Made by a program: the position numbers and the translations under genes. The notes under the pieces were generated by a model. It made no database searches and was not told the DNA's origin. It saw nothing but the letters and a program-made list of their open reading frames with translations. A stretch of 51,526 bases of DNA from Candidatus Woesearchaeota archaeon. Lineage in GTDB: Archaea; Nanobdellota; Nanobdellia; Pacearchaeales; GW2011-AR1. Below are positions 1 through 51,526 of this stretch, piece after piece. Numbering within the stretch: the stretch's first letter is position 1; each line of letters starts with the position of its first letter. The DNA is taken from positions 1 through 51,526 of the forward strand of contig CAYOYC010000001.1 in assembly GCA_964408125.1 (NCBI GenBank), given 5' to 3'.

Positions 1-1
1 G

Positions 2-499
2 ATATTGATTTCATTGAGCTTGATTGGTTTAGGCTCTGGGTATTTGATAAGATTAAGATATTTCAAGAGAAAATTAAGAATGATGGGGGAGGAAGAAATG
101 CTTTTGTTGCAATTAATAAAAGTTATACAGAGAGATTGTTTTGAGAGCAATAGACTATCGATGGAAGAATATAACGAAGCGATGATACAATACGAAAGCA
201 GATTAAGTGATATTATAAAGGAAAGAGTAACTATAGAATCTCAGATAGCAAATTTGCTAAAATTTAGAGGAAGAAGAAAGGCGTTAATACAAGAAAGAAG
301 TAGATTGCTTGCGATGGTAAGGCAGGTTCAGGATGATTATTTGAATAGGGATAAAATAGAGACTAGATCATATGAGAACATGTTGAAAACATATTCTTCT
401 AGACTAAATGACATACAAGAAGAATTAGCGTTTATGGATGCGAAAGAAGAAATAGGAAGAAGTAGTAGCTTTTGGAAAAGATTAACTGGAAGGGCTTAA
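2..499 (+). CDS. hypothetical membrane-anchored coiled-coil protein, 5' end cut by window edge
   Basis: Frame is open to the window start. A hydrophobic stretch is followed by a charged helical region with an internal repeat (SMEEYNEAMIQYESRLSDI / SYENMLKTYSSRLNDI). Confidence 0.45.
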   Translation: MLISLSLIGLGSGYLIRLRYFKRKLRMMGEEEMLLLQLIKVIQRDCFESNRLSMEEYNEAMIQYESRLSDIIKERVTIESQIANLLKFRGRRKALIQERSRLLAMVRQVQDDYLNRDKIETRSYENMLKTYSSRLNDIQEELAFMDAKEEIGRSSSFWKRLTGRA

Positions 500-506
500 A
501 AAATAT

Positions 507-794
507 TTAATTTATGTTATTTATTTTTATCAAGTGCCAACCAAATTGAGTTTTGATTGGACCAATTACGTCACCACCCTTATTTTTCTCGTTGAAACAT
601 ACTGTTTCAAATTCTGGGACCATCATGCCTTTCCCAAACGTTCCCAAACTTCCGCCATTTTTCTTTGATGGACAAAAAGAATATTTCTTAGCAGCATCTT
701 CGAAAGAAATTTCGTTTGCTACAATTTGCTTAAGTAAAATTAAAGCCTCATCCTCTGTTCTTACTAGAATGTGGGAAGCTGAGACTTGATTCAT
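507..794 (-). CDS. parvulin-type peptidyl-prolyl cis-trans isomerase (PpiC family)
   Basis: SASHILV...FEDAAKKYSFCPSKKNGGSLGTFGKGMMVPEFE...GPIKTQFGWHLIKI is a typical parvulin core. The ATG at 794 abuts the upstream stop and is preferred over the start at 815. Confidence 0.8.
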   Translation of the reverse strand: MNQVSASHILVRTEDEALILLKQIVANEISFEDAAKKYSFCPSKKNGGSLGTFGKGMMVPEFETVCFNEKNKGGDVIGPIKTQFGWHLIKINNIN

Positions 795-795
795 C

Positions 796-1161
796 TTACA
801 GGAAAATAATTCCATCTTTAGTTAAAGCCGTAAATCTTACACCTACTGGGATTGATAATAGTGCTGATAATATCGCCATGTGCTCTTTTCCGGTTCCAGA
901 TGCAATAGAAAGTGAGACTTCAGAATTGAAATCTGAGTCTAGTTTTGGTTTTAATTTTTCTACTAATTCCTTCTTCAACGCGACAAGCGATTTATCTAAA
1001 TCAACTTCAACAAAATCAAATTGAGCACCCTCTACGTTGAAATTTTGCGCATAATTAGCTCCGATAACAATTATCTTTTCCCATTCTCCTCGTTTAATTA
1101 GACCAGAAACTTGACCCCAGGTCCCTTCACCTTTAGATAATAATGCTACTAATTGTGCCAT
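796..1161 (-). CDS. hypothetical small alpha/beta protein
   Basis: 121-aa ORF with a TATA-like box centred about 25 nt upstream of its ATG. No family recognised with confidence. Confidence 0.45.
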   Translation of the reverse strand: MAQLVALLSKGEGTWGQVSGLIKRGEWEKIIVIGANYAQNFNVEGAQFDFVEVDLDKSLVALKKELVEKLKPKLDSDFNSEVSLSIASGTGKEHMAILSALLSIPVGVRFTALTKDGIIFL

Positions 1162-1181
1162 TTCTTAGAAAATCTTCTTGG

Positions 1182-1190
1182 CTTTTTAAG
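1182..1190 (-). promoter_or_regulatory. TATA-like box (minus-strand reading cTTAAAAAGcc) about 25 nt upstream of the ATG at 1161
   Basis: Same box type and spacing as at more than 15 other gene starts in this window. Confidence 0.4.
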
Positions 1191-1205
1191 TATTTATGTA
1201 CTAAA

Positions 1206-1607
1206 CTATTTAAGTTTCTTTTCAATTCTCTTGAGCTGTGCTTGCATCTCTTGGATTTCCCTCTCAGCTTTTTTATTAACTTGGTAATCATACTCTGCCC
1301 GCAATCTGTCTTTTTGCCCCTCTCTATTTTGACTCATTAAAATTATTGGTGCTTGGATTGCTGCAAGGCAAGACAAAACCAAATTAAGTAAAATAAATGG
1401 GAATGGGTCAAATGCACCAGTTGAAGTATATTTAATCAAAAAATAACCATTGATAGAAATCCAAACTATTAACACTAATGCGAAAAATCCAATAAAAAAC
1501 CAGGATCCCATACTGGCTGTTAGTTTGTCCGCCGCCCTCTGTCCAAAACTCCATCTTTGTTTTGCAACTGGATGATTTTTTTTCAGTAAATTTTCCTCTT
1601 CTCTCAT
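1206..1607 (-). CDS. DUF1003 family membrane protein
   Basis: FGQRAADKLTASMGSW, two TM segments, then DPFPFILLNL...SQNRQ-like and a C-terminal coiled coil match the DUF1003 layout. Confidence 0.7.
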   Translation of the reverse strand: MREEENLLKKNHPVAKQRWSFGQRAADKLTASMGSWFFIGFFALVLIVWISINGYFLIKYTSTGAFDPFPFILLNLVLSCLAAIQAPIILMSQNREGQKDRLRAEYDYQVNKKAEREIQEMQAQLKRIEKKLK

Positions 1608-1672
1608 TTTTATTTTAAGATTTTATAGTTTAATAGTCTTTTGATTTCACGGAAAGCCTCGTGCAAAGAAAG

Positions 1673-1681
1673 CTTTAAAAA
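1673..1681 (+). promoter_or_regulatory. TATA-like box (agCTTTAAAAAcc) for the L1-P0-P1 operon; predicts a 5' UTR of about 75 nt
   Basis: Box matches the window consensus. Unlike most first genes here, L1 lies about 100 nt downstream, so this transcript would have a leader. Confidence 0.35.
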
Positions 1682-1780
1682 CCCCTGAAACACAGAATAT
1701 TTACTAAGACCTTAGACCAACGCGTCTCATATGGGAGTTTTGCGGAAGCAAAATTTGGTAGGGAAAAGTCTTTGAAAAAT

Positions 1781-2392
1781 ATGAATATTGATGAAGCAAT
1801 AAAATCTTTGAGAAGTCAAGAGAAAAGAAAGTTTATTCAGTCGTTAGACTTGATTATAAATTTACAAAAGATTGACCCAAGAAAAGAGTCTATTAATACT
1901 GTTATTACTATTCCTCATCCTCCTATAAAAAGACTTTGCGCTTTCTTAGCTAAAAAGTCTCCAATTATTAATACAATTGTAAAAGAAGAATTTGAATTAT
2001 ACAAAGACAATAAGGCGATAAAAAGACTTGCAAAAAAATATGATGCATTTATTGCTTCTGCCTCATTAATGGGTGCTGTTGCTACAAAGTTTGGTAGGTT
2101 TTTAGGTCCTTTAGGAAAAATGCCTACTCCTCAAGCTGGAGTTATTATGCAAGAAACTGATGCTAACATTAAAGAAATAGTTGAAAAAATGTCTAAAACA
2201 ACAAGGCTTAGAATAAAAGAAAAAAGCATAAAGCTATCTGCCGGAAAAGAAGATATGTCTGATAAAGAATTGGCAGAAAATGTTGAAGAAGTTATTAGGG
2301 CTATTATAGAATTACTTCCAAATAGAAAAGATAACATAAGTAATATTTCAGTTAAATGGACGATGGGAGCGCCTGTTGTCGTGGATAAATAA
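1781..2392 (+). CDS. rpl1: 50S ribosomal protein L1 (uL1)
   Basis: MNIDEAIKSLR..., LGPLGKMPTPQAG motif, and position ahead of P0/P1. ATG at 1781 preferred to TTG at 1772. Confidence 0.9.
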   Translation: MNIDEAIKSLRSQEKRKFIQSLDLIINLQKIDPRKESINTVITIPHPPIKRLCAFLAKKSPIINTIVKEEFELYKDNKAIKRLAKKYDAFIASASLMGAVATKFGRFLGPLGKMPTPQAGVIMQETDANIKEIVEKMSKTTRLRIKEKSIKLSAGKEDMSDKELAENVEEVIRAIIELLPNRKDNISNISVKWTMGAPVVVDK

Positions 2393-3213
2393 TGGTAGAT
2401 CACAAAACACATGTTTCTGATGCGAAGAAAACAACAGTTAAACAACTTGTTGATCTAATGAAGTATAAGACAGTAATGATTGTTTCTATAAAAGGACTTC
2501 CTTCTGCACAATTCCAAGAGATTAAGAAGAAATTAAGAGCACATTCAAAAATAAAAGTCGCAAAAGGAAATTTGGTTAATTTAGCCTTAGAAAAATCTGG
2601 AAATGCTGCACTGAAAGATTTAGAAAAACATGTTGGTGCTGATTGTGCTTTATTATTTTCTGAAGATGATGCCTTTATACTTGCTGGAATACTTAATGAA
2701 TCTAAATCACCTGCAAAAGCAAAAGCTGGGCAAATCTCACCTGAAGATATTTGGGCTGAAGCTGGCGGAACAGATTTAATACCTGGGCCGGATATTTCTG
2801 CATTAGGCGCTGTTGGATTAAAGGTTAAAGTTGAAAATGGAAAATTAGCAATTCAAGCAAGAGCAATTATATGTAAAAAAAATGAACCCATCTCTCCCGA
2901 GAGAGCGGCAATATTAGCTAAGTTAAATATTATACCTTTTAAAATAGGTATTGAGCCCATTGCAGCTTATTGTGATGGAAAAGTTTATTCTGGAATCAAG
3001 GTAGATAAGGAAGAAAATTTGCATATATTAAAAAATATGTATGCAAAAGCTATTGCGTTTGCTGTTTCATTACCATTCGTTACAAAAGAATCATTATCTT
3101 TTATATTAGGAAAAGCGGCGGCACACGAAAATGCAATTGCTGGATTAATTAAGACTGATGCTATTACCGAAGTACCGAAAGTCGAAGAAGTAAAGACGGA
3201 GATTTCACAATGA
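2392..3213 (+). CDS. rplP0: 50S ribosomal protein L10 / acidic stalk protein P0 (uL10), short form without acidic C-terminal tail
   Basis: N-terminal L10 domain (KTVMIVSIKGLPSAQFQEIKKKLR) and TAATG overlap with the L1 stop. It ends ...EVPKVEEVKTEISQ, without the GLxxLFG tail that P1 carries. Confidence 0.88.
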   Translation: MVDHKTHVSDAKKTTVKQLVDLMKYKTVMIVSIKGLPSAQFQEIKKKLRAHSKIKVAKGNLVNLALEKSGNAALKDLEKHVGADCALLFSEDDAFILAGILNESKSPAKAKAGQISPEDIWAEAGGTDLIPGPDISALGAVGLKVKVENGKLAIQARAIICKKNEPISPERAAILAKLNIIPFKIGIEPIAAYCDGKVYSGIKVDKEENLHILKNMYAKAIAFAVSLPFVTKESLSFILGKAAAHENAIAGLIKTDAITEVPKVEEVKTEISQ

Positions 3214-3410
3214 AGACACTGTTAGAAATTCAGGGCGGAGCAAGAGATGGATTGCGAGTTACCTACAACGGCTCTGATTTGGTAATCTCGGCCGATAGCT
3301 CACTGGCAACTGGAAGAACACCTAAACCGACAGGAAACCCAGAAAGAGTGGAAGTTGTAACAATGCCTCAACTTTATCAAACTCCAATTAAAACTGGAGA
3401 AACACAATAA
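3210..3410 (+). CDS. hypothetical 66-aa protein inserted between P0 and P1
   Basis: ATGA overlap with the P0 stop, and its TAA is directly followed by the P1 ATG. It is the only open frame in this 201-nt segment. The Gly/Thr/Pro-rich sequence has no recognisable family. Confidence 0.4.
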   Translation: MKTLLEIQGGARDGLRVTYNGSDLVISADSSLATGRTPKPTGNPERVEVVTMPQLYQTPIKTGETQ

Positions 3411-3695
3411 ATGGAATACATATATGCGGCACTTTTGTTGCACAAACTAGGTCAAACAGTTGACGAAGCTAACTTGAATAAAGTTATCTCGGCTACTGGC
3501 GCATCTGTTGATGAATCCAAGGTTAAAGTCCTTGTAGCCTCATTGAACGGTGTGAATATTGACGAGCAGTTAGCTAATGCGGCTATCGCATCTGCATCTG
3601 CATCTAGTGCACCAGCAGCAGAAGCACCTAAGGAAGAGAAGAAGGAAGAGCCAAAGGCTGAAGCAGCTGAAGGTCTTGCGAGCTTATTCGGATAA
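3411..3695 (+). CDS. rpl12: 50S ribosomal stalk protein P1 (archaeal L12)
   Basis: MEYIYAALLLHKLG..., Ala-rich hinge, KEEKKEEPKAEAAEGLASLFG tail. Confidence 0.92.
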   Translation: MEYIYAALLLHKLGQTVDEANLNKVISATGASVDESKVKVLVASLNGVNIDEQLANAAIASASASSAPAAEAPKEEKKEEPKAEAAEGLASLFG

Positions 3696-3801
3696 GATTA
3701 TTTAAGTTTATTCGCGGGGCCTTGGACTTAGTTAGTCCTGCTTCGATAAATTGGATGATTCGTTCTGAAACGGCTCAGTTAGACTTGCTAGGTCTGTGAA
3801 G

Positions 3802-3807
3802 TTTTTT
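3802..3807 (+). terminator. oligo-T tract after weak hairpins downstream of P1
   Basis: agacttgctaggtct followed by gtgaagTTTTTTgg. Archaeal terminators are typically T-runs. Confidence 0.3.
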
Positions 3808-3915
3808 GGCTAACTGTAGTTTTACATTTATTATCTATCTACTCGCTTTATAAGAATTCAATATATAAGCTCGAGAACCTTATTAATTTATAAAAGCATT
3901 TTATTTTGAAAATTG

Positions 3916-4551
3916 ATGAAATATGACTCCAAAAAGCCCAGGGAGAGAGTGTCTGTATCCTCGATACTCCAAGTGATGTATGGCTGTAAGTATCAGCAGT
4001 ATATGCCTTCTGTTATAGGGGAAATTAGAAATGGTGGCGGTTTATCTCTTCTTGCTAGACGGGGGGAAAAAAAGGGCTTTAATGTTGCTAAAGAAGATAT
4101 TGAGAATTTCAAGAAGGCTGTTGAAAAAAAAGTGGGGGAAAAAAGACACAGAGAATCTATTGCAATAAATTTTAGGGGAGATTATGACATAACTGGTCCA
4201 CAGGTTACTAGATTATATAAGCGATTAAATGAACACCCTGAATTGAAAGTATATCGTATGCCCTCTGGGCGTGGAGGCTATTTGTATGGAGACTTCCCAC
4301 CGGTTAGAGAAGTTGCTGCACAGATCCTTCATAAAATGGGTATGTCTCTTAAGGAAAAGAACCCTGATTTAGGAAGGAGACTCCTCGACGAAGTTGCGCC
4401 CATTAATCATAGTTTAGTTTCGCTCCAATCTGGATCAGATATATATAGAGAAGAGATGGCAAGACAATTTGCGGTTCATCCATTTACCCCACGAACAAAA
4501 GAAAGGGGAAGGTTTAGTGCGATTCGTAGTGTAAATTATTTACAAGGTTGA
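3916..4551 (+). CDS. hypothetical protein (orphan, basic, no recognised domain)
   Basis: 211/212-aa ORF flanked by unusually long non-coding spacers. Visibly less A+T-rich than its surroundings. Confidence 0.5.
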   Translation: MKYDSKKPRERVSVSSILQVMYGCKYQQYMPSVIGEIRNGGGLSLLARRGEKKGFNVAKEDIENFKKAVEKKVGEKRHRESIAINFRGDYDITGPQVTRLYKRLNEHPELKVYRMPSGRGGYLYGDFPPVREVAAQILHKMGMSLKEKNPDLGRRLLDEVAPINHSLVSLQSGSDIYREEMARQFAVHPFTPRTKERGRFSAIRSVNYLQG

Positions 4552-4705
4552 TATCCTGTCTTGCCTTTGAAATCATCCTAGTTTCAAACAACGTTTCTAG
4601 GCAATATTTATACTACCTGCAAAAAATAGAAAAATTCAAGAGAAAAGATATCACCCATAATACTAAATCTTAAAAAGCATCAATTCTAAGTCAAATTAGC
4701 GTATT

Positions 4706-4787
4706 GCCCGGATGGCACAATGGTACTGCGCCGGTCTTGAAAACCGGTTACCTCACGGTTTTTCCAGTTCGATTCTGGATCCGGGCG
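4706..4787 (+). tRNA. tRNA-Ser (anticodon UGA)
   Basis: Hand-folded cloverleaf. Acceptor GCCCGGA/TCCGGGC, 3-bp D stem, anticodon stem CCGGT/ACCGG with loop CTTGAAA. Long variable arm, T arm TCCAG-TTCGATT-CTGGA, discriminator G. No encoded CCA. Confidence 0.9.
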
Positions 4788-4797
4788 TTCAACGAAG

Positions 4798-5355
4798 ATG
4801 GTGAAAAAAACAAAAAGTGTTTGGATAATTGTAGGAATTGTTGTTGCGATAGCTTTAATTAGTGTAACCTTTTATTTAAATAATATGGATAATAAAAAAG
4901 TTGCAGTACTTGAAACATCGATGGGAACTATCGAAATTGAATTATATTCAGACATGCCAATAACAACTGGTAATTTTGAAAACTTAATCAATAAAGGGGT
5001 TTACAATGGCGTTATATTTCATAGAATCATGGACGGATTTATGATACAGGGTGGGGATCCAACTGGAACGGGCTATGGTGATCCAAAAATTCAAAAAATA
5101 AAAGATGAATTTACACACGCCGGTGGGAATAAAAATAATAGAGGCACAATTTCTATGGCAAATACTGGACCCAATACTGGAAGTAGCCAGTTTTTTATAA
5201 ATCTTGTAAACAACAACTTTTTAGATACAAAACATCCTGCTTTTGGAAATGTAATTTCTGGAATGGATGTCGTCGATAAAATTGCAAAAGTACAAACAGA
5301 TTCTAACGATAAACCATTGACTCCAGTTACAATAATTAGCGCAAAGATAAAATAA
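4798..5355 (+). CDS. cyclophilin-type peptidyl-prolyl isomerase with N-terminal membrane anchor
   Basis: FHRIMDGFMIQGGDPTGTGYG, GTISMANTGPNTGSSQFFI, HPAFGNVISGMDVVDKI. A TM helix follows the start. Confidence 0.9.
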   Translation: MVKKTKSVWIIVGIVVAIALISVTFYLNNMDNKKVAVLETSMGTIEIELYSDMPITTGNFENLINKGVYNGVIFHRIMDGFMIQGGDPTGTGYGDPKIQKIKDEFTHAGGNKNNRGTISMANTGPNTGSSQFFINLVNNNFLDTKHPAFGNVISGMDVVDKIAKVQTDSNDKPLTPVTIISAKIK

Positions 5356-5356
5356 A

Positions 5357-6136
5357 ATGGAAATATGTGCTCTTGCATCTGGGAGTTCTGGAAATTGTTT
5401 TTATGCAGGGGATGGAAATTCTAGTATACTTATTGATGCTGGAGTAAGTTGCAAAAAGATTGAAGAGAGGATGTTGACCATTAATAGAAAAGTGGAAAAT
5501 GTCAGGGCTGTTTTCATTACGCATGAACACTCTGACCATATAAGAGGAATAGATGTTTTTGCTAGAAAATTTAATGTGCCCATTTTTGCTACAAGGGAAT
5601 TAATTAAAAATAATTTTCTATGCTCAAATCCTGATTTAATTCAAACCTTTAAAGTGGGTGAAAATATTAAAATCGGAGGAATGGAAATATCTTCATTTTC
5701 TAAAATTCATAAGGCTATAGACCCGCTTGGGTTTACGATTGTTGATTCTTCAAGTGGGAAAAGAGCCTCAATTATAACAGATGCCGGGCATGCTTGTAAA
5801 AATATTATTGAAAATGTTTCTGATGCGAATGCGTTATTTTTCGAATCTAACCATGATTTAGAAATGTTAGAAAATGGTTCGTATCCATACTTTTTAAAAA
5901 AGTGGATTAGCAGCGATAATGGACATTTGTCTAATATGCAATCTGCATTGTGCGTCCTGGAAAATGCTAAAAGAAAAATGAAGAGTATGGTATTGTGCCA
6001 CTTGAGCGAACATAATAATACGCCAAAACTAGCGTTAAATACTCATAGAAATTTATTAAAACATCGGATGGATTTGAAGCCGCGTATTTTTATTTCTGAT
6101 AAAGAAAGCCCTAGCGTGATTGTAAAACTTAATTAA
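5357..6136 (+). CDS. MBL-fold metallo-hydrolase (YycJ/PhnP-like)
   Basis: SGSSGNC...LIDAG, the HEHSDH motif, and later D and H ligands (ITDAGH, CHLS). Confidence 0.8.
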   Translation: MEICALASGSSGNCFYAGDGNSSILIDAGVSCKKIEERMLTINRKVENVRAVFITHEHSDHIRGIDVFARKFNVPIFATRELIKNNFLCSNPDLIQTFKVGENIKIGGMEISSFSKIHKAIDPLGFTIVDSSSGKRASIITDAGHACKNIIENVSDANALFFESNHDLEMLENGSYPYFLKKWISSDNGHLSNMQSALCVLENAKRKMKSMVLCHLSEHNNTPKLALNTHRNLLKHRMDLKPRIFISDKESPSVIVKLN

Positions 6137-7607
6137 TTTTTATTGGTTGAAATTCTTTAATGAATTTTAGCCCATCTCCTAATCTCTGCTCACTCTCTGA
6201 ATAAAGTGTCATTAATTTATCCCCTTTATTTACTTTCCCCAAGTGTTTATATAAATAAATTCCTGCTGAATTTGTTTCTGGCGTACCTAGAATTCTACAT
6301 ATAGAATTGATTTTAGAGTTGTGTATTTCTGTAATCTTCCCAGACTTTTCTGCATAGATTATTTTTTGCTTTTTTGCTAGTTTTAGATTTGAAACTCTTT
6401 TGTCGAAATCATCTGATTTATTCTGTGCATTTATTATTTCTTTGAATTTTTCGTACGCTCTTCCGTTTTCCAATATATTTCTTGCCTTAGATTTTGAAAA
6501 TAATATTCCGCAAAGCGACATTAGTTTCGCTGACAGGAAAATAGATTTTTCCTTAAGGTCTTTGGGACAATTCGGTTCGTTTTTTAGAACGGATAAAATA
6601 TCTTTCATCTCCAAAACCGGCCCTATTCCATTTCCTATTGGTTGAGTTCCGAGTGTATATATTGGTTTTACTTTTATATTAAAATGTTTAGCTATTTTCT
6701 TAAATTTCCAACCAAGCGCTTTTGCTTTAGCTTTTGTTTTTATCTTGCCACTTCCGTATGGAATATCGATTATAATTCTATTAGAGCCCGCTGCAATCTT
6801 TTTCGCAAGAATAGAAGCTAGAAGTTGTGGTTCTACGTCTAAATTTAATAATCTTTCTACTCTTATCATTTTATCATCTGATGGTGCCAATCCTAACGAT
6901 CCGCCCCACACTAAACAAGCATTTGTTTTCTCGACAACTTTTTTTATTTCTTCTATAGAAAGTTCGACATTTGATATTGTTTCTACTGTGTCTGCTGTTC
7001 CTGCTGCTGACGTTATTGCTCTAGATGAAGACTTGGGTATTTTTAGGCCCGCAGCTGCACAAATTGAGACAACTAGGGGAGTCGTTCTATTTCCCGCGAT
7101 TCCTCCGATACAATGCTTATCTGCAATTATTTGTTTTCCAAAATCTAATTTCTTACCCGTATTCACCATCGCCTCTGTCAGTTGTATAATTTCTGTATAT
7201 GAAAGTCCTCTTAGTTTTTCTGCTGCTACAAAATAAGCAATTTCCGCCTCTGTTAGGTTGTTATTCGAGATTTCTAATACTAGGGTTTTAATTTCTTCCC
7301 TCGTTAAAGATTCCCCGTTCATCTTCTTCTTTATTATTCTAGCCCCTGCAAATATCTCGGCTGTTCCTATATCTAAATTTTCTCCGTTTTTATTTCCTAA
7401 TAAAGAAACTATTTCGTTAGAAAGACCTATTTCTCCTTTCTTAACCAAATCTGGAAAGATATCCACAACTGCGTATATCTTTTTTCTTTTATATCTGATA
7501 GAAATTCTTTCATCTACATGTATGTTTAATTTCTTGGAAGTATCGTCGCCAAGAATAACCACCGGCCTTCCAGCAAGCCAGTTAAGATTCTTTGACTTTA
7601 GCTTCAT
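6129..7607 (-). CDS. deoA: AMP phosphorylase / archaeal thymidine-phosphorylase-family enzyme
   Basis: 492 aa. An N-terminal extra domain precedes the glycosyl-transferase family 3 core (HCIGGIAGNRTTP, TSAAGTADT, SDDKMIRVE). Confidence 0.75.
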   Translation of the reverse strand: MKLKSKNLNWLAGRPVVILGDDTSKKLNIHVDERISIRYKRKKIYAVVDIFPDLVKKGEIGLSNEIVSLLGNKNGENLDIGTAEIFAGARIIKKKMNGESLTREEIKTLVLEISNNNLTEAEIAYFVAAEKLRGLSYTEIIQLTEAMVNTGKKLDFGKQIIADKHCIGGIAGNRTTPLVVSICAAAGLKIPKSSSRAITSAAGTADTVETISNVELSIEEIKKVVEKTNACLVWGGSLGLAPSDDKMIRVERLLNLDVEPQLLASILAKKIAAGSNRIIIDIPYGSGKIKTKAKAKALGWKFKKIAKHFNIKVKPIYTLGTQPIGNGIGPVLEMKDILSVLKNEPNCPKDLKEKSIFLSAKLMSLCGILFSKSKARNILENGRAYEKFKEIINAQNKSDDFDKRVSNLKLAKKQKIIYAEKSGKITEIHNSKINSICRILGTPETNSAGIYLYKHLGKVNKGDKLMTLYSESEQRLGDGLKFIKEFQPIKIN

Positions 7608-8632
7608 TCTCCAAAAAGTTCATTTAATTTACCTTTTCTGTAGAACTCAACTATAATTAAAACGTAAGCTAAAATAAGCGGCCCTAGGATAAGCCCTATA
7701 AACCCGAATGCTAATAATCCGCCGACAACTCCTATAACTGCTACGAAAATATTTAGACTAGAATGTCTAGATACAAAATACGATCTTAAAACGTTATCTA
7801 TTGTTCCAACAAAAAGCATTCCGTAAAAGAACAATATTATACCACTAACTACCTGTCCGCTCACCATCAAATAAAGAGAAACTGGGATCCAGACTAACCA
7901 AGAACCTAATACCGGAATAATTGATGCGACCATTGTAATTATTGTTAAAAATAAAACTTTTGGAACGCCGAGTATCCAAAGACCTAATCCTAAACAAAGA
8001 CCTTGTATAATACCAACTAAAACCTGCCCTAGCATTATGGAGTTTGTTATATTTCTAAATTCTTTTGCAAATTTCTCTTCTGTTGATTTTGATAATGGTG
8101 ATAGTTCGGATAGATATGCCCTGACTTTCTCCGAATCTTTTGTCGCAAAATAAAATGTAAGTATAAAAATACCAAATTGCATTAATAGGTTTGGTAAATT
8201 TGAGAATGCTTCGCCAAATGAGTTGATAGTAAACTTAAAGAAATTTGCAATGAAGAGATTTACCTGGACGGCGGCTAGAGTTGCAACTTCTGCGCCAAAT
8301 AAACCCCCCAGTAGAGTTCCTAGGGTGCCTGATATGTCCATTTTTTGAACATACAGATATGTGTTAAAAATTTCTTTTACAAATGACGGCAAAAGCCAAA
8401 TCATTGGGATTGCAACAATTACTAATATAAGAAAACAAAAAACCAACGTCGAAAGATTTTCCCCTTTTAATATTCTTTTAATCGGGTAATAAAGAGGATG
8501 GACTATATACGCTACAAAAATACCTAAAAAAATTGCTAGAATTAGTGGTTTTAAAACAAATATTGCGGCTATGAAGACAGCGAGGATTAAAAGTCCTACA
8601 ATTACCTTATTAACTACTTTTCTGTCTACCAT
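7604..8632 (-). CDS. AI-2E family transporter (PerM/UPF0118)
   Basis: Multi-TM protein with the family's typical C-terminal half. The ATG at 8632 (MVDRKV) sits about 25 nt from a tttataaa box, so it is preferred to 8698. ATGA overlap with deoA. Confidence 0.75.
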   Translation of the reverse strand: MVDRKVVNKVIVGLLILAVFIAAIFVLKPLILAIFLGIFVAYIVHPLYYPIKRILKGENLSTLVFCFLILVIVAIPMIWLLPSFVKEIFNTYLYVQKMDISGTLGTLLGGLFGAEVATLAAVQVNLFIANFFKFTINSFGEAFSNLPNLLMQFGIFILTFYFATKDSEKVRAYLSELSPLSKSTEEKFAKEFRNITNSIMLGQVLVGIIQGLCLGLGLWILGVPKVLFLTIITMVASIIPVLGSWLVWIPVSLYLMVSGQVVSGIILFFYGMLFVGTIDNVLRSYFVSRHSSLNIFVAVIGVVGGLLAFGFIGLILGPLILAYVLIIVEFYRKGKLNELFGE

Positions 8633-8729
8633 ATGTTTTAAAGCAAATTGGAATTTATAAACATGTCGAGAGGCTATTGATATTATTAATAAAAACATCA
8701 GAAGGATTTATAAATATGAAATTGCAAAA

Positions 8730-9431
8730 ATGTATATGATTATAAAAAAAATATTTAATGGAATATTTGATGAGGCTGTACATTCTGATTTTTTAAAGTT
8801 CGGAAAAGGGGAATTTAAGGATAAGTATTTGATTAGTGGCAAAAAACAGGCTGACAAGTGGGTTATAAAAACTGGCCCTGAACTTGCTAATCATCTTGTC
8901 AAGATGGGCTTAGAAAAGGCAAGCGGGAAGATAAAGGCTACTGGAGTAATTGTTTCTACAATGCCTCTGGATATTTCAATCTCTAATGGACTAAAGCAAT
9001 TTATGGGCATAAAACAGTATAAGGTTGATTCAGAAATTGATACAAGCAATATTTTAGATTTAATGGGAAAATACCCACGTGCTTTCTTTGCACTCTCATT
9101 TATATTACCCGACTATGAATTAAAAATAAAGGCAAAGGCTCCAAAGTCTGCTAAGCCGTCTACCAGTGAAAAAGAAGCTAAAGCAGAGTTCTGTTCTTTA
9201 AAGACTAATGATTTTAATGTTGTTAAGGAATTATTATTTGATAATCCGAATTTTGATAAGGAAATTACGGTTAAACATATTGTCAAGATAGATCAAATCA
9301 TTTATCCTAAGGATTTTGCTAAAATGAGGCCTGAAGATGTTAGGGAACAATCCAAGAGAAAGGGCGTGATAATTAGAGAAACCACTTCTGACGGCAAACC
9401 CATAAAGAGTGAAGCAGCGTTTGAAGCATAA
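8730..9431 (+). CDS. hypothetical protein upstream of the ribosomal superoperon
   Basis: 233-aa ORF, no domain recognised. The ATG at 8736 fits leaderless spacing slightly better than 8730. Confidence 0.45.
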   Translation: MYMIIKKIFNGIFDEAVHSDFLKFGKGEFKDKYLISGKKQADKWVIKTGPELANHLVKMGLEKASGKIKATGVIVSTMPLDISISNGLKQFMGIKQYKVDSEIDTSNILDLMGKYPRAFFALSFILPDYELKIKAKAPKSAKPSTSEKEAKAEFCSLKTNDFNVVKELLFDNPNFDKEITVKHIVKIDQIIYPKDFAKMRPEDVREQSKRKGVIIRETTSDGKPIKSEAAFEA

Positions 9432-9582
9432 AGATTTTTCGAGAAAGGTTTAAAAAGGGGGATTTTCTATGAATTTTACATAGAGTCTGCAAAACAGATT
9501 CTGTATTTTGGAGTTGCACACTCGTTTCTTCAGAAGCGAATGCTACATTATGCAAAGACAAAATAAGTTGTAAATATCAAAA

Positions 9583-10527
9583 ATGGGAACAATACATAAA
9601 CCAAAATCAGGAAGTCAGCAATATTGGCCTAGAAAGAGAGCTGAAAGAATTTTACCAAATGTTAATTGGAATGCAATCAAAACTCCCCATAATGGTTTAA
9701 TGGGTTTTATCGGATATAAGGTGGGAATGACTTCTGCTTTTGTTAAGGATAACACTTCAGATTCCATGACAAAGGGTAAAAAAATTATTATTCCTTCTAC
9801 AATTGTTGAGTGCCCTGGGTTAAAGATTTTTTCTGTGAGATTTTATAATAATAAAAAAGTTGTTGGTGATGTTATTGTTTCTAATGATAAAGAATTAAAA
9901 CATGTTGTTAAAGTTCCAAAACAAATTGGAAAAATTGAAAACTTTAAGGGCGAATTTGATGATGTTAGGGTTTTGGTTTATTCCGAAGTAAAAAAGACCA
10001 ACATAAAGAAAACGCCTGACATGATTGAACTTGCTATTTCTGGAACAAAAGAACAAAAAATTACCTTTATTAACGATAAAATAGGAAAATCTATTAGTGT
10101 TTCTGAGGTATTCTCCGAGGGTCTTGTTGATGTAAGGGGAGTCACAATTGGACGTGGGCTACAAGGGCCTGTTAAGAGATTTGGTATTTCATTAAAATCT
10201 CATAAATCTGAAAAGGGAGTTAGAAGACCAGGCTCATTAGGTCCGTGGCATCCGGCAAGAGTTACTTTCGTTACGGTTATGGCTGGACAGTTAGGATTCT
10301 TTACAAGGGTACTTTTAAACAACATGATATTAAAATCTGCAAAAATTAGCGACTTAAATATAAATAAGAGTGGCGGGTTTTTACAATACGGGGACATTAA
10401 AACAGAATTTTTAATTGTATCTGGCTCTTTACCTGGCCCGCAAAAAAGACCATTGCTATTGACTGTTCCGCTAAGGCCTACAAAGTCAACATTAAAGAAA
10501 AAAATGGAGTTTATTGAATTAAGATAA
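9583..10527 (+). CDS. rpl3: 50S ribosomal protein L3 (uL3)
   Basis: PRKRAERILP..., GYKVGMT, RGVTIGRGLQGPVKRFG. First gene of the conserved L3-L4-L23-L2 order. Confidence 0.92.
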   Translation: MGTIHKPKSGSQQYWPRKRAERILPNVNWNAIKTPHNGLMGFIGYKVGMTSAFVKDNTSDSMTKGKKIIIPSTIVECPGLKIFSVRFYNNKKVVGDVIVSNDKELKHVVKVPKQIGKIENFKGEFDDVRVLVYSEVKKTNIKKTPDMIELAISGTKEQKITFINDKIGKSISVSEVFSEGLVDVRGVTIGRGLQGPVKRFGISLKSHKSEKGVRRPGSLGPWHPARVTFVTVMAGQLGFFTRVLLNNMILKSAKISDLNINKSGGFLQYGDIKTEFLIVSGSLPGPQKRPLLLTVPLRPTKSTLKKKMEFIELR

Positions 10528-10528
10528 A

Positions 10529-11317
10529 ATGGTAAAAGCAAAATTATTTGATGCTAGCGGAAAAGAAAAGGGTTCTGTCGAATTACCTAAATTAATTTCT
10601 GGAACTATTAGGAGAGATATTTTAGCTAGGGTTTTTGAAACTCAAAAAAGAGAACAACCTTATGGATCCATGGTTTTTGCTGGTAGAAATTATTCTGCTG
10701 CTGGTATCTTAAGAAGAAAGAGACATGCATGGAAAGTTACTTATGGTAAGGGTATCTCTAGAGCTCCGAGAAAAATTATGTCTAGACATGGTCAAAGTTT
10801 TCAATGGGTTGGTGCGTCTGCTAACTATACTAGAGGTGGTGGTGTTGCACATCCGCATAGAGCTGAAGAAAATCAATTTAAAAAGGTAAATAAGAAAGAA
10901 TTGTTAATCGCTTTAAATTCTGCTATTTCTGGAACTTTTGATATAAAGGCAACTGAAAAGAAATATGGAATCAAAATTGCGAATTCTGCAATTGTTGCTG
11001 ATACAAAGGTTTTAGAGCTAAAAACAAAAGATTTTATTCAATTCTTAAAAACGGTTTTCGGAGATGCATTTGAAAAATTATTGAAACATAAAAAAGTGAG
11101 AGCTGGAAAAGGAAAATCAAGAGGGAGAAAATATAAATCAAATGCTGGTTTATTGTTTGTTATAAGTTCTGATGAAAAAATGAATAGATCTGGAATCGAT
11201 GTTGTTAAAGCTAAGGAACTAAGGATTTCCAACCTAGCTCCGAATGGGGAACCTGGAAGATTTACAATCTATACTGAAAAAGCATTAAAAGAAATAGGAG
11301 AGGTTTGGAAATGGTAA
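10529..11317 (+). CDS. rpl4: 50S ribosomal protein L4 (uL4)
   Basis: Synteny plus GRNYSAAGILRRKRHAWKVTYGKGISRAPR and KVRAGKGKSRGRKY. Confidence 0.9.
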   Translation: MVKAKLFDASGKEKGSVELPKLISGTIRRDILARVFETQKREQPYGSMVFAGRNYSAAGILRRKRHAWKVTYGKGISRAPRKIMSRHGQSFQWVGASANYTRGGGVAHPHRAEENQFKKVNKKELLIALNSAISGTFDIKATEKKYGIKIANSAIVADTKVLELKTKDFIQFLKTVFGDAFEKLLKHKKVRAGKGKSRGRKYKSNAGLLFVISSDEKMNRSGIDVVKAKELRISNLAPNGEPGRFTIYTEKALKEIGEVWKW

Positions 11318-11559
11318 TTCTAGAAAAGGTAAAAGCAACTGAGAAAATAGTAAGAATGATTGAAGCAGAAAACTTGATTGCATTCGAAACAGACAGAAAA
11401 GTAACAAAGAATGATGTTGCAAAAGAAGTTGAGAGTTTATTTAATGTTAAAGTAAAAAATGTTAGAACAGTTACTAGAAAAAATAAGAAAATAGCTTACG
11501 TTACACTAACTAAAGATTATGTTGCGGCTGATGTTGCATCTAAATTGGGAGTATTATAA
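11311..11559 (+). CDS. rpl23: 50S ribosomal protein L23 (uL23)
   Basis: Synteny, KATEKIVRMIEAENLIAFETDRKVTKNDV. ATG at 11311 with a GGAGAGG SD-like element upstream. Confidence 0.88.
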   Translation: MVILEKVKATEKIVRMIEAENLIAFETDRKVTKNDVAKEVESLFNVKVKNVRTVTRKNKKIAYVTLTKDYVAADVASKLGVL

Positions 11560-12257
11560 TGGGAAAGAGAATTATTTCACAGGCAAGAGGGCATGGAAGT
11601 TTTTCATATAGAGTAAGAAGAGCTGCTTATTCATTAAAGCCCGCTTATCCTATAAATATAGACGGAGAATGGGAAGTTGTAAATTTAGTTACAGAGGCTG
11701 GGCATAGCACACCTGTCGCAATATTAAGAAATAAATCTGGAAAAACTTTTCAGAATTTTGCAGCAAAGGGATTATATGTTGGACAAAAAATCACATTTAA
11801 TGGAACAAAAAATGGTGATATTTCATATTTAAGCAATTTGCCAAATGGTACAAAGATTTTTAATATGGAATTAAGACCAAATGATGGTGGAAGACTTGTA
11901 AGGGCAAGTGGAAATTCTGCTGTTATTATGAACAATGGTGGAGAATCTGTTAAAATAATGATGCCTTCAAAAGAAGAAAAAATCTTTGGTGGCGAATGCA
12001 GAGTGACAATTGGTGAGACAGCTGGACAGGGAAGATTAGAAAAGCCTGTATTAAAGGCTGGCAAAATGCACTTTATTAAAAAGTCAAGAAACAAATTATG
12101 GCCTAGGACATCTGCCGTAAAGATGAACATTATCGATCATCCATTCGGTTCAGGTAGAGGAAAGAGACCAAAGAGCAAAATAATCAAGAGATTTGCATCT
12201 CCTGGACAAAAAGTAGGACACTTACACCCGAAGAGAACGGGAAGGACAAAGAAATAA
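11559..12257 (+). CDS. rpl2: 50S ribosomal protein L2 (uL2)
   Basis: [31 protein letters not shown]. Confidence 0.93.
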
Positions 12258-12670
12258 TGGCAACAAATGTAAATATGAACGTTGGAGGAAGAGTAAAAAC
12301 CTTTAGAGGAAAACAACTCGAAGAGCTTCAAGCTTTAGATGTAAGAGAGTTCGCTAAACTTTTAGCATCCAGAGAAAGAAGAACAATAATGAGAAGCTTC
12401 CAGATACTTGAAAAGTTTTTAGAAAAATCAAAGAAAGATGTTGCTAAGGGTAAAATGCCAAAAACACAAACAAGAGAACTTCCGATAGTTCCTGTTATGG
12501 TTGGGTGGACAATTGGTATCCATAATGGAAAGGAATATACTCCTATAAAAATCATAGAAGAAATGTTGGGACATAGACTTGGCGAATTTTCACCAACAAG
12601 AAAAGTAATTAAACACGGAGCGGCAGGTGTCGGTTCAACTAGAGGATCTGCAAGCATGTCTGTTAAATAA
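12257..12670 (+). CDS. rps19: 30S ribosomal protein S19 (uS19)
   Basis: [35 protein letters not shown]; TAATG junction with L2. Confidence 0.92.
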
Positions 12671-12672
12671 AA

Positions 12673-13305
12673 ATGGTAGAAGAAGTTAAACAAACTGAAG
12701 CCATACTGGAATCATCTCACAATGAGAAGAAAAAACCAAGGGCTAAAAAAGCAAAAGAAGAAACTAAGAAAGAAGAAGCAATTGTAGTCGAAGAGCCTAA
12801 GGTTGAAACAGAAACAAATGCAAATCCTGATAGCGAAAAAAAAGTTGAAGTGAAAAAGATAATAACAAAGAAAGTTGCGAAAGAAATTGCTATTGCAAAT
12901 GCATATTCTCTTTCAATAAGTACAAAACAATCAAGCGCGATTGGAAAAATGATATTAAGAAAACCAGTTGATAGGGCAATTGAGATGCTTGAATTGGTTT
13001 TGCAGGAAAAAATGGCTGTTCCAATGACTGCCCTAGAAATACCTCACAGAAAAAGATCTTTGATGCCTGCAGGTTTTGGTGGGGGAGGAAGATTCCCTAA
13101 GAACGCATCAAAAGAATTTATCAATTTACTAAAACAATTAAAGGCGAATTGTGAAACAAATGGAGTTGAAAATCCTGTTATAACGATTGCGATGTCTAAT
13201 ATTGCATCGAGGCCGTTTAGAAAAGAAGGAAGAAGGGCAAAGAGTACTCATGTTCATCTAGAGGCTAGAGATAAAACTAAATTAATATTTAAAAAGAAAA
13301 AATAA
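12673..13305 (+). CDS. rpl22: 50S ribosomal protein L22 (uL22) with a Lys/Glu-rich N-terminal extension of about 65 aa
   Basis: Core begins around AIANAYSLSISTKQSSAIGKMILRKPVDRAIEMLE. The preceding 60-70 residues are low-complexity K/E. Confidence 0.88.
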   Translation: MVEEVKQTEAILESSHNEKKKPRAKKAKEETKKEEAIVVEEPKVETETNANPDSEKKVEVKKIITKKVAKEIAIANAYSLSISTKQSSAIGKMILRKPVDRAIEMLELVLQEKMAVPMTALEIPHRKRSLMPAGFGGGGRFPKNASKEFINLLKQLKANCETNGVENPVITIAMSNIASRPFRKEGRRAKSTHVHLEARDKTKLIFKKKK

Positions 13306-13306
13306 A

Positions 13307-13978
13307 ATGGAAGAAAGAAAATTTGTTGGAATAAGAAAAGAAGAATTTGGAATTAAAGAATTCATAAAAAAGGAATTTGGAAAAGGAAAAATATCTGGTG
13401 TAAAAATTGAGTACACTCCGGTTGGAGAAAGAGTAATTATATCCACACACAAACCTGGATTAATTATTGGCAAAAGAGGAGAATCTATTGAAAGATTAAC
13501 TGAAATTTTGAAGAAAAAATTTAAAATGGAGAATCCAAGGGTTGATATTGCTGAAGTGAAAAATCCTGATTTAGACGCTCAAATTATTGCCGATGATATC
13601 GCTTTATCTATGGAAAGGTTCGGATCATTAAGATTTAAATCAATTGCATACAGGGCACTTACAAAAGTAAAAGCTGCTGGTGCGCTTGGTACTGAAATTG
13701 TTTTAGCTGGAAGGCTTCCTAGCGAAAGAGCAAAAAGATGGAGATTCAAATTTGGCTATCTAAGAAAAACTGGTGATGCTGCTAACGACGTTGATTATGC
13801 TGAAAGCAGAGGATTAGACAAACAGGGAATTGTTGGTATTAAGGTTTCTATATTGTCTCCTGAAACATTTAAAACAGAAGAAGTAACTGTTAATGAAGAG
13901 CTGCTTGGAAAATTGAAGATTAATCTAAGCACTATTGAAGATAAAAAAACTAAAACTAAAAAGGAGACTAAAAAATAA
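13307..13978 (+). CDS. rps3: 30S ribosomal protein S3 (uS3)
   Basis: KH-domain signature IISTHKPGLIIGKRGESIERL; synteny. Confidence 0.92.
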   Translation: MEERKFVGIRKEEFGIKEFIKKEFGKGKISGVKIEYTPVGERVIISTHKPGLIIGKRGESIERLTEILKKKFKMENPRVDIAEVKNPDLDAQIIADDIALSMERFGSLRFKSIAYRALTKVKAAGALGTEIVLAGRLPSERAKRWRFKFGYLRKTGDAANDVDYAESRGLDKQGIVGIKVSILSPETFKTEEVTVNEELLGKLKINLSTIEDKKTKTKKETKK

Positions 13979-14172
13979 TGGTAGATGAAAAAGCCCAAAA
14001 AATTGAGAAGAAAGTTAAAGAAGTAAAAAATATTGAAGTAAAAGATGATTCAAAAATTATTGAATTAAAAATTGCACTATTAAAGCAAGGGTCTAAAAAG
14101 CGAGATATTAGAAGAGAAATAGCAAGATTATTAACGCTCCAAAAAACTAAAACAATAGGAGACAAAAAGTAA
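13978..14172 (+). CDS. rpl29: 50S ribosomal protein L29 (uL29)
   Basis: 64-aa helical K/E-rich protein in the L29 slot, with a REIARLLT-type motif. Confidence 0.8.
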   Translation: MVDEKAQKIEKKVKEVKNIEVKDDSKIIELKIALLKQGSKKRDIRREIARLLTLQKTKTIGDKK

Positions 14173-14174
14173 TT

Positions 14175-14477
14175 ATGGACATATGCCCTAAGTGTGGTTT
14201 ACCGATAGCGGCGTGTGTTTGTGAAGATATAGCAAAAACCCAACAACAGGTTGAGGTTAAAACCGAACGAAGGAGATTCGGTAAGTTCGTAACGTTGGTT
14301 TACGGATTGGAAGGAGTCGATTTAAAAGAAATCGCTAAAAGGCTTAAAAACAAGCTTGCTTGCGGTGGAACAGTCGCCGGTAAGGTAATTGAGCTTCAGG
14401 GAAATCACATCGGGAAGGTAAAACCCGTTTTGGTTGAATCTGGATTCACAGAATCGCAAATAATAGAAAAAAAATAA
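14175..14477 (+). CDS. sui1: translation initiation factor aSUI1 (eIF1 homologue)
   Basis: N-terminal CPKCG...CVC knuckle, RRFGKFVTLVYGL, LKNKLACGGTV. Confidence 0.88.
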   Translation: MDICPKCGLPIAACVCEDIAKTQQQVEVKTERRRFGKFVTLVYGLEGVDLKEIAKRLKNKLACGGTVAGKVIELQGNHIGKVKPVLVESGFTESQIIEKK

Positions 14478-14478
14478 A

Positions 14479-14883
14479 ATGGTAAAAGAAAAAATAACAA
14501 AGATTGGAAAGAAAGCGCATACTAGTGTAAGCTCTGACGAACAAAAAGTCAAAATTAGCTGTGCGGATAAAAAGTGTCCGTTCCATGGTAGCGAAGCTGT
14601 TAAGCTTAGAGGAAGAACTTTTGAAGGAGAAGTAATTGTAAAACATTCCAATAGAGTAAAAATACAGTTTGAAAGATTTTTGTACGATAGAAAATATGAA
14701 AGATTCGAAAAAAGAAGAACAAATTTACATGCTAGATTACCAGATTGTTTGAAAGAACAAATACAAGTTGGAGATTGGATTGAAATTAAAGAATGTAGGC
14801 CGTTAAGCAAAATTATGCATTTTTATGCAACTAAAAAAATAAGAAGCAAAACAGAATCAGCGCAAGGAGTTAAAGAACAATGA
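14479..14883 (+). CDS. rps17: 30S ribosomal protein S17 (uS17)
   Basis: RGRTFEGEVIVKHSNRVKIQFE, GDWIEIKECRPLSK. Confidence 0.9.
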   Translation: MVKEKITKIGKKAHTSVSSDEQKVKISCADKKCPFHGSEAVKLRGRTFEGEVIVKHSNRVKIQFERFLYDRKYERFEKRRTNLHARLPDCLKEQIQVGDWIEIKECRPLSKIMHFYATKKIRSKTESAQGVKEQ

Positions 14884-15281
14884 AAGCAGTAACAGGAAAC
14901 GTAACACGTGGATTAAATATTGGAAGTGTATTAGAGGCTGCAGATAATAGCGGAGCTAGAATTGTAAAAATAGTTTCTGTAAAGGGTGGAAGATCACGTA
15001 AGGGAAGACAGGTTTTTGCTAGGGTTGCAGATTGGGTAAAGGTTTCTGTTAGAAAGGGAGACCCAAAAATGAAGGGTGAAGTATTTGATGCTGTTATAAT
15101 CAGACAAAAGAGGTCGTGGAAAAGACCGAATGGAGAAAATGTTTGCTTTTCAGATAATGCCGTTGCTTTATTAAAAGATGAAAAAGGAAACCCTAAGGGG
15201 ACACAAATTAAAGGACCTGTCGCGAGAGAGGTACAGGAAAGATGGAAAGAGGTATCTAAAATAGCGTCTACTGTTTATTAA
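14880..15281 (+). CDS. rpl14: 50S ribosomal protein L14 (uL14)
   Basis: LEAADNSGARIVKIVSVKG, AVIIRQKRSWKRPNGENVCFSDNA. Confidence 0.93.
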   Translation: MKAVTGNVTRGLNIGSVLEAADNSGARIVKIVSVKGGRSRKGRQVFARVADWVKVSVRKGDPKMKGEVFDAVIIRQKRSWKRPNGENVCFSDNAVALLKDEKGNPKGTQIKGPVAREVQERWKEVSKIASTVY

Positions 15282-15282
15282 A

Positions 15283-15687
15283 ATGAAAAAAGAATTCACA
15301 ACAAAATGGAGAGAAAGTAAACAACCTAGAAAGCAAAGAAAGTATTTACATAATTTGCCATTGCACTTGAAACAAAAACTAATGGGTGCCGCTTTAGATA
15401 AGGATTTGAGGAAGCAATATGGAATTAGGAGTATTGAAGTAAGAAAGGGCGATGAAGTTTGCATAATGAGAGGAAAATTTAAGAAGAGAGTTGGAAAGAT
15501 TGTTGATGTAGACTTAAAGAATTCAAGAATAGCAATTGAGAATATCCAAAATACGAAAAGAGATGGAAATAAAGTTAATGTTTGGATACATTCCTCTAAA
15601 GTTAAAATAAAAAAATTGGACGATAATGATAAAATGAGACTTACAATTAAACAAGGAGAAAATAAAAATGCACAAGACAAGAAGTGA
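15283..15687 (+). CDS. rpl24: 50S ribosomal protein L24 (uL24)
   Basis: KOW motif VRKGDEVCIMRGKFKKRVGKIVDV; synteny. Confidence 0.9.
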   Translation: MKKEFTTKWRESKQPRKQRKYLHNLPLHLKQKLMGAALDKDLRKQYGIRSIEVRKGDEVCIMRGKFKKRVGKIVDVDLKNSRIAIENIQNTKRDGNKVNVWIHSSKVKIKKLDDNDKMRLTIKQGENKNAQDKK

Positions 15688-16312
15688 ATTACCAGCTAAT
15701 TGGCCATTGCCAAGAAAGGGAACAAAATACTTTGTTAGATCTAGTCATTCTGCTAGCGACGGAATTCCATTACAAATCGTTTTAAGGGACATATTAAAAA
15801 TTGGAAGAACCAGAAAAGAGGTTCGATTTATGTTATTGAATAAGGAGATAAGTGTCAATTCAAAAGTGAGAATAAATAAGAAATTCCCAGTTAGACTATT
15901 TGATATAGTAACACTTGGAAAAACTGGAAAAAGTTATAGACTAAACATACACGGAAAGAGGGTCAACTTTGAAGAAGTTAGCGCTAAAGACTCTAATAAA
16001 AAAGTAGTAAAAATTATTGGAAAGGTTTTGATTGGAAAAGACAAATACCAAATGAATCTTGAAGATGGCTCTAATTTTTTAGTAAAGGAAAAGTTTGTTA
16101 CTGGAGACAGCGCCGTTATTAACTTAAAAGAAAATAAAATTGAAAAAATAATTTCGATGAAGGAAGGAGTAGGAGTGTTGGTTGTCTCTGGAAAACATTC
16201 AGGCAAAGAGGGAAAAATAAAGGAAATTCTTGCTGATAATAAGGGTTATTTAATTAAATTTGATGACGGAGAAGTATTGCTTCCTGAAAAGACATTACTT
16301 GCAACTAACTAA
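15668..16312 (+). CDS. rps4e: 30S ribosomal protein S4e (eS4)
   Basis: WPLPRKGTKYFV, IVLRDILKIGRTRKEVRFML, C-terminal KOW-like GKHSGKEGKI. Confidence 0.9.
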   Translation: MHKTRSELPANWPLPRKGTKYFVRSSHSASDGIPLQIVLRDILKIGRTRKEVRFMLLNKEISVNSKVRINKKFPVRLFDIVTLGKTGKSYRLNIHGKRVNFEEVSAKDSNKKVVKIIGKVLIGKDKYQMNLEDGSNFLVKEKFVTGDSAVINLKENKIEKIISMKEGVGVLVVSGKHSGKEGKIKEILADNKGYLIKFDDGEVLLPEKTLLATN

Positions 16313-16839
16313 TGGAAAACAAAAAACAATCAAACATTATGAGAACACCTAGAATTGAGAAAGTAGTTTTAAATGTTGGTGGAGTTGCAGAAAAGTTAGA
16401 AAAAGGATTTATATTACTGCAAAAATTAACTGGGAAAAAACCTGTTAAAGTTGCTGCGACAAAAAGAATACCTACATGGGGAGTAAGACCGGGGCTACAG
16501 GTTGGTACAAAGGTTACATTAAGAGGCGAAGATGCTGAAGCTTTCATTAAAAGGGTATTGCCTGCTGTTAATAACACAATAAAGGCAAAGCAAATCAGGC
16601 CAAACTTTGTTTCATTTGGAATACACGAATATATCGAAATTCCTGGTATAGAATATATTAGAGAAGTTGGTATCATGGGATTTGAAATGACTATTGTTTT
16701 CGTAAGAACTGGAAGAAGAGTCGCTTTAAAAAAGGTAAAAAGAGGAAGGGTCAGAAGACAAAATGTAACGATAGAAGAAATAGAACAAATTATGCAAGAT
16801 AAATTTAAAACTAAAATACTAAGGAGGATAAAAAACTAA
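16312..16839 (+). CDS. rpl5: 50S ribosomal protein L5 (uL5)
   Basis: [36 protein letters not shown]. Confidence 0.92.
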
Positions 16840-16840
16840 A

Positions 16841-17071
16841 ATGACAGCAAGCGATTGGAGAAAAATAACTAAACAGCTTAGGGTAAAGCCAGCTAAGTTA
16901 AAGAAATTTCTAAAGCATAACAAGCCAAAAGATAGAAAGTTTGGCATAAGCGTAAATAAATGCGAAAGATGCGGCAGACAAGGAAGCCATGTCGGACAAT
17001 ACGGCATAGAACTTTGTAGACAGTGCTTTAGAGAGATTGCTGTTGATCTAGGATTTAAAAAATACTCATGA
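16841..17071 (+). CDS. rps14: 30S ribosomal protein S14 (uS14, zinc type) with N-terminal extension
   Basis: CERCGRQG...[18 protein letters not shown]; AGGAGG SD upstream. Confidence 0.9.
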
Positions 17072-17454
17072 AAAGCGATATAATATCAGATGCATTGAAC
17101 AACATAATGAATGCTAAACGAGTTGAAAAAACAGAAGTAAGAATAAATAAGATTTCGAAATTCTTGGTAAATATCCTACAAATGATGAAGGAACAAAAAT
17201 ATATTGATTTTGAAGTTAAAGACGAGGCAGAAAGCAAACCTTATGTTATCGTCAAAGTTTTGAAATTAAATGTTTGCAAATCAATCAAGCCCAGATATTC
17301 CGTAACTGTTGAGAGAATTGATAAATATTTGAGAAGATATTTACCTTCTAGAAATTTTGGTACTGTTATCGTCTCTACAAACAAGGGATTAATGTCACAT
17401 GAAGATGCTATTAAAAATAATTTAGGGGGAAGCTTAGTTGCTTATTTCTACTAA
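17068..17454 (+). CDS. rps8: 30S ribosomal protein S8 (uS8)
   Basis: [15 protein letters not shown]..., [26 protein letters not shown]. Confidence 0.92.
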
Positions 17455-18002
17455 TGAAAAAGGACATAGAAACAATTATTAAAATTCCATCTAGTATATC
17501 TTTTTCGGTAAACGATGCTGAAGTGACTATGAAGGGAAATGGAAAAGAAATTAAGAAAATTTTTCCACAAAGCCCAAAGATTGAGATGAAACAAAATGGG
17601 AATTCTTTTGTCTTGATTGCTAAGAAAACAACAAAGAGAGAATTGAAATTAATTAATTCACTAGCGGCTCATGTAAGGAATATGATAAGTGGAATAAATG
17701 AAGATTTTGTTTATAAATTAGAAGTTTGTAATGTTCATTTCCCGATGGTTGTAAAATCAGAAGGAGATCTAATAAAAATTAAAAACTTTTTGGGAGAAAA
17801 AATCGATAGAAAAGCTAAAATCTTGCCGAATGTAAAGGTTAATATTAAGGGTAATATTATTGAAGTTAGCTCTCCAGATATTGAGGCTGCTGGCCAAACT
17901 GCTGCAAGAATAGAAATAGCTACTAAAATTAGAAATAAAGATAGGAGAGTTTTTCAAGACGGTATATTTATAACTGAGAAACCAGGGAGAAGAGTAGAAT
18001 GA
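17454..18002 (+). CDS. rpl6: 50S ribosomal protein L6 (uL6)
   Basis: Synteny; LAAHVRNMISGINEDFVYKLEV, RVFQDGIFI. Confidence 0.9.
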   Translation: MKKDIETIIKIPSSISFSVNDAEVTMKGNGKEIKKIFPQSPKIEMKQNGNSFVLIAKKTTKRELKLINSLAAHVRNMISGINEDFVYKLEVCNVHFPMVVKSEGDLIKIKNFLGEKIDRKAKILPNVKVNIKGNIIEVSSPDIEAAGQTAARIEIATKIRNKDRRVFQDGIFITEKPGRRVE

Positions 18003-18367
18003 TAAGAAAAAAACCTGCATTTTTGAGACAGCATTGGGATAGATATTTGAGACTTGGAAAGAAGGTAAAGAAACATAGACACTGGAGACACCCAACTGGT
18101 GGAGATAGTAAGATGAGACTAAAGGAAAGAGGAAAACCAGATAGGCCAACTATCGGATGGGGAGCAGACAAAAAAGATTTTGGGAAAGTAAAGGGATTCG
18201 TACCTATAAGGGTTGAAAATTTAACAGAACTAGGAAGGGTAAAAAACAATGAGGCAATTATAGTTGCTAGGGTTGGGAGAAAAAACAGAATGGCAATTAT
18301 TGCAAAAGCAAACGAAAGAGGAATAAAAATACTAAACAGATATATGGAGAAAAAAAATGCAGCTTAA
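17999..18367 (+). CDS. rpl32e: 50S ribosomal protein L32e (eL32)
   Basis: FLRQHWDRYLRLGKKVKKHRHWRHPTGGDSKMR. Confidence 0.9.
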   Translation: MIRKKPAFLRQHWDRYLRLGKKVKKHRHWRHPTGGDSKMRLKERGKPDRPTIGWGADKKDFGKVKGFVPIRVENLTELGRVKNNEAIIVARVGRKNRMAIIAKANERGIKILNRYMEKKNAA

Positions 18368-18758
18368 TAAAAAAAAGGCTTTAGCGGCAAAAACACTTAA
18401 TGTTGGAAAAGATAGAATTGTCTTTATGAATGGATCGCTTGCTGAAATAAAAGAAGCAATCACAAGAAAAGATATATTGGATTTATTTAATGCTGGGGCT
18501 ATTCAAATTAGAGAAATACATGGAAGAAAAGCAATAAAGAAAAGAAAACATAGAAGAGGAGTGGGAAAAATAGAACAAAGAGTTCCAAAGAAAAAACAAG
18601 TGTATGTGAAAATAACTAGAAAATTGAGAAGTACGGTAAGAGGACTTCTTGCGATGAAAAAGATAAACAGAGATCAGTATATTAATATTAGAAAAATGAT
18701 TAGAGCAAGTAAATTTAAAAGCAGGAGACATTTGCTTGATAGTCTTAAAGAAATATGA
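18357..18758 (+). CDS. rpl19e: 50S ribosomal protein L19e (eL19)
   Basis: KKALAAKTLNVGKDRIVF..., HGRKAIKKRKHRRGVGK. Confidence 0.9.
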   Translation: MQLNKKKALAAKTLNVGKDRIVFMNGSLAEIKEAITRKDILDLFNAGAIQIREIHGRKAIKKRKHRRGVGKIEQRVPKKKQVYVKITRKLRSTVRGLLAMKKINRDQYINIRKMIRASKFKSRRHLLDSLKEI

Positions 18759-19324
18759 GCTTAAGAACAATAAAAAGAAGAAGAAAGGAATGCAAGACTG
18801 ATTATGGTCTTAGATTCGGCCTATTGAAATCTAGCTTGCCAAGAATAGTTATTAGAAGAACAAATAAATATTTCATAATTCATATAGTTGAATCTCACGA
18901 AGCACAAGATAAGACTATATTTGGAGCAACATCAAAAGATTTACTTAGTTATGGATGGGACGAAAAAACTGCTGGAAGTTTAAAGTCCATATCTGCCGGA
19001 TATCTAACTGGCTTCATGGTTGCTAAAAAAGTAAAGAAAGGGGATTTTATTATTGATTTAGGAATGGCTATTAATCATAAGGGCGGAAGAATGTTTTCAG
19101 TTATCGCTGGATTGATAGACGGTGGATTGGGAATTAGGGCTAATACTAAAGTTTTACCACCAAAAGAAAGGTTAATGGGAGAACATCTAAAATCGGATGT
19201 AAAAGATATGGTTGTAAAAGTAAAGGCAAAATTAGAATCTGTTTCTGGATCAGAAAAGAAAACAGAAGTTAAGTCTGAAAAAAAGAAACCAGTTAAGAAA
19301 ACTAAAAAGGGGACTAAAGAATAA
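18755..19324 (+). CDS. rpl18: 50S ribosomal protein L18 (uL18) with Lys-rich C-terminal tail
   Basis: RRRKECKTDYGLR, PRIVIRRTNKYFIIHIV; synteny. Confidence 0.9.
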   Translation: MSLRTIKRRRKECKTDYGLRFGLLKSSLPRIVIRRTNKYFIIHIVESHEAQDKTIFGATSKDLLSYGWDEKTAGSLKSISAGYLTGFMVAKKVKKGDFIIDLGMAINHKGGRMFSVIAGLIDGGLGIRANTKVLPPKERLMGEHLKSDVKDMVVKVKAKLESVSGSEKKTEVKSEKKKPVKKTKKGTKE

Positions 19325-20169
19325 TGGTAGCACAAGACAAGGCAGAATCTACACAGGATGAAAAGAAGGTTAGCGAAGAAATGATTAAAATGGTAGAGGA
19401 AAAAGAGACAAAGAAGGATCAAGCTGAAAAATCAAGAATAATCGAAGAATTAGAAAAAGCAGAAAAGGCTGGCAAAAAAATAACAGAAGATGCTATGGTA
19501 GAAGAAGTTATAAGAACAAAAGAACAAGTTCAACTTGATAAATGGCTTCCAAAAACAGAGTTGGGTAAATTAGTTAGGAATGGAAAAATTAAGAATATCG
19601 ATGAAATATTGGATCATGGTAAAAAGATATTAGAACCAGAAATTGTAGATAGCCTATTGGTTTTACAGACAGAATTACTTAATACTGGGCAAGCAAAGGG
19701 TAAGTTTGGTGGTGGAAAAAGAAGAACATGGCGACAAACTCAAAAGAAAACAGAAGATAAAAATGTTATAACATTTTCCGTAATGGCTGTTGTTGGTGAC
19801 GGTAATGGGCACATGGGAATTGGAATAGGAAGAGCTGCTGAAACACTTCCAGCAAAAGAAAAAGCAATAAGACAAGCTAAATTGAATATTAGAAAAATTA
19901 GCAGAGGATGCGCTAGTTATGACTGCTCTTGTGATGAACCACATAGTATTCCGTTTGCAACTTCTGGTAAATGTTCGTCTGTTTTACTAAAATTTGTGCC
20001 TGCCCCACAAGGAACTGGATTGGTAGTTGGTGATGAGGTTAAAAAAATGATGAGATTAGCTGGAATAAAAGATTTATATGGAAAATCATTTGGGCAAACA
20101 AGTACAACTATAAACGTTGCAAAGGCTTGTATGCAAGCATTAATTAAACTAGGAAACTTGAAAAAATAA
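19324..20169 (+). CDS. rps5: 30S ribosomal protein S5 (uS5) with a K/E-rich N-terminal extension of about 70 aa
   Basis: Core WLPKTELGKLV..., FSVMAVVGDGNGHMGIGIGRAAE, GTGLVVGDEVKKMMRLAGIKD. Confidence 0.9.
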   Translation: MVAQDKAESTQDEKKVSEEMIKMVEEKETKKDQAEKSRIIEELEKAEKAGKKITEDAMVEEVIRTKEQVQLDKWLPKTELGKLVRNGKIKNIDEILDHGKKILEPEIVDSLLVLQTELLNTGQAKGKFGGGKRRTWRQTQKKTEDKNVITFSVMAVVGDGNGHMGIGIGRAAETLPAKEKAIRQAKLNIRKISRGCASYDCSCDEPHSIPFATSGKCSSVLLKFVPAPQGTGLVVGDEVKKMMRLAGIKDLYGKSFGQTSTTINVAKACMQALIKLGNLKK

Positions 20170-20531
20170 TGGTATATGCAGTATTAAGAATATCTGGTGC
20201 AGTTAAAATTAGTTGGCACCTTAGAGAAACACTGGACAGGCTTAGACTTGGGAGAAAATTAACTTTAGCATTTGTAGAAGAAAAAGACGGTGTTAGAATG
20301 GGAATGATTCATGATGCTATCTCTTGCGTTGCTTATGGTCCTATTGATAAAAAATTAATGGATGAGATAATCGAAAAAAGAGGACAAAAAGATTTGAAAG
20401 GAAACTATAGAGGATTTTGCAGAATGCATCCGCCAATTGGAGGATTTAAAAAATCTACTAAGATAAACGCTCCGAAAGGAATACTTGGAAAAAATATGGA
20501 AATATCTAAATTATTGGCGAGGATGATATGA
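20169..20531 (+). CDS. rpl30: 50S ribosomal protein L30 (uL30)
   Basis: YAVLRISGAVKISWHLRETLDRLRLGR; synteny. Confidence 0.88.
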   Translation: MVYAVLRISGAVKISWHLRETLDRLRLGRKLTLAFVEEKDGVRMGMIHDAISCVAYGPIDKKLMDEIIEKRGQKDLKGNYRGFCRMHPPIGGFKKSTKINAPKGILGKNMEISKLLARMI

Positions 20532-21034
20532 AATTAAACAAAAGAAGTAAAAGAACAAGATTAAGGGGAAGCAGAACTGCTGGAAGCGGATTTAGAAAGA
20601 AAAATAAAGGCGGTGTAGGAAATAGAGGCGGACAGGGATGGGCTGGAACTGGAAAAAGAGGAAGCCAGAAACAACAGAAAGCTTTGATGTACGCTCATTC
20701 ATTAGGTTTTGAAAAATATTTTGGTAAACGTGGACTTACTTCTGCTCCGACACAGATAAAGAAAACAGAACAAATTAATCTTGATGATGTAATGGCTAAT
20801 TATTTTGTTAAAGAAGGGCAAAAAATTGAATTGAAAAAACATAAAATCTTAGGAGATGGTGAAGGATTTAAAGCTGAAATTTATGCAATGGCCGCAACAC
20901 AATCTGCAATTGATAAAATGGATAAAGCTGGCGGAAAAATTATTTTACCAGTTGTGAAGGAACATAAAAGGCCTGCTAATGCTGTGAAACCAGTAAAAGA
21001 GAAAGAAGAAGTTAAAAAGGTAAAAAAGAAATAA
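20528..21034 (+). CDS. rpl15: 50S ribosomal protein L15 (uL15)
   Basis: RLRGSRTAGSGFRKKNKGGVGNRGGQGWAG; synteny. Confidence 0.9.
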   Translation: MKLNKRSKRTRLRGSRTAGSGFRKKNKGGVGNRGGQGWAGTGKRGSQKQQKALMYAHSLGFEKYFGKRGLTSAPTQIKKTEQINLDDVMANYFVKEGQKIELKKHKILGDGEGFKAEIYAMAATQSAIDKMDKAGGKIILPVVKEHKRPANAVKPVKEKEEVKKVKKK

Positions 21035-21072
21035 TTCTGAAACTCATCTCGTCGATATATCTATGATAAAGG

Positions 21073-21080
21073 TTTATAAA
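21073..21080 (+). promoter_or_regulatory. TATA box (aaggTTTATAAAcc) centred 26 nt upstream of the secY ATG
   Basis: Spacing implies transcription starts at or next to the ATG (leaderless secY mRNA). No SD is present. Confidence 0.5.
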
Positions 21081-21101
21081 CCAAATTTATCTTCATAATT
21101 T

Positions 21102-22466
21102 ATGGCTTTCAGTGATATGCTTCACAATTTACCTGAAGTTAAAAATCCAGCGGAGAAAAAACTTTCATTTAATGTTAAATTAAAGTGGACTTTGATAATT
21201 TTATCTGCATTCTTTATTCTTGCAAATATTCCTCTTTATGGACTTGCGTCTTCCGCGTTATCTAGATTTGAATATTTAGCTATTTTATTGGGAACTGACT
21301 TTGGTTCTATTATTTCTTTGGGTATTGGCCCTATCGTTTTAGCTTCTCTGATTTTACAATTGCTTGTTGGTGCACAGATAATTCAGATGAATACAAAAAC
21401 ACCTGAGGGGAAAAAACAATTTCAAGCAATGCAAAAACTATTGACAATACTATTCATTTTATTTGAGGCAATTGTTTACGTGATGATGAGGGGACTTGAG
21501 GCCTTGCCCGGATTTGAATTTTTGGTAATATTTCAACTTGTACTTGGCGGATTGTTAATATTATTTATGGACGATGTGGTTCAGAAGTGGGGATTTGGAT
21601 CTGGTATATCTTTGTTTATTGCGGCTGGAATTGGGTGGAGATTGTTCTCGCAATTATTCCAATTTATTAATCCGAGTGGTGCAATCGAAGCATCTGGAAA
21701 AGTTTTAGTTTTATTTACATCAATTATGAATGGAGATACTACTGGTTTCGCATTAGCATTCTTTGCAATTCTGGTAACTGCTGCTCTTTTTGTTCTTGTT
21801 GTTTGGGCTCAGTCTCTAAAGGCAGAAATACCTTTATCATTTGATAGAGTAAGGGGCTATGGAATAAGATGGCCATTACAATTCTTTTATACTGGAGTTT
21901 TACCTGTTATTTTAGTATCTGCACTTTCTGCAAATCTACAATTGGTTGCTTCACTTTTTCAAAATTGGCTTGGACACGCTACATGGCTTGGTGGATTTTC
22001 GGGAGGAACTCCTATTTCTGGTTTTGCATATTGGATACACTCGACACCCATATTACAAGAAATAATTACTGGAAGTTTTAGGTGGATTTATGCGGCTCAG
22101 GCTGCTGGGCATGTGTTATTTTATGTACTATTCTCTATGTTGTTTGCTTATTTCTGGATGAAGACATCTGGACAAGATTCTGCAAATCAGGCAAAGAATA
22201 TTATGGGCTCTGGGTTAAGTATGCCTGGATTTAGAAAAGACCCAAGAGTTATAGAAGCGATATTACAAAGATATATTTTACCACTGACAATAATGGGCGG
22301 TGCGGCAATAGGTTTACTTGCATCTCTTGCAGATTTACTTGGTGCAATGGTTGGTGGAACTGCAATATTATTAGCTGTCATGATCTTATATCAACTTTAC
22401 CAAAACATAGCACAGCAACATGCTGTTGATATGAATCCTGCGTTTAGGGGATTGTTTGGTGGATAA
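21102..22466 (+). CDS. secY: preprotein translocase subunit SecY
   Basis: 10-TM protein; GIGPIVLASLILQLL, GSGISLFIAAGI, GMPGFRKDPR; follows L15. Confidence 0.93.
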   Translation: MAFSDMLHNLPEVKNPAEKKLSFNVKLKWTLIILSAFFILANIPLYGLASSALSRFEYLAILLGTDFGSIISLGIGPIVLASLILQLLVGAQIIQMNTKTPEGKKQFQAMQKLLTILFILFEAIVYVMMRGLEALPGFEFLVIFQLVLGGLLILFMDDVVQKWGFGSGISLFIAAGIGWRLFSQLFQFINPSGAIEASGKVLVLFTSIMNGDTTGFALAFFAILVTAALFVLVVWAQSLKAEIPLSFDRVRGYGIRWPLQFFYTGVLPVILVSALSANLQLVASLFQNWLGHATWLGGFSGGTPISGFAYWIHSTPILQEIITGSFRWIYAAQAAGHVLFYVLFSMLFAYFWMKTSGQDSANQAKNIMGSGLSMPGFRKDPRVIEAILQRYILPLTIMGGAAIGLLASLADLLGAMVGGTAILLAVMILYQLYQNIAQQHAVDMNPAFRGLFGG

Positions 22467-22522
22467 ATGAAAAATAAAAGCAATATCTGTGGGGCGTATT
22501 CCCTCCGGGAAAAGGTGATAAA

Positions 22523-23044
22523 ATGAAGTTTATGAAAATAATGCTTATAGTTTATGCAATAGGTATAGCTGTGACCTTTTTGTGGAATCAACTTCCTATA
22601 ATAAAAAACTCTGTTCATTTTGTTTTAGATCCAACTCTTGGTGGTTTACTTAGTTGGAATCTGAATGTTGGGTTTATTCTTATTATGATTCTTTTTTCCT
22701 TAATTACTACGCTGGGGCAGAAATATTTTAGTGATCAAGATGCATTAAAAATACTAAAAGAAGAACAAAAATTAATTCAGCAGGAAATGAAATTATATAG
22801 ACAGGATCCTAAAAAAACTGCGGAACTTACTTCAAAATCATTTGAATTAACAATGAAAACTATGCCCATAACTATGAGACCTACTCTGTATACGATGTTG
22901 CCATTTTTACTAACGTTTAAGTGGTTTTATGATTACTTTGCACTGAATCCTGTTAAAATACTTGGTATGCATTGGCTTTTGGCATATTTCGTTGTTTTAA
23001 TGGTATCTGCGCCTTTACTTAAAAAAGTATTAAAGGTTCATTAG
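22523..23044 (+). CDS. DUF106 / EMC3-TMCO1-like membrane protein (archaeal YidC/Oxa1-like insertase candidate)
   Basis: A TM, a coiled-coil segment (LKEEQKLIQQEMKLYRQDPKK) and more TMs, in the conserved position after secY. AGGTGAT SD lies 5 nt upstream. Confidence 0.7.
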   Translation: MKFMKIMLIVYAIGIAVTFLWNQLPIIKNSVHFVLDPTLGGLLSWNLNVGFILIMILFSLITTLGQKYFSDQDALKILKEEQKLIQQEMKLYRQDPKKTAELTSKSFELTMKTMPITMRPTLYTMLPFLLTFKWFYDYFALNPVKILGMHWLLAYFVVLMVSAPLLKKVLKVH

Positions 23045-23087
23045 TTTCTCGGTTAAAGAAAGTTACTGGATTTTGGAGAAAATGGTT

Positions 23088-23930
23088 TTAAGATTTACTT
23101 AATCTTTTTTTAGTCTTCTTTGCTTTTTTTACAAATTCGTCATATTTCAGAATTCCGAGTTCGGAAACAACTCCTGTTAAAAAAGCTTTTTTTGTAAAAT
23201 CAAATGCCGGATTGACAACTTTTATATTTTTATTTCTTTCATCCCACACTTCTCTTCCCGATCTTTGTTCTATTTTTACACTTTTTGTATATTTCAAAGA
23301 TACTCCACAAGAATATGATGGAATGCTATGTTCTTTAGCTAGATTGCAAAGCATAGATGTTCCTATTTTGTTAATAACTCCGCCATTCATAAAGGCATCT
23401 GAGCCGAATAAAAATACATCACATGACTTAATTGCTTGTTCTGCGGCCAAATCTGGAAATATAACTACCTTTATTCCACATTTTGCTAATTCTTCTGCCG
23501 TCTTTTTGCCTTGCATTAATGGTTCAACTTCTAAAGTATATACGACAAAATTCTTCTTTTCCACTTTTTTTGCATATTTTAAAATTTCAATTACGGTTGA
23601 GGAGTGGCAATGAGAAAAAACATTCATGTTTTCCTTTATAAGATAGGTCCCGAAGTACGCTATTTTCTTTTTTGATTTTTCTATATAATCTGTTAATTTT
23701 TTTGCTGTTTGTATTTTGTTTCTCGATCTTTTTATTATCTCAATAGAATTTTGTAATAATGGTTCTGTTGGTCTTGCAGAAATAATTTTCTTTATTGATT
23801 CTTTGTCTGATCTCATTATTGCAGCCCTAATCCCGTTTATGGCTATATTGTTCGCACCTTGGATCTTTATGTCTTTGATATCTTGAATTATTTCGTTAAA
23901 TTTAGCAAGCTCTCTTTCCTCTTTTTTCAT
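23088..23930 (-). CDS. eIF-2B alpha/beta/delta family protein, candidate ribose-1,5-bisphosphate isomerase
   Basis: IQGANNIAINGIRA..., VFSHCHSSTV, GSDAFMNGGVINKIGT fit the IF-2B fold family. Confidence 0.65.
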   Translation of the reverse strand: MKKEERELAKFNEIIQDIKDIKIQGANNIAINGIRAAIMRSDKESIKKIISARPTEPLLQNSIEIIKRSRNKIQTAKKLTDYIEKSKKKIAYFGTYLIKENMNVFSHCHSSTVIEILKYAKKVEKKNFVVYTLEVEPLMQGKKTAEELAKCGIKVVIFPDLAAEQAIKSCDVFLFGSDAFMNGGVINKIGTSMLCNLAKEHSIPSYSCGVSLKYTKSVKIEQRSGREVWDERNKNIKVVNPAFDFTKKAFLTGVVSELGILKYDEFVKKAKKTKKRLSKS

Positions 23931-23950
23931 ATTCGTTTAAAGATTTGTTA

Positions 23951-23980
23951 TTATAAAAAGGTTTCCCCAAGATTTATAAG
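23951..23980. promoter_or_regulatory. back-to-back divergent TATA boxes (ttataaaaag for the minus gene, gatttataag for the plus gene)
   Basis: Each box centre lies about 26 nt from its ATG (23930 on minus, 24002 on plus). Confidence 0.45.
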
Positions 23981-24001
23981 TTTGGGTTATTGTGTAGTAC
24001 T

Positions 24002-24868
24002 ATGCTAGAGATGATTATTAAGCCAAAAAGAGCTGAAAGAAGACCGTGGGAAATGTTCTTTATAGGATTGATTTATTCCTCAATTGCTCTTCTGGTTGTA
24101 AGTTTTGTTTTTTCTTGGGACAGTGTGCTTAGTAAATACAGCGGAATTCTTTTAGTCTTACTAACCGTCTTGGCATGTTTGCCGTTCATGTATTATATAA
24201 TAAAACTAGAGGAGGGAAAAGATTTAGAAATTAATGATCAGGGGCAGCTTGTTAAGGAGCATTGGAAGGCGCTAAAGGCCTTAATGTGGCTATTCCTGGG
24301 CTTCGTAATTGGATTTTCTTTTTGGTATATTGTTTTGCCAGCACAGACGGCTACTAGTTTTAACGCACAAATAGAAATCTTTTGTTCAATTAACAGTCCT
24401 AATAACTATGTAAATTGCTTAGAGCAAAATGGTATTTCTGCCATAACTGGGGGCGCAACGTCTAATGCTGAATTTACACTGGGGATATTTTCTAATAATG
24501 TTCGTGTTTTAATTGTAACGTTATTTTTCTCATTAATATTCGGGGCTGGTGCTATTTTTATTTTAGTCTGGAACGCTTCTGTTATCGCTACTGCCATTGG
24601 TATGTTCGCAAAGGGTACATTAGCTGGTTTACCATGCGGATTATTCAGATATTTAATACACGGGCTTCCTGAAATTGCTGCATATTTCGTAGCTGCTTTA
24701 GCTGGTGGAATTATTTCTGTTGCAATAATAAGAAAAGATTTAGATGGACTCAGAAAATGGAGTATTTTACAAGATGCAATTGTTTTGGTTATTATTGCTT
24801 TACTTATATTGCTGGTGTCTGCTGTTGTCGAGGTATATTTAACGCCTCAGTTGATAAAAATATGCTAA
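24002..24868 (+). CDS. SpoIIM/DUF95-like integral membrane protein
   Basis: Multi-TM with the IHGLPEIAAYFVAALAGG motif. ATG at 24002 chosen by promoter spacing over TTG at 23990. Confidence 0.6.
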   Translation: MLEMIIKPKRAERRPWEMFFIGLIYSSIALLVVSFVFSWDSVLSKYSGILLVLLTVLACLPFMYYIIKLEEGKDLEINDQGQLVKEHWKALKALMWLFLGFVIGFSFWYIVLPAQTATSFNAQIEIFCSINSPNNYVNCLEQNGISAITGGATSNAEFTLGIFSNNVRVLIVTLFFSLIFGAGAIFILVWNASVIATAIGMFAKGTLAGLPCGLFRYLIHGLPEIAAYFVAALAGGIISVAIIRKDLDGLRKWSILQDAIVLVIIALLILLVSAVVEVYLTPQLIKIC

Positions 24869-24925
24869 TAACTACATATACTTCACTATAAAAAATCTTT
24901 TAAATGGTGATATTCTCTAGTATTG

Positions 24926-25060
24926 ATGGCAGCATACACATGTCGATTTTGTGGATACAGAATACAGAAGGATAATAAACCTGATAAGTGCAATTATTGT
25001 GGCAAGGAAGGCGGAATGTCTGAAATTGAGAGCGCCGAAGGGCTTCTTGATGAACTATAA
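24926..25060 (+). CDS. 44-aa zinc-ribbon (rubredoxin-like) protein
   Basis: Not in the ORF track. MAAYTCRFCGYRIQKDNKPDKCNYCGKEGGMSEIESAEGLLDEL has two CxxC pairs. A TATA-like box is centred about 25 nt upstream. Confidence 0.55.
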   Translation: MAAYTCRFCGYRIQKDNKPDKCNYCGKEGGMSEIESAEGLLDEL

Positions 25061-25090
25061 ATTTAAAAGCCACATTCCTCTATAAAAAAC

Positions 25091-26098
25091 ATGAATCCGT
25101 TATTATTCATAGCAATTGTAATTAGTTTCGTAGTAACTTTCTTCGGTTTAATCAGTTGGATAAAGAAATGTAAAAAAATAGGTCTGCTTTGGGAAGATAT
25201 GAATAAATTCGGCAAGCCGAAAAACGTTGCTGGTTCTGGAGGGATAGTTGTTTTGATTGGATTCATACTTGGTGTTTTATTTTATATCGCTATTCAGACC
25301 TTTATACTTGGGCAGACAAATTCTATTACTATTAAGATATTCGCCTTACTATCTGTTGTGGCCATAGTTGGCATAACCGGATTAGTTGATGATTTCTTAG
25401 GATGGCATCATGGTGGTTTGTCTGTGGGCGTAAGGTTGGTTATGGCTTTAATGGCCTCTATACCTCTGATTGTTATTAATGCTGGTGATTCTTCCATCTC
25501 CCTTCCTTTCTTGGGAAATATCGATCTGGGTTTATTTTATCTAGTTGTACTAATTCCGGTTGGGATAGCAGCAACTACTACTCTCTATAATTTTTTAGCG
25601 GGTATAGATGGATTAGAAGCTGGGCAGGGAATTTTAGTTGTGGGTTTTTTAAGTTATGTTGCCTATGCGAATAATGCTGCTTGGCTTGCTATAATAGGGT
25701 TATGTATGGTCGCTTCTCTTTTGGCGTTTTGGTTTTTTAATAAAAATCCTGCTAGGGTTTTTCCAGGAGATGTACTAACATATGCTGTCGGTGGATTGAT
25801 TGGGACAATGGCTATATTAGGAAATTTTGAAAAAATTGCTTTTATTGTATTCATTCCTTATATAATAGAAATGGTTTTGAAACTTCGTGGTGGGATGAAT
25901 CCGCCGAGAAAACAATCTTTTGGAATACCTCAGAAAGATGGTAGTTTAAAGATGCCGTATGAGAAAGTTTATGGGTTGACACATTTTTCCATGTGGTTCT
26001 TGTTTAAGTTTAAAGAGAAAGTTTACAAGAATGATGTTGTTTATTTGATTTACATAATACAGATAATTTTTATATTGATCGGATTTGCGATGATGTGA
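25091..26098 (+). CDS. GT4-family polyprenyl-phosphate N-acetylhexosamine-1-phosphate transferase (AglH/WecA/MraY-like)
   Basis: GLVDDFLGW, NFLAGIDGLEAG, PARVFPGDV. About 10 TM segments. Confidence 0.85.
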   Translation: MNPLLFIAIVISFVVTFFGLISWIKKCKKIGLLWEDMNKFGKPKNVAGSGGIVVLIGFILGVLFYIAIQTFILGQTNSITIKIFALLSVVAIVGITGLVDDFLGWHHGGLSVGVRLVMALMASIPLIVINAGDSSISLPFLGNIDLGLFYLVVLIPVGIAATTTLYNFLAGIDGLEAGQGILVVGFLSYVAYANNAAWLAIIGLCMVASLLAFWFFNKNPARVFPGDVLTYAVGGLIGTMAILGNFEKIAFIVFIPYIIEMVLKLRGGMNPPRKQSFGIPQKDGSLKMPYEKVYGLTHFSMWFLFKFKEKVYKNDVVYLIYIIQIIFILIGFAMM

Positions 26099-26154
26099 GG
26101 AGTAAAAACCTGTCTTTAACAAGGTTTTTAAAAGCGATTTTCTCTAGTTAATTA

Positions 26155-27726
26155 ATGGTTAAGAGTGACTTGAATAAAATTTTAGATGAGGGAAAATCTA
26201 TTATAAAAAATAAAAAGTTTCAAATTGGATTGACTATTATTTTATTTTTAGCCATATTAATTAGTTCGACTAGTTTGAGAATGAGTAATTTGCCGAATTT
26301 GGTTGATTCAACTACTGGGTTATATACTTCAAATGATTTGGATTCGCTTTATTTTTATAGGATGGCTGAAACTCAACTTGAATTAGGATATTTGCCAGAG
26401 GTTGATGTAATGAGAGCTCCTGGATATAACTCTAGTTGGGTTCCTGAGATTATCGATAATGTTCTAATATGGAACTATAAAATATTAAATTTCTTTAATT
26501 CGGATATTAGTTTTAATTATGCTTCTACGATTTCTGCTCCTATAATTTTTGCAATATTATTGATTGCGTTTTTCTTTTTATGTCTTTTGTTAACTAAGTC
26601 AAAAACTGCTAGTTTAATTGCTTCTGCATTTTTAGCTTATTCACCTGCATTTTTATTTAGAAGTGTTGCTGGATTCTATGACCACGATCATTTAGGTGTT
26701 TTGGCTGTTATATTACTGGTTATTGCTTCTGTGTTTGCATTGAAAAGATTTGAAAAAACATGGAAAGAAAGCGTTTTATGGGGGGTTGTGATTGGATTTT
26801 TCACTTCGCTTGTTTTCGTTTCTTGGGGCGGTGCGATAACTTTTGTGTTTTTATTTTTACCGATGGCTTTGTTTTTCCATTATTTAACTGTAGATGATGA
26901 TAAAAAAATGAAGTTTATTATTTTTTATGCCTTATGGATTTTGACAATGATTATTTTTACTCCTATTATTGGTGGTTCTATGAGAAATATGATTGGAAGA
27001 GTAATGGACTCACAAGGTCTTGCGGTTCTATTTGTTTTTGGGTTTTCAATAGTAGATCTTTTATTTATTAAATTTAAGAAAAATTTAAAATTTATTAATG
27101 AAAAATATGAAAAATTATATTCTTTAGGAATTACAGCTGTTTTGGGATTGGTTGGTTTAATGGCTATTGGTAAACATCCTATAAAAATGCTTCAGAGTGT
27201 TTGGGCTTCTCTTATTTATCCTTTCTTTGGAGAGTTTGGAGGTAGACTGAGCTCTACTGTTGCTGAAAATGCACAACCCTACTTAGTTGATTTAATGAAT
27301 CAGACTGGGAAGATGGTGTTTTGGTTATTTTTGTTTGGACTCGTTTTTGTTGGTATAGGTTTTGCTAAAAATGTTAAAAGCTTGAAAAATAGAATTTATC
27401 TGAGCGTTAGTGCAGTTGTTGTTTTAATTGCGATATTATGTTCTAGAATATCTGGTTCGCATATATTAAATGGAGAAAATATGCTTAGTCAAGCTATTTA
27501 TCTTGTTGGCGCTTTGGGGTTTTTTGCTTGTTTACTTTATGTTTATAATAAAGAAAAATTTAGCATATCTGGAGAAAGTGTTTTATTATTTTCAATAGCT
27601 TTAGCTTCAGTGATAAATGCTCGTGCGGCAGTTAGAAGTTTCTTTTTAATTACACCATTTACTTGTTTGATTGCTGGTTATTTTATTGCACAAATAGTAG
27701 AAAAATTGGAGGTTAGAAATGAATAA
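26155..27726 (+). CDS. aglB: oligosaccharyltransferase AglB/STT3, N-terminal multi-TM part (split gene, part 1)
   Basis: EL1 motif SNDLDSLYFYRMAE, second acidic motif GFYDHDHLG, and an EL5 TIXE/SVSE-like STVAENAQP. It lacks the WWDYG domain. Confidence 0.75.
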   Translation: MVKSDLNKILDEGKSIIKNKKFQIGLTIILFLAILISSTSLRMSNLPNLVDSTTGLYTSNDLDSLYFYRMAETQLELGYLPEVDVMRAPGYNSSWVPEIIDNVLIWNYKILNFFNSDISFNYASTISAPIIFAILLIAFFFLCLLLTKSKTASLIASAFLAYSPAFLFRSVAGFYDHDHLGVLAVILLVIASVFALKRFEKTWKESVLWGVVIGFFTSLVFVSWGGAITFVFLFLPMALFFHYLTVDDDKKMKFIIFYALWILTMIIFTPIIGGSMRNMIGRVMDSQGLAVLFVFGFSIVDLLFIKFKKNLKFINEKYEKLYSLGITAVLGLVGLMAIGKHPIKMLQSVWASLIYPFFGEFGGRLSSTVAENAQPYLVDLMNQTGKMVFWLFLFGLVFVGIGFAKNVKSLKNRIYLSVSAVVVLIAILCSRISGSHILNGENMLSQAIYLVGALGFFACLLYVYNKEKFSISGESVLLFSIALASVINARAAVRSFFLITPFTCLIAGYFIAQIVEKLEVRNE

Positions 27727-28897
27727 CAAAAATAAAATTTACTACTGGATTGCGTTGGTTTTAGTTTTAGGGGTATCTCTCATTGCTCTATTTGGGAATC
27801 CTTTATCTAAAACTCCTGGAATGTATCAGATAACTTCTGCGCAGGCACAATATATTGGAGCTTCGGCTAACGTTCAGTGGCAGAATGCGATGGCTTGGAC
27901 GAGAAATAATACTGGTAAAGACGATATTTTTGTTCATTGGTGGGATTATGGTTATTTTGTGCAAACGCTTGGCGAGAGGCCTAGTGTGACGGATGGAGGG
28001 CATGCTGGCGGACAGGATGGAAATCATTATATCGGAAGATATATCTTAACTACTCCGAATCCAAAGACAGCTCTTAGTTATATGAAAACATGGAACGTTT
28101 CTTACTTATTGATTGATCCAACTGAAATGGGCAAATATGGTGCATTTTCTAAGATTGGAAGTAATGACTCTTGGGATCGAATTTCTGCTGGAATATTTGG
28201 TGGAGAATCTGATGAGGCGCAAATACAGGAAACTGCAAATGGATTGACTCGAATTTATCAACTAGGCGGATGTGTTGATGAAGATATCTCATATATTGAT
28301 AATAATAGTAAAGTATTTTTGCCTGGAATTACCATAAGCCGAACACAACAAATGCAATGTAATTCTTATGTAATTGGAGTAATTGTTGAATTTAAAGATA
28401 AAAATGGACAAACTAGTATTGAACAGCCCATGGGTGTGTATTATTATAACAATAAACAATATAGAATACCAATAAAGAATGTTTTCTATAATGGACAAAT
28501 GATTAGTTTTGAAAAAGGAATTGATTCGGTAGTTTATTTGATTCCAAAAGTAGATGATAAGAGTGGAAAAATTGATCTTGTTGGAGCGATGATATATCTT
28601 TCTCCAAGAACGTTTAATAGCTTAATGGGAAGACTTTACATCTTGGGAGATTATTATAACGAATATCCAACACTAAAAGAAGCAATATTTGAAGATGATC
28701 CGGTTGTTAGTTATTTTAAGCAATTTGCTGGAGGAGTATTGAATGAATTTGTTTGGTATGGTGGAATAAGAGCTCCGTTGAAAATTTGGGAGGTAAATTA
28801 TCCAGAGGGAACGCCAGTGCATCGGGAGTTTGTTTTTGGACGTTCTGAGGGGGTTATTTTTGGAGGGCTAGATCATTTATTTAAGGAAGATGGATAA
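27719..28897 (+). CDS. aglB: oligosaccharyltransferase AglB/STT3, last TM plus WWDYG C-terminal domain (split gene, part 2)
   Basis: One TM, then IFVHWWDYGYFVQTLGERP. GGAGGT SD lies 5 nt before the ATG, which overlaps the part 1 stop (ATGAATAA). Confidence 0.75.
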   Translation: MNNKNKIYYWIALVLVLGVSLIALFGNPLSKTPGMYQITSAQAQYIGASANVQWQNAMAWTRNNTGKDDIFVHWWDYGYFVQTLGERPSVTDGGHAGGQDGNHYIGRYILTTPNPKTALSYMKTWNVSYLLIDPTEMGKYGAFSKIGSNDSWDRISAGIFGGESDEAQIQETANGLTRIYQLGGCVDEDISYIDNNSKVFLPGITISRTQQMQCNSYVIGVIVEFKDKNGQTSIEQPMGVYYYNNKQYRIPIKNVFYNGQMISFEKGIDSVVYLIPKVDDKSGKIDLVGAMIYLSPRTFNSLMGRLYILGDYYNEYPTLKEAIFEDDPVVSYFKQFAGGVLNEFVWYGGIRAPLKIWEVNYPEGTPVHREFVFGRSEGVIFGGLDHLFKEDG

Positions 28898-29825
28898 AAC
28901 CCATATCTCTCTTTGTTGGGAAGATAAAGATGGTAATTATTCCAAATTCCCCGCCACAACCATTCTTTCTATCTTACAAAACAATAATAATATATTTTTG
29001 CACTTAATTACGCCGGGGATATCATCTGAAAATGAATTTAAAATAAAAAAAATTATAAAAAAAAATAATACCTCTTTTAAATTTTATAAATCTTTTAATT
29101 CAGAACAAAAAAAACTACTAAATATTATCAAAGAAAATAATAAATCCTCTTTTGGAATCGGTGCGTATCTTAGGCTTTTAATTCCCACTCTCGTTTCTAA
29201 AAAAATAAAAAAGATAATTTATATTGATTCAGACATTATAGTAAACGGCAATATAAATGGACTATGGAAAATAGATTTATTGGATAATTTTATTGCGGGA
29301 GTTAATCACGAAAATCATCCTAAAATTAAAATTTGGAAATTAAAACAATATATAAATTCTGGAGTTATGCTTATCAATTTAAAAGAAATTAGAAAAATTA
29401 ATTTAAGTAACTTTGTTCAAAAAACAATAAAAAGACATTCCAATGATTTTTATTTTACTGGTCTAAATTCATGTGCTGACCAAGACATACTCAATTTGAT
29501 GTTTAATGGCAAGATAGCTCTTTTACCTGAAACTTATAATTTTCAAGTTAGAAGAACATATCGAGAAGGGCAAATTATTTACCACTATGGCTGGCTATAC
29601 AAACCGTTCAGATTTAAACCCGTTTTCATAGACAAAGAATATAAAGACTTATATTTCCACTATTTTGACAAAACACCTTGGGCCGGATGGAGACCTAAAT
29701 GGAATTTCAAAAAAGGATTGATGACTAGCAGTGTATACTCTTTTTCTATAAAAATATTAAAAATTACGAAATTAGAATATCTCATAAAAAGGTTATTGAA
29801 TAAAAAAATAAAAAAAAGAATTTAG
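28890..29825 (+). CDS. GT8-family glycosyltransferase
   Basis: YLRLLIP, IIYIDSDIIV (DxD), INSGVMLINL, DQDILN. Confidence 0.8.
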   Translation: MDKTHISLCWEDKDGNYSKFPATTILSILQNNNNIFLHLITPGISSENEFKIKKIIKKNNTSFKFYKSFNSEQKKLLNIIKENNKSSFGIGAYLRLLIPTLVSKKIKKIIYIDSDIIVNGNINGLWKIDLLDNFIAGVNHENHPKIKIWKLKQYINSGVMLINLKEIRKINLSNFVQKTIKRHSNDFYFTGLNSCADQDILNLMFNGKIALLPETYNFQVRRTYREGQIIYHYGWLYKPFRFKPVFIDKEYKDLYFHYFDKTPWAGWRPKWNFKKGLMTSSVYSFSIKILKITKLEYLIKRLLNKKIKKRI

Positions 29826-30814
29826 AATTCCTCGGATTTTTCCGAAATTTTTTTTATATAAAAACTACTAGACAGTTTTCTTTCCAATTCTCTTGTAAAC
29901 ATCTTGGAATATTTTTTATACCACTTCTTTAAATTTTCTTCACTAATTTCAGAAATATTATTGATAATAACAACCGGAAATTTCCTATGTAAACCATCCA
30001 TGGCATTATTTACTGTTTCAATTATTGGAATTTGGCCGAGTAATAAGGTTTCCCACGTTCTGTGACAATCTAGACCTGCTCCAACTGGTGAAAACCCGAA
30101 GGCATATTTTGCCTGCTCTTTCCACATTTTGCATCTTGGAAGTTTTTCTTTCTGGAAATAAATTAAAGGATTATTAAGTAATTTTATATAAAGATCAGAC
30201 CTTCTCTTAGATGTTCTATTTAAATGAAAATTGGCAAATATCTTCATATTTTTACCCAAAACTTCTTTGATATTTATAATTTCTCTCTCTTGCCTTTCTG
30301 GACTTTTTATATTTTCACCAAAAAACTGAGAAGTGAAAAGAAAGTGATAATCAATTCCAATTGGTATTGTGGTAATTTTATTGCTTTCTAAATCATTATT
30401 CTGTGCAAACCAATGATATAAATATTTATTATTTAACAATTTTCTATATTTTGAAGTTGAAAAATCTGAATCTCCGGTTATTAAAACAAACTTCCAACTT
30501 ATCTTAGGGAGGAATTTCTCTATGAAATAATCCATAAAATCCAAGCTAACGTAAATTGTTTTTGGTTTTGTTTTTACTATATTTTTATAAGACAGGTATG
30601 CTAGTGGCTTTCCCAATACTGATCTAAAAAATATCTGCTTTGGATAATATATTGGGTAAACATCACAAGACATTGCTATTTTTTTATTCCAAATAAATTC
30701 TATATTTTTTATATATTTTTTCTTATCTTTTTCTAAGAATGTAAAATAGAAAAATGATGGCAACGCCTTTGCCCTTAGCCAAATTTGGGAAAATTTCATT
30801 TGAAGATAACCCAA
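29822..30814 (-). CDS. putative glycosyltransferase (exostosin/GT47-like C-terminal motif)
   Basis: FGFSPVGAGLDCHRTWETLLLGQIPII resembles the GT47 C-terminal signature. Its position inside the glycan island supports the call. Family assignment is uncertain. Confidence 0.4.
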   Translation of the reverse strand: MGYLQMKFSQIWLRAKALPSFFYFTFLEKDKKKYIKNIEFIWNKKIAMSCDVYPIYYPKQIFFRSVLGKPLAYLSYKNIVKTKPKTIYVSLDFMDYFIEKFLPKISWKFVLITGDSDFSTSKYRKLLNNKYLYHWFAQNNDLESNKITTIPIGIDYHFLFTSQFFGENIKSPERQEREIINIKEVLGKNMKIFANFHLNRTSKRRSDLYIKLLNNPLIYFQKEKLPRCKMWKEQAKYAFGFSPVGAGLDCHRTWETLLLGQIPIIETVNNAMDGLHRKFPVVIINNISEISEENLKKWYKKYSKMFTRELERKLSSSFYIKKISEKSEEF

Positions 30815-31410
30815 TCGTTCCCTAGTCCAAAAATAATATTTTTTATTATTTTATTTGAGAATTTATCCACTGCTCTCTTAACGTCTGGATAACCAGAACC
30901 ATAATCATGCCCGGAGATTATTCCACCATTATTAACTAAGGGGTAATATTCTCTTATGTCTTCATCTATATATGGGGAGAAATGATTACCATCTATATAT
31001 AAGAAATCCACTTTTTCCCTAATGTCTTTTATGGCCTCTTTTGAAAATTTCTCTATCCAAACTATCTTGTGTTTGAATGGTTCTAGTAGTTTGTGCGCAC
31101 TTATTTTTGCACTTTCTACGCTAGAACAATAAATATCTTTCTTATATTCTTCATATTTTTCATATGGGTCAATTAAATATATTTTTTATATATTTAAATT
31201 TTTTAAAATCTGATATGTGTGCTCTCCTTTGAAAACACCTATCTCACATGCAATTATTTCTTTGTCAATAAAAAGTTTTTCTGCCTCGATTACTGCTTGT
31301 CTTTTTTTTAGTTCGCTTAATTTTCTTAAAGAAATTCCAAAAAAACCAGAAGAGAGTGTTAGGTGAAAACCAATTAAATGAAAAGGGTAGTTTATTATTC
31401 TTTTTAGCAT
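30796..31410 (-). pseudogene. class I SAM-dependent methyltransferase (Methyltransf_24/TylF-like) interrupted by one in-frame TAA
   Basis: Track ORFs 31186..31410 and 30796..31011 and the stretch between them are all in one frame: ...EIGVFKGEHTYQILKNLNI*KIYLIDPYEKY...REKVDFLYIDGNHFSPY...GGIISGHDY. The only disruption is TAA at 31186-31188. Confidence 0.7.
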
Positions 31411-31440
31411 ATATCCTAGATTATTTGTTTATTTAAATAG

Positions 31441-32439
31441 TTAACGCATAACATCTTTTAAAAAAATTTTTAATTCTTCTTCTTTGGATCTTATTTTTCT
31501 TCTATTTTTAGATGTCATACATTCGCGATTCACAAATTCTAAATATTTTTTATCATCCTTATCTAATTCTATTATTTTTTGAATCATTTTAACATATGAA
31601 TTTTTGAAGTCCTCAAAGTTAATGAATGAACTAGTATTAAAATATTCTTTTAGATTTGGCGCTCCACGATAAATCGGAATTGCCCCACCTAGCATTACAT
31701 TTGGTAATTTTTCTGTTATATACTCATTTTCAAAAGAATTTTCAAAACAAATCACAAATTTATACTGCGAGTAAAATTTCGGATTGTCTGCCCAAGTCTT
31801 TGGCAGTTTTGAATTGTCTGCATTAGCTAGATTTGTTTTCCCATAAATATCTACTTTTTTATATCCTGAGAGTTTTTTTGCAAAATCTATTCTATCAAAT
31901 GCTGATTCATTAGATATAATTATACAACAAAATTTATTTGGCACTCTTGATATTTTCTTCTTATTAAACAATTTGTTTATATTATCTAGAATATACTTAA
32001 CCTGTAAAAAATATGGAAGATTTAGGATATTTTTGCCCTTTATATCATTGCTAATAATGGCATATTCTCCTTGTGGGGGGTTTTTAGCAATATGTTTTAT
32101 GCGATTTAAATAGTCCCTCCTCATGTTCCCTAATTTTATATCCAATAGCTTTCTTGGTAAAATTTTATTTAATATGCTGAAATTTATCTTAGTTCTTTTT
32201 GTGATATATTCTAAAACCTTAAATAAATTGACCTTGTAGTATAAATTTTCACCAGAAACCAATATTTTCTTGGGTGAATTTTTGTATTCTTTTGATAGTT
32301 TTTTATGCACATACTCAATTACTAAATTGGGGTTATTTTTTGCTTCTATAAAATCTTTTGAGAGATATTTTGCAATAAAACTATTATTTAGGGGTTGCAA
32401 ATTATACGGATTTGAATAATAGATTTTTAGTGAACTCAT
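31441..32439 (-). CDS. GT10-family alpha-1,3/4-fucosyltransferase
   Basis: YKFVICFENSFENEYITEKLPNVMLGGAIPIYRGAPNLKEYFNTSSFINFEDFKN closely parallels the Helicobacter FutA-type motif YKFxLCFEN...YVTEK...IPIYWG...DFN..SF.N..DFKN. Confidence 0.85.
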   Translation of the reverse strand: MSSLKIYYSNPYNLQPLNNSFIAKYLSKDFIEAKNNPNLVIEYVHKKLSKEYKNSPKKILVSGENLYYKVNLFKVLEYITKRTKINFSILNKILPRKLLDIKLGNMRRDYLNRIKHIAKNPPQGEYAIISNDIKGKNILNLPYFLQVKYILDNINKLFNKKKISRVPNKFCCIIISNESAFDRIDFAKKLSGYKKVDIYGKTNLANADNSKLPKTWADNPKFYSQYKFVICFENSFENEYITEKLPNVMLGGAIPIYRGAPNLKEYFNTSSFINFEDFKNSYVKMIQKIIELDKDDKKYLEFVNRECMTSKNRRKIRSKEEELKIFLKDVMR

Positions 32440-32460
32440 TATATTCTAAATAGGGAAGGG

Positions 32461-32468
32461 TTTTTAAA
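32461..32468. promoter_or_regulatory. single symmetric TATA box (gggTTTTTAAAtc) shared by two divergent genes
   Basis: Box centre about 32465 is 26 nt from the minus-strand ATG at 32439 and 25 nt from the plus-strand ATG at 32490. The intergenic spacer is only 50 nt. Confidence 0.45.
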
Positions 32469-32489
32469 TCTTAAATAATAAAAAATATA

Positions 32490-33146
32490 ATGGAATATGA
32501 CGCAAAATATCACAAGGGGGTTCATTCTAATATCATATTTGATAGTGAATTATACAAACTAAAGGGATTGGTTTACTTTAGAAAAAATTTAAAAAACATA
32601 AAATGTTTAGATAAAAAAACAATTGTAGAGTATGGCTGTGGAATGGGACAAAACATTTACCCAATAAGAAAGTTAACTGCCTGGGGCTATGATATATCTA
32701 ACTATGCTTTAAACTTCTGCAAGAATCTTGGAATAAATATAATCTCTGACAAAAAAATAATACCCGCATCAGACATAGTCTTATGCAATCACGTATTGGA
32801 ACACCTAGAGTGCCCACTGGAGCACCTTAAATTCATTAAGAGTAAATTAAAAAAAGACGGGATAATTGTGTTGGTGCTTCCAAAAGAAAAACACGAAAAA
32901 ACAAATTTAAAGCCAGATAAGATTAATTATCATCTCTATTCCTGGAATTTTAGAACAATAAATAATCTTCTAGATGTGGCTGGATTTAAAGTTATTGATA
33001 ATAGCGAGTTTGGAGAGGTGGGTTATAACAGGTTAAGATTCTTGGCGAAAATAAACTTTGAAGTTTATTTTCAAATGATAAAATTTTTAGGTTTTTTTGT
33101 AGATAAAAAGGAAATTAGGGTTATAGCAACTCCGAAGAATGACTAA
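32490..33146 (+). CDS. class I SAM-dependent methyltransferase
   Basis: VEYGCGMGQN (motif I), DIVLCNHVLEHLECP, DGIIVLVLP. Confidence 0.8.
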   Translation: MEYDAKYHKGVHSNIIFDSELYKLKGLVYFRKNLKNIKCLDKKTIVEYGCGMGQNIYPIRKLTAWGYDISNYALNFCKNLGINIISDKKIIPASDIVLCNHVLEHLECPLEHLKFIKSKLKKDGIIVLVLPKEKHEKTNLKPDKINYHLYSWNFRTINNLLDVAGFKVIDNSEFGEVGYNRLRFLAKINFEVYFQMIKFLGFFVDKKEIRVIATPKND

Positions 33147-33153
33147 AAAAGTT

Positions 33154-33858
33154 TTATTTTTTAGCTATAACTAAAAAATTTTCCACATATAGATTCTTGG
33201 TTTTAAATTTTGAGAATATCAACCCTAAAATATTTAGCAGAAATATTATTGGGAAAAATAGGAATCTGATAACCTTTGGCAATTTTTCTCCCAATTCGTT
33301 TAAAAAAAATTGTCCAAACAAAAAAAAGATAGAATAGTTACCCATTATTTTTTCCGAACGCAATATTTTAAAGCCCTTACTCTCAAACAGATTCTTTGCA
33401 CCGTTTGGAGTAAATCTTCTAAAATCGTTTGGTAACTCATGCAATGGCCAAATAAAGGGAAATGAGATGAGTACTTTCCCCTTGGGCCTTAAAACTCTTT
33501 TAATCTCTAAAATAAGCAGATCCAAATCCCTCACGTGTTCTATAACTTGGAAAAGAACAATTGTATCAAAAGAGCTATCTTTAAGGGGGATGTTAATCCC
33601 ATCAAAAAATAAATCAATTTGTTCATTTAGGTGATTATGCCCGGGGTTTTCTATATCAATTCCTACATATCTATCTACTTTACCAAATAATTCTCTGTAC
33701 GGTTTTCTCCCACACCCAATATCTAAAACATCCCCCACCACAAGGCCTTTATATTTTTTAACTTTTTTTAAGAGCTCCCTTCTATCTAAATAGTTTTTTT
33801 TAAAAACAAGAGAAACAAGTCCTGGATAAAATTCTTCACGTGCTAAATACTTTTTCAT
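33154..33858 (-). CDS. class I SAM-dependent methyltransferase with C-terminal TM segments
   Basis: VLDIGCGRKPY, FDTIVLFQVIEHV, PKGKVLISFP; hydrophobic tail. Confidence 0.8.
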   Translation of the reverse strand: MKKYLAREEFYPGLVSLVFKKNYLDRRELLKKVKKYKGLVVGDVLDIGCGRKPYRELFGKVDRYVGIDIENPGHNHLNEQIDLFFDGINIPLKDSSFDTIVLFQVIEHVRDLDLLILEIKRVLRPKGKVLISFPFIWPLHELPNDFRRFTPNGAKNLFESKGFKILRSEKIMGNYSIFFLFGQFFLNELGEKLPKVIRFLFFPIIFLLNILGLIFSKFKTKNLYVENFLVIAKK

Positions 33859-34754
33859 TTTTCCATTCTTATGAGTTTTATTATTTTTAGTCTATATATA
33901 AAAAATCTTGCTAATTTAAACAAAAATCCCATAATGTTTTTATTTTTATACAAAAAACCATTATCTATTTTTTTTCTTATAACCACATAATTCTTTTTGT
34001 CTGGGAAAACATACTTATAATCCCAGGGTTTAATTTTACCCACATAATGAATAATTTTTGGTTTTTCTATTAGTTCTTCATACTCCTCTTTTGACAAATT
34101 CATTTCTTTCCCTCTTAAATCATAAATTGTTCTCTGTCTGTTCCAGTTTAAAGGCAATTTATTCCAATCTTTGCTAAAAACATCATTCAATAGCTCTTGG
34201 TCTCCCAAAGTTAGATTTGTTCCCTTAATCGCCAAATAATCTTCTACCTTTTTGGAATAATCAAGAAGATTCCATCTACCACAATCTATCAATAATACTC
34301 CTGCATTAAAATCTCTTTTTTTTTGTAGATACTTAATCTGATAATCATATACTGCTCCGATTGCTTTTTTGTTTAGGTTTTCTGAAAAAATCTCTAATAT
34401 GTCTCCTTCTACCACCAAATCACAGTCTAAATACAAAACTTTCTTTCTTTTTTCTAATAAAGGTATCTCTAGTCTATAGTAAGTAGCCTCGCTAACATGT
34501 CCCCAAAGCTTGGCATTGGAATACTTCTTTCTATTTGGCTTAATAAATTTTAGTTCGGCCTTGTTTTTTTTAATAAATTTCATTAATCTTTCCTTGTTTT
34601 TTTCACTAATTCCGCCATCAAAAATAAAAAAGGCAATTTTGCTATTATCTGAGCAATTTTCAATTATGGAATAAATGGTTACAAATAAGTGTATAAAATA
34701 ATTATTATCTGAAGATAAAAAAATCTTATACCTATCAAAAGCTTCCTTTTTCAT
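33855..34754 (-). CDS. GT8-family glycosyltransferase
   Basis: ATYYRLEIP, VLYLDCDLVV (DxD), FNAGVLLIDC, GDQELLN. Confidence 0.8.
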   Translation of the reverse strand: MKKEAFDRYKIFLSSDNNYFIHLFVTIYSIIENCSDNSKIAFFIFDGGISEKNKERLMKFIKKNKAELKFIKPNRKKYSNAKLWGHVSEATYYRLEIPLLEKRKKVLYLDCDLVVEGDILEIFSENLNKKAIGAVYDYQIKYLQKKRDFNAGVLLIDCGRWNLLDYSKKVEDYLAIKGTNLTLGDQELLNDVFSKDWNKLPLNWNRQRTIYDLRGKEMNLSKEEYEELIEKPKIIHYVGKIKPWDYKYVFPDKKNYVVIRKKIDNGFLYKNKNIMGFLFKLARFFIYRLKIIKLIRMEK

Positions 34755-34795
34755 CCTTCCAAAAACTCTATAAACTATTTAAAACTAATTGTTTT

Positions 34796-35806
34796 ATGCA
34801 AAAACCAAAAATAAGCATTATTATGCCCGTTTATAATTCTGAAGCATATATGGAGAAATCAATTAACTCTATTCTAAATCAAACATTAAAAGAACTAGAA
34901 CTTATATGTATAAATGATACGTCAAAAGACAATTCCTTAAAAGTCTTGCAAAAAATAAGTAAAAAAGACAAACGTCTTATAATACTAGACAATCAAAAAA
35001 ATTTAGGACCAGGAGGATCTAGAAATATGGCCATCTTAATAGCAAAGGGAGAATTTGTTATGTTTGTTGACTCTGATGATTGGCTAGAGACAGATGCCTG
35101 TGAAAAATTATATAATTTGGCAACTTCTGAAAAATCTGATTTTGTTTATATTAGACCAAAAATTATCTATGAAAACAAGACCATCTTGGATAAAAGATTG
35201 TTTAGAGGAGACGAAATAAAAAACAAAGAAACCGTATTTAAGAAAAGCCTAAGAAGAAAAATCGCATGGGCACCATGGACAAAGATGATAAAAAGAAACC
35301 TAATCACAAAAAACAATATTCTCTTCCCTCAAATACATATTGCGGAAGACATGGTTTTCTCTGTAAAGGTATTACACTTTGCAAAAAGGATATCTGAATG
35401 TAGGGAGTATCTTTACAATTATTTAATGAGAGAAGGATCTTTAATGTCTTATAAAAATTCTCAAAGAAGAATAGAAAACTATCTAGAGAGTATTAAATTG
35501 ATAAGAGATTTTATGAATAAAAACAATATTTTCCAAAAATATCAAAAAGATTTTATCTACTTCAAGTTTTATACCTATTTGGCTATTTATGGGGTTATGC
35601 ATCATACAAAAGAAAAAATAGACAAAAGAAAATATGGACAAATTATAGAAAACGACACAGATTTTAGGATGGTAAAGATACTGAGTTTGGGCACAATCGA
35701 TTCTGTTATATTAGGTATAATTTTGATCAAATTACATCTGTTTAATGGCGTCTTTTTTATAAGAGAAAAAATTAGGCAATTTAAAAAAATTGGAAGAAAG
35801 AGATAG
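34796..35806 (+). CDS. GT2-family glycosyltransferase
   Basis: ISIIMPVYNSEAYMEKSINSILNQT, INDTSKDNS, FVDSDDW. Confidence 0.85.
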   Translation: MQKPKISIIMPVYNSEAYMEKSINSILNQTLKELELICINDTSKDNSLKVLQKISKKDKRLIILDNQKNLGPGGSRNMAILIAKGEFVMFVDSDDWLETDACEKLYNLATSEKSDFVYIRPKIIYENKTILDKRLFRGDEIKNKETVFKKSLRRKIAWAPWTKMIKRNLITKNNILFPQIHIAEDMVFSVKVLHFAKRISECREYLYNYLMREGSLMSYKNSQRRIENYLESIKLIRDFMNKNNIFQKYQKDFIYFKFYTYLAIYGVMHHTKEKIDKRKYGQIIENDTDFRMVKILSLGTIDSVILGIILIKLHLFNGVFFIREKIRQFKKIGRKR

Positions 35807-35866
35807 TCTTTCACCACTTAAAAATTAAAATAAGCCTTTAAATATATTAGAAAATAAATTTATTTA

Positions 35867-36445
35867 ATGAACTACAAAGTATTTGTATTATTTGCCCTTG
35901 GATTTTTAATATATTCTGGCTTTATTTCTGCTGATACAAATGGAACTTTTATTGGAAATGGCACAGCCACCTTGGTTAATACTACTGCGGAATTTGATGT
36001 AGTGGCTAATGTTTCTGCTACGCAATGGTGGGCAGAAGTTTCGTTAAATACTAGTGAAATTGATTTTGGATATATTGAAATAAACAATTTTTCCAGAAAA
36101 TCTTATCAAATAGCTGCGAGGGGGAATGTTGATATAAAAGTTGTTCCTACTCTTCTTGATCATACGGATGCTATCTTCTCAAATCTATACTTTTCCAGAA
36201 CAACCACTGGGTGGAAAAAAATAGGAAACGAGGATTTGGGGCTTATATTTAATCTCACCCAAAACAAGGGGTTGTGGACCGTTCTCGGTGCATCTGATGC
36301 CATGAAAAACCTAAGCGCTAGTGATAAGGGGGTTCAAAACATTCAATTAGACTTAGCAGGCTTTAATGAAATAATACCGTTTGATCAAGAATATAGAAAT
36401 ACGGTAAAGTTTGTAATTTTGCCAAACTGGGCAAGCGTTAATTAG
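35867..36445 (+). CDS. secreted beta-rich protein, dense in N-glycosylation sequons
   Basis: Signal-peptide-like N-terminus. 8 N-x-S/T sequons in 192 aa (NGT, NGT, NTT, NVS, NTS, NFS, NLT, NLS). Confidence 0.6.
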   Translation: MNYKVFVLFALGFLIYSGFISADTNGTFIGNGTATLVNTTAEFDVVANVSATQWWAEVSLNTSEIDFGYIEINNFSRKSYQIAARGNVDIKVVPTLLDHTDAIFSNLYFSRTTTGWKKIGNEDLGLIFNLTQNKGLWTVLGASDAMKNLSASDKGVQNIQLDLAGFNEIIPFDQEYRNTVKFVILPNWASVN

Positions 36446-36452
36446 TTTTAAT

Positions 36453-37001
36453 ATGAAAGCTGTTTTATTTTTAAGTATCTTTATTGCCATTATATTTTTT
36501 ATCTCTAATACACTTGCTATTAAAATATCTCCAACACGGCAGGAATTAATTATGAACCCCTACGAAACAAACTGCACAAATATCTGGGTTTTGCCAGAGG
36601 ATAATTATATTATTAGCTCTAACTGGTCTTATGATGGAAAGGGCAATCTGGAAAAATATAACTTTAGCACTGAAAAAATTAAATTGTCTATGAATTATAG
36701 CCATATATCTGAAGGGAAATATGAAATATGTTTTACACCAAAAAGAGGTGGAAATTTTTCTGGGATTATTTATTTTTACTCCGAAAAAAATATGGTTGAA
36801 ATTGGAACATGGATAGAATTAAGGGTTGAAAGCAAAACGGCCATAGAATCAATTTCTCTAATTACTGGAAATGCCATGAGAGATACTGGCAACTTAAATC
36901 TTAGCCTGGGGCTTGTCTTTTTGTTACTTGTTATAACTCTTCTACTGGCTATCAGAAGATCTTTTCGGCGCACTCGGCTTATTAAAGATAAACATCCCTA
37001 A
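36453..37001 (+). CDS. secreted protein with C-terminal TM anchor, sequon-rich
   Basis: Signal peptide, 6 sequons in 182 aa, and a C-terminal hydrophobic helix followed by RRSFRRTR. Confidence 0.6.
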   Translation: MKAVLFLSIFIAIIFFISNTLAIKISPTRQELIMNPYETNCTNIWVLPEDNYIISSNWSYDGKGNLEKYNFSTEKIKLSMNYSHISEGKYEICFTPKRGGNFSGIIYFYSEKNMVEIGTWIELRVESKTAIESISLITGNAMRDTGNLNLSLGLVFLLLVITLLLAIRRSFRRTRLIKDKHP

Positions 37002-38339
37002 ATAAATAATTCTACTTAAGATGGTTGCTATAACTGCCCCAAAAACGGCAGAATAGCCTCCGTAGGGCAATAAATTTGTGATTAACGTATAATTTAGCAA
37101 TATGTTGATCAGAGTCGAAATTATTAGCACTTTCGCCACGAAATAACTTTTGCCTTCTGAAATATAAAAACTACTATATATCCCTATTATTGGATCAATT
37201 AAGAACAAAATAGAGAGCGCTTGCAGTATTTTTACAGCAGGTAAATAGTTTACATTATAGATTATACCAACTACAAAAGAGGCTACAAAATAGGTGAATA
37301 CGATCCCGGCCAACGCGAGCGGAATCGTGACTATTATAGATTTTTTTAAACCGTTTAATAATCTGGCACCTTTAAGTCTGGAAAAAATAGGAAAAAGAAC
37401 CCCTCCGAAAGAGATAATTACTATTCCCGAGCTTAAAAGCGCGAATGCGGCCTGATAATAGGCAATAAATGTTGCTTCTACAAATTTACCTAGCATAATT
37501 ATATCTATGTACCCAAAAAACGTACCCGAAAGCGCAGTAACTGTTAATGGTAGAATGAATCTGTTTATTTCTTTTTTCTGATTTTTATTTAGTTTCTTAC
37601 CGTGATATCTTTTTAAATTTAGTTTCAAAAAAAGTAATGCAAAAAAATAACATAAAGATAGCGACATAAACAATACGAATAATGTAAATTGTGTTGAATA
37701 TGCAAGAGAATAGATTATTGCTATTGGAACGATTATTAATCTAAGTATTTGGAATATTAGCTCTCTGTAAAATGTTACCCTGAAATTATTTTCTGCCTGG
37801 AAAAAGCCCGAGATAAAACCTAGCAAACTCGTACCAATTAAATAAAGAGATCCTGCTAGTAACGCTAAAAAAATAGGCTTGTTATAATAGCTTGCGATAA
37901 AATACGAAGAAATAATCAAAAATAAAGCTACTATGGAAGTTAATGTAATTCTTAATTTTGCTAAATAAACAATATACCCCCTTGAGTTTTTATTATATTT
38001 AGAAAGATACCGAACAAGCGCATTCCCTATCCCCAGGTCTGTAAATCCCGCAAATAACAATATTGTTGAAAGAGAAAGTGAATAAAGACCGAACAACTCT
38101 GGAGTCAGAAGTGGTTTTAATTCAATAGAAAATAAACTAAATAATTTTACTAAAAATGTAGATCCTATAATTACTGCTGTAAAAATTAAAGCTCCTATTT
38201 TTGCGATAGCACTAGTTAAAAAAGAATAAATGGAGTTTTTAACGGCCATTCCTGTATATCCTGAGAAATCTCTATGTAATAATCTCTTTGTGATTCCGAA
38301 CGCTTCTTTAGCAAATATCTCCCTCATTCTATAACCCAC
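36942..38339 (-). CDS. oligosaccharide flippase (MOP/Wzx-type polysaccharide biosynthesis protein)
   Basis: 465 aa, about 12-14 TM segments, with a Wzx-like N-terminus (FSGYTGMAVKNSIYSFL). Confidence 0.7.
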   Translation of the reverse strand: MGYRMREIFAKEAFGITKRLLHRDFSGYTGMAVKNSIYSFLTSAIAKIGALIFTAVIIGSTFLVKLFSLFSIELKPLLTPELFGLYSLSLSTILLFAGFTDLGIGNALVRYLSKYNKNSRGYIVYLAKLRITLTSIVALFLIISSYFIASYYNKPIFLALLAGSLYLIGTSLLGFISGFFQAENNFRVTFYRELIFQILRLIIVPIAIIYSLAYSTQFTLFVLFMSLSLCYFFALLFLKLNLKRYHGKKLNKNQKKEINRFILPLTVTALSGTFFGYIDIIMLGKFVEATFIAYYQAAFALLSSGIVIISFGGVLFPIFSRLKGARLLNGLKKSIIVTIPLALAGIVFTYFVASFVVGIIYNVNYLPAVKILQALSILFLIDPIIGIYSSFYISEGKSYFVAKVLIISTLINILLNYTLITNLLPYGGYSAVFGAVIATILSRIIYLGMFIFNKPSAPKRSSDSQ

Positions 38340-38785
38340 TCTTTCTTGTTTTTATTTCTTTGCCAAAGCCAAATTTGAGATGTCTTATAAGAAATGTGTT
38401 GTTCCGTATAAATTGTTTCTAAAATATCCAGAGCTAAATGTAGTAAACAGCCCAATAAAACCCAAAAGAAAAATATATGCAAATATGAGAGGACGAATAA
38501 TATTACAGCCAATTCTATGCCGTGTAAGATAAAATTAGGATATTTGTACCTATCTCTTTCTTTGCGTTCTAAATCCAGCCAGATATATCTTCGTCTTAAT
38601 GCCCGAGAATAGAATTTAACAGGATTGAGACTTTTAGCTTCGAAAATACATATCAGCACATGATCTAGGTCTATAAATACAGCTGAAAGGAAAATAATTA
38701 CTCCGGCAAAAAAGGAGAAATCAAAAAAATATACTAGGATTATTGAAAAAATAAAACCATATAGTACGTGCCACTTTGGAAGCAT
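38324..38785 (-). CDS. small membrane protein, possibly DUF457/YdjM-like metal-dependent hydrolase
   Basis: N-terminal WH, IDLDH and HG motifs within TM helices. Co-oriented between secD and the flippase. Confidence 0.4.
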   Translation of the reverse strand: MLPKWHVLYGFIFSIILVYFFDFSFFAGVIIFLSAVFIDLDHVLICIFEAKSLNPVKFYSRALRRRYIWLDLERKERDRYKYPNFILHGIELAVILFVLSYLHIFFFWVLLGCLLHLALDILETIYTEQHISYKTSQIWLWQRNKNKKEWVIE

Positions 38786-38786
38786 T

Positions 38787-40307
38787 TTAATCTCCCTTGA
38801 TTCTCTCTATAATATCTGCGAAGGCAGGTCTAGTTATCAGAACACCAACCGTAACTCCTATAATTGTAGTAAGTGCAAATCCCCTAAGCATTCCCGCGCC
38901 AGCCCAGAAAAGAGGAAGCATAGCTGCTATAATAGTAAAGAAGGCGCCCATAATTACGAATAAAGCGTTCTTTATTCTTTCTTTTAATTTTATTGAAGTT
39001 ATTCCTCTATTAAAAGATTCATCTAGAATTACTATTTGATCATTTACCCCTGTTCCCATCCCTGCAATTATTCCAGCTATTCCTGCAACGTCTATATTCC
39101 ATCTCAATAAAGAAGCTACACCGAGCGTAATGAAAGCTTCTGAGAACATTGTTAAAATAACTGCTCCTGTAACTTTTATCTTTCTATATCTGATAAAAAG
39201 AATCACAGAAATTATGGCAAAAACTAAAGCACCTAATAACAGTAAGTTTTTTGTAAATTCCTTTCCTAATGTCGGAGAAATTGTATCTAGTTTTACTACA
39301 TCTAATTTATATGGTAAACTTCCCGTTTTTAAAATAGTCTGAAGTTTCTTCATATTTTTCTTTGCATCTTCATATGCTTCTTGCTGGCTTGTTCCCGTAC
39401 CGGATCCAGAAATCTGAATTTGTGTAGTTACTCTCCCCTTCAAGTCTGCACCTATTTGTAATGTATCCATTAAATTATTATCAACAAATAAATCAAGTGG
39501 TTTTTCTAAATATTTACCGCCAGAAGAAATATTCACAGAAAGATTGCCCGTTAAATCGGCCTGCCTTTGTGCTGCTGCGCCAGAGAGTGATATTGTAAAT
39601 CTAAATTCACAATAGTACGATTGATCGTTTTGATTACAAGAATAAATTCCTGCGTCTTGGCCGCTTGAACCAACATATGTAATGTCTTCATTGCCTCCTA
39701 TAAATACCGTATCATTGCCTATTTTGGCTTCGAATTTACCCTGACTCTCTAATAACTCTTTTAATTCTGCAGATGTTGAGCCAGCAATTTCTATTAACAT
39801 AAAACTTTCGCCAGAAAGATCGGAAACTGATTTTATAATTACGTCATTTAAACCGAATGCATTTAATCTTTCTGTTGTTATAGAAACTAAATCATCTACC
39901 TGATTTTTTGTTAAGGATACGTTTGCTGCTTTGACCAGTGCCCTTGCTCCGCCGCTAAGGTCTAGCCCTGTTTTTATGTTTGTGTTTGGTAAACCGGATA
40001 TAGAGATTTCTGGCCTATTGGCTAAAAAAATAAACTCCCCTTCGTTTGTACCCATTATTATTTTTTGAGAATTGTTTGTTACAAATAACTCCGCTATAAT
40101 TCTTGCATAATCTTCCGGAGTTTTTATAGACTGTCCATTAATTTGTATTAAATCCATCCCTGATCTGACCCCGGCCTCATATGCTGTAGAATCTTTCTCT
40201 ACGCTTTTTATCAAAACGCCCGAATCTAAATATTTCCATGGGGCGATGGCCATAAACGAAAAGAGCAATACTATAATCAATATCCAAACTCTAAATGTTA
40301 TTTTCAT
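38787..40307 (-). CDS. secD: protein-export membrane protein SecD
   Basis: One TM, a large extracytoplasmic domain, then six C-terminal TMs (GIAGIIAGMGTGVNDQIVI). The ATG at 40307 forms an ATGA overlap with the secF stop. Confidence 0.85.
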   Translation of the reverse strand: MKITFRVWILIIVLLFSFMAIAPWKYLDSGVLIKSVEKDSTAYEAGVRSGMDLIQINGQSIKTPEDYARIIAELFVTNNSQKIIMGTNEGEFIFLANRPEISISGLPNTNIKTGLDLSGGARALVKAANVSLTKNQVDDLVSITTERLNAFGLNDVIIKSVSDLSGESFMLIEIAGSTSAELKELLESQGKFEAKIGNDTVFIGGNEDITYVGSSGQDAGIYSCNQNDQSYYCEFRFTISLSGAAAQRQADLTGNLSVNISSGGKYLEKPLDLFVDNNLMDTLQIGADLKGRVTTQIQISGSGTGTSQQEAYEDAKKNMKKLQTILKTGSLPYKLDVVKLDTISPTLGKEFTKNLLLLGALVFAIISVILFIRYRKIKVTGAVILTMFSEAFITLGVASLLRWNIDVAGIAGIIAGMGTGVNDQIVILDESFNRGITSIKLKERIKNALFVIMGAFFTIIAAMLPLFWAGAGMLRGFALTTIIGVTVGVLITRPAFADIIERIKGD

Positions 40308-41188
40308 TTTATATCCTTTTTGGCACAATACCATTTAATTATAGAGGCGTTTGTCATCCATGTACTCATAATATCTACTAACAGTCCTAATGCTAATATT
40401 AAAAATATTTGTTTAAATGACTCAGGTAAGCTTGATGAAAAAAAGAACGCTGGAATAACTGCCGCCAGTGCTGTTCCTGTCATTAAAATACCAGTTTTGA
40501 ATGCTCCGTAGATTCTCGTGTTTAAAGAACCCTCTTTCTTTTTTAATGCTCTCGTTGTTAACAAAATATCTGTATCTACCGAATAACCTATCAACATTAA
40601 AAATGCCGCTATACCTGCAGCTGAAATCTTTACGCCAAATATATCTAGTACCGCTAATGGTATTACTATATCTGAAAAGGCTGCAAAAACTACTGCAATA
40701 CTTGGTGTAAATGTTTTAAATAAGAAAAAGATAACACATGACATTAAAATAAAGGATATTATTATGGCGTACATCAACTGCTTATAGAAGCTATTACTCA
40801 GAGATGGGCCTGTAAATTCTGTGCTTGAATTCTCGTCGGTTAAATTTATTCCTAGTTCTATAATCCTATTTTTTATATCGCTAGACTCCGCAGATGTTTC
40901 AATTATTAAAGCCAAGCGCTTACCTGTTGAAACGTCTGTTAGTTTTCTGAAACCAACGTCTGAAAAGTATTTTGGAAGCTCGCTTTCTAATGCTGTTGTA
41001 TCTATATCCCCGTTAATCGTTATTACCGTGCCGCCCTTTAGCGATACATCTTTGTTCATTATGTCGCCTGTTTTTGCATAAAACCCTACTAGATAAATTA
41101 AAGATAAAATAACAATTATTACCGGAATCAATAAAACTACTTTATAATTTTTGTCATACCAATTACTTATTTTTTGATTTTGTATCAT
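40304..41188 (-). CDS. secF: protein-export membrane protein SecF
   Basis: SecF topology; IGYSVDTDILLTTR; secF-secD order as in other archaea. Confidence 0.85.
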   Translation of the reverse strand: MIQNQKISNWYDKNYKVVLLIPVIIVILSLIYLVGFYAKTGDIMNKDVSLKGGTVITINGDIDTTALESELPKYFSDVGFRKLTDVSTGKRLALIIETSAESSDIKNRIIELGINLTDENSSTEFTGPSLSNSFYKQLMYAIIISFILMSCVIFFLFKTFTPSIAVVFAAFSDIVIPLAVLDIFGVKISAAGIAAFLMLIGYSVDTDILLTTRALKKKEGSLNTRIYGAFKTGILMTGTALAAVIPAFFFSSSLPESFKQIFLILALGLLVDIMSTWMTNASIIKWYCAKKDIK

Positions 41189-41250
41189 AAATCCATGAGT
41201 AAATTGGTATTTTTAAGCCTTGTTAATTTCGGATAATTTTAGGGATAGAA

Positions 41251-41350
41251 TGCGCCGGTCGGGAGTCGGACCCGAGTCAAGTGGTTCTTTCGCAATTATC
41301 CTAAGATTTTTGATGGAAACCACCTATACTAACCACTGTACTACCAGCGC
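41251..41350 (-). tRNA. tRNA-Gly (anticodon UCC) with a 28-nt intron at the canonical 37/38 site (intron 41286-41313)
   Basis: Acceptor GCGCTGG/CCGGCGC, discriminator A, D arm GTAC-AGTGGTTA-GTAT, anticodon stem GGTGG/CCACT. Exon TTTC pairs with intron GAAA, flanked by 3-nt bulges CA|T and GA|A (BHB-like). T loop is TCCGACT, with C at position 55. Confidence 0.8.
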
Positions 41351-41374
41351 TTAAAAGTTAAATATAGATCGGGG

Positions 41375-41422
41375 TTTTAAAGGTTTTGGATTTCATGTTT
41401 TCAATAAACAAACTTTTAAAAA
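41375..41422. promoter_or_regulatory. two divergent TATA-like boxes for tRNA-Gly (minus) and tRNA-Leu (plus)
   Basis: The ggttttaaagg centre is about 28 nt from G1 of tRNA-Gly. The cttttaaaaa centre is about 28 nt from G1 of tRNA-Leu. Confidence 0.45.
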
Positions 41423-41445
41423 CGAACACTTATTGAGGATTTCAA

Positions 41446-41528
41446 GTGGGGGTTCCGGAGCGGTCAAACGGGTAAGATTTAAGCTCTTATGGCTTCTGCC
41501 TTCGGGGGTTCGAATCCTCCCTCCCACA
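41446..41528 (+). tRNA. tRNA-Leu (anticodon UAA)
   Basis: Acceptor GTGGGGG/CTCCCAC, 3-bp D stem, anticodon stem TAAGA/TCTTA with loop TTTAAGC. Long variable arm, T arm GGGGG-TTCGAAT-CCTCC, discriminator A. Confidence 0.88.
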
Positions 41529-41562
41529 TAAAATTTATATAGTCTAAATATGTTGAATAATA

Positions 41563-41763
41563 ATGCAAAGAAAAATAAAAGCTAGATTGTTCCAAGCTCC
41601 GGCTATTATACTTTTAGTCATAGTCCCTGTGATTGCAACCTTTTATATAAAAATTTCTAAGAAGCTAGACATCTCGTGGTTTACGCCACTTGCTGTATTG
41701 GTAGTTGCGGCGTTATACTTTTATGGAAGGTATTTGGAAAATAAAAACGATTTTTCCTTTTAA
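41563..41763 (+). CDS. hypothetical 66-aa two-TM membrane protein
   Basis: Two hydrophobic helices. A TATA-like box (aaatttatatag) is centred about 26 nt upstream of the ATG. Confidence 0.4.
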   Translation: MQRKIKARLFQAPAIILLVIVPVIATFYIKISKKLDISWFTPLAVLVVAALYFYGRYLENKNDFSF

Positions 41764-41799
41764 ATAAACTTTTATAGTCTCTTTTCTAGAAATTTCTAG

Positions 41800-41827
41800 G
41801 CCCGTGTAGCTCAGCCTGGTTAGGGTA
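41800..41827 (+). other. orphan tRNA 5' fragment (acceptor 5' strand plus complete D arm) with its own TATA-like box upstream
   Basis: GCCCGTG-TA-GCTC-AGCCTGGTTA-GGGT-A; the D stem closes with two G:U pairs. A box (cttttatag, 41769-41777) is centred about 27 nt upstream. No anticodon or T arm follows, and no matching 3' acceptor strand occurs in the window. Confidence 0.6.
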
Positions 41828-41830
41828 AGG

Positions 41831-41839
41831 TTTAAATAT
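41831..41839 (+). promoter_or_regulatory. TATA box (aaggTTTAAATAT) 26 nt upstream of the LAGLIDADG ORF ATG
   Basis: Immediately abuts the tRNA fragment. Consensus box and leaderless spacing. Confidence 0.45.
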
Positions 41840-41859
41840 ATTAAAATCGTTTATTTTTT

Positions 41860-42864
41860 ATGAGATTACTCTTATCAAAAGATTCTAGAAAAAAGTTATT
41901 TGATCACCTACAAAAAATAAATAATTGTAACTCTCTCGAAGTATTATCTCGTAAATTGAAAATTCCATTAAAAACAATTGGGAATTGGAAATATGGGCAT
42001 GGATATATTCCTGAAGTGATACTTCCTATCGCTATCGAAAATAAAATAGAAATTTTAGATAAGCAAGAAGATAACTGGGGAAATATTAAGGGTGGCAAGA
42101 AAACTTATCAGATAATTTTAAAAAAATATGGGCAAGGGGAAATAGATAAAAGACGATCTCGGGGTGGAATGAATTCTATTAGAAAGATTAGAGTACAACA
42201 AAAACCCATATCTATAGATATTACTAATCCTCTTTTTTTAGAGTTTTATGGTATTTTGTTGGGCGATGGGTGGATGAGCAAGCTAGCTTATCGCGGAAAG
42301 ATAATAAATCTTATCGGCATTAGTGGAAATGCAAAAAAAGATAGGGAATTTTTTATTTATTTAAAGAAAAATATTAAAGAATTATTTAATAGGAACGCCT
42401 ATCTTAAGTATCGTCCAAAGTGCACTTCTATAGAGCTAAACTTTACGCATAAAGAGCTGTTAAAAAAAATACACGAGGAATTAAATTTCCCTATAGGCCA
42501 GAAGATTGACTTGAAAATTCATGATAATGTTTACAATTTGGGTTACGAAAAAATGAAGTACGTTATTAGGGGGATATTAGACACTGATGGTTGTGTGTAT
42601 TTTGATAAAACACCCGTTGGAAAACCTTATCCTTGTTTAAATATCACAATGAAAGCTCCAAAATTAATGAATCAGGTTTTTAATATGCTTATTAGTCAAG
42701 GATTCAAAGCAATGCTTCAAGATAGAAAGGGTCATGCTATGCAAATAATATTAAAGGGACGCAAACAATTAAATAAGTGGATGAAAGAAATAGGATCATC
42801 TAATTTCCGAAACTTAAGTAAATTTGCCCTCGTGGCGCAATTGGATAGCGCAAAAGCATCCTAA
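41860..42864 (+). mobile_element. LAGLIDADG (double-motif) homing endonuclease gene with N-terminal HTH-like domain
   Basis: Two dodecapeptide motifs (LEFYGILLGDGWM and VIRGILDTDGCVY) and an N-terminal SLEVLSRKLKIPLKTIGNWKYG helix-turn-helix-like segment. The last 13 codons are tRNA-Arg sequence. Confidence 0.8.
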
Positions 42865-42899
42865 GCTTTAGGTTGCAGGTTCAAGTCCTGCCGAGGGCG
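42826..42899 (+). tRNA. tRNA-Arg (anticodon CCU)
   Basis: Acceptor GCCCTCG/CGAGGGC, D arm GCGC-AATTGGATA-GCGC, anticodon stem AAAGC/GCTTT with loop ATCCTAA. T arm GCAGG-TTCAAGT-CCTGC, discriminator G. No convincing TATA box at -26. Confidence 0.88.
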
Positions 42900-42907
42900 T
42901 TCGGAAG

Positions 42908-42916
42908 GTTTAAAAA
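42908..42916 (+). promoter_or_regulatory. TATA box (gaaggTTTAAAAAgcc) about 26 nt upstream of 5S rRNA
   Basis: Consensus box; spacing to the first paired nucleotide of 5S helix I. Confidence 0.45.
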
Positions 42917-42937
42917 GCCAAAATCAATAGAAATTTT

Positions 42938-43047
<110 letters not shown>

Positions 43048-43110
43048 ATCTATTTTTATAATAGGTTTTATAGGAAACACTTATATGCCTAAACTAAAAT
43101 CACCTTAGTC

Positions 43111-43308
43111 TTAATATTTCTTAAACTTATTAACTAATTCTATAGAATCTGTTTGCCCCAAGAAAACTGCTCTGCAACAATATCTTTCTAATCCTAACTC
43201 GTCTAAAACTTTTTTAGGATCTTCACCCTTTGCAGTTCTTTCTTTAAAATCCTTCCATAAGTGAGCAATCGGCTTGCCACATGAGAAACATCTTATTTGA
43301 ATTATCAT
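43111..43308 (-). CDS. rpoN: DNA-directed RNA polymerase subunit N (Rpo10/RpoN)
   Basis: MIIQIRCFSCGKPIAHLW...LGLERYCCRAVFLG. A TATA box is centred 26 nt upstream. Confidence 0.92.
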   Translation of the reverse strand: MIIQIRCFSCGKPIAHLWKDFKERTAKGEDPKKVLDELGLERYCCRAVFLGQTDSIELVNKFKKY

Positions 43309-43353
43309 GTAATTATGATAAAGGGGGCATTTTTAAAGGTTTTGATTCGTAGT

Positions 43354-44556
43354 TTATTCATATCTTAAAGCATCTACTGGGTTTATTTTAGAAGCACGAA
43401 TTGCGGGAATAACCCCGGAGATTGCGCCCGTAATTGTTGCAAATAAAATACATCCCGCAAAGAGCCAGAATGAATATAGCGGCTTTAAAAAACTCCATCC
43501 TAAGTTTTCTAAAATGTTTCCGGCTAGACTTGTTGCTCCATAGCCGATTAATACTCCTATAACCCCCGCTAAAAACCCTAAAAATGCAGATTCGAAAAAG
43601 AAGATAGAAAATACGACTGAATTTTTTGCCCCTATAGATTTTATAATTCCTATTTCTTTATATCTGTCTAATACGGACGTTATCATTGTGTTTGCAGTAT
43701 TTATTGCCGAAACCAAAACCGAAATAAATGATATAAAGATAATAAATCCTATTACAACGTTTAATGCGCTACTATATGATTTTATTAAATCCTCAAAAGA
43801 TTGAACAAAGAAATCTTCCTCTCCCCTTTTTTGATCTCTTTCATTTCTTAGTGCGTCTTCAACTCTAGTAATTGTATTCTGTATATTGTTTATATCCACC
43901 CTGGCTATTATATATCCGTAGGAATTATTTCCTGGATAAAGTGTATCAATATACTCGTTGTTTATATAAATTTGAGAATCGTCTTGCGGAGTTCCTATTT
44001 CATCTAAAAATCCGACTATACGCAAATCTTGTCCATTAATATTTATTTTATTATTCAATCCTAATGCTTTTGGAAATATTTTTTTGTCTACGCTATATGA
44101 ATATCCTAAAACAACCTTCCCTTTGTCTGATTTTTGCAAATTTCGTCCCTTTAGTATATCCACTCCTCCGATTTCAAACATCATTGGTTTTTGTGGGTCT
44201 ATGGAAATTAAAAAACTGTATATTAATTTGTCTTGAGCATTTACCTGTGCAACCTTAAAATACACCCCCGTAGCATCATAAACCCCGTCGGACCTTCGCA
44301 CCGCCTCTAGGTCTGAATCTGTTAATTTAAAACTCGAATCTAGTCCCGGGGCCGAATTGGTTTTACCTTGTATTATTATTTTATCTGCAGAAGACCCGCT
44401 CGCAAGGTTGTTTATATAATCATATAAACCAAATCCAAAACTAATAAATATAAAAATAGTTGCTATTCCTATAAAAATGGAAAGAACAGTTAGAAAACTT
44501 CTCGACTTCCTTTTGTTGATGTTCCTCAGAGAATATTTTATATTTTCAAGCGCCAT
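43354..44556 (-). CDS. ABC transporter permease, FtsX/MacB type
   Basis: TM1, a large extracytoplasmic domain, then three C-terminal TMs (IGIIKSIGAKNS...). Confidence 0.85.
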   Translation of the reverse strand: MALENIKYSLRNINKRKSRSFLTVLSIFIGIATIFIFISFGFGLYDYINNLASGSSADKIIIQGKTNSAPGLDSSFKLTDSDLEAVRRSDGVYDATGVYFKVAQVNAQDKLIYSFLISIDPQKPMMFEIGGVDILKGRNLQKSDKGKVVLGYSYSVDKKIFPKALGLNNKININGQDLRIVGFLDEIGTPQDDSQIYINNEYIDTLYPGNNSYGYIIARVDINNIQNTITRVEDALRNERDQKRGEEDFFVQSFEDLIKSYSSALNVVIGFIIFISFISVLVSAINTANTMITSVLDRYKEIGIIKSIGAKNSVVFSIFFFESAFLGFLAGVIGVLIGYGATSLAGNILENLGWSFLKPLYSFWLFAGCILFATITGAISGVIPAIRASKINPVDALRYE

Positions 44557-45776
44557 TAACCCCTCAACACCTCCACTGGATTTTGATTGGCTGCCTGTCT
44601 GGCTGGTGCTATCCCAGATATTGCGCCTATTGTAAAACTACCCACAAGAGTTAACCCGATTAACATGAAATCTATATTTGGAGATAAGCTGCCACCCACA
44701 AAACTACCTATACCGACTGTCCCTAGATAACCTATTAGTGTTCCGAAAATTGCTCCTATAATCCCGCCAATTAGTCCAAGCAATCCTGCCTCGATGAAGA
44801 ATTGTAAAAATACCTGGCTATTTTTTGCGCCTATCGCTTTCATTATTCCTATTTCTTTTCTTCTTTCTAAAACAGAAGTCGTCATTGTGTTTACTATTCC
44901 GACTGCCCCAACAAGAATGGAAATAGAAGCTATAATTGCTACAAATACTTGAACTCCGGTTAAAATATCGTCTACCGTCTTCAGCATTGCTTCTGGTGTT
45001 TGAACCTCAAAATCTTCTTCCCCAATTTTAACATCTCTTCTGTCTCTCATTAATTTTTCAATATCTTGCTTGGTTTTATTTAGGGTTTCTTTGCTTTGCG
45101 CCTGGACGACTATAATGTCTGCCTTATTTTTGTCTTCCATAAATTCCTCTAGTTGTTTTTCATTCATGTATATAACATTGTCAAAAATAAAACTTCCTTT
45201 TTTTTTCGTTATCCCCACGACTTCAAACTTTCTTCCATTAATTGTTATCTTATTCCCCACTTCTACTTTCTTTTCAAACCCGGATGATTCATCTGTGAAA
45301 AAATTATATGCTAACATAACTTTATTTGTATCTGAATCTGTAAGCAATCGTCCTTTCTCTATCTCTAATTGTAAATTATCATACACAAATTTTCTATCTT
45401 CCCCATAGGGTGTTTGGATTGAATATTTTATTTGGCGAATATTATTAAAATCCGTCTCTAGGGATATAACATTTCTCCTTATTGCCCTCTTTACACTTGA
45501 TAACTTTTTTATTGCTTCTAAATCCGAAACCGTAAGCGCATTTAGTGCACCACTTCCTGGTGGGCCGTAGGAGTTGAGCCCTCCCGCCTGAACTGTTAAA
45601 ACTTCTGTGCTACTAATCCCAAATTGACTAGAGACAGCAAGTTTAAGTCCTGCACCTAGTGAAATTAGGGCTATAACTGCCGTAACCCCTATAAAAATTC
45701 CCAATAACGTTAACCAACTCCTTACCCCTCTATGTTTAAGATTTTTAAATGCAATAGAAAAATAATCGTTTATCAT
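44556..45776 (-). CDS. ABC transporter permease, FtsX/MacB type
   Basis: Same architecture (IGIMKAIGAKNSQV). The ATG at 45776 (MINDYF) forms an ATGA overlap with the ATPase stop. Confidence 0.85.
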   Translation of the reverse strand: MINDYFSIAFKNLKHRGVRSWLTLLGIFIGVTAVIALISLGAGLKLAVSSQFGISSTEVLTVQAGGLNSYGPPGSGALNALTVSDLEAIKKLSSVKRAIRRNVISLETDFNNIRQIKYSIQTPYGEDRKFVYDNLQLEIEKGRLLTDSDTNKVMLAYNFFTDESSGFEKKVEVGNKITINGRKFEVVGITKKKGSFIFDNVIYMNEKQLEEFMEDKNKADIIVVQAQSKETLNKTKQDIEKLMRDRRDVKIGEEDFEVQTPEAMLKTVDDILTGVQVFVAIIASISILVGAVGIVNTMTTSVLERRKEIGIMKAIGAKNSQVFLQFFIEAGLLGLIGGIIGAIFGTLIGYLGTVGIGSFVGGSLSPNIDFMLIGLTLVGSFTIGAISGIAPARQAANQNPVEVLRG

Positions 45777-46477
45777 CTTTTTCTGGTTACCTTCTCGAGT
45801 TTTCCATCCTTCAACCAATAAACTATTTCTGCATGCTTCAAGGCTTTGTCGGGATCATGAGTAACCATAATAATAGTTTTACCTTCTTTGTGGAGTTTCC
45901 CTAGAAAAGTCATTACAATCTCACCCGTTTTTGTATCTAAGTTTCCCGTTGGTTCGTCTGCCAAAATCACTTCTGGATCATTTGCCAGTGCTCTCGCAAT
46001 CGCAACTCTTTGCTGCTGCCCGCCTGAGAGCTGATTTGGATAATGGTCTTTCCTGTCCCACAATTCAACTAATCTTAAAAGTTCATCTCCCCTTATGTTC
46101 CTTTCAGATTCGCTAACATCTTGGAAAACCATTGGTAAAATTATATTTTCTTTTGCGGTCATGTTTGGGATTAGATTAAAACTTTGAAAAATAAATCCTA
46201 TCTTCTTGCCCCTAATTTGTGCAAGGTCCGATTCGTGAAGTTTGGATATATCTTGTCCATCTAAAAAAATCTTTCCATGCGTTGCGCTGTCTAAACTCCC
46301 AACAAGGTTCATTGCTGTGGATTTTCCACTCCCGCTTGGCCCCATGATAGCAATAAACTGCCCCGCTTTTACTTTTATAGATACTCCGTCAACTGCTTTA
46401 ACTTTACTCTCACCCATATCATAAATCTTAGAAACATTACTTAGTTCGATTACGATATCACCGTCTTTTTTCACCAT
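45773..46477 (-). CDS. ABC transporter ATP-binding protein (MacB/LolD-like)
   Basis: Walker [10 protein letters not shown], signature LSGGQQQR, Walker [12 protein letters not shown]. Confidence 0.92.
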
Positions 46478-46526
46478 ATCAAATTAAATCCTTTTTATTT
46501 TATAAACTCTTGTATGTTTGTGAAAA

Positions 46527-47363
46527 TTATCTTGTAGATTTCTTCTTTTTATTACGTCTGTAGAAATAATATCCTATCGCTAAAACAATTATTATAATTA
46601 ATGTAGTTGTCCAAGAAAACCCGCCCGAGGAAGGTTTTGTATTTACAAAATATGAAGAATCAAAAACAACTTGTTTTGCGATTGATCTTCTTATCCCTGC
46701 TACATCTGTATAACTAATTAAAATTTGTATTGGCCCATCTGATGGTGAAGCTGTAAAATCAACTGATGTATACTCATTTGCGTCCAAATCTCCTGCTAAA
46801 TTTTTATTTGCTCCAGTTAAAATTATATTTTCCTGCTTTGGGACCTCTACTAGTATTGCCTGAACCTGGCTTTTGCCATAATTTAATATTTCTAAAGAAA
46901 GGGCCTGTGTTGCATAATTATAATCTTTCACAAACAGTTCAAAATTTGCCTGTGAGTCTCCCAGGTTTAAATTAAATTGCTTTAAGATTTTTGCCTGACT
47001 TCCCGAATATGAATATTGTACCTCTATCGGATTATCTCCATCTACCGCATCATTGTCAACCCTAACTTTGTATGTGAGGATAGAGTATGGATTAAAATCT
47101 CTCTTAAATGTGCCTGCATCAATTTCATATTTTGTTGTAGCATTTGGATCAAAAATTATTGGATACTTGCTTAATAACTCGAAGGACACTTTTCCACAAT
47201 CAGAATTTTCTATTCCCTGTAATTGGAATGCAAACTTGACATATTCTCCCTGGGTTGCTGGATACGGGTCTTGGTTTAACAAAACAGGAACAAGATTACA
47301 TGCTTCAGCTGATACAGCTGCTAGGAAAAATAGCACACAAAACATTATCACCAATCTCTTCAT
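46527..47363 (-). CDS. surface-anchored beta-rich protein (signal peptide, C-terminal TM; CARDB/COG1361-like)
   Basis: Signal peptide, two beta-sandwich-like halves, and a C-terminal TM followed by RRNKKKK. First gene of the ABC operon, with a TATA box about 25 nt upstream. Confidence 0.55.
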   Translation of the reverse strand: MKRLVIMFCVLFFLAAVSAEACNLVPVLLNQDPYPATQGEYVKFAFQLQGIENSDCGKVSFELLSKYPIIFDPNATTKYEIDAGTFKRDFNPYSILTYKVRVDNDAVDGDNPIEVQYSYSGSQAKILKQFNLNLGDSQANFELFVKDYNYATQALSLEILNYGKSQVQAILVEVPKQENIILTGANKNLAGDLDANEYTSVDFTASPSDGPIQILISYTDVAGIRRSIAKQVVFDSSYFVNTKPSSGGFSWTTTLIIIIVLAIGYYFYRRNKKKKSTR

Positions 47364-47473
47364 GGTCTGTTTTAGATTGTTTTCTTTTTAAATCTTTTGA
47401 AATATCGTTCTGAAGAATAGAAGTATTTAAAAAGTGATTGTTATAAAATTAATTAATAAAAATTGAGGTAAAA

Positions 47474-47656
47474 ATGGTCGCGAAAAAATGCTGTGTTTAT
47501 TGCAAGGGAGATGTTCCAGAGGAAAGAGCCATGGATGTCTGTGATAGGTGCGGAAGGGCGGTCTGGGGTGAAAAAATGTTTATAGCTATTGTGGAGGGGA
47601 CCAATAGGGAAATGTCTAAGGGCAACATGGAACTCGGAAGAGTAAGTGAATCTTAA
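47474..47656 (+). CDS. 60-aa zinc-ribbon protein
   Basis: CCVYCKG...CDRCG. GAGGT SD lies 6 nt upstream of the ATG. Confidence 0.5.
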   Translation: MVAKKCCVYCKGDVPEERAMDVCDRCGRAVWGEKMFIAIVEGTNREMSKGNMELGRVSES

Positions 47657-47684
47657 TTATTCTATATGAAATTTGAATTAAAAA

Positions 47685-47694
47685 GGTTTAAAAA
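47685..47694 (+). promoter_or_regulatory. TATA box (aaaaGGTTTAAAAAcgg) 26 nt upstream of the ATG at 47716
   Basis: Consensus box. Heads the HPF-like-L21e-RpoF-DUF655-S13-S4-S11-RpoD gene string. Confidence 0.5.
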
Positions 47695-47715
47695 CGGCTT
47701 TTTTGTTTGATTGAA

Positions 47716-48033
47716 ATGGTAGTGGACGCATTTGATAGCAGAATATTGCTTGAAAAATTTGACTGCCTCGATGAACAAGAGATTATAGCGGCTAAAAAGC
47801 TGATTCAAAAATATGCTCAAAAAATCGAAAAAGTAGTAGATTATAAAAAAATCAAACTAGAACTGAGAGTTCATCCAAAAATTAATTCGAGACAGTTCGA
47901 ACTTAATTGTCATTTAGAATATGATGGAGGAATGGTTACTTCGTGTGATCAAAATTCAAACTCATTTATATTAATAGATAAGGTACTTGAAAATATACTT
48001 AAAGAAATACAAAATAAAATCAGAAAAAATTGA
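47716..48033 (+). CDS. candidate ribosome hibernation factor (HPF/RaiA, S30AE-like fold)
   Basis: By-eye alignment to E. coli HPF/RaiA. The alpha1 region is LDEQEIIAAKKLIQKYAQKIEK. The C-terminal half is ELNCHLEYDGGMVTSCDQNSNSFILIDKVLENILKEIQNKIRK versus [40 protein letters not shown]. Not verified by HMM. Confidence 0.4.
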   Translation: MVVDAFDSRILLEKFDCLDEQEIIAAKKLIQKYAQKIEKVVDYKKIKLELRVHPKINSRQFELNCHLEYDGGMVTSCDQNSNSFILIDKVLENILKEIQNKIRKN

Positions 48034-48034
48034 A

Positions 48035-48289
48035 ATGGCAGGAAAAAAAATGAACGTAAGGTCAAGAGGAAAGTTACAACTTAGTGAATACTTTAAGGTC
48101 TTAAAAGTTGGGGATAATGTTGCTGTCGTAACTCAACAAAATATCCCTTCTGCATATCCAAAAAGAATTGTTGGAAAAAGTGGAAAAGTTATAGGGATAA
48201 GGGGAAGGTCCATGAGGATAAAAATAATGGATGGGAATCTAGAAAAAGAATTTATAATTAAACCGATTCATCTTAAGAAACTAAAATGA
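48035..48289 (+). CDS. rpl21e: 50S ribosomal protein L21e (eL21)
   Basis: RSRGKLQLSEYFKVLKVGDNVAVV..., GKSGKVIGIRG..., IKPIHLKKL. Conserved L21e-RpoF-DUF655 neighbourhood. The ATG at 48035 is used. Confidence 0.8.
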   Translation: MAGKKMNVRSRGKLQLSEYFKVLKVGDNVAVVTQQNIPSAYPKRIVGKSGKVIGIRGRSMRIKIMDGNLEKEFIIKPIHLKKLK

Positions 48290-48585
48290 TAAAGGATCAA
48301 AGACCATTAACATACGCTGAAGTTTTAGAATTAGTCGGGGATGGGGAACGGGCAAAAAAGGTAAAAGATTTTATAAAGAAATTTTATAAATTAAAGCCCG
48401 CTGAGTCAAAAAAACTTTTTGAAGAACTGAAGGCATTAGATTTGATGAAGTTAAAAGATGACTATCTTGTTAGCATTGTGAATTTTTTACCGCAAGATGC
48501 CTCTGATTTGATAAAAATATTACCTGATACTTCTTTAGACCAAGAAGAAATAAATAAAATCTTAGACATAGTTAAGAAATATTAA
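48286..48585 (+). CDS. rpoF: DNA-directed RNA polymerase subunit F (Rpo4/RpoF)
   Basis: Small helical protein in the conserved slot after L21e (LTYAEVLELV..., LVSIVNFLPQDASDL). Confidence 0.6.
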   Translation: MIKDQRPLTYAEVLELVGDGERAKKVKDFIKKFYKLKPAESKKLFEELKALDLMKLKDDYLVSIVNFLPQDASDLIKILPDTSLDQEEINKILDIVKKY

Positions 48586-48590
48586 TAAAA

Positions 48591-49127
48591 ATGGAAAAAG
48601 AAGAAATCGCTATTGTCTTAGATTATTTACCTTATGGGTATCCTTTGGAAAATAGGACAATGCCTGTTGTTCAGGCTATAGGAAAAAATAACTTTACCCT
48701 CTTACAATTAGTCCCCCGAAGGGGAGTATCGTTTGAATCACAAGAAGAAGTTTATATCGGAGAGGGGAAGAGGGATAAAATCCAATTCATCCAGGGTAGA
48801 TTATTGAGAGAAAAGTTAACTGAAAGCGCAAAGGTACAATTGGCGGAAGTTATTGCAAAGACCGTAATGGGAAAAGAATCACAATTTGTGGATTTTTTCA
48901 ATAAAGCACAAGCTATAAATACCCGTCTTCACCAACTTGAATTACTTCCGGGATTCGGAAAAAAGCATTGTCAATCGGTTCTCGACGAGAGAGACAAAAA
49001 ACCCTTTGAATCAATAGCTGAAATAAAAACTAGAGTATCTGGAATACCTGACCCTCAAAAAGCAATAGAAAAAAGGATTTTTGAGGAATTAACAGAAATA
49101 CAGAGACAAAATTTATTTATAAGATGA
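48591..49127 (+). CDS. DUF655 domain protein (putative RNA-binding, HhH)
   Basis: IVLDYLPYGYP..., LPGFGKKHCQSVLDER; conserved neighbourhood. Confidence 0.75.
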   Translation: MEKEEIAIVLDYLPYGYPLENRTMPVVQAIGKNNFTLLQLVPRRGVSFESQEEVYIGEGKRDKIQFIQGRLLREKLTESAKVQLAEVIAKTVMGKESQFVDFFNKAQAINTRLHQLELLPGFGKKHCQSVLDERDKKPFESIAEIKTRVSGIPDPQKAIEKRIFEELTEIQRQNLFIR

Positions 49128-49693
49128 GCGAAGAAAAACAAATAGAAAAGGAAAAAGCGAAGGACGAAGCAAAAAAGGTAAATCCACATTTGCAAAAGCC
49201 AGAAGAATACGTAAAGTTAGTTAGAATTCTACAAAAGGACATAAGGGGAGACAAAAAACTCTATAGGGGAATTTGTGATATAAAAGGAATTTCTTGGATA
49301 TTCTCTAACGCTGTTTGTACGTTGTTAAAAATAGATAGAAATAAAAAAATTCAAGATTTGACTCCGGAAGAAATTGAGAAAGTTGAAAAATTCATCGAGA
49401 ATCCTGTAGGTATCCCTAGCTTCTTGTTTAATAGAAGAAATGACCGAGACGACGGAGCCGACAAGCACGTTTATGGAGCCGACTTACACCTACAAACTGA
49501 TTTTGATATTAAACGATTAAAGAAAATAAAAGCATACAAGGGAATTAGACATACACTTGGACAGCCAGTGAGGGGACAAAGAACAAAATCACACTTTAGA
49601 AAAAATAAAAATAAAAACGGTAGCGGAACTGTAAATGCAAAACCTACAGCAAAGGCGAAGGCACCTGCACCAAAGAAGGGGGCTAAGAAATAA
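49124..49693 (+). CDS. rps13: 30S ribosomal protein S13 (uS13) with terminal K-rich extensions
   Basis: VRILQKDIRGDKKLYRGICDIKGIS, IKAYKGIRHTLGQPVRGQRTKS. Confidence 0.9.
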   Translation: MSEEKQIEKEKAKDEAKKVNPHLQKPEEYVKLVRILQKDIRGDKKLYRGICDIKGISWIFSNAVCTLLKIDRNKKIQDLTPEEIEKVEKFIENPVGIPSFLFNRRNDRDDGADKHVYGADLHLQTDFDIKRLKKIKAYKGIRHTLGQPVRGQRTKSHFRKNKNKNGSGTVNAKPTAKAKAPAPKKGAKK

Positions 49694-50178
49694 TGGGAGA
49701 TATTAGAAGAAAACATAATTTACATTCTAGACCAAAGAAAGCATTTGATTCCAATAGGATCGCAGCTGAAAATGATATAAAAAGAAATTACGGATTAAAA
49801 AATAAAAAAGAAATATGGAAGGCGTCTGCAAGAGTTTCAGAGTTAAGAACTAGAGCAAAGAAGTTAATCCCTCAGGGCGATGAGGTGAAAAAAGAATTCT
49901 TTGAAAGATTACAAAGAATAGGCTTGGACGTAAAAGAAATTTCTGATGTTTTAGCGTTGACAAATGAAGCAATATTGAATAGAAGATTACAGACTTTTGT
50001 TTTTAAGAAAGGGCTTGCAAAAACTGTTTTGGAAGCAAGACAATTAATCACACACAAAAATGTATTTGTTGATGGAAGAATTGTAAATATCCCATCATTC
50101 GTTGTAACAAAAGATTTAGAAAATAAAATTAGCTTGAAAGCTAGGCCATTAAAAGCTGAGGAAAAATCAAATGAGTAA
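49693..50178 (+). CDS. rps4: 30S ribosomal protein S4 (uS4)
   Basis: GDIRRKHN..., YGLKNKKEIWKA, and an S4 domain LITHKNVFVDGRIVNIPSFVV. Confidence 0.9.
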   Translation: MGDIRRKHNLHSRPKKAFDSNRIAAENDIKRNYGLKNKKEIWKASARVSELRTRAKKLIPQGDEVKKEFFERLQRIGLDVKEISDVLALTNEAILNRRLQTFVFKKGLAKTVLEARQLITHKNVFVDGRIVNIPSFVVTKDLENKISLKARPLKAEEKSNE

Positions 50179-50557
50179 AGAAACTGTAAAAACTGGAATA
50201 GTAAACATTTATAGCACTTTTAATAATACAGTTGCGCAACTGACAGATATGGCCGGAAATACTATTGCTAAAATATCTGGTGGAATAATTACAAAACAAG
50301 ATAGATTAAAGGCGAATCCAACTATATCTATGTTTATTGCAAAAAGACTAAAGGAGATTGCAAGAGATTATGAAATAACCGCTTTATATGTTAGAGTCAG
50401 GGGACAAACAACAAGTACTGGGCCGGGACCAGGTGCACACGCTTTAGTAAAAACACTCTCAAAGGAAGGGTTTAGAATAATTAGTATCGCTGACATAACA
50501 AGAGTTCCTCGTGGCGGACCAAAGAAAGGCGGCGGACGTAGGGGTAGAAGAGTTTAA
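50171..50557 (+). CDS. rps11: 30S ribosomal protein S11 (uS11)
   Basis: GIVNIYSTFNNTVAQLTDMAGN, GPGPGAHALVKTLSKEGFRI, PRGGPKKGGGRRGRRV. Confidence 0.92.
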   Translation: MSKETVKTGIVNIYSTFNNTVAQLTDMAGNTIAKISGGIITKQDRLKANPTISMFIAKRLKEIARDYEITALYVRVRGQTTSTGPGPGAHALVKTLSKEGFRIISIADITRVPRGGPKKGGGRRGRRV

Positions 50558-50581
50558 AAATAAAATTTACAACGTACAAAT

Positions 50582-51289
50582 ATGAAAAAAATAATAAAAA
50601 CGGATGAAAAGATTGTATTTACAACAGATATGAGCTTGACTCTAGCTAATGCTATTAGAAGAAGTGTTAATGAAGTACCCATCTTGGCAATAGAAGAAAT
50701 TGATATTTACAAGAATGATTCTGCTTTATATGACGAGGTTTTAGCTCATAGAATGGCATTAGTTCCATTAAAAAATCAAAAAGTGAAGGAAGGTGATTTT
50801 GTTGAATTGAAGTTAAGCGTTAAGGCGAATAACAAAAAGATTGATGTTTTGTCTGGCGATTTCGGAGAAATGTCTGTTTATGAAGGATTACCATTAACTA
50901 TCTTAGAAAAAGATCAAGAGGTTGAAGTGGTCGCTAAAGCTAAACAGGGAAGAGGGGTTGAACATTCTAAGTTTTCACCTGGATTTATTTATTATAGAAT
51001 ATTAAACGAAATAAAAATAGAAAAAGAAGCAGAGAAAAAACAAGAACTTGCAAGTCTATATCCTGAAGCTTTTACTGTTGAGGCTGGAAAATTAAAGGTT
51101 AAAAACGATTGGGCATTTGATTTAGAAGTTGAGGATTTAAAAGAATTTGATGGCATAAAAGTTACTCCTACAAATGAAATAGTGTTTTTTGTTGAATCTT
51201 GGAAGCAAATAGACGCAGACGAATTATTTGATAGTGCTGTGAAAGCGTTAAATAAGAATCTAGATGAAGTAGCGAAGACGTTAAAGTAG
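50582..51289 (+). CDS. rpoD: DNA-directed RNA polymerase subunit D (Rpo3/RpoD)
   Basis: LANAIRRSVNEVPILAIEEIDIYKNDSALYDEVLAHRMALVPL; follows S11. Confidence 0.88.
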   Translation: MKKIIKTDEKIVFTTDMSLTLANAIRRSVNEVPILAIEEIDIYKNDSALYDEVLAHRMALVPLKNQKVKEGDFVELKLSVKANNKKIDVLSGDFGEMSVYEGLPLTILEKDQEVEVVAKAKQGRGVEHSKFSPGFIYYRILNEIKIEKEAEKKQELASLYPEAFTVEAGKLKVKNDWAFDLEVEDLKEFDGIKVTPTNEIVFFVESWKQIDADELFDSAVKALNKNLDEVAKTLK

Positions 51290-51379
51290 ATATTTCCTTT
51301 ATAATTTGTGGTGTTTGGTTGTTTGTTTGTGTTTTAAACAGCGATAGTTTTTTAAGTGATATTAGTGTGAATTTTTTAC

Positions 51380-51462
51380 GGGGAGATGCCGGAGTGGTCA
51401 AACGGGCGACGTTAAGGCCGTCGTAGCTTACGCTTACAGGGGTTCGAGTCCTCTTCTCCCCA
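51380..51462 (+). tRNA. tRNA-Leu with anticodon AAG (A at wobble position 34)
   Basis: Acceptor GGGGAGA/TCTCCCC, 3-bp D stem, anticodon stem CGACG/CGTCG with a 7-nt loop TTAAGGC. Long variable arm, T arm AGGGG-TTCGAGT-CCTCT, discriminator A. A TATA-like box is centred about 28 nt upstream. Confidence 0.85.
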
Positions 51463-51526
51463 TAGGGAAAAGATAAATCAAAAGCTTTATAAAAGCAGTT
51501 TAGTAGTAATTTTTATCCTGCGAGCT

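Follow-up and report, generated by a model that had tools for sequence, protein, structure and literature searches.

An open reading frame confined to one species at the P0-P1 junction of the ribosomal stalk operon in a DPANN archaeon: a probable young orphan derived from a 239-bp insertion

The insertion of ORFans into native operons, downstream of a native gene, has been described in Bacteria (Price, Arkin and Alm 2006, PMC1480536); one example is E. coli sdhCDAB-b0725-sucABCD (PMC1480536). In these cases, a gene without outside homologues lies between native genes, the age of the pair is the age of the new gene, and the new gene is expressed from the native promoter. In Archaea, the ribosomal stalk of Pyrococcus horikoshii has the composition aP0(aP1)2(aP1)2(aP1)2 (PMC7768734). 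The characterised archaeal P0 has a C-terminal region homologous to that of aP1, and there are seven factor-binding sites per stalk (PMC7768734).

In the present study, we analysed a 66-codon open reading frame (ORF66) between P0 and P1 near the start of a 51,526-nt stretch of DNA (the window) from a Candidatus Woesearchaeota archaeon. As in the bacterial ORFans, ORF66 has no outside homologue, and it is absent at the orthologous site of relatives in which the flanking genes are adjacent. With no T run above 3 in the insert, ORF66 may likewise be expressed from the native promoter. Unlike the bacterial examples, ORF66 lies in an archaeal ribosomal-protein operon and within the last codons of the upstream gene, it borrows the stop codon of P0 and the ribosome-binding region of P1, and the same junction has been struck repeatedly by unrelated ORFs across the family. 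As in archaeal L1-P0-P1 operons such as that of P. horikoshii, the L1, P0, and P1 genes are adjacent and coupled, and P1 keeps the C-terminal factor-binding tail; the differences are that an ORF stands between P0 and P1 and that the P0 protein, with 273 aa (259 aa elsewhere in the genus), is short and has no C-terminal region like that of aP1. Like a MITE or an insertion sequence, the insert that gave rise to ORF66 is short and lies between two direct 11-nt copies of target sequence, but it has no terminal inverted repeats, other copies, or transposase, and one frame is open throughout. The insertion of ORFans into operons is a known process, and ORF66 would add a case from an archaeal stalk operon.

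The source genome (G000) is AT-rich (33.5% GC) and comprises 649 kb in 39 contigs, with a completeness of 82%; the host is a small-genome DPANN archaeon. The window starts with the stalk operon, in the gene order L1, P0, ORF66, and P1 (Table 1). The L1 stop and the P0 start overlap in TAATG, and both the N-terminal L10 domain and the archaeal/eukaryotic insertion domain of P0 were matched (PF00466 and PF17777). According to the sequence and the list of open reading frames, ORF66 is butt-joined on both sides, as the earlier note had claimed: its start codon overlaps the P0 stop (TGA, 3211-3213) in ATGA, and its TAA is directly followed by the P1 ATG at 3411 (TAAATG). The P0 protein ends ...KVEEVKTEISQ and, also as described before, lacks the GLxxLFG tail that P1 keeps. 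The claim that ORF66 is the only open frame in the segment holds for the insert, across which it is the sole stop-free frame of six, but a trivial 47-aa antisense ORF with a GTG start (3300-3443) is present too. The GGAG upstream of the ORF66 ATG is weak evidence for initiation, because Shine-Dalgarno-like motifs are hardly used in this genome (barely enriched, 0.15 vs 0.10). Proteins that end at the conserved GGAG before P1 have C-termini such as ...GEEK* and ...GGDK*.

Table 1. Coordinates of the stalk operon and of the insertion in the window
Feature	Position	Strand	Remarks
L1 (ribosomal protein L1)	1781..2392	+	First gene of the stalk operon; Pfam PF00687, E = 6e-31
P0 (uL10)	2392..3213	+	273 aa; Pfam PF00466 (E = 2e-18) and PF17777 (E = 2e-15)
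Direct repeat, left copy	3147..3157	+	11 nt, AATTAAGACTG; target duplication or microhomology
Species-specific insertion	3158..3396	+	239 bp, about 45% GC, single-copy; absent at the same site in G002-G007
GGAG, possible Shine-Dalgarno site	3198..3201	+	8 nt 5' of the ORF66 ATG; read from the sequence
ORF66	3210..3410	+	66 codons; ATG at 3210 inside ATGA with the P0 stop; TAA at 3408-3410
Direct repeat, right copy	3386..3396	+	11 nt, AATTAAAACTG
GGAG before the P1 start	3396..3399	+	Terminal in P0 or the junction ORF; conserved across the family
P1 (aP1/L12)	3411..3695	+	94 aa; Pfam PF00428; C-terminal end ...AEGLASLFG, canonical tail
First T6 run 3' of the operon	3802..3807	+	Likely archaeal terminator; termination inferred

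We found P0 in 39 of 41 related genomes, and the loci were then compared. In the six congeners of the source species (G002-G007), P0 has 259 aa and ends ...(S/T)LIKTG(D/E)(N/T)Q*, the P1 ATG follows 0-2 nt on, and ORF66 is absent; the 239 extra bases occur in the source genome alone among the seven species of the genus. In a maximum-likelihood tree of L1 and P0, the source species groups with G006 and the G002-G004 clade, whereas G005 and G007 fall outside (support 89/99) and G010 represents the next genus out. Pairwise identities agree with this tree. As the source species is nested within its genus, the insertion is derived, and a single gain in its lineage would be sufficient to explain the data. 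We rejected the converse history, in which an ancestral long P0 tail was deleted in the congeners, since at least three identical deletions would be needed given the tree.

The site of insertion lies within the last five codons of P0. Its boundary slides within the flanking repeat, so that 3147-3385 is an equally possible extent, and the GC content of the segment is 44-47%, in comparison with 33.5% in the genome. In the repeat search, the two copies of the direct repeat, with the consensus AATTAA(G/A)ACTG, matched at 10 of 11 positions with a spacing of 239; agreement at 10 or more of the 11 positions would arise by chance at the insertion junctions with a probability of 1.7e-5. In the P0 gene of the source genome, the left junction reads ...GGATTAATTAAGACTG followed by ATGCT..., and the right junction, 239 nt on, reads ...CCAATTAAAACTG followed by GAGAAACACAATAAATGG, where the ancestral P0 end resumes; at the corresponding place, G007 has CTCATTAAAACGGGAGAAACACAATAAATGG. 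In the alignment with the six congeners, P0 residues 1-256 are ancestral, and the insertion codes for the rest of the protein, starting at residue 256 (DAITEVPKVEEVKTEISQ).

As 239 is not divisible by three, P0 continues through 18 codons of the insert until a TGA is met, and the codons of the ancestral end (IKTGETQ*) now fall in the frame of ORF66. For the same reason, the butt-join between ORF66 and P1 and the GGAG before P1 were inherited from the old P0-P1 junction, and neither evolved for ORF66 itself. The earlier proposal that ORF66 is a remnant of a remodelling of the P0 C-terminus is therefore correct in part: the DNA was inserted into the last five P0 codons, and the last 8 residues of ORF66 (PIKTGETQ*), together with the P1 junction, represent the old P0 end in a new frame, but the other 58 residues are derived from neither P0 nor P1. 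We also considered whether the P0 end occurs a third time, upstream of the ORF66 start codon (AAGACGGAGATTTCACAATGA vs AAAACTGGAGAAACACAATAA), but the match was not significant (p = 0.17).

ORF66 is rich in Gly, Thr, and Pro and includes the stretch DGLRVTYNGSDLVISADSSLATGR. A search of 5.8 billion clustered proteins returned only the self-match, and no homologue was found in 40 relatives or in viral, metagenome, and genome collections. The earlier note had described the peptide as unlike ribosomal proteins, in agreement with our results: ORF66 has no Pfam match at E <= 1 and no similarity to P1 beyond that of shuffles. In the case of the HMMER search against 1.8 billion representatives, only five giant repeat proteins (P0002-P0006, E down to 3.5e-12) were obtained. 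We did not regard these as homologues, as they belong to unrelated families, the single alignments score 17-28 bits, and the E-values sum weak matches over 5-10 tandem repeats; the search thus gave no true homologue of ORF66. A diverged duplicate of the P1 N-terminus was also considered, since the two share 'VISA' at the same position and the DNA ATCTCGGC; the local alignments were no better than those of shuffles (DNA, p = 0.61; protein, p = 0.93).

The frame of ORF66 is free of stop codons over 83 codons, from the TGA at the left junction (3156-3158) to the TAA, and is the only such frame of the six. In a given frame, a stop-free run of 83 codons was seen in just 0.4% of shuffles; the open frame exceeds chance. 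The codon score of ORF66 is 0.35 per codon, within the range of the genes (0.39 +/- 0.12). This score is higher than that of composition-matched open shuffles (p = 0.001), yet 14-19% of the spurious open frames of the genome equal it; codon usage is consistent with coding but not decisive. The GC contents at the three codon positions are 0.53 (GC1), 0.48 (GC2), and 0.30 (GC3; 0.26 in the genome), in the order GC1 > GC2 > GC3, as in genes. As the GC excess resides in codon positions 1 and 2, the pattern is that of a coding sequence and not of a structured RNA. A single-sequence AlphaFold model of ORF66 had a mean pLDDT of 62 and a pTM of 0.26, with a beta-hairpin at residues 15-28 as the only element. 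The peptide is probably new and largely disordered, with no demonstrated role in the stalk.

To place ORF66 in a wider context, we compared 109 P0-P1 junctions of the family and order (30 loci, L003-L032, and 80 regions, L046-L125, one of which had no P1 match). The distance from the P0 stop to the P1 ATG was under 30 nt in 73 junctions, 30-99 nt in 12, and 100 nt or more in 24 (n = 109). Outside the genus of the source species, gaps of at least 100 nt were found in 23 of 102 junctions (about 22%). Each of the 24 large gaps holds one ORF on the same strand, of 34-171 aa; examples are those of L011 (G024, 127 aa), L017 (G012, 132 aa), L081 (171 aa), L057, and L079. Ten of the 24 start in an ATGA overlap, and 18 of the 24 stop within 5 nt of the P1 ATG. 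In an all-against-all BLASTP comparison, the junction ORFs were mutually unrelated, except for one weak pair, and the three that were tested matched no Pfam family. Many of the encoded proteins have an end resembling G-G/E-x-K, because the 3' ends carry the GGAG(G) before P1. In the case of G012, the junction ORF terminates in a copy, 35 nt long, of the P0 end (p = 0.005), an arrangement that the source genome shares. ORF66 would evidently be one more, and the youngest, case of a recurrent filling of the P0-P1 junction.

The earlier note had also placed weight on the P0 without an acidic tail next to ORF66. We found that the C-terminal tail GLxxLF(G) is kept in 8 of the 109 P0 genes and absent in 101; the genes that lack it either are short or bear E/K-rich extensions devoid of the motif. 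The frequency of junction ORFs is the same beside P0 genes with the tail (2 of 8) and without it (22 of 101), and the implied link fails. As far as these 109 genes tell, the loss of the tail is a family-wide trait that is unconnected with ORF66. With the tail kept in only 8 of 109 P0 genes, six factor-binding tails, and not seven, would be expected per stalk in most of these archaea.

We consider it rather probable that ORF66 is a young, species-specific orphan that was derived from an insertion and is translated as ribosomes pass through from P0 to P1. The comparison shows that 239 bp of DNA entered P0 within its last five codons, with a target duplication of 11 nt, and that the old P0 end was reused as the 3' end of ORF66, its stop codon, and the ribosome-binding region of P1. 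ORF66 would be co-transcribed with L1, P0, and P1, because the insert has no oligo-T run and the first T6 lies past P1. After termination at the P0 TGA, ribosomes would reinitiate at the ATG that overlaps it, read the 66 codons, and be released at the TAA directly before the P1 ATG; translation of P1 would therefore stay coupled to that of the upstream genes. DNA inserted at this site would probably persist only if it kept an open pass-through frame and the GGAG of P1. This need for ribosome flow to P1 would explain why all the occupied gaps contain single open frames, whatever these encode.

On its own, ORF66 is a minor and probably neutral species-specific orphan, and its position beside the stalk genes gives no ground for a ribosomal or stalk annotation. 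It is, however, a dated example of a new ORF that entered an essential and tightly coupled operon. The six congeners provide the ancestral state, and the borders of the insertion and the reuse of the stop codon and the ribosome-binding region can still be read from the sequence. Of greater interest than ORF66 alone is the family-wide pattern: the survey, with 24 of 109 junctions occupied and 101 of 109 P0 genes without the tail, revealed two lineage-wide peculiarities of the DPANN stalk operon.

A broader and more tentative reading, which we hold to be possible rather than probable, is that the P0-P1 junction in this DPANN family serves as a gene nursery, with unrelated orphans in about 22% of the junctions and ORF66 as the youngest. 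DNA that landed there would automatically be transcribed and translated at the levels of ribosomal proteins, and, since ribosomes must pass from P0 to P1, it would survive only if it were open in one frame. If the nursery reading is true, ORF66 would offer a tractable natural system in which to study how new proteins are born, with the 11-nt duplication and the old P0 stop still visible.

The principal alternative to a translated pass-through orphan is that ORF66 is a functional, lineage-specific small protein, associated with the stalk or otherwise, that is under selection as a peptide. The 83-codon open frame, the gene-like codon usage, the ATGA and TAAATG joins, and the location within a highly expressed operon would all be expected of such a gene, and, taken together, the junction ORFs have clearly been maintained as open frames. 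On the other hand, ORF66 occurs in one species and has no homologues, its single-sequence model is poor, and its right-hand join came from P0. The idea of a stalk-associated peptide, raised in the earlier note, finds no support, as ORF66 is missing from the six congeners and from every collection searched. Moreover, the junction ORFs of other genera are unrelated to ORF66 and to each other, and thus no common stalk function is indicated. We consider a functional peptide unlikely.

It is very unlikely that P0 and ORF66 are one gene of about 339 aa, a P0 with a C-terminal extension supplied by the insertion, that was split by an indel in sequencing or assembly or by a real frameshift, possibly with a -1 bypass. 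By codon score, the first 54 nt of the insert fit the P0 frame better and the remainder the ORF66 frame, which runs to the ancestral P0 stop, and P0 extensions of 30-60 aa exist in relatives of other genera. Those extensions are E/K-rich, however, and ORF66 is not. Two assemblies are identical base for base, and there is no homopolymer or slippery heptamer in the P0 frame at 3190-3213: the P0-frame codons GTA AAG ACG GAG ATT TCA CAA TGA contain no heptamer of the form X XXY YYZ, and no stable fold that could stimulate a -1 frameshift was found downstream. In addition, the ATGA overlap is usual for the junction ORFs of other genera, which are clearly separate genes.

The second assembly is contig k141_534232 (3.8 kb) of ENA ERZ27248937, which has the same L1-P0-ORF66-P1 arrangement, with L1 called as a 203-aa gene. 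This separately assembled contig is identical to the window at 210-3445, although both assemblies may share one sample and their independence is not clear. After this identity up to 3445, the second assembly (L037, 3237-3486) is only 74% identical to the window through P1 (3446-3695). The P1 DNA of the window is 96% identical to the P1 of G002 and G003, whereas the P0 is only 79-80% identical. This pattern suggests either that P1 underwent recombination or gene conversion or that the assembly switched at the conserved 5' end of P1. The contigs of L004 (G006), L007 (G004), and L018 (G017) end inside P1, which suggests that the conserved 5' part of P1 tangles the assembly graphs of co-occurring species.

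The breaks and switches of contigs of this genus in the conserved P1 5' end, and the divergence of the second assembly from 3446, could suggest that the insertion is an artefact in the form of a chimeric join; the 11-nt flanking duplication, which resembles a target-site duplication, could suggest a mobile element such as a MITE. However, an 11-nt repeat cannot mislead de Bruijn assemblers that use k-mers of 21-141, and the 239 bases lie between P0 and P1 in both assemblies. G006 is the closest relative for the genes to either side of the junction, and therefore the window is no large-scale chimera. In the case of a mobile element, the repeat search found no terminal inverted repeats, no transposase was present, and the insert had no second copy in its own genome (BLAST and six-frame comparison) and no copy in 400 genomes of the order, in which we observed only chance matches of 16-25 nt. 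No match was found in phage or plasmid collections. We sought a donor within the own genome, in any frame, and in phages and plasmids, and rejected both. An artefact or a mobile element is thus very unlikely.

The last alternative is that the 239 bases are an RNA element, either an mRNA intron or a structured regulatory or small RNA. Precise removal of the insert with one copy of the repeat restores the ancestral P0 frame and end (...LIKTGETQ*), and the GC content is raised in an AT-rich genome. The 9-bp imperfect stem described in the earlier note, CGAGTTACC (3255-3263) and GGTAATCTCG (3281-3290), is present, but it forms no part of the minimum-energy fold, and the folding of the region does not surpass that of shuffles (z = 0.26); the folding z-scores were 0.08, 0.26, and 0.39. 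With Rfam cmscan over positions 1-8000 (E <= 1), we obtained only a tRNA (4706-4787) and no group I or group II intron. We scanned all pairs of positions 239 nt apart and found no bulge-helix-bulge motif at any frame-restoring junction pair; the best candidate had a central helix of 4/4 A-U pairs, with 3/5 and 2/5 pairs in the flanks. In view of these results and of the GC excess in codon positions 1 and 2 but not 3, an intron or a structured RNA, which the earlier note had left open, is hardly credible.

Two further features were noted in and beside the operon. The sequence CTTTATCA, in the 3' part of the insert (3373-3380), is weakly TATA-like and lies 31-38 nt 5' of the P1 ATG; it could in principle drive a separate P1 transcript. 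Just 3' of P1, a 212-aa ORF (window 3913-4551), which had no match in five genomes of the same genus and no Pfam family, represents a second species-specific orphan beside the operon. Among the junction ORFs of other genera, those of L017, L098, and L102 have in common a motif of the approximate form Y-x-EAK-x-I-(V/L) and may belong to a small helical family.

What the first reader, a model, noticed from the sequence alone, without database searches (positions are those of the whole stretch)
26155..28897. Oligosaccharyltransferase AglB/STT3 split into two translationally coupled ORFs between the TM core and the last TM plus WWDYG domain
Seen: ORF 26155-27726 carries the EL1 acidic motif (NDLDSLYFYR), the second acidic motif (YDHDHLG) and a TIXE/SVSE-like STVAE. 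ORF 27719-28897 carries one TM helix and the WWDYG motif. The break is an ATGAATAA overlap, with a strong GGAGGT Shine-Dalgarno 5 nt before the second ATG. That arrangement looks like an evolved two-gene design rather than a random frameshift. Established knowledge: in STT3/AglB/PglB these motifs jointly build the catalytic and sequon-binding site on a single polypeptide. A two-chain OST would be unusual, and I do not know of a characterised example.
Basis: partly seen in the sequence, partly recalled or inferred. Interest (0 to 1): 0.65.

Follow-up and report, generated by a model that had tools for sequence, protein, structure and literature searches.

The report
Naturally split archaeal oligosaccharyltransferase (AglB) gene
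In this small DPANN archaeon and at least eight relatives, the enzyme that attaches sugar chains to proteins (AglB/STT3) is encoded by two conserved genes instead of the usual one, cut in the short loop before its last membrane helix; the cut is inherited, not a sequencing error, so the enzyme probably works as two chains.

Summary
ORF 26155-27726 (523 aa) is the membrane core of AglB/STT3 and carries DLD, DHD and TVAE. ORF 27719-28897 (392 aa) is one TM helix plus the WWDYG domain. They overlap by ATGAATAA.

The split is not an artefact. Independent assemblies from eight other samples break at the same loop position. The junctions differ: an 8-nt overlap, a 4-nt overlap, or toxin-antitoxin (TA) or other small genes inserted between the halves.

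Both halves are under strong purifying selection (dN/dS about 0.1) and keep all family-invariant residues. The pair sits in the same syntenic slot (SecY-EMC3-IF2B-SpoIIM-GT4-AglB) that holds a single ~900-aa aglB in about 50 related Pacearchaeota/Woesearchaeota genomes. The concatenated halves model confidently as a complete OST fold (pLDDT 92.7). The break lies in the 5-residue cytoplasmic turn before the last TM helix.

The split forms cluster together, with moderate support: 66% bootstrap and six signature residues, all at the junction. Random frameshifts in other relatives look quite different.

No paper in the searchable library describes a split AglB/STT3.

Best reading: one heritable gene fission that gives a two-chain OST. 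Trans-assembly and activity are inferred, not shown. The GGAGGT motif is real but not conserved.

The parts
26155..27726 (+). aglB N-half (523 aa): multi-TM catalytic core that ends in a short cytoplasmic tail (...AQIVEKLEVRNE*)
   Evidence: ORF listing. Pfam STT3 PF02516, E 5e-16. Hits to STT3A and fungal STT3 in PDB. dN/dS of 0.13 against the L004 ortholog.
26335..26343 (+). EL1 acidic motif D61-L-D63, within NDLDSLYFYR
   Evidence: Translation. D63 is invariant and L62 at least 90% conserved across 93 family members.
26680..26688 (+). Second acidic motif D176-H177-D178, within YDHDHLG
   Evidence: Translation. D176 and H177 are at least 90% conserved. The motif aligns to the DNE of human STT3A.
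27256..27267 (+). TIXE/SVSE-type motif T368-V-A-E371 in external loop 5
   Evidence: Translation. T368 is invariant; V369, A370 and E371 are at least 90% conserved.
27708..27713 (+). GGAGGT Shine-Dalgarno-like hexamer, 5 nt upstream of the ORF2 ATG and inside ORF1 codons L-E-V
   Evidence: Sequence. Not conserved in relatives. SD-like cores are rare in this window, 4-5 of 48 ORFs.
27719..27726 (+). ATGAATAA stop/start overlap: ORF2 ATG at 27719-27721, ORF1 TAA at 27724-27726
   Evidence: L004 and L072 have the same overlap type (ATGAGTAA), the L001/L067 N-half stop reads ATGAGTAG, and L071 has ATGA. The ORF2/GT8 junction has the same style, ATGGATAA.
27719..28897 (+). aglB C-half (392 aa): Lys-rich N-terminus, one TM helix (equivalent to TM13), then the external globular domain
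   Evidence: ORF listing. Pfam STT3-PglB_core. Pyrococcus AglB C-terminal domains, E 2e-12. dN/dS of 0.10 against L004.
27725..27793 (+). Last TM helix (ORF2 residues 3-25, NKNKIYYWIALVLVLGVSLIALF), predicted to act as an N-in signal anchor
   Evidence: Helix 526-548 in the AF2 model. Kyte-Doolittle peak. Signature residues E527, Y531, Y532 and A535 are shared by the split forms only.
27938..27952 (+). WWDYG motif (ORF2 residues 74-78)
   Evidence: Translation. Invariant in 93 family sequences.
28115..28150 (+). DPTEMGKYGAFS segment, aligned to the DK-motif region of Pyrococcus AglB (D133, K139 conserved)
   Evidence: Alignment to 2zag/5aza. D656 and K662 in concatenated numbering are at least 90% conserved. 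The exact motif register was not resolved.
25091..26098 (+). Upstream GT4 (AglH/Alg7-like polyprenyl-phosphate sugar-1-P transferase); part of the conserved N-glycosylation locus
   Evidence: Pfam Glycos_transf_4, E 4e-29. Synteny is conserved in genomes with split and with fused aglB.
28890..29825 (+). Downstream GT8 glycosyltransferase, overlapping the end of ORF2 by 8 nt; same operon
   Evidence: Pfam Glyco_transf_8, E 1e-35. Junction ATGGATAA.

Best explanation
The single aglB gene was cut by a gene fission that has been inherited in one sub-lineage of Pacearchaeota/Woesearchaeota-type (DPANN) archaea. The cut lies in the 5-residue cytoplasmic turn between the penultimate and the last TM helix.

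Gene 1 encodes the membrane core. It carries the metal- and LLO-binding acidic residues (D61/D63, D176-H-D178, E371) and EL5.

Gene 2 encodes a type-II signal-anchor protein. It has a Lys-rich cytoplasmic N-terminus, the TM13-equivalent helix and the external WWDYG/DK-region domain that binds the +2 Ser/Thr of the sequon.

In the window the two genes are co-transcribed within the glycosylation operon. The ATGAATAA stop/start overlap most likely couples their translation by termination-reinitiation.

Each chain is then inserted into the membrane separately. The two chains associate non-covalently through the large interface between the external loops and the C-terminal domain, and through TM13 packing, to rebuild one OST active site from two polypeptides.

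Shown here: the split is real, conserved, under selection on both halves, orthologous to the single-gene aglB, and compatible with the complete OST fold. Inferred: translational coupling, assembly in trans and catalytic activity.
For: 1. Same break point in independent assemblies. L004, L072 and L071 have directly overlapping genes. L001, L002, L008, L003, L067-69 and L070 have other genes inserted between or next to the halves.
2. The frame offset between halves differs among loci: +1 in the window, L004, L072 and L001, and +2 in L071 and L002. The overlaps also differ (8 nt or 4 nt). The break therefore persisted while the junction DNA changed.
3. dN/dS between split orthologs: 0.13 for the N-half and 0.10 for the C-half (window vs L004), and 0.08 for the C-half (L001 vs L008).
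4. All residues invariant across 93 family members are retained in both halves.
5. The split pair occupies the same SecY-EMC3-IF2B-SpoIIM-GT4-AglB slot that holds a ~900-aa aglB in about 50 related genomes. No second aglB-like protein was found on the 79.5-kb window contig or on the 617-kb L001 contig.
6. The AF2 model of the concatenation has pLDDT 92.7 and pTM 0.92. Helices 495-520 and 526-548 flank the junction at residues 523/524. Foldseek matches STT3A, STT3B, PglB and AfAglB over about 700 columns at E 1e-16 to 1e-12. The family profile scores 2.5e-38 against STT3A and 2.5e-26 against AfAglB.
7. Split forms are monophyletic in the concatenated NJ tree (133/200 bootstraps). They share six signature residues, all within 12 residues of the break.
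8. Genuinely random frameshifts in relatives look different: they fall inside helices, occur several per gene, and each is a singleton (L033, L076, L077).
9. The ORF2/GT8 junction uses the same 8-nt overlap style, so this is the normal operon junction form in this genome.
Against: There is no direct evidence of protein expression, complex formation or activity. Reads for this assembly could not be inspected.

Support for a single origin is only moderate: 66% bootstrap on the concatenation, 21% on the C-half alone, and the N-half tree is not monophyletic. One N-half (P0114) is a recombinant mosaic.

The AF2 model was built on a covalent concatenation with fused homologs in the alignment, so it cannot test assembly in trans.

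The SD motif is not conserved.

In L003 the N-half is not within the 913 nt upstream of the C-half, which is all the contig holds on that side. Adjacency is therefore not proven everywhere.
Confidence: 0.8

Rival explanations
1. Assembly or sequencing indel: the organism has a normal single aglB, and a 1-nt error at about 27715-27725 splits the frame in this assembly.
For: A single +1 shift would join the frames. Short-read MAG assemblies of 33% GC genomes have A-rich runs here (aaaaattggaggttagaaatgaataacaaaaataaaa). Reads could not be checked.
Against: The same break occurs in assemblies from eight other samples and from different pipelines (Logan, ENA, JGI, NCBI). In at least four loci whole genes sit between the halves. 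Junction-specific residues are shared only by split forms. The fused relatives have a different loop sequence, K(D/E)-E(T/S)xK(Y/P), so the window is not a fused-type allele with one base missing.
Confidence: 0.02
2. Decaying pseudogene: aglB was inactivated by a frameshift, and N-glycosylation is either lost or carried out by another copy elsewhere in the genome.
For: DPANN genomes are reduced. Frameshifted aglB copies do exist in relatives (L033, L076, L077). Only 51.5 kb of this genome is visible.
Against: dN/dS is about 0.1 on both halves between split orthologs. All invariant catalytic and sequon-binding residues are kept. Both halves are clean full-length ORFs with proper starts in every member. 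The locus sits inside an intact glycosyltransferase operon. No second aglB homolog was seen on the 617-kb contig of L001 or on the 79.5-kb window contig.
Confidence: 0.04
3. Programmed +1 ribosomal frameshift or other recoding at the overlap restores a single full-length AglB; the two-ORF appearance is a regulatory device.
For: The ORFs overlap, and a +1 shift at AAT-GAA-TAA would read ...R-M-N-N-K..., which gives a loop of nearly normal length. An SD-like GGAGGT lies just upstream; SD-like elements can stimulate frameshifting in bacteria (general knowledge).
Against: The frame relationship is not conserved: +1 in some members and +2 in others. The SD is not conserved. In L001, L002 and L008 the halves are separated by 0.25-0.75 kb that contains other genes. 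Every C-half begins with its own ATG immediately after an upstream in-frame stop.
Confidence: 0.03
4. The split is real, but the halves no longer form one OST. One half has taken on a separate role (for example an LLO hydrolase or flippase-like core, or a free glycan- or peptide-binding surface protein), or only one half is functional.
For: TA and other genes are tolerated between the halves. In L003 the N-half is not adjacent. One N-half has recombined independently of its C-half. AglB sequence divergence is decoupled from the divergence of neighbouring genes in the locus.
Against: Both halves retain exactly the residues that matter only in the joint active site: the DxD motifs and TIXE on one chain, and WWDYG with the DK region on the other. 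Both show equally strong constraint. In every locus where both are seen, they remain in the same order and orientation within 0.8 kb.
Confidence: 0.1

Closest known systems
Single-subunit archaeal oligosaccharyltransferase AglB (e.g. Archaeoglobus fulgidus AglB-L, PDB 3WAJ/7E9S; Pyrococcus AglB C-terminal domains 2ZAG/3VU1)
   Same: Same GT-C/STT3 fold by profile (E 2.5e-26) and by Foldseek (E 1.5e-14). Same catalytic motifs: two acidic motifs, TIXE and WWDYG. Same genomic role beside a GT4 initiating transferase within a glycosyltransferase cluster.
   Different: All solved and characterised AglB, PglB and STT3 proteins are one polypeptide: a multi-TM domain (13 TM helices in the PglB and AfAglB structures) plus a C-terminal domain (PMC7226087). 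Here the last TM helix and the C-terminal domain are a separate gene product. Sequence identity to the solved structures is low, about 16-18% in structural alignment.
Fused ~900-aa aglB of related Pacearchaeota/Woesearchaeota (e.g. P0112, P0119, P0123; loci L005-L032)
   Same: 55-73% amino-acid identity, the same synteny and the same overall length when the two halves are summed (915 aa against 896-916 aa).
   Different: These have a continuous TM12-TM13 loop...K-x-x-K-(D/E)-E-(T/S)-x-K-(Y/P)... The split forms instead read ...KKLExxNE* / M-x-x-E-x-K-x-YY..., with six junction-local signature substitutions.
Split protein-coding genes of Nanoarchaeota/DPANN (e.g. the split genes described in Nanoarchaeum equitans; recalled from general knowledge, not tested here)
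   Same: Gene fission in a reduced DPANN genome, where both parts are retained and presumably reassemble as a complex.
   Different: To my knowledge AglB is not among the described cases. Here the halves are adjacent and probably translationally coupled rather than dispersed, and the product is a polytopic membrane enzyme whose active site spans the two chains.
Alg13/Alg14 (EpsE/EpsF) versus fused MurG-like/Agl24 glycosyltransferases
   Same: A precedent in the N-glycosylation pathway: homologs exist both as one gene and as a membrane-anchor gene plus a catalytic-domain gene, with fissions and re-fusions during evolution (PMC4973528, PMC8993221).
   Different: It is a different enzyme family (GT-B GT28/GT1-like, cytoplasmic) and a different step. 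It is not the oligosaccharyltransferase.
Eukaryotic multi-subunit OST complex (STT3 plus Ost1/Wbp1/Swp1/Ost3/6 and others)
   Same: An OST built from several membrane polypeptides.
   Different: In eukaryotes the catalytic STT3 itself is a single chain and the partners are non-homologous accessory subunits. Here the catalytic subunit itself is divided.

Membership tests
STT3/AglB/PglB oligosaccharyltransferase (CAZy GT66, GT-C fold) | N-terminal polytopic membrane domain that matches the STT3 family model | tested here: met
   ORF1 vs Pfam PF02516: E 5e-16, 59.7 bits against a cutoff of 24.5. The family profile scores 2.5e-38 against human STT3A and 2.5e-26 against AfAglB.
STT3/AglB/PglB oligosaccharyltransferase (CAZy GT66, GT-C fold) | First acidic (DxD-type) motif in external loop 1 | tested here: met
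   D61-L-D63 in NDLDSLYFYR. D63 is invariant in 93 sequences.
STT3/AglB/PglB oligosaccharyltransferase (CAZy GT66, GT-C fold) | Second acidic motif (DxD / DxE / DxH) | tested here: met
   D176-H-D178. D176 and H177 are at least 90% conserved. The motif aligns with D-N-E of STT3A.
STT3/AglB/PglB oligosaccharyltransferase (CAZy GT66, GT-C fold) | TIXE/SVSE motif in external loop 5 | tested here: met
   T368-V-A-E371. T368 is invariant and E371 at least 90% conserved.
STT3/AglB/PglB oligosaccharyltransferase (CAZy GT66, GT-C fold) | WWDYG motif in the C-terminal external domain | tested here: met
   ORF2 residues 74-78, invariant in 93 sequences. Pfam PF21436 is above its cutoff.
STT3/AglB/PglB oligosaccharyltransferase (CAZy GT66, GT-C fold) | DK or MI motif that forms the Ser/Thr pocket together with WWDYG | tested here: inconclusive
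   The conserved DPTEMGKYGAF segment aligns to the DWAKFNAI (DK) region of Pyrococcus AglB, but with a register offset of one residue. D133 and K139 are at least 90% conserved. The motif type was not resolved.
STT3/AglB/PglB oligosaccharyltransferase (CAZy GT66, GT-C fold) | Overall three-dimensional fold of the TM domain plus C-terminal domain | tested here: met
   AF2 model of the concatenation: pLDDT 92.7, pTM 0.92. Foldseek top 19 hits are all STT3, PglB or AglB, with target-normalised TM-scores up to 0.69 over about 700 columns.
STT3/AglB/PglB oligosaccharyltransferase (CAZy GT66, GT-C fold) | Catalytic subunit encoded as one polypeptide | tested here: not met
   Two ORFs in different frames. 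The break is conserved in about 10 loci, several with intervening genes. This is the feature that makes it a variant.
STT3/AglB/PglB oligosaccharyltransferase (CAZy GT66, GT-C fold) | Transfers lipid-linked glycan to Asn of N-X-S/T | not testable with these tools
   Requires biochemistry or genetics.
Conserved gene fission (split gene), as opposed to pseudogene or artefact | The same break point is found in independent genomes or assemblies | tested here: met
   Window, L004, L072, L071, L001, L002, L067-69, L070, L003 and L008.
Conserved gene fission (split gene), as opposed to pseudogene or artefact | Both parts are under purifying selection after the fission | tested here: met
   Nei-Gojobori dN/dS of 0.08-0.13 for pairs of split orthologs.
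Conserved gene fission (split gene), as opposed to pseudogene or artefact | The parts are orthologous to one gene in relatives (same locus, collinear coverage) | tested here: met
   Fused genes in about 50 species-representative genomes have identical upstream synteny. The halves cover the fused alignment end to end.
Conserved gene fission (split gene), as opposed to pseudogene or artefact | The two products physically reassemble | not testable with these tools
   Only a covalent-concatenation model could be built.
Programmed ribosomal frameshift gene | Conserved frame relationship and a slippery or stimulatory signal at the overlap | tested here: not met
   The frame offset is +1 or +2 depending on the locus. 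The overlap is 8 nt, 4 nt or absent. The SD is not conserved.

The most novel reading that the evidence does not exclude
A clade of DPANN archaea uses an obligate two-chain oligosaccharyltransferase. The metal- and LLO-binding membrane core and the sequon-binding TM13 plus WWDYG domain are made as separate proteins and assemble in the membrane into one active site. This would be a natural split OST that arose once and has been kept through speciation. The intergenic gap it created has repeatedly captured toxin-antitoxin cassettes, and these now sit inside the operon of what may be the organism's only OST, which is essential in some archaea.
Probability: 0.7. Interest if true: 0.7.

Novelty: new variant of a known kind. 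Interest (0 to 1): 0.62.

Why it matters
Every characterised OST catalytic subunit (STT3, AglB, PglB) is a single chain. Its active site is formed jointly by the TM domain and the C-terminal domain.

A naturally split version that is maintained by selection would show that the last TM helix and the external domain can be inserted and docked in trans. It marks the TM12-TM13 turn as a permissive cut site. That is useful for engineering split or modular OSTs, for example by swapping sequon-binding domains, and for dissecting how the two domains cooperate.

It also adds a polytopic membrane enzyme to the list of DPANN gene fissions. And it shows how a fission junction can become a landing pad for toxin-antitoxin modules.

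The limit is that this is one gene-fission event in an uncultured lineage, with no biochemical evidence yet.

Tried and rejected
1. Other independent splits. Short C-half-like proteins in the 1.84-billion-protein library (P0256, P0264, P0315, P0308, P0249, P0037) were examined. P0256, P0264 and P0315 still carry the tail of TM12, and the frame of P0264 is open to the contig edge. P0308, P0249 and P0037 were inspected by sequence only and their contigs were not checked. None gave evidence of a separate split, so I treat them as fragments of fused genes.

2. P0005 and P0012 (~385-399 aa) were first counted as split. Their N-termini have the fused-type loop (KD-ETxKY). P0005 starts at a contig edge, and P0012 lies on a 1.4-kb contig that barely holds it. 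Both were dropped.

3. P0217 (L076) and P0204 (L077), N-half-sized proteins in distant lineages, turned out to be frameshifts inside TM12 or across three frames. L033 has frameshifts at two other positions. These serve as examples of what random damage looks like.

4. I looked for repeat copies of the TA cassette flanking the L001 N-half, as a possible cause of the contig breaks in L067-69. No significant direct or inverted repeat was found.

5. The SD motif as a designed feature was rejected, because it is neither conserved nor typical of the window.

6. Literature searches for a split AglB, STT3 or PglB returned nothing relevant. The "split gene" hits concern Alg13/Alg14, and "split pglB" refers to a Neisseria O-glycosylation gene.

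8. I could not settle whether this family has 13 TM helices or two extra ones. The profile alignment to STT3A overlaps itself around TM10, and the model shows more helices than 13. The break is therefore described by homology, as the turn before the last TM helix.


Full report
**Observation**

The window has two + strand ORFs, 26155-27726 (523 aa) and 27719-28897 (392 aa). The second ORF is in the +1 frame and starts at the first ATG after an in-frame stop at 27698-27700. The junction reads ttGGAGGTtagaaATGAATAAc. This gives GGAGGT at 27708-27713, a 5-nt spacer, the ATG at 27719 and the ORF1 stop TAA at 27724-27726.

ORF1 contains NDLDSLYFYR (D61, D63), YDHDHLG (D176-H-D178) and STVAE (T368...E371). 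ORF2 contains one hydrophobic helix (residues ~3-25) and WWDYG (residues 74-78).

Database matches agree with this assignment.
- Pfam assigns ORF1 to the STT3 N-terminal domain (5e-16) and ORF2 to the STT3/PglB/AglB core domain.
- PDB sequence searches hit STT3A and fungal STT3 for ORF1, and the Pyrococcus AglB C-terminal domains (2e-12) for ORF2.

**Is the split real?**

I searched the 5.8-billion-protein collection with each half, fetched contigs and scanned one genome per GTDB species.

About 50 Pacearchaeota/Woesearchaeota species representatives carry one uninterrupted ~900-aa aglB. A group of assemblies from eight other samples and four data sources has the break at exactly the same alignment column.

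| Locus | Proteins | Identity to window | Arrangement |
|---|---|---|---|
| L004 | P0002 | 81% (N) / 83% (C) | 8-nt overlap ATGAGTAA |
| L072 | P0003 | 77% (C) | 8-nt overlap ATGAGTAA |
| L071 | P0135 + P0009 | 57% / 64% | 4-nt overlap ATGA |
| L001 | P0111 + P0006, 617-kb contig | 66% / 66% | MNT nucleotidyltransferase and HepT toxin genes between the halves |
| L008 | C-half 94% identical to L001 | 65% (C) | a different cassette, with an MNT gene abutting the C-half |
| L002 | P0113 + P0013 | 60% / 58% | a 71-aa ORF between the halves |
| L067-69 | P0114, three assemblies | 59% (N) | N-half followed by an MNT gene, then the contig ends |
| L070 | P0131 | 56% (N) | N-half followed by an NYN-domain gene |
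| L003 | P0011 | 60% (C) | C-half preceded by a ParE toxin gene |

A one-base assembly error cannot explain genes inserted between the halves, nor the same break recurring across 56-83% sequence divergence.

The junction DNA differs among members. The overlap is 8 nt, 4 nt or absent, and the frame offset is +1 or +2, yet the protein break point is fixed. That argues against programmed frameshifting.

**Are both halves functional?**

Nei-Gojobori dN/dS between pairs that are both split is 0.13 (N-half) and 0.10 (C-half) for the window against L004. It is 0.10-0.13 for other C-half pairs and 0.08 for L001 against L008.

In an alignment of the concatenated window halves with 92 fused relatives, every invariant column is retained. 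These include D63, T368, W597-W-D-Y-G601 and others, and they are shared between the two ORFs.

The pair lies in the conserved block SecY - EMC3/YidC-like - IF-2B-like (minus strand) - SpoIIM - GT4 - AglB. That block holds the single aglB in relatives. Downstream come GT8, GT10, methyltransferase, GT8 and GT2 genes. It is therefore the aglB of the locus, not a spare copy. No other STT3-like protein was reported from the 79.5-kb window contig or the 617-kb L001 contig.

**Where is the cut?**

An AlphaFold2 model of ORF1+ORF2 joined end to end is confident (mean pLDDT 92.7, pTM 0.92). It places helix 495-520 and helix 526-548 on either side of junction 523/524, so the cut is in a 5-residue turn.

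Foldseek aligns the model to STT3A, STT3B, PglB and A. fulgidus AglB over about 700 columns (E 1e-16 to 1e-12, target-normalised TM-score up to 0.69). The family profile aligns the two flanking helices to the last two TM helices of human STT3A.

Solved bacterial and archaeal OSTs have 13 TM helices joined by short cytoplasmic loops, plus an external C-terminal domain (PMC7226087). The cut therefore lies in the cytoplasmic turn that corresponds to TM12/TM13.

ORF2 starts M-N-N-K-N-K followed by the helix. That is the pattern of an N-in signal anchor, and it preserves the native topology. This family may have two extra TM helices relative to STT3A; I could not settle the count.

**Contrast with random damage**

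Three relatives do show frameshifts. L033 has two, at different positions. L076 has one inside the TM12 helix. L077 runs through three frames. Each is a singleton with overlapping HSPs in different frames. The window clade looks nothing like these.

**One origin or several?**

- In a concatenated NJ tree the five taxa with both halves form a clade in 133 of 200 bootstraps.
- The C-half tree recovers all eight split C-halves as a clade, but with 21% support.
- The N-half tree does not recover a clade. This is partly because P0114 is a mosaic: its ends are ~90% identical to P0111, and its middle is closer to a fused allele.
- Six alignment columns distinguish split from fused forms: A512, L518, E527, Y531, Y532 and A535. 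All lie within 12 residues of the break and are shared by members known only from one half.

I read this as a single fission, with later allele exchange and repeated independent insertions into the new intergenic site. Support for this reading is moderate.

AglB divergence is also decoupled from that of neighbouring genes. L016 has SecY 81% identical to the window but AglB only 42-50% identical. aglB alleles therefore seem to move among these genomes.

**Mechanism (inferred)**

In the window the genes are packed in an operon. The ORF2/GT8 junction has the same 8-nt ATGGATAA overlap. The ATGAATAA overlap therefore most likely gives termination-reinitiation coupling and near-equimolar synthesis.

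The GGAGGT is a plausible helper, but it is not conserved and SD-like cores are uncommon in this window.

The two chains would be inserted independently and associate through TM13 packing and the large interface between the external loops and the C-terminal domain. One chain supplies the acidic and TIXE residues, and the other supplies the WWDYG/DK-region pocket.

**Comparison with known systems and novelty**

By sequence, motifs and fold this is an AglB/STT3-family OST. The one family feature it fails is being a single polypeptide.

Full-text searches for a split AglB, STT3 or PglB found nothing relevant. The nearest precedent in the pathway is the Alg13/Alg14 pair against fused MurG-like/Agl24 enzymes, which is a different enzyme. 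Split genes are known in Nanoarchaeota (general knowledge). I rate this a new variant of a known kind.

**Verdict**

Confidence that this is a heritable, selected two-gene aglB is about 0.8. Trans-assembly and catalytic activity remain to be shown. Interest is 0.62.

Noticed in passing
L001:5239-6004; L008:74-641; L003:75-523; L070:7586-8125; L002:5799-6014; L067:7574-7759: The gap between the two aglB halves has repeatedly captured small mobile-type genes. These are MNT+HepT (L001, L067), a different MNT cassette in L008 even though its C-half is 94% identical to L001, ParE (L003), an NYN-domain gene (L070) and an unannotated 71-aa ORF (L002). In L001/L067 and L070 the inserted gene starts at the old C-half ATG: ATGAGTAG giving MSS..., and MKNENK... 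respectively.
   Followed up: partly
L067:6001-7581 (P0114) vs L001:3663-5246 (P0111): The N-half P0114 is a mosaic. Its first ~80 and last ~40 residues are ~90% identical to P0111, while the middle is closer (70-80%) to the fused allele P0120. This suggests recombination between split and fused aglB alleles.
   Followed up: partly
L016 and L070 vs window 21102-28897: The neighbouring genes and aglB disagree on relatedness. L016 has SecY 81%, IF-2B 71% and GT4 68% identical to the window, but its fused AglB is only 42-50% identical. This implies exchange or rapid turnover of aglB alleles in a conserved locus.
   Followed up: no
window 11559-26098: Gene order is conserved across dozens of Pacearchaeota/Woesearchaeota genomes: ribosomal-protein operon, SecY, EMC3/YidC-like insertase, IF-2B-like (minus strand), SpoIIM-like, GT4, then aglB. 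The secretion and insertion machinery and the N-glycosylation enzymes are physically linked.
   Followed up: partly
L033:6293-9097; L076:5001-7273; L077:2359-5032: Three relatives carry aglB genes broken by frameshifts at other positions: inside TM12, at two sites, or across three frames. They are probably pseudogenes or assembly errors.
   Followed up: partly
L008, L026, L041 (record titles): Contigs that carry this archaeal aglB are filed in MAGs labelled Absconditabacterales, Omnitrophota and Saccharibacteria. This is likely mis-binning of DPANN contigs into small-genome bacterial bins.
   Followed up: no
window 26155-28897 (model residues 386-488): The family profile aligns to the TM10 region of human STT3A twice (profile positions 380-396 and 446-462). 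The AF2 model also has more TM-length helices than 13. This clade of AglB may therefore carry two extra TM helices after EL5.
   Followed up: no
window, whole: The window is 33% GC. Only 4-5 of 48 long ORFs have an SD-like core upstream, while 1-, 4- and 8-nt stop/start overlaps are common on the + strand. Translation initiation here may rely more on coupling or leaderless starts than on SD pairing.
   Followed up: partly
window 28890-36445: Downstream of aglB lies a variable glycan-synthesis cluster: GT8, an RXYLT1-like ORF, GT10 fucosyltransferase-like, two methyltransferases, GT8 and GT2. Its content differs from the clusters downstream of aglB in L001, L002, L003 and L004.
   Followed up: no

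Follow-up and report, generated by a model that had tools for sequence, protein, structure and literature searches.

In Haloferax and other haloarchaea, the AglB phylogeny of the agl clusters was found to be incongruent with that of a housekeeping marker, which was read as horizontal transfer or xenologous displacement (Shalev et al. 2018, PMC5867893), and the aglB-proximal haloarchaeal clusters have been covered in a review (PMC11407970). In the DPANN episymbiont Ca. Nanohalococcus occultus SVXNc, a low-GC island with glycosyltransferase and sialic-acid genes was predicted to be horizontally acquired (PMC10266531). The locus described here lies in a window of 51,526 nucleotides, the whole stretch of DNA that was analysed, from a Candidatus Woesearchaeota archaeon whose source MAG comprises 649 kb in 39 contigs and is 82% complete (genome ~0.65–0.8 Mb). 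We consider it probable that positions 28890–35806 of this window belong to a conserved N-glycosylation locus of a Pacearchaeota/Woesearchaeota (DPANN) archaeon as its species-specific tailoring cassette, which was swapped together with aglB and is thus an archaeal counterpart of the bacterial O-antigen islands, a type of phenomenon already known.

As in the haloarchaeal agl clusters, glycosyltransferase and methyltransferase genes lie beside aglB, their make-up differs from one related species to the next, AglB gives a discordant tree, and the predicted outcome is a serotype-like surface diversity. In contrast, the host is here a DPANN archaeon whose genome measures about 0.65–0.8 Mb, GT8, GT10, and GT47-like families take the place of the GT2 and GT4 Agl enzymes, the cassette lacks nucleotide-sugar genes, and its composition signal resides in amino-acid usage only. 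The analogy with O-antigen or capsule islands drawn in the first-pass annotation proved apt, given the conserved flanks, the unrelated glycosyltransferase sets in relatives, and the modular mosaic, all shared with bacterial O-antigen/capsule loci and with the “replacement” flexible genomic islands (glycotype islands), besides the low GC, the Wzx-type flippase, and the lack of visible integrase or att sites. Unlike in those loci, the product is here expected to reach protein via an oligosaccharyltransferase, there is no Wzy polymerase or chain-length regulator, and the variation, as far as the sequences tell, is between species and genera. The SVXNc island shares the DPANN host, the low GC, and the surface-glycan genes, with GT8 genes also present in that genome, but it belongs to another DPANN phylum, has another gene set, and its description reports neither aglB adjacency nor co-replacement (PMC10266531).

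Gene content, promoters, and the predicted glycan pathway

Along the locus, SpoIIM, aglH, and aglB are followed by the cassette, the two sequon-rich secreted proteins, the flippase, and SecDF; its features are:

25091–26098, forward strand: AglH-type polyprenyl-phosphate HexNAc-1-phosphate transferase, the priming enzyme (PF00953, 102 bits)
26155–27726, forward strand: aglB, N-terminal membrane part, 523 aa (PF02516, STT3)
27719–28897, forward strand: aglB, C-terminal part, 392 aa, one TM helix and WWDYG motif (PF21436)
28890–29825, forward strand: GT8a, retaining GT-A glycosyltransferase (PF01501, 124 bits)
29822–30814, reverse strand: GT47/exostosin-like glycosyltransferase (phmmer match in the PDB to A075L)
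30796–31410, reverse strand: MT24, class I SAM methyltransferase (Methyltransf_24) pseudogene
31441–32439, reverse strand: GT10, alpha-1,3/4-fucosyltransferase-type enzyme (PF00852, 82 bits)
32440–32489, no strand: divergent promoter region of GT10/MT23, 50 nt, with one near-palindromic TATA element
32490–33146, forward strand: MT23, SAM-dependent methyltransferase (Methyltransf_23; SAM motif I EYGCGMG)
33154–33858, reverse strand: MT11, SAM-dependent methyltransferase (Methyltransf_11; hydrophobic C-terminal tail)
33855–34754, reverse strand: GT8b, second retaining GT8 (PF01501, 152 bits)
34796–35806, forward strand: GT2, inverting GT-A glycosyltransferase (PF00535, 120 bits)
35867–37001, forward strand: two small secreted or membrane-anchored proteins, very N-x-S/T sequon-rich (by sequon density)
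36942–38339, reverse strand: candidate MOP/Wzx-type flippase of the right flank (PF01943 and PF13440)

All eight genes of the first-pass annotation (GT8, GT47-like, broken methyltransferase, GT10, two methyltransferases, GT8, and GT2) were recovered by ORF and Pfam analysis in the order and on the strands described, and Pfam on the flanking ORFs likewise places them where they had been said to lie, between the PF00953 transferase followed by aglB in two ORFs on the left, and the two secreted proteins, the PF01943 flippase, SecD, and SecF on the right. GT8a has the DSD and HYG..KPF motifs and resembles in sequence the LPS alpha-galactosyl/glucosyltransferases, its best NCBIfam match being LPS 3-alpha-galactosyltransferase, far below the cut-off; GT8b shows DCD and HYVGKIKPW motifs. 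A recent duplication of GT8a into GT8b was ruled out by their 30% identity and separate clades. The GT47-like protein reaches only 18 bits with Pfam RXYLT1_C, below the cut-off, and its best solved-structure match, over about 215 residues, is the “Exostosin GT47 domain” protein A075L of chlorovirus PBCV-1 (E=2.3e-11), at low sequence similarity; A075L acts in the atypical viral N-glycan pathway of PBCV-1 alongside fucose-type and methylating enzymes, as the GT47-like protein would here. The true start of the GT47-like gene is likely the ATG at 30799, directly past the stop of the methyltransferase gene. The latter is indeed broken, by one in-frame TAA at 31186–31188, where an intact homologue has Lys; its frame of about 205 codons is otherwise uninterrupted, two other assemblies carry the very same stop, and the homologues of L013 (193 aa) and L048 (206 aa) are unbroken.

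GT10 has the Pfam catalytic domain of Helicobacter pylori FutA/FutB and other GT10 alpha-1,3/4-fucosyltransferases, and its motif YKFVICFENS....YITEK is invariant across 28 homologues, the FENS...Y-x-TEK residues being presumably also those of FutA/FutB. Differently from the H. pylori enzymes, its host is archaeal and its acceptor presumably dolichol-linked, phase-variation elements of the poly-C or heptad-repeat kind are absent, and the genome yielded no GDP-fucose pathway. Neither Gmd nor Fcl nor a PF00483 sugar nucleotidyltransferase is found in this assembly, and its only SDR enzyme is GalE-like, which leaves no evident source for the GT10 donor, though the MAG is only 82% complete. The GT10-containing cassettes of L048 and L058 carry gmd alongside.

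Each gene had been credited, nearly without exception, with its own leaderless promoter. Genome-wide, TATA-like hexamers peak at −29 to −27 from the start codons, which makes leaderless transcripts the norm in this genome, and five of the eight cassette genes have the hexamer there (chance about 6% per gene), so that the statement holds for these five and is overstated for GT8a, the GT47-like gene, and MT11, which overlap their upstream genes and lack a TATA-like hexamer (for the GT47-like gene, at −30 to −27). GT8a is probably co-transcribed with aglB, and MT11 is co-transcribed with GT8b (4-nt overlap). GT2, which is transcribed away from GT8b with a 41-nt promoter region in between, has TATAAA at −27, whereas GT10 and MT23 share a single element at 32461–32469 (TTTTTAAAT), located at −30 to −21 of both start codons.

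Upstream, aglB is a single frame of about 900 aa in relatives, and is divided here where the frame shifts by one base within an A-rich stretch that encodes a loop (ATGAATAA overlap). The change sits in a cytoplasmic loop with no residues lost, the second ATG is closely preceded by a Shine-Dalgarno-like GGAGGT, the N part has a TATA-like hexamer at −29, and the split is present in two further assemblies.

From family membership, AglH would prime dolichyl phosphate with HexNAc-1-phosphate, and the cytoplasmic, membrane-peripheral GT2, two GT8s, GT47-like protein, and GT10 would extend the lipid-linked glycan, with an expected beta-linked sugar, two alpha-Gal/Glc-type sugars, a further beta-linked sugar, and an alpha-1,3/4-fucose-type cap. 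The two intact SAM methyltransferases would O-methylate sugars, the Wzx-type flippase would turn the glycan outward, and AglB would move it onto N-x-S/T sites of surface proteins. The two secreted proteins next door, which rank 4th and 12th among 582 ORFs by sequon density (4.2 and 3.3 per 100 aa), are likely substrates, and with only 31–38% identity to congeners they are diverging very fast. With aglB split and MT24 broken, the pathway may be partly impaired.

The putative assignment to N-glycans is drawn from the position of the genes next to aglB, aglH, and the flippase, and these glycosyltransferases could instead build another lipid-linked glycoconjugate (a glycolipid, an O-linked glycan, or a capsule-like polymer) beside an incidental aglB. 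To our knowledge, no GT8, GT10, or GT47 enzyme has been demonstrated in a characterised archaeal N-glycosylation pathway, Wzx-type flippases also serve O-antigen and capsule units, and the best models for both GT8s are of LPS galactosyltransferase. We nevertheless hold this alternative to be unlikely, for several reasons. The genes sit in close order between aglH/aglB on one side and the flippase on the other, GT8a overlaps the stop codon of aglB and has no TATA of its own, 8 of the 13 DPANN loci with GT10 have aglB no more than 10 kb away, and cassette and aglB were replaced together. The Pfam-annotated genes of the locus include neither a Wzy-type polymerase nor a chain-length gene, and highly sequon-rich substrate proteins are encoded alongside.

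Base composition and codon usage

That the cassette is poorer in G+C than its surroundings was borne out by sliding-window GC, in which, among 4039 windows of the MAG, this 6.9-kb stretch comes last at 27.8%, the genome mean being 33.5% (SD 1.3%, same-size windows). The long A/T homopolymers were also found: 27 runs of at least 7 bases, the longest of 9, amounting to 3.9 per kb vs. 1.27 per kb in the genome, a count that equals the highest of the genome windows scanned and is about 4 times that of the shuffled island. The proteins are rich in Lys (13.6% vs. 9.6%), Asn (7.8% vs. 5.4%), and Ile (10.8% vs. 8.8%), as had been noticed, and their amino-acid bias is among the most extreme in the genome. 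As a sign of foreign origin, the low G+C does not survive the codon-usage check: GC3 is 0.262 in the island vs. 0.263 in the genome (p=0.89), and synonymous codon usage is the genome's own (p=0.46 to 0.62; distance 0.064 vs. 0.065±0.016 for random 7-gene sets). The dip is confined to the first and second codon positions, as a consequence of the high K, N, I, Y, and F content of the proteins. GT10 orthologues elsewhere are just as F/Y/N/K/I-rich, while their GC3 tracks each host genome. The low G+C is thus a protein composition typical of an accessory gene pool, not a recent arrival from a differently composed donor.

The same amino-acid bias and A/T-run count would also follow from a decaying locus in which relaxed selection and AT-biased mutation yield K/N/I/Y/F-rich proteins and hence the GC dip, and there are two disruptions within 11 kb, namely the aglB frame change and the MT24 nonsense codon. 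We judge decay quite improbable, because none of the seven other ORFs is truncated and their catalytic motifs are unbroken, the TATA elements still stand at the usual spacing, GT10 orthologues from genomes whose aglB is whole match or exceed the F/Y/N/K/I content seen here (0.51–0.55), and aglB is split without residue loss, with GGAGGT ahead of its second ATG. Far more remote still is a chimera of assembly or binning, by which the low-GC stretch would come from another organism: the MAG is in 39 contigs and the GC of the region is atypical, but the same arrangement is found in three assemblies, including 100% identical 48-kb ENA and 10-kb Logan contigs that both span the junctions, GC3 and codon usage are native, and relatives share the same locus frame.

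Variable gap between conserved flanks and probable block replacement

Returning to the tailoring cassette, its flanks are syntenic in G005, G006, G007, G009, and G031, where the 9–15 kb gap is taken up by GT4, GT2, methyltransferase, epimerase, deacetylase, and radical-SAM genes, and none of the five gaps contains an orthologue of the island genes. Among the 250 other genomes of the order, 17 were found to have GT10, a single one the GT47-like gene, and none GT8a. The view that the N-glycosylation locus is conserved and that a set of cassettes varies within it therefore stands, with the variation falling between species and genera; the only other copies of this locus in public assemblies are 99.97–100% identical. 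It is also assembled, in that its modules are found in other combinations on other DPANN contigs. Module A (GT8a, GT47-like, MT24, and GT10) directly follows aglB in L048, with MT24 intact and 52–66% identity over the four genes (GT8a 54%, GT47-like 64.5%), and module B (GT8b divergent from GT2) recurs in L050 at 60–66% (GT8b 60.5%). Orthologues of GT10 (58–67% identity) are in Pacearchaeota and Woesearchaeota MAGs, and those of GT2 (52–66%) in L023, L025, L050, L057, L058, and L059; the five closest GT10 loci all have GT2 and four have the GT47-like gene. Bacterial affinities are at best deep, the closest homologues being other Pacearchaeota and Woesearchaeota.

Horizontal assembly was upheld by phylogenetic incongruence, which shows at least one horizontal replacement. 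In the SpoIIM+AglH tree, this genome is sister to G006 (98/96) inside the genus (100/98), and a placement outside the other six congeners is rejected (AU test, p=0.011); AglH, which nests in the genus clade in its own tree too (68–78% identity to same-genus genomes), forms a conserved, vertically inherited left flank. In the AglB tree, it is instead sister to L058 (100/100), a distant Woesearchaeota MAG with a similar cassette, outside the clade of the other six congeners, and genus monophyly is rejected (AU test, delta lnL 181, p=4e-107). AglB is nearer to L058 than to congeners along its entire length, with the N part 58% identical to L058 vs. 39–42% to congeners. From this incongruence, the cassette and aglB were replaced together, as one block; the replaced unit, which takes in aglB itself, is larger than claimed. 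The flippase shows 76% identity to G006, 54% to L058, and 45–46% to G007 and G005.

Would vertical descent do as well, with cassette and aglB ancestral to the family, relatives having lost or replaced theirs, and AglB evolving fast? It would accord with the native synonymous codon usage, with the finding that several members of the family have GT10, GT2, and the GT47-like gene close to aglB, and with the identities to G073 (GT10 63.8%, GT2 56.5%), unremarkable in the upper third of a genome-wide distribution with a median of 51.6% and no sign of recent transfer. This explanation is already disfavoured, and we give it little credence: SpoIIM+AglH nest this genome inside the genus, the other six congeners form one AglB clade excluding it, several independent identical replacements among congeners would be needed, and GT8a was found in none of the other genomes of the order surveyed.

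We thus prefer replacement, the site being a replacement hotspot between conserved flanks and the cassette a mosaic of at least two modules recurring elsewhere. After the split from G006, the closest sampled congener, aglB and the cassette were exchanged for the version of another DPANN lineage, with the direction of transfer and the number of events resting on few loci and two marker genes adjoining the island. Since no integrase or tRNA target is present at the cassette and no flanking repeats were found around it, the exchange most likely went through homologous recombination in the flanks. The “genus” itself is deep, as seen from its AglH identities, and turnover may be slow in absolute terms.

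The cassette within its conserved frame

It was in the interval between aglB (26155-28897) and two sequon-rich secreted proteins, named sec1 and sec2 (35867-37001), that the first-pass annotation had listed eight genes, and both their order and their orientation agree with the ORF listing and the Pfam scans.

Genes of the cassette (window positions 28890-35806)
28890-29825, + strand: GT8a; PF01501, 124 bits (cut-off 24.3); DSD motif
29822-30814, - strand: GT47/exostosin-like gene; Pfam RXYLT1_C at 18 bits, cut-off 27
30796-31410, - strand: MT24, a broken Methyltransf_24 gene; some 205 codons long, uninterrupted save for one in-frame TAA
31441-32439, - strand: GT10; PF00852, 81.6 bits (cut-off 23.9)
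32490-33146, + strand: MT23, a SAM methyltransferase; glycine-rich SAM motif
33154-33858, - strand: MT11, a SAM methyltransferase; glycine-rich SAM motif
33855-34754, - strand: GT8b; PF01501, 152 bits (cut-off 24.3); DCD motif
34796-35806, + strand: GT2; DSDD motif

Catalytic motifs are present in the intact cassette genes (DSD, DCD, DSDD, the SAM motif, and the GT10 motif YKFVICFENS....YITEK, the last being invariant across 28 homologues). The GT47-like protein, with its sub-threshold match to RXYLT1_C, was found by phmmer against the PDB to resemble the chlorovirus "Exostosin GT47 domain-containing protein" A075L (E=2.3e-11), and the in-frame TAA of MT24 occupies 31186-31188, where an intact homologue has Lys. 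A recent duplication inside the island as the origin of GT8a and GT8b is ruled out, given that the two share 30% identity and form separate, small, strongly supported clades in the GT8 tree (100/100 and 100/99) that are not sisters. In another genome (G157, L025/L055), the GT47-like orthologue adjoining GT10 at 8866-9890 is split into 77-aa and 265-aa pieces, a further case of disruption in this kind of cassette.

To the left of the cassette lie SpoIIM, an AglH-type PF00953 priming transferase, and aglB, and to its right sec1, sec2, a PF01943 Wzx-type flippase (36942-38339, - strand), a small membrane protein, and SecD/SecF, so that five glycosyltransferases, three methyltransferases (one broken), the AglH-like protein, and the flippase are all found within 13 kb. 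The aglB gene matches PF02516 and PF21436, with the WWDYG motif in ORF 27719-28897. This oligosaccharyltransferase gene, although split, and the adjoining glycosyltransferases, priming enzyme, and candidate flippase give the locus the gene content predicted for an archaeal aglB-based N-glycosylation cluster. The density of sequons in sec1 and sec2 ranks 4th and 12th among 582 ORFs.

The aglB gene itself occupies two ORFs, the first a membrane part of 523 aa and the second, of 392 aa, containing TM13 and WWDYG; between them the frame changes by one base, within A-rich sequence coding for a cytoplasmic loop, where the ORFs overlap at ATGAATAA with GGAGGT just upstream. Zero residues are missing compared with homologues, and the split is reproduced identically in two other assemblies, while in 36 relatives aglB is a single frame of about 900 aa, including the closest AglB, that of locus L058 (916 aa). 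A same-genus MAG (L139, G001:C34) seemingly also has aglB in two frames (415 and 480 aa) with the break elsewhere, which could be an assembly error in that 52% complete genome.

The order aglH - aglB ... sec1 - sec2 - flippase - hypothetical gene - SecD - SecF is kept in G005, G006, and G007, which belong to the same genus, and outside it in G009 and G031. In these relatives, the gap between aglB and the flippase measures 9-15 kb and holds 9-13 genes, among which no orthologue of any island gene was found, only partial-length, family-level matches of 26-48%; according to Pfam, these genes encode GT4, GT2, methyltransferases, epimerases, a UDP-sugar dehydrogenase, deacetylases, a FemAB-like acyltransferase, and a radical-SAM enzyme. 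Related MAGs therefore share the frame of the locus and differ in the gene set between, and such syntenic flanks around non-homologous content are what would be expected from a replacement-type flexible island, as in O-antigen or capsule loci.

The cassette genes are rare in the order: of 250 other genomes, none was found to have GT8a, one has the GT47-like gene, and 17 have GT10, with close GT10 orthologues in only two of these 17. Parts of the cassette nevertheless recur elsewhere. Locus L048 shares the module GT8a - GT47-like - MT24 - GT10, past which it has gmd, GT4, and other genes instead; the L050 contig contains the divergent GT8b/GT2 pair (60.5% and 66%, respectively); and in the GT10-bearing DPANN loci aglB lies no more than 10 kb away in 8 of 13, with GT2 (52-65%) in all five of the closest loci and the GT47-like gene in four of them. 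Because modules recur in this way, the cassette is a mosaic. Copies of the locus in public assemblies are only those 99.97-100% identical, and clustering of the flank and island proteins at 90% identity gave singletons, except for one AglH variant on a 3.2-kb contig ending inside aglB.

Probable exchange of aglB together with the cassette

In the tree of SpoIIM plus AglH, the window falls inside its genus (100/98) as the sister of G006 (98/96, 79% identity), and the AU test rejected placing it outside the other six congeners (p=0.011). In contrast, in the AglB tree the six congeners form a clade without the window, which is instead sister (100/100) to the AglB of L058, on the Woesearchaeota MAG contig CAZUKQ010000007.1; here, the AU test rejected genus monophyly (delta lnL 181, p=4e-107). 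The excess similarity to L058 spans the whole AglB protein, and the L058 locus also has GT10 (60%), GT2 (65%), gmd, and a flippase 54% identical, while its AglH is only 60% identical to that of the window. This incongruence between island and flank, again as expected from a replacement-type flexible island, supports the horizontal assembly that the first-pass annotation had thought probable. Together with the likeness of the L058 cassette and the 76% identity of the flippase to that of G006, it points to a probable exchanged block running from aglB through the cassette (about 26155-35806), possibly also including sec1 and sec2.

On the right flank, SecD is 77% identical to that of G006 and 73% to that of G007, while sec1 and sec2 share only 31-38% identity with their positional counterparts in congeners, so either they evolve very fast or they were replaced along with the cassette. 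The flippase, compared with loci L013, L014, and L016, is 76% identical to that of G006 but only 45-46% to those of G007 and G005, and appears to have been exchanged within the genus too.

As for how the block was exchanged, the marks of an integrative mobile element are missing: Pfam identified no integrase or transposase gene at the locus, the nearest tRNA lies at 41446, and the repeat search at the island boundaries returned only AT-rich, low-complexity chance matches instead of flanking direct repeats. Most likely, the mechanism was recombination in the conserved flanks. The identities of GT10 and GT2 to G073 give no outlier signal of a very recent transfer against the genome-wide best-hit distribution, where they stand at 63.8% (top 17%) and 56.5% (top 33%), respectively, with a median of 51.6%.

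Composition and ancestry of the cassette genes

The island has a GC content of 27.8% compared with a genome mean of 33.5%, the lowest among 4039 windows of the same size, and thus the G+C-poor stretch seen in the first-pass annotation is confirmed, as are its long A/T homopolymers (27 runs of at least 7 bases, equal to the highest count in the scanned genome windows; runs of 8-9 nt about 7-fold enriched, the longest being 9) and its Asn/Lys/Ile-heavy proteins, in which Y and F are enriched as well and A, G, V, T, and E are depleted. The whole GC deficit, however, resides in codon positions 1 and 2 (GC1 0.335 vs. 0.423 and GC2 0.249 vs. 0.325, island vs. genome), without a difference in GC3 (0.262 vs. 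0.263, p=0.89). In synonymous codon usage the island is indistinguishable from sets of seven genes, whether random or contiguous (p=0.46 and 0.62), and the dinucleotide signature is only mildly atypical (top 3.4%). Furthermore, GT10 orthologues in two other genomes have equally high F+Y+N+K+I (0.51-0.55), with a GC3 that tracks the host (0.14 in a 26.6%-GC genome and 0.32 at a locus with 34-40% GC flanks). A compositional island of recently acquired foreign DNA was therefore rejected, since GC3 and codon usage are native: the GC dip is real, but its source is the amino-acid composition of proteins from an accessory gene class, and it does not mark foreign DNA of recent arrival. Of the two observations that the first-pass annotation had set against its own reading, native codon usage and an identical gene set in relatives, the former is found here and the latter clearly is not. 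We suggest keeping in mind that a GC dip at this locus reports protein composition and not recent foreign origin.

Other lowest-GC genes of the window's source MAG, G000 (649 kb in 39 contigs, 82% complete), are C3:26172-27223, C7:18488-19452, C22:4866-6481, C13:17047-18920, and C11:687-1124, in which one recognizes by eye what look like nucleotidyltransferase/HEPN pairs, genes resembling AbiEi/AbiEii, an AAA ATPase, and a PIN-domain protein; if these labels are true, a higher AT content, brought about by amino-acid usage, is general among accessory and defence genes in this genome. In a same-order relative (L019, G031:C2), the cassette at 11576-16937 has a GC3 of 0.14-0.19 and 26.5% GC vs. 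32.9% in the remainder of the locus, and this low GC3 is a truer compositional mark of foreign origin than any in the window.

The first-pass annotation had also proposed looking for bacterial affinities of the glycosyltransferases. The closest relatives of GT10 (58-67%), recovered by an alignment-based scan, are all DPANN MAGs, and its bacterial matches in Gammaproteobacteria, Spirochaetota, and Bacteroidota reach only 30-46% identity. The named relatives mark the source organism as a DPANN archaeon of Pacearchaeota/Woesearchaeota type. Single-protein scans of the GT47-like protein against genome contigs and of GT10 against viral contigs gave no match. The GT8s form small DPANN-context clades amid a bacterial LPS-type GT8 radiation, and the GT8 and GT10 trees, with weak backbones and some long branches, do not separate a deep bacterial from an archaeal ancestry; bacterial affinities are thus possible only at depth.

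Predicted pathway, sugar supply, and transcription

In the pathway we propose from these gene assignments, AglH would prime dolichyl phosphate, and the lipid-linked glycan would be extended on the cytoplasmic face by GT2, GT8a, GT8b, the GT47-like protein, and GT10, none of which has a signal peptide and several of which have hydrophobic C-terminal tails. The two intact methyltransferases would modify its sugars, and the flippase and AglB would finish the transfer to sequon-rich surface proteins. The predicted donor of GT10 is a GDP-6-deoxyhexose, a prediction supported by L048 and L058, whose GT10-bearing cassettes also include gmd (TIGR01472, 381-400 bits). Neither gmd and fcl nor a PF00483 sugar-1-phosphate nucleotidyltransferase was found in the 82%-complete G000, where the sole SDR sugar epimerase/dehydratase found is GalE-like (C4:31664-32545, 204 bits, below the equivalog cut-off). 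The organism may be unable to make most of its own nucleotide sugars, despite the six glycosyltransferase steps in the locus, and a conserved GT10 with an apparent lack of GDP-fucose supply is a small puzzle on metabolic dependence on the host.

A broader scenario, improbable when taken as a whole, would have the oligosaccharyltransferase and the glycan cassette travelling and being replaced as one unit in these DPANN episymbionts (glycotype switching by block replacement), with a fucose-type, O-methylated N-glycan here in a cell that lacks a GDP-fucose pathway and can itself make hardly any nucleotide sugars, a coat dependent on host nucleotide sugars, and the dense A/T tracts, split aglB, and MT24 nonsense codon as possible on/off variation of that coat.

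DPANN archaea live attached to host cells, with their surface as the interface. What the locus suggests is diversification of their N-glycan coat by a cassette-replacement logic, the same as in bacterial O-antigen loci and haloarchaeal agl clusters. It shows, too, that such an exchange can extend to the oligosaccharyltransferase along with its glycan genes. In Haloferax, variable clusters beside aglB have already been described, together with incongruence of AglB trees and a surface diversity like that of serotypes (PMC5867893; reviewed in PMC11407970), and a low-GC, horizontally acquired glycan island is known from a nanohaloarchaeon (PMC10266531). The present locus is a further example, and our literature search found no published description of its Pacearchaeota/Woesearchaeota version; the stretch from aglH to flippase-SecDF offers a conserved frame by which Pacearchaeota and Woesearchaeota MAGs can be catalogued into "glycotypes".

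Promoters were assessed by a genome-wide positional TATA profile, a sigma-70 scanner being inapplicable to archaea. TATA-like hexamers begin between -29 and -27 relative to the start codon, each of these positions accounting for 19-27% of genes vs. a background of about 2%, and are present there in most genes with a free upstream region, which indicates almost universal leaderless transcription in this genome. The first-pass annotation had given nearly every cassette gene its own leaderless promoter, and this holds for five of the eight: MT24, GT10, MT23, GT8b, and GT2 have a TATA-like element at -30 to -27 (chance about 6% per gene), while GT8a, the GT47-like gene, and MT11, each overlapping its upstream gene, have none at those positions. 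Seven transcription units are predicted, namely the two aglB ORFs with GT8a; GT10; the MT24 pseudogene with the GT47-like gene; MT23; GT8b with MT11; GT2; and sec1 with sec2. Between GT10 and MT23, whose start codons diverge, there is one near-palindromic TATA element (32461-32469), at the same distance from each.
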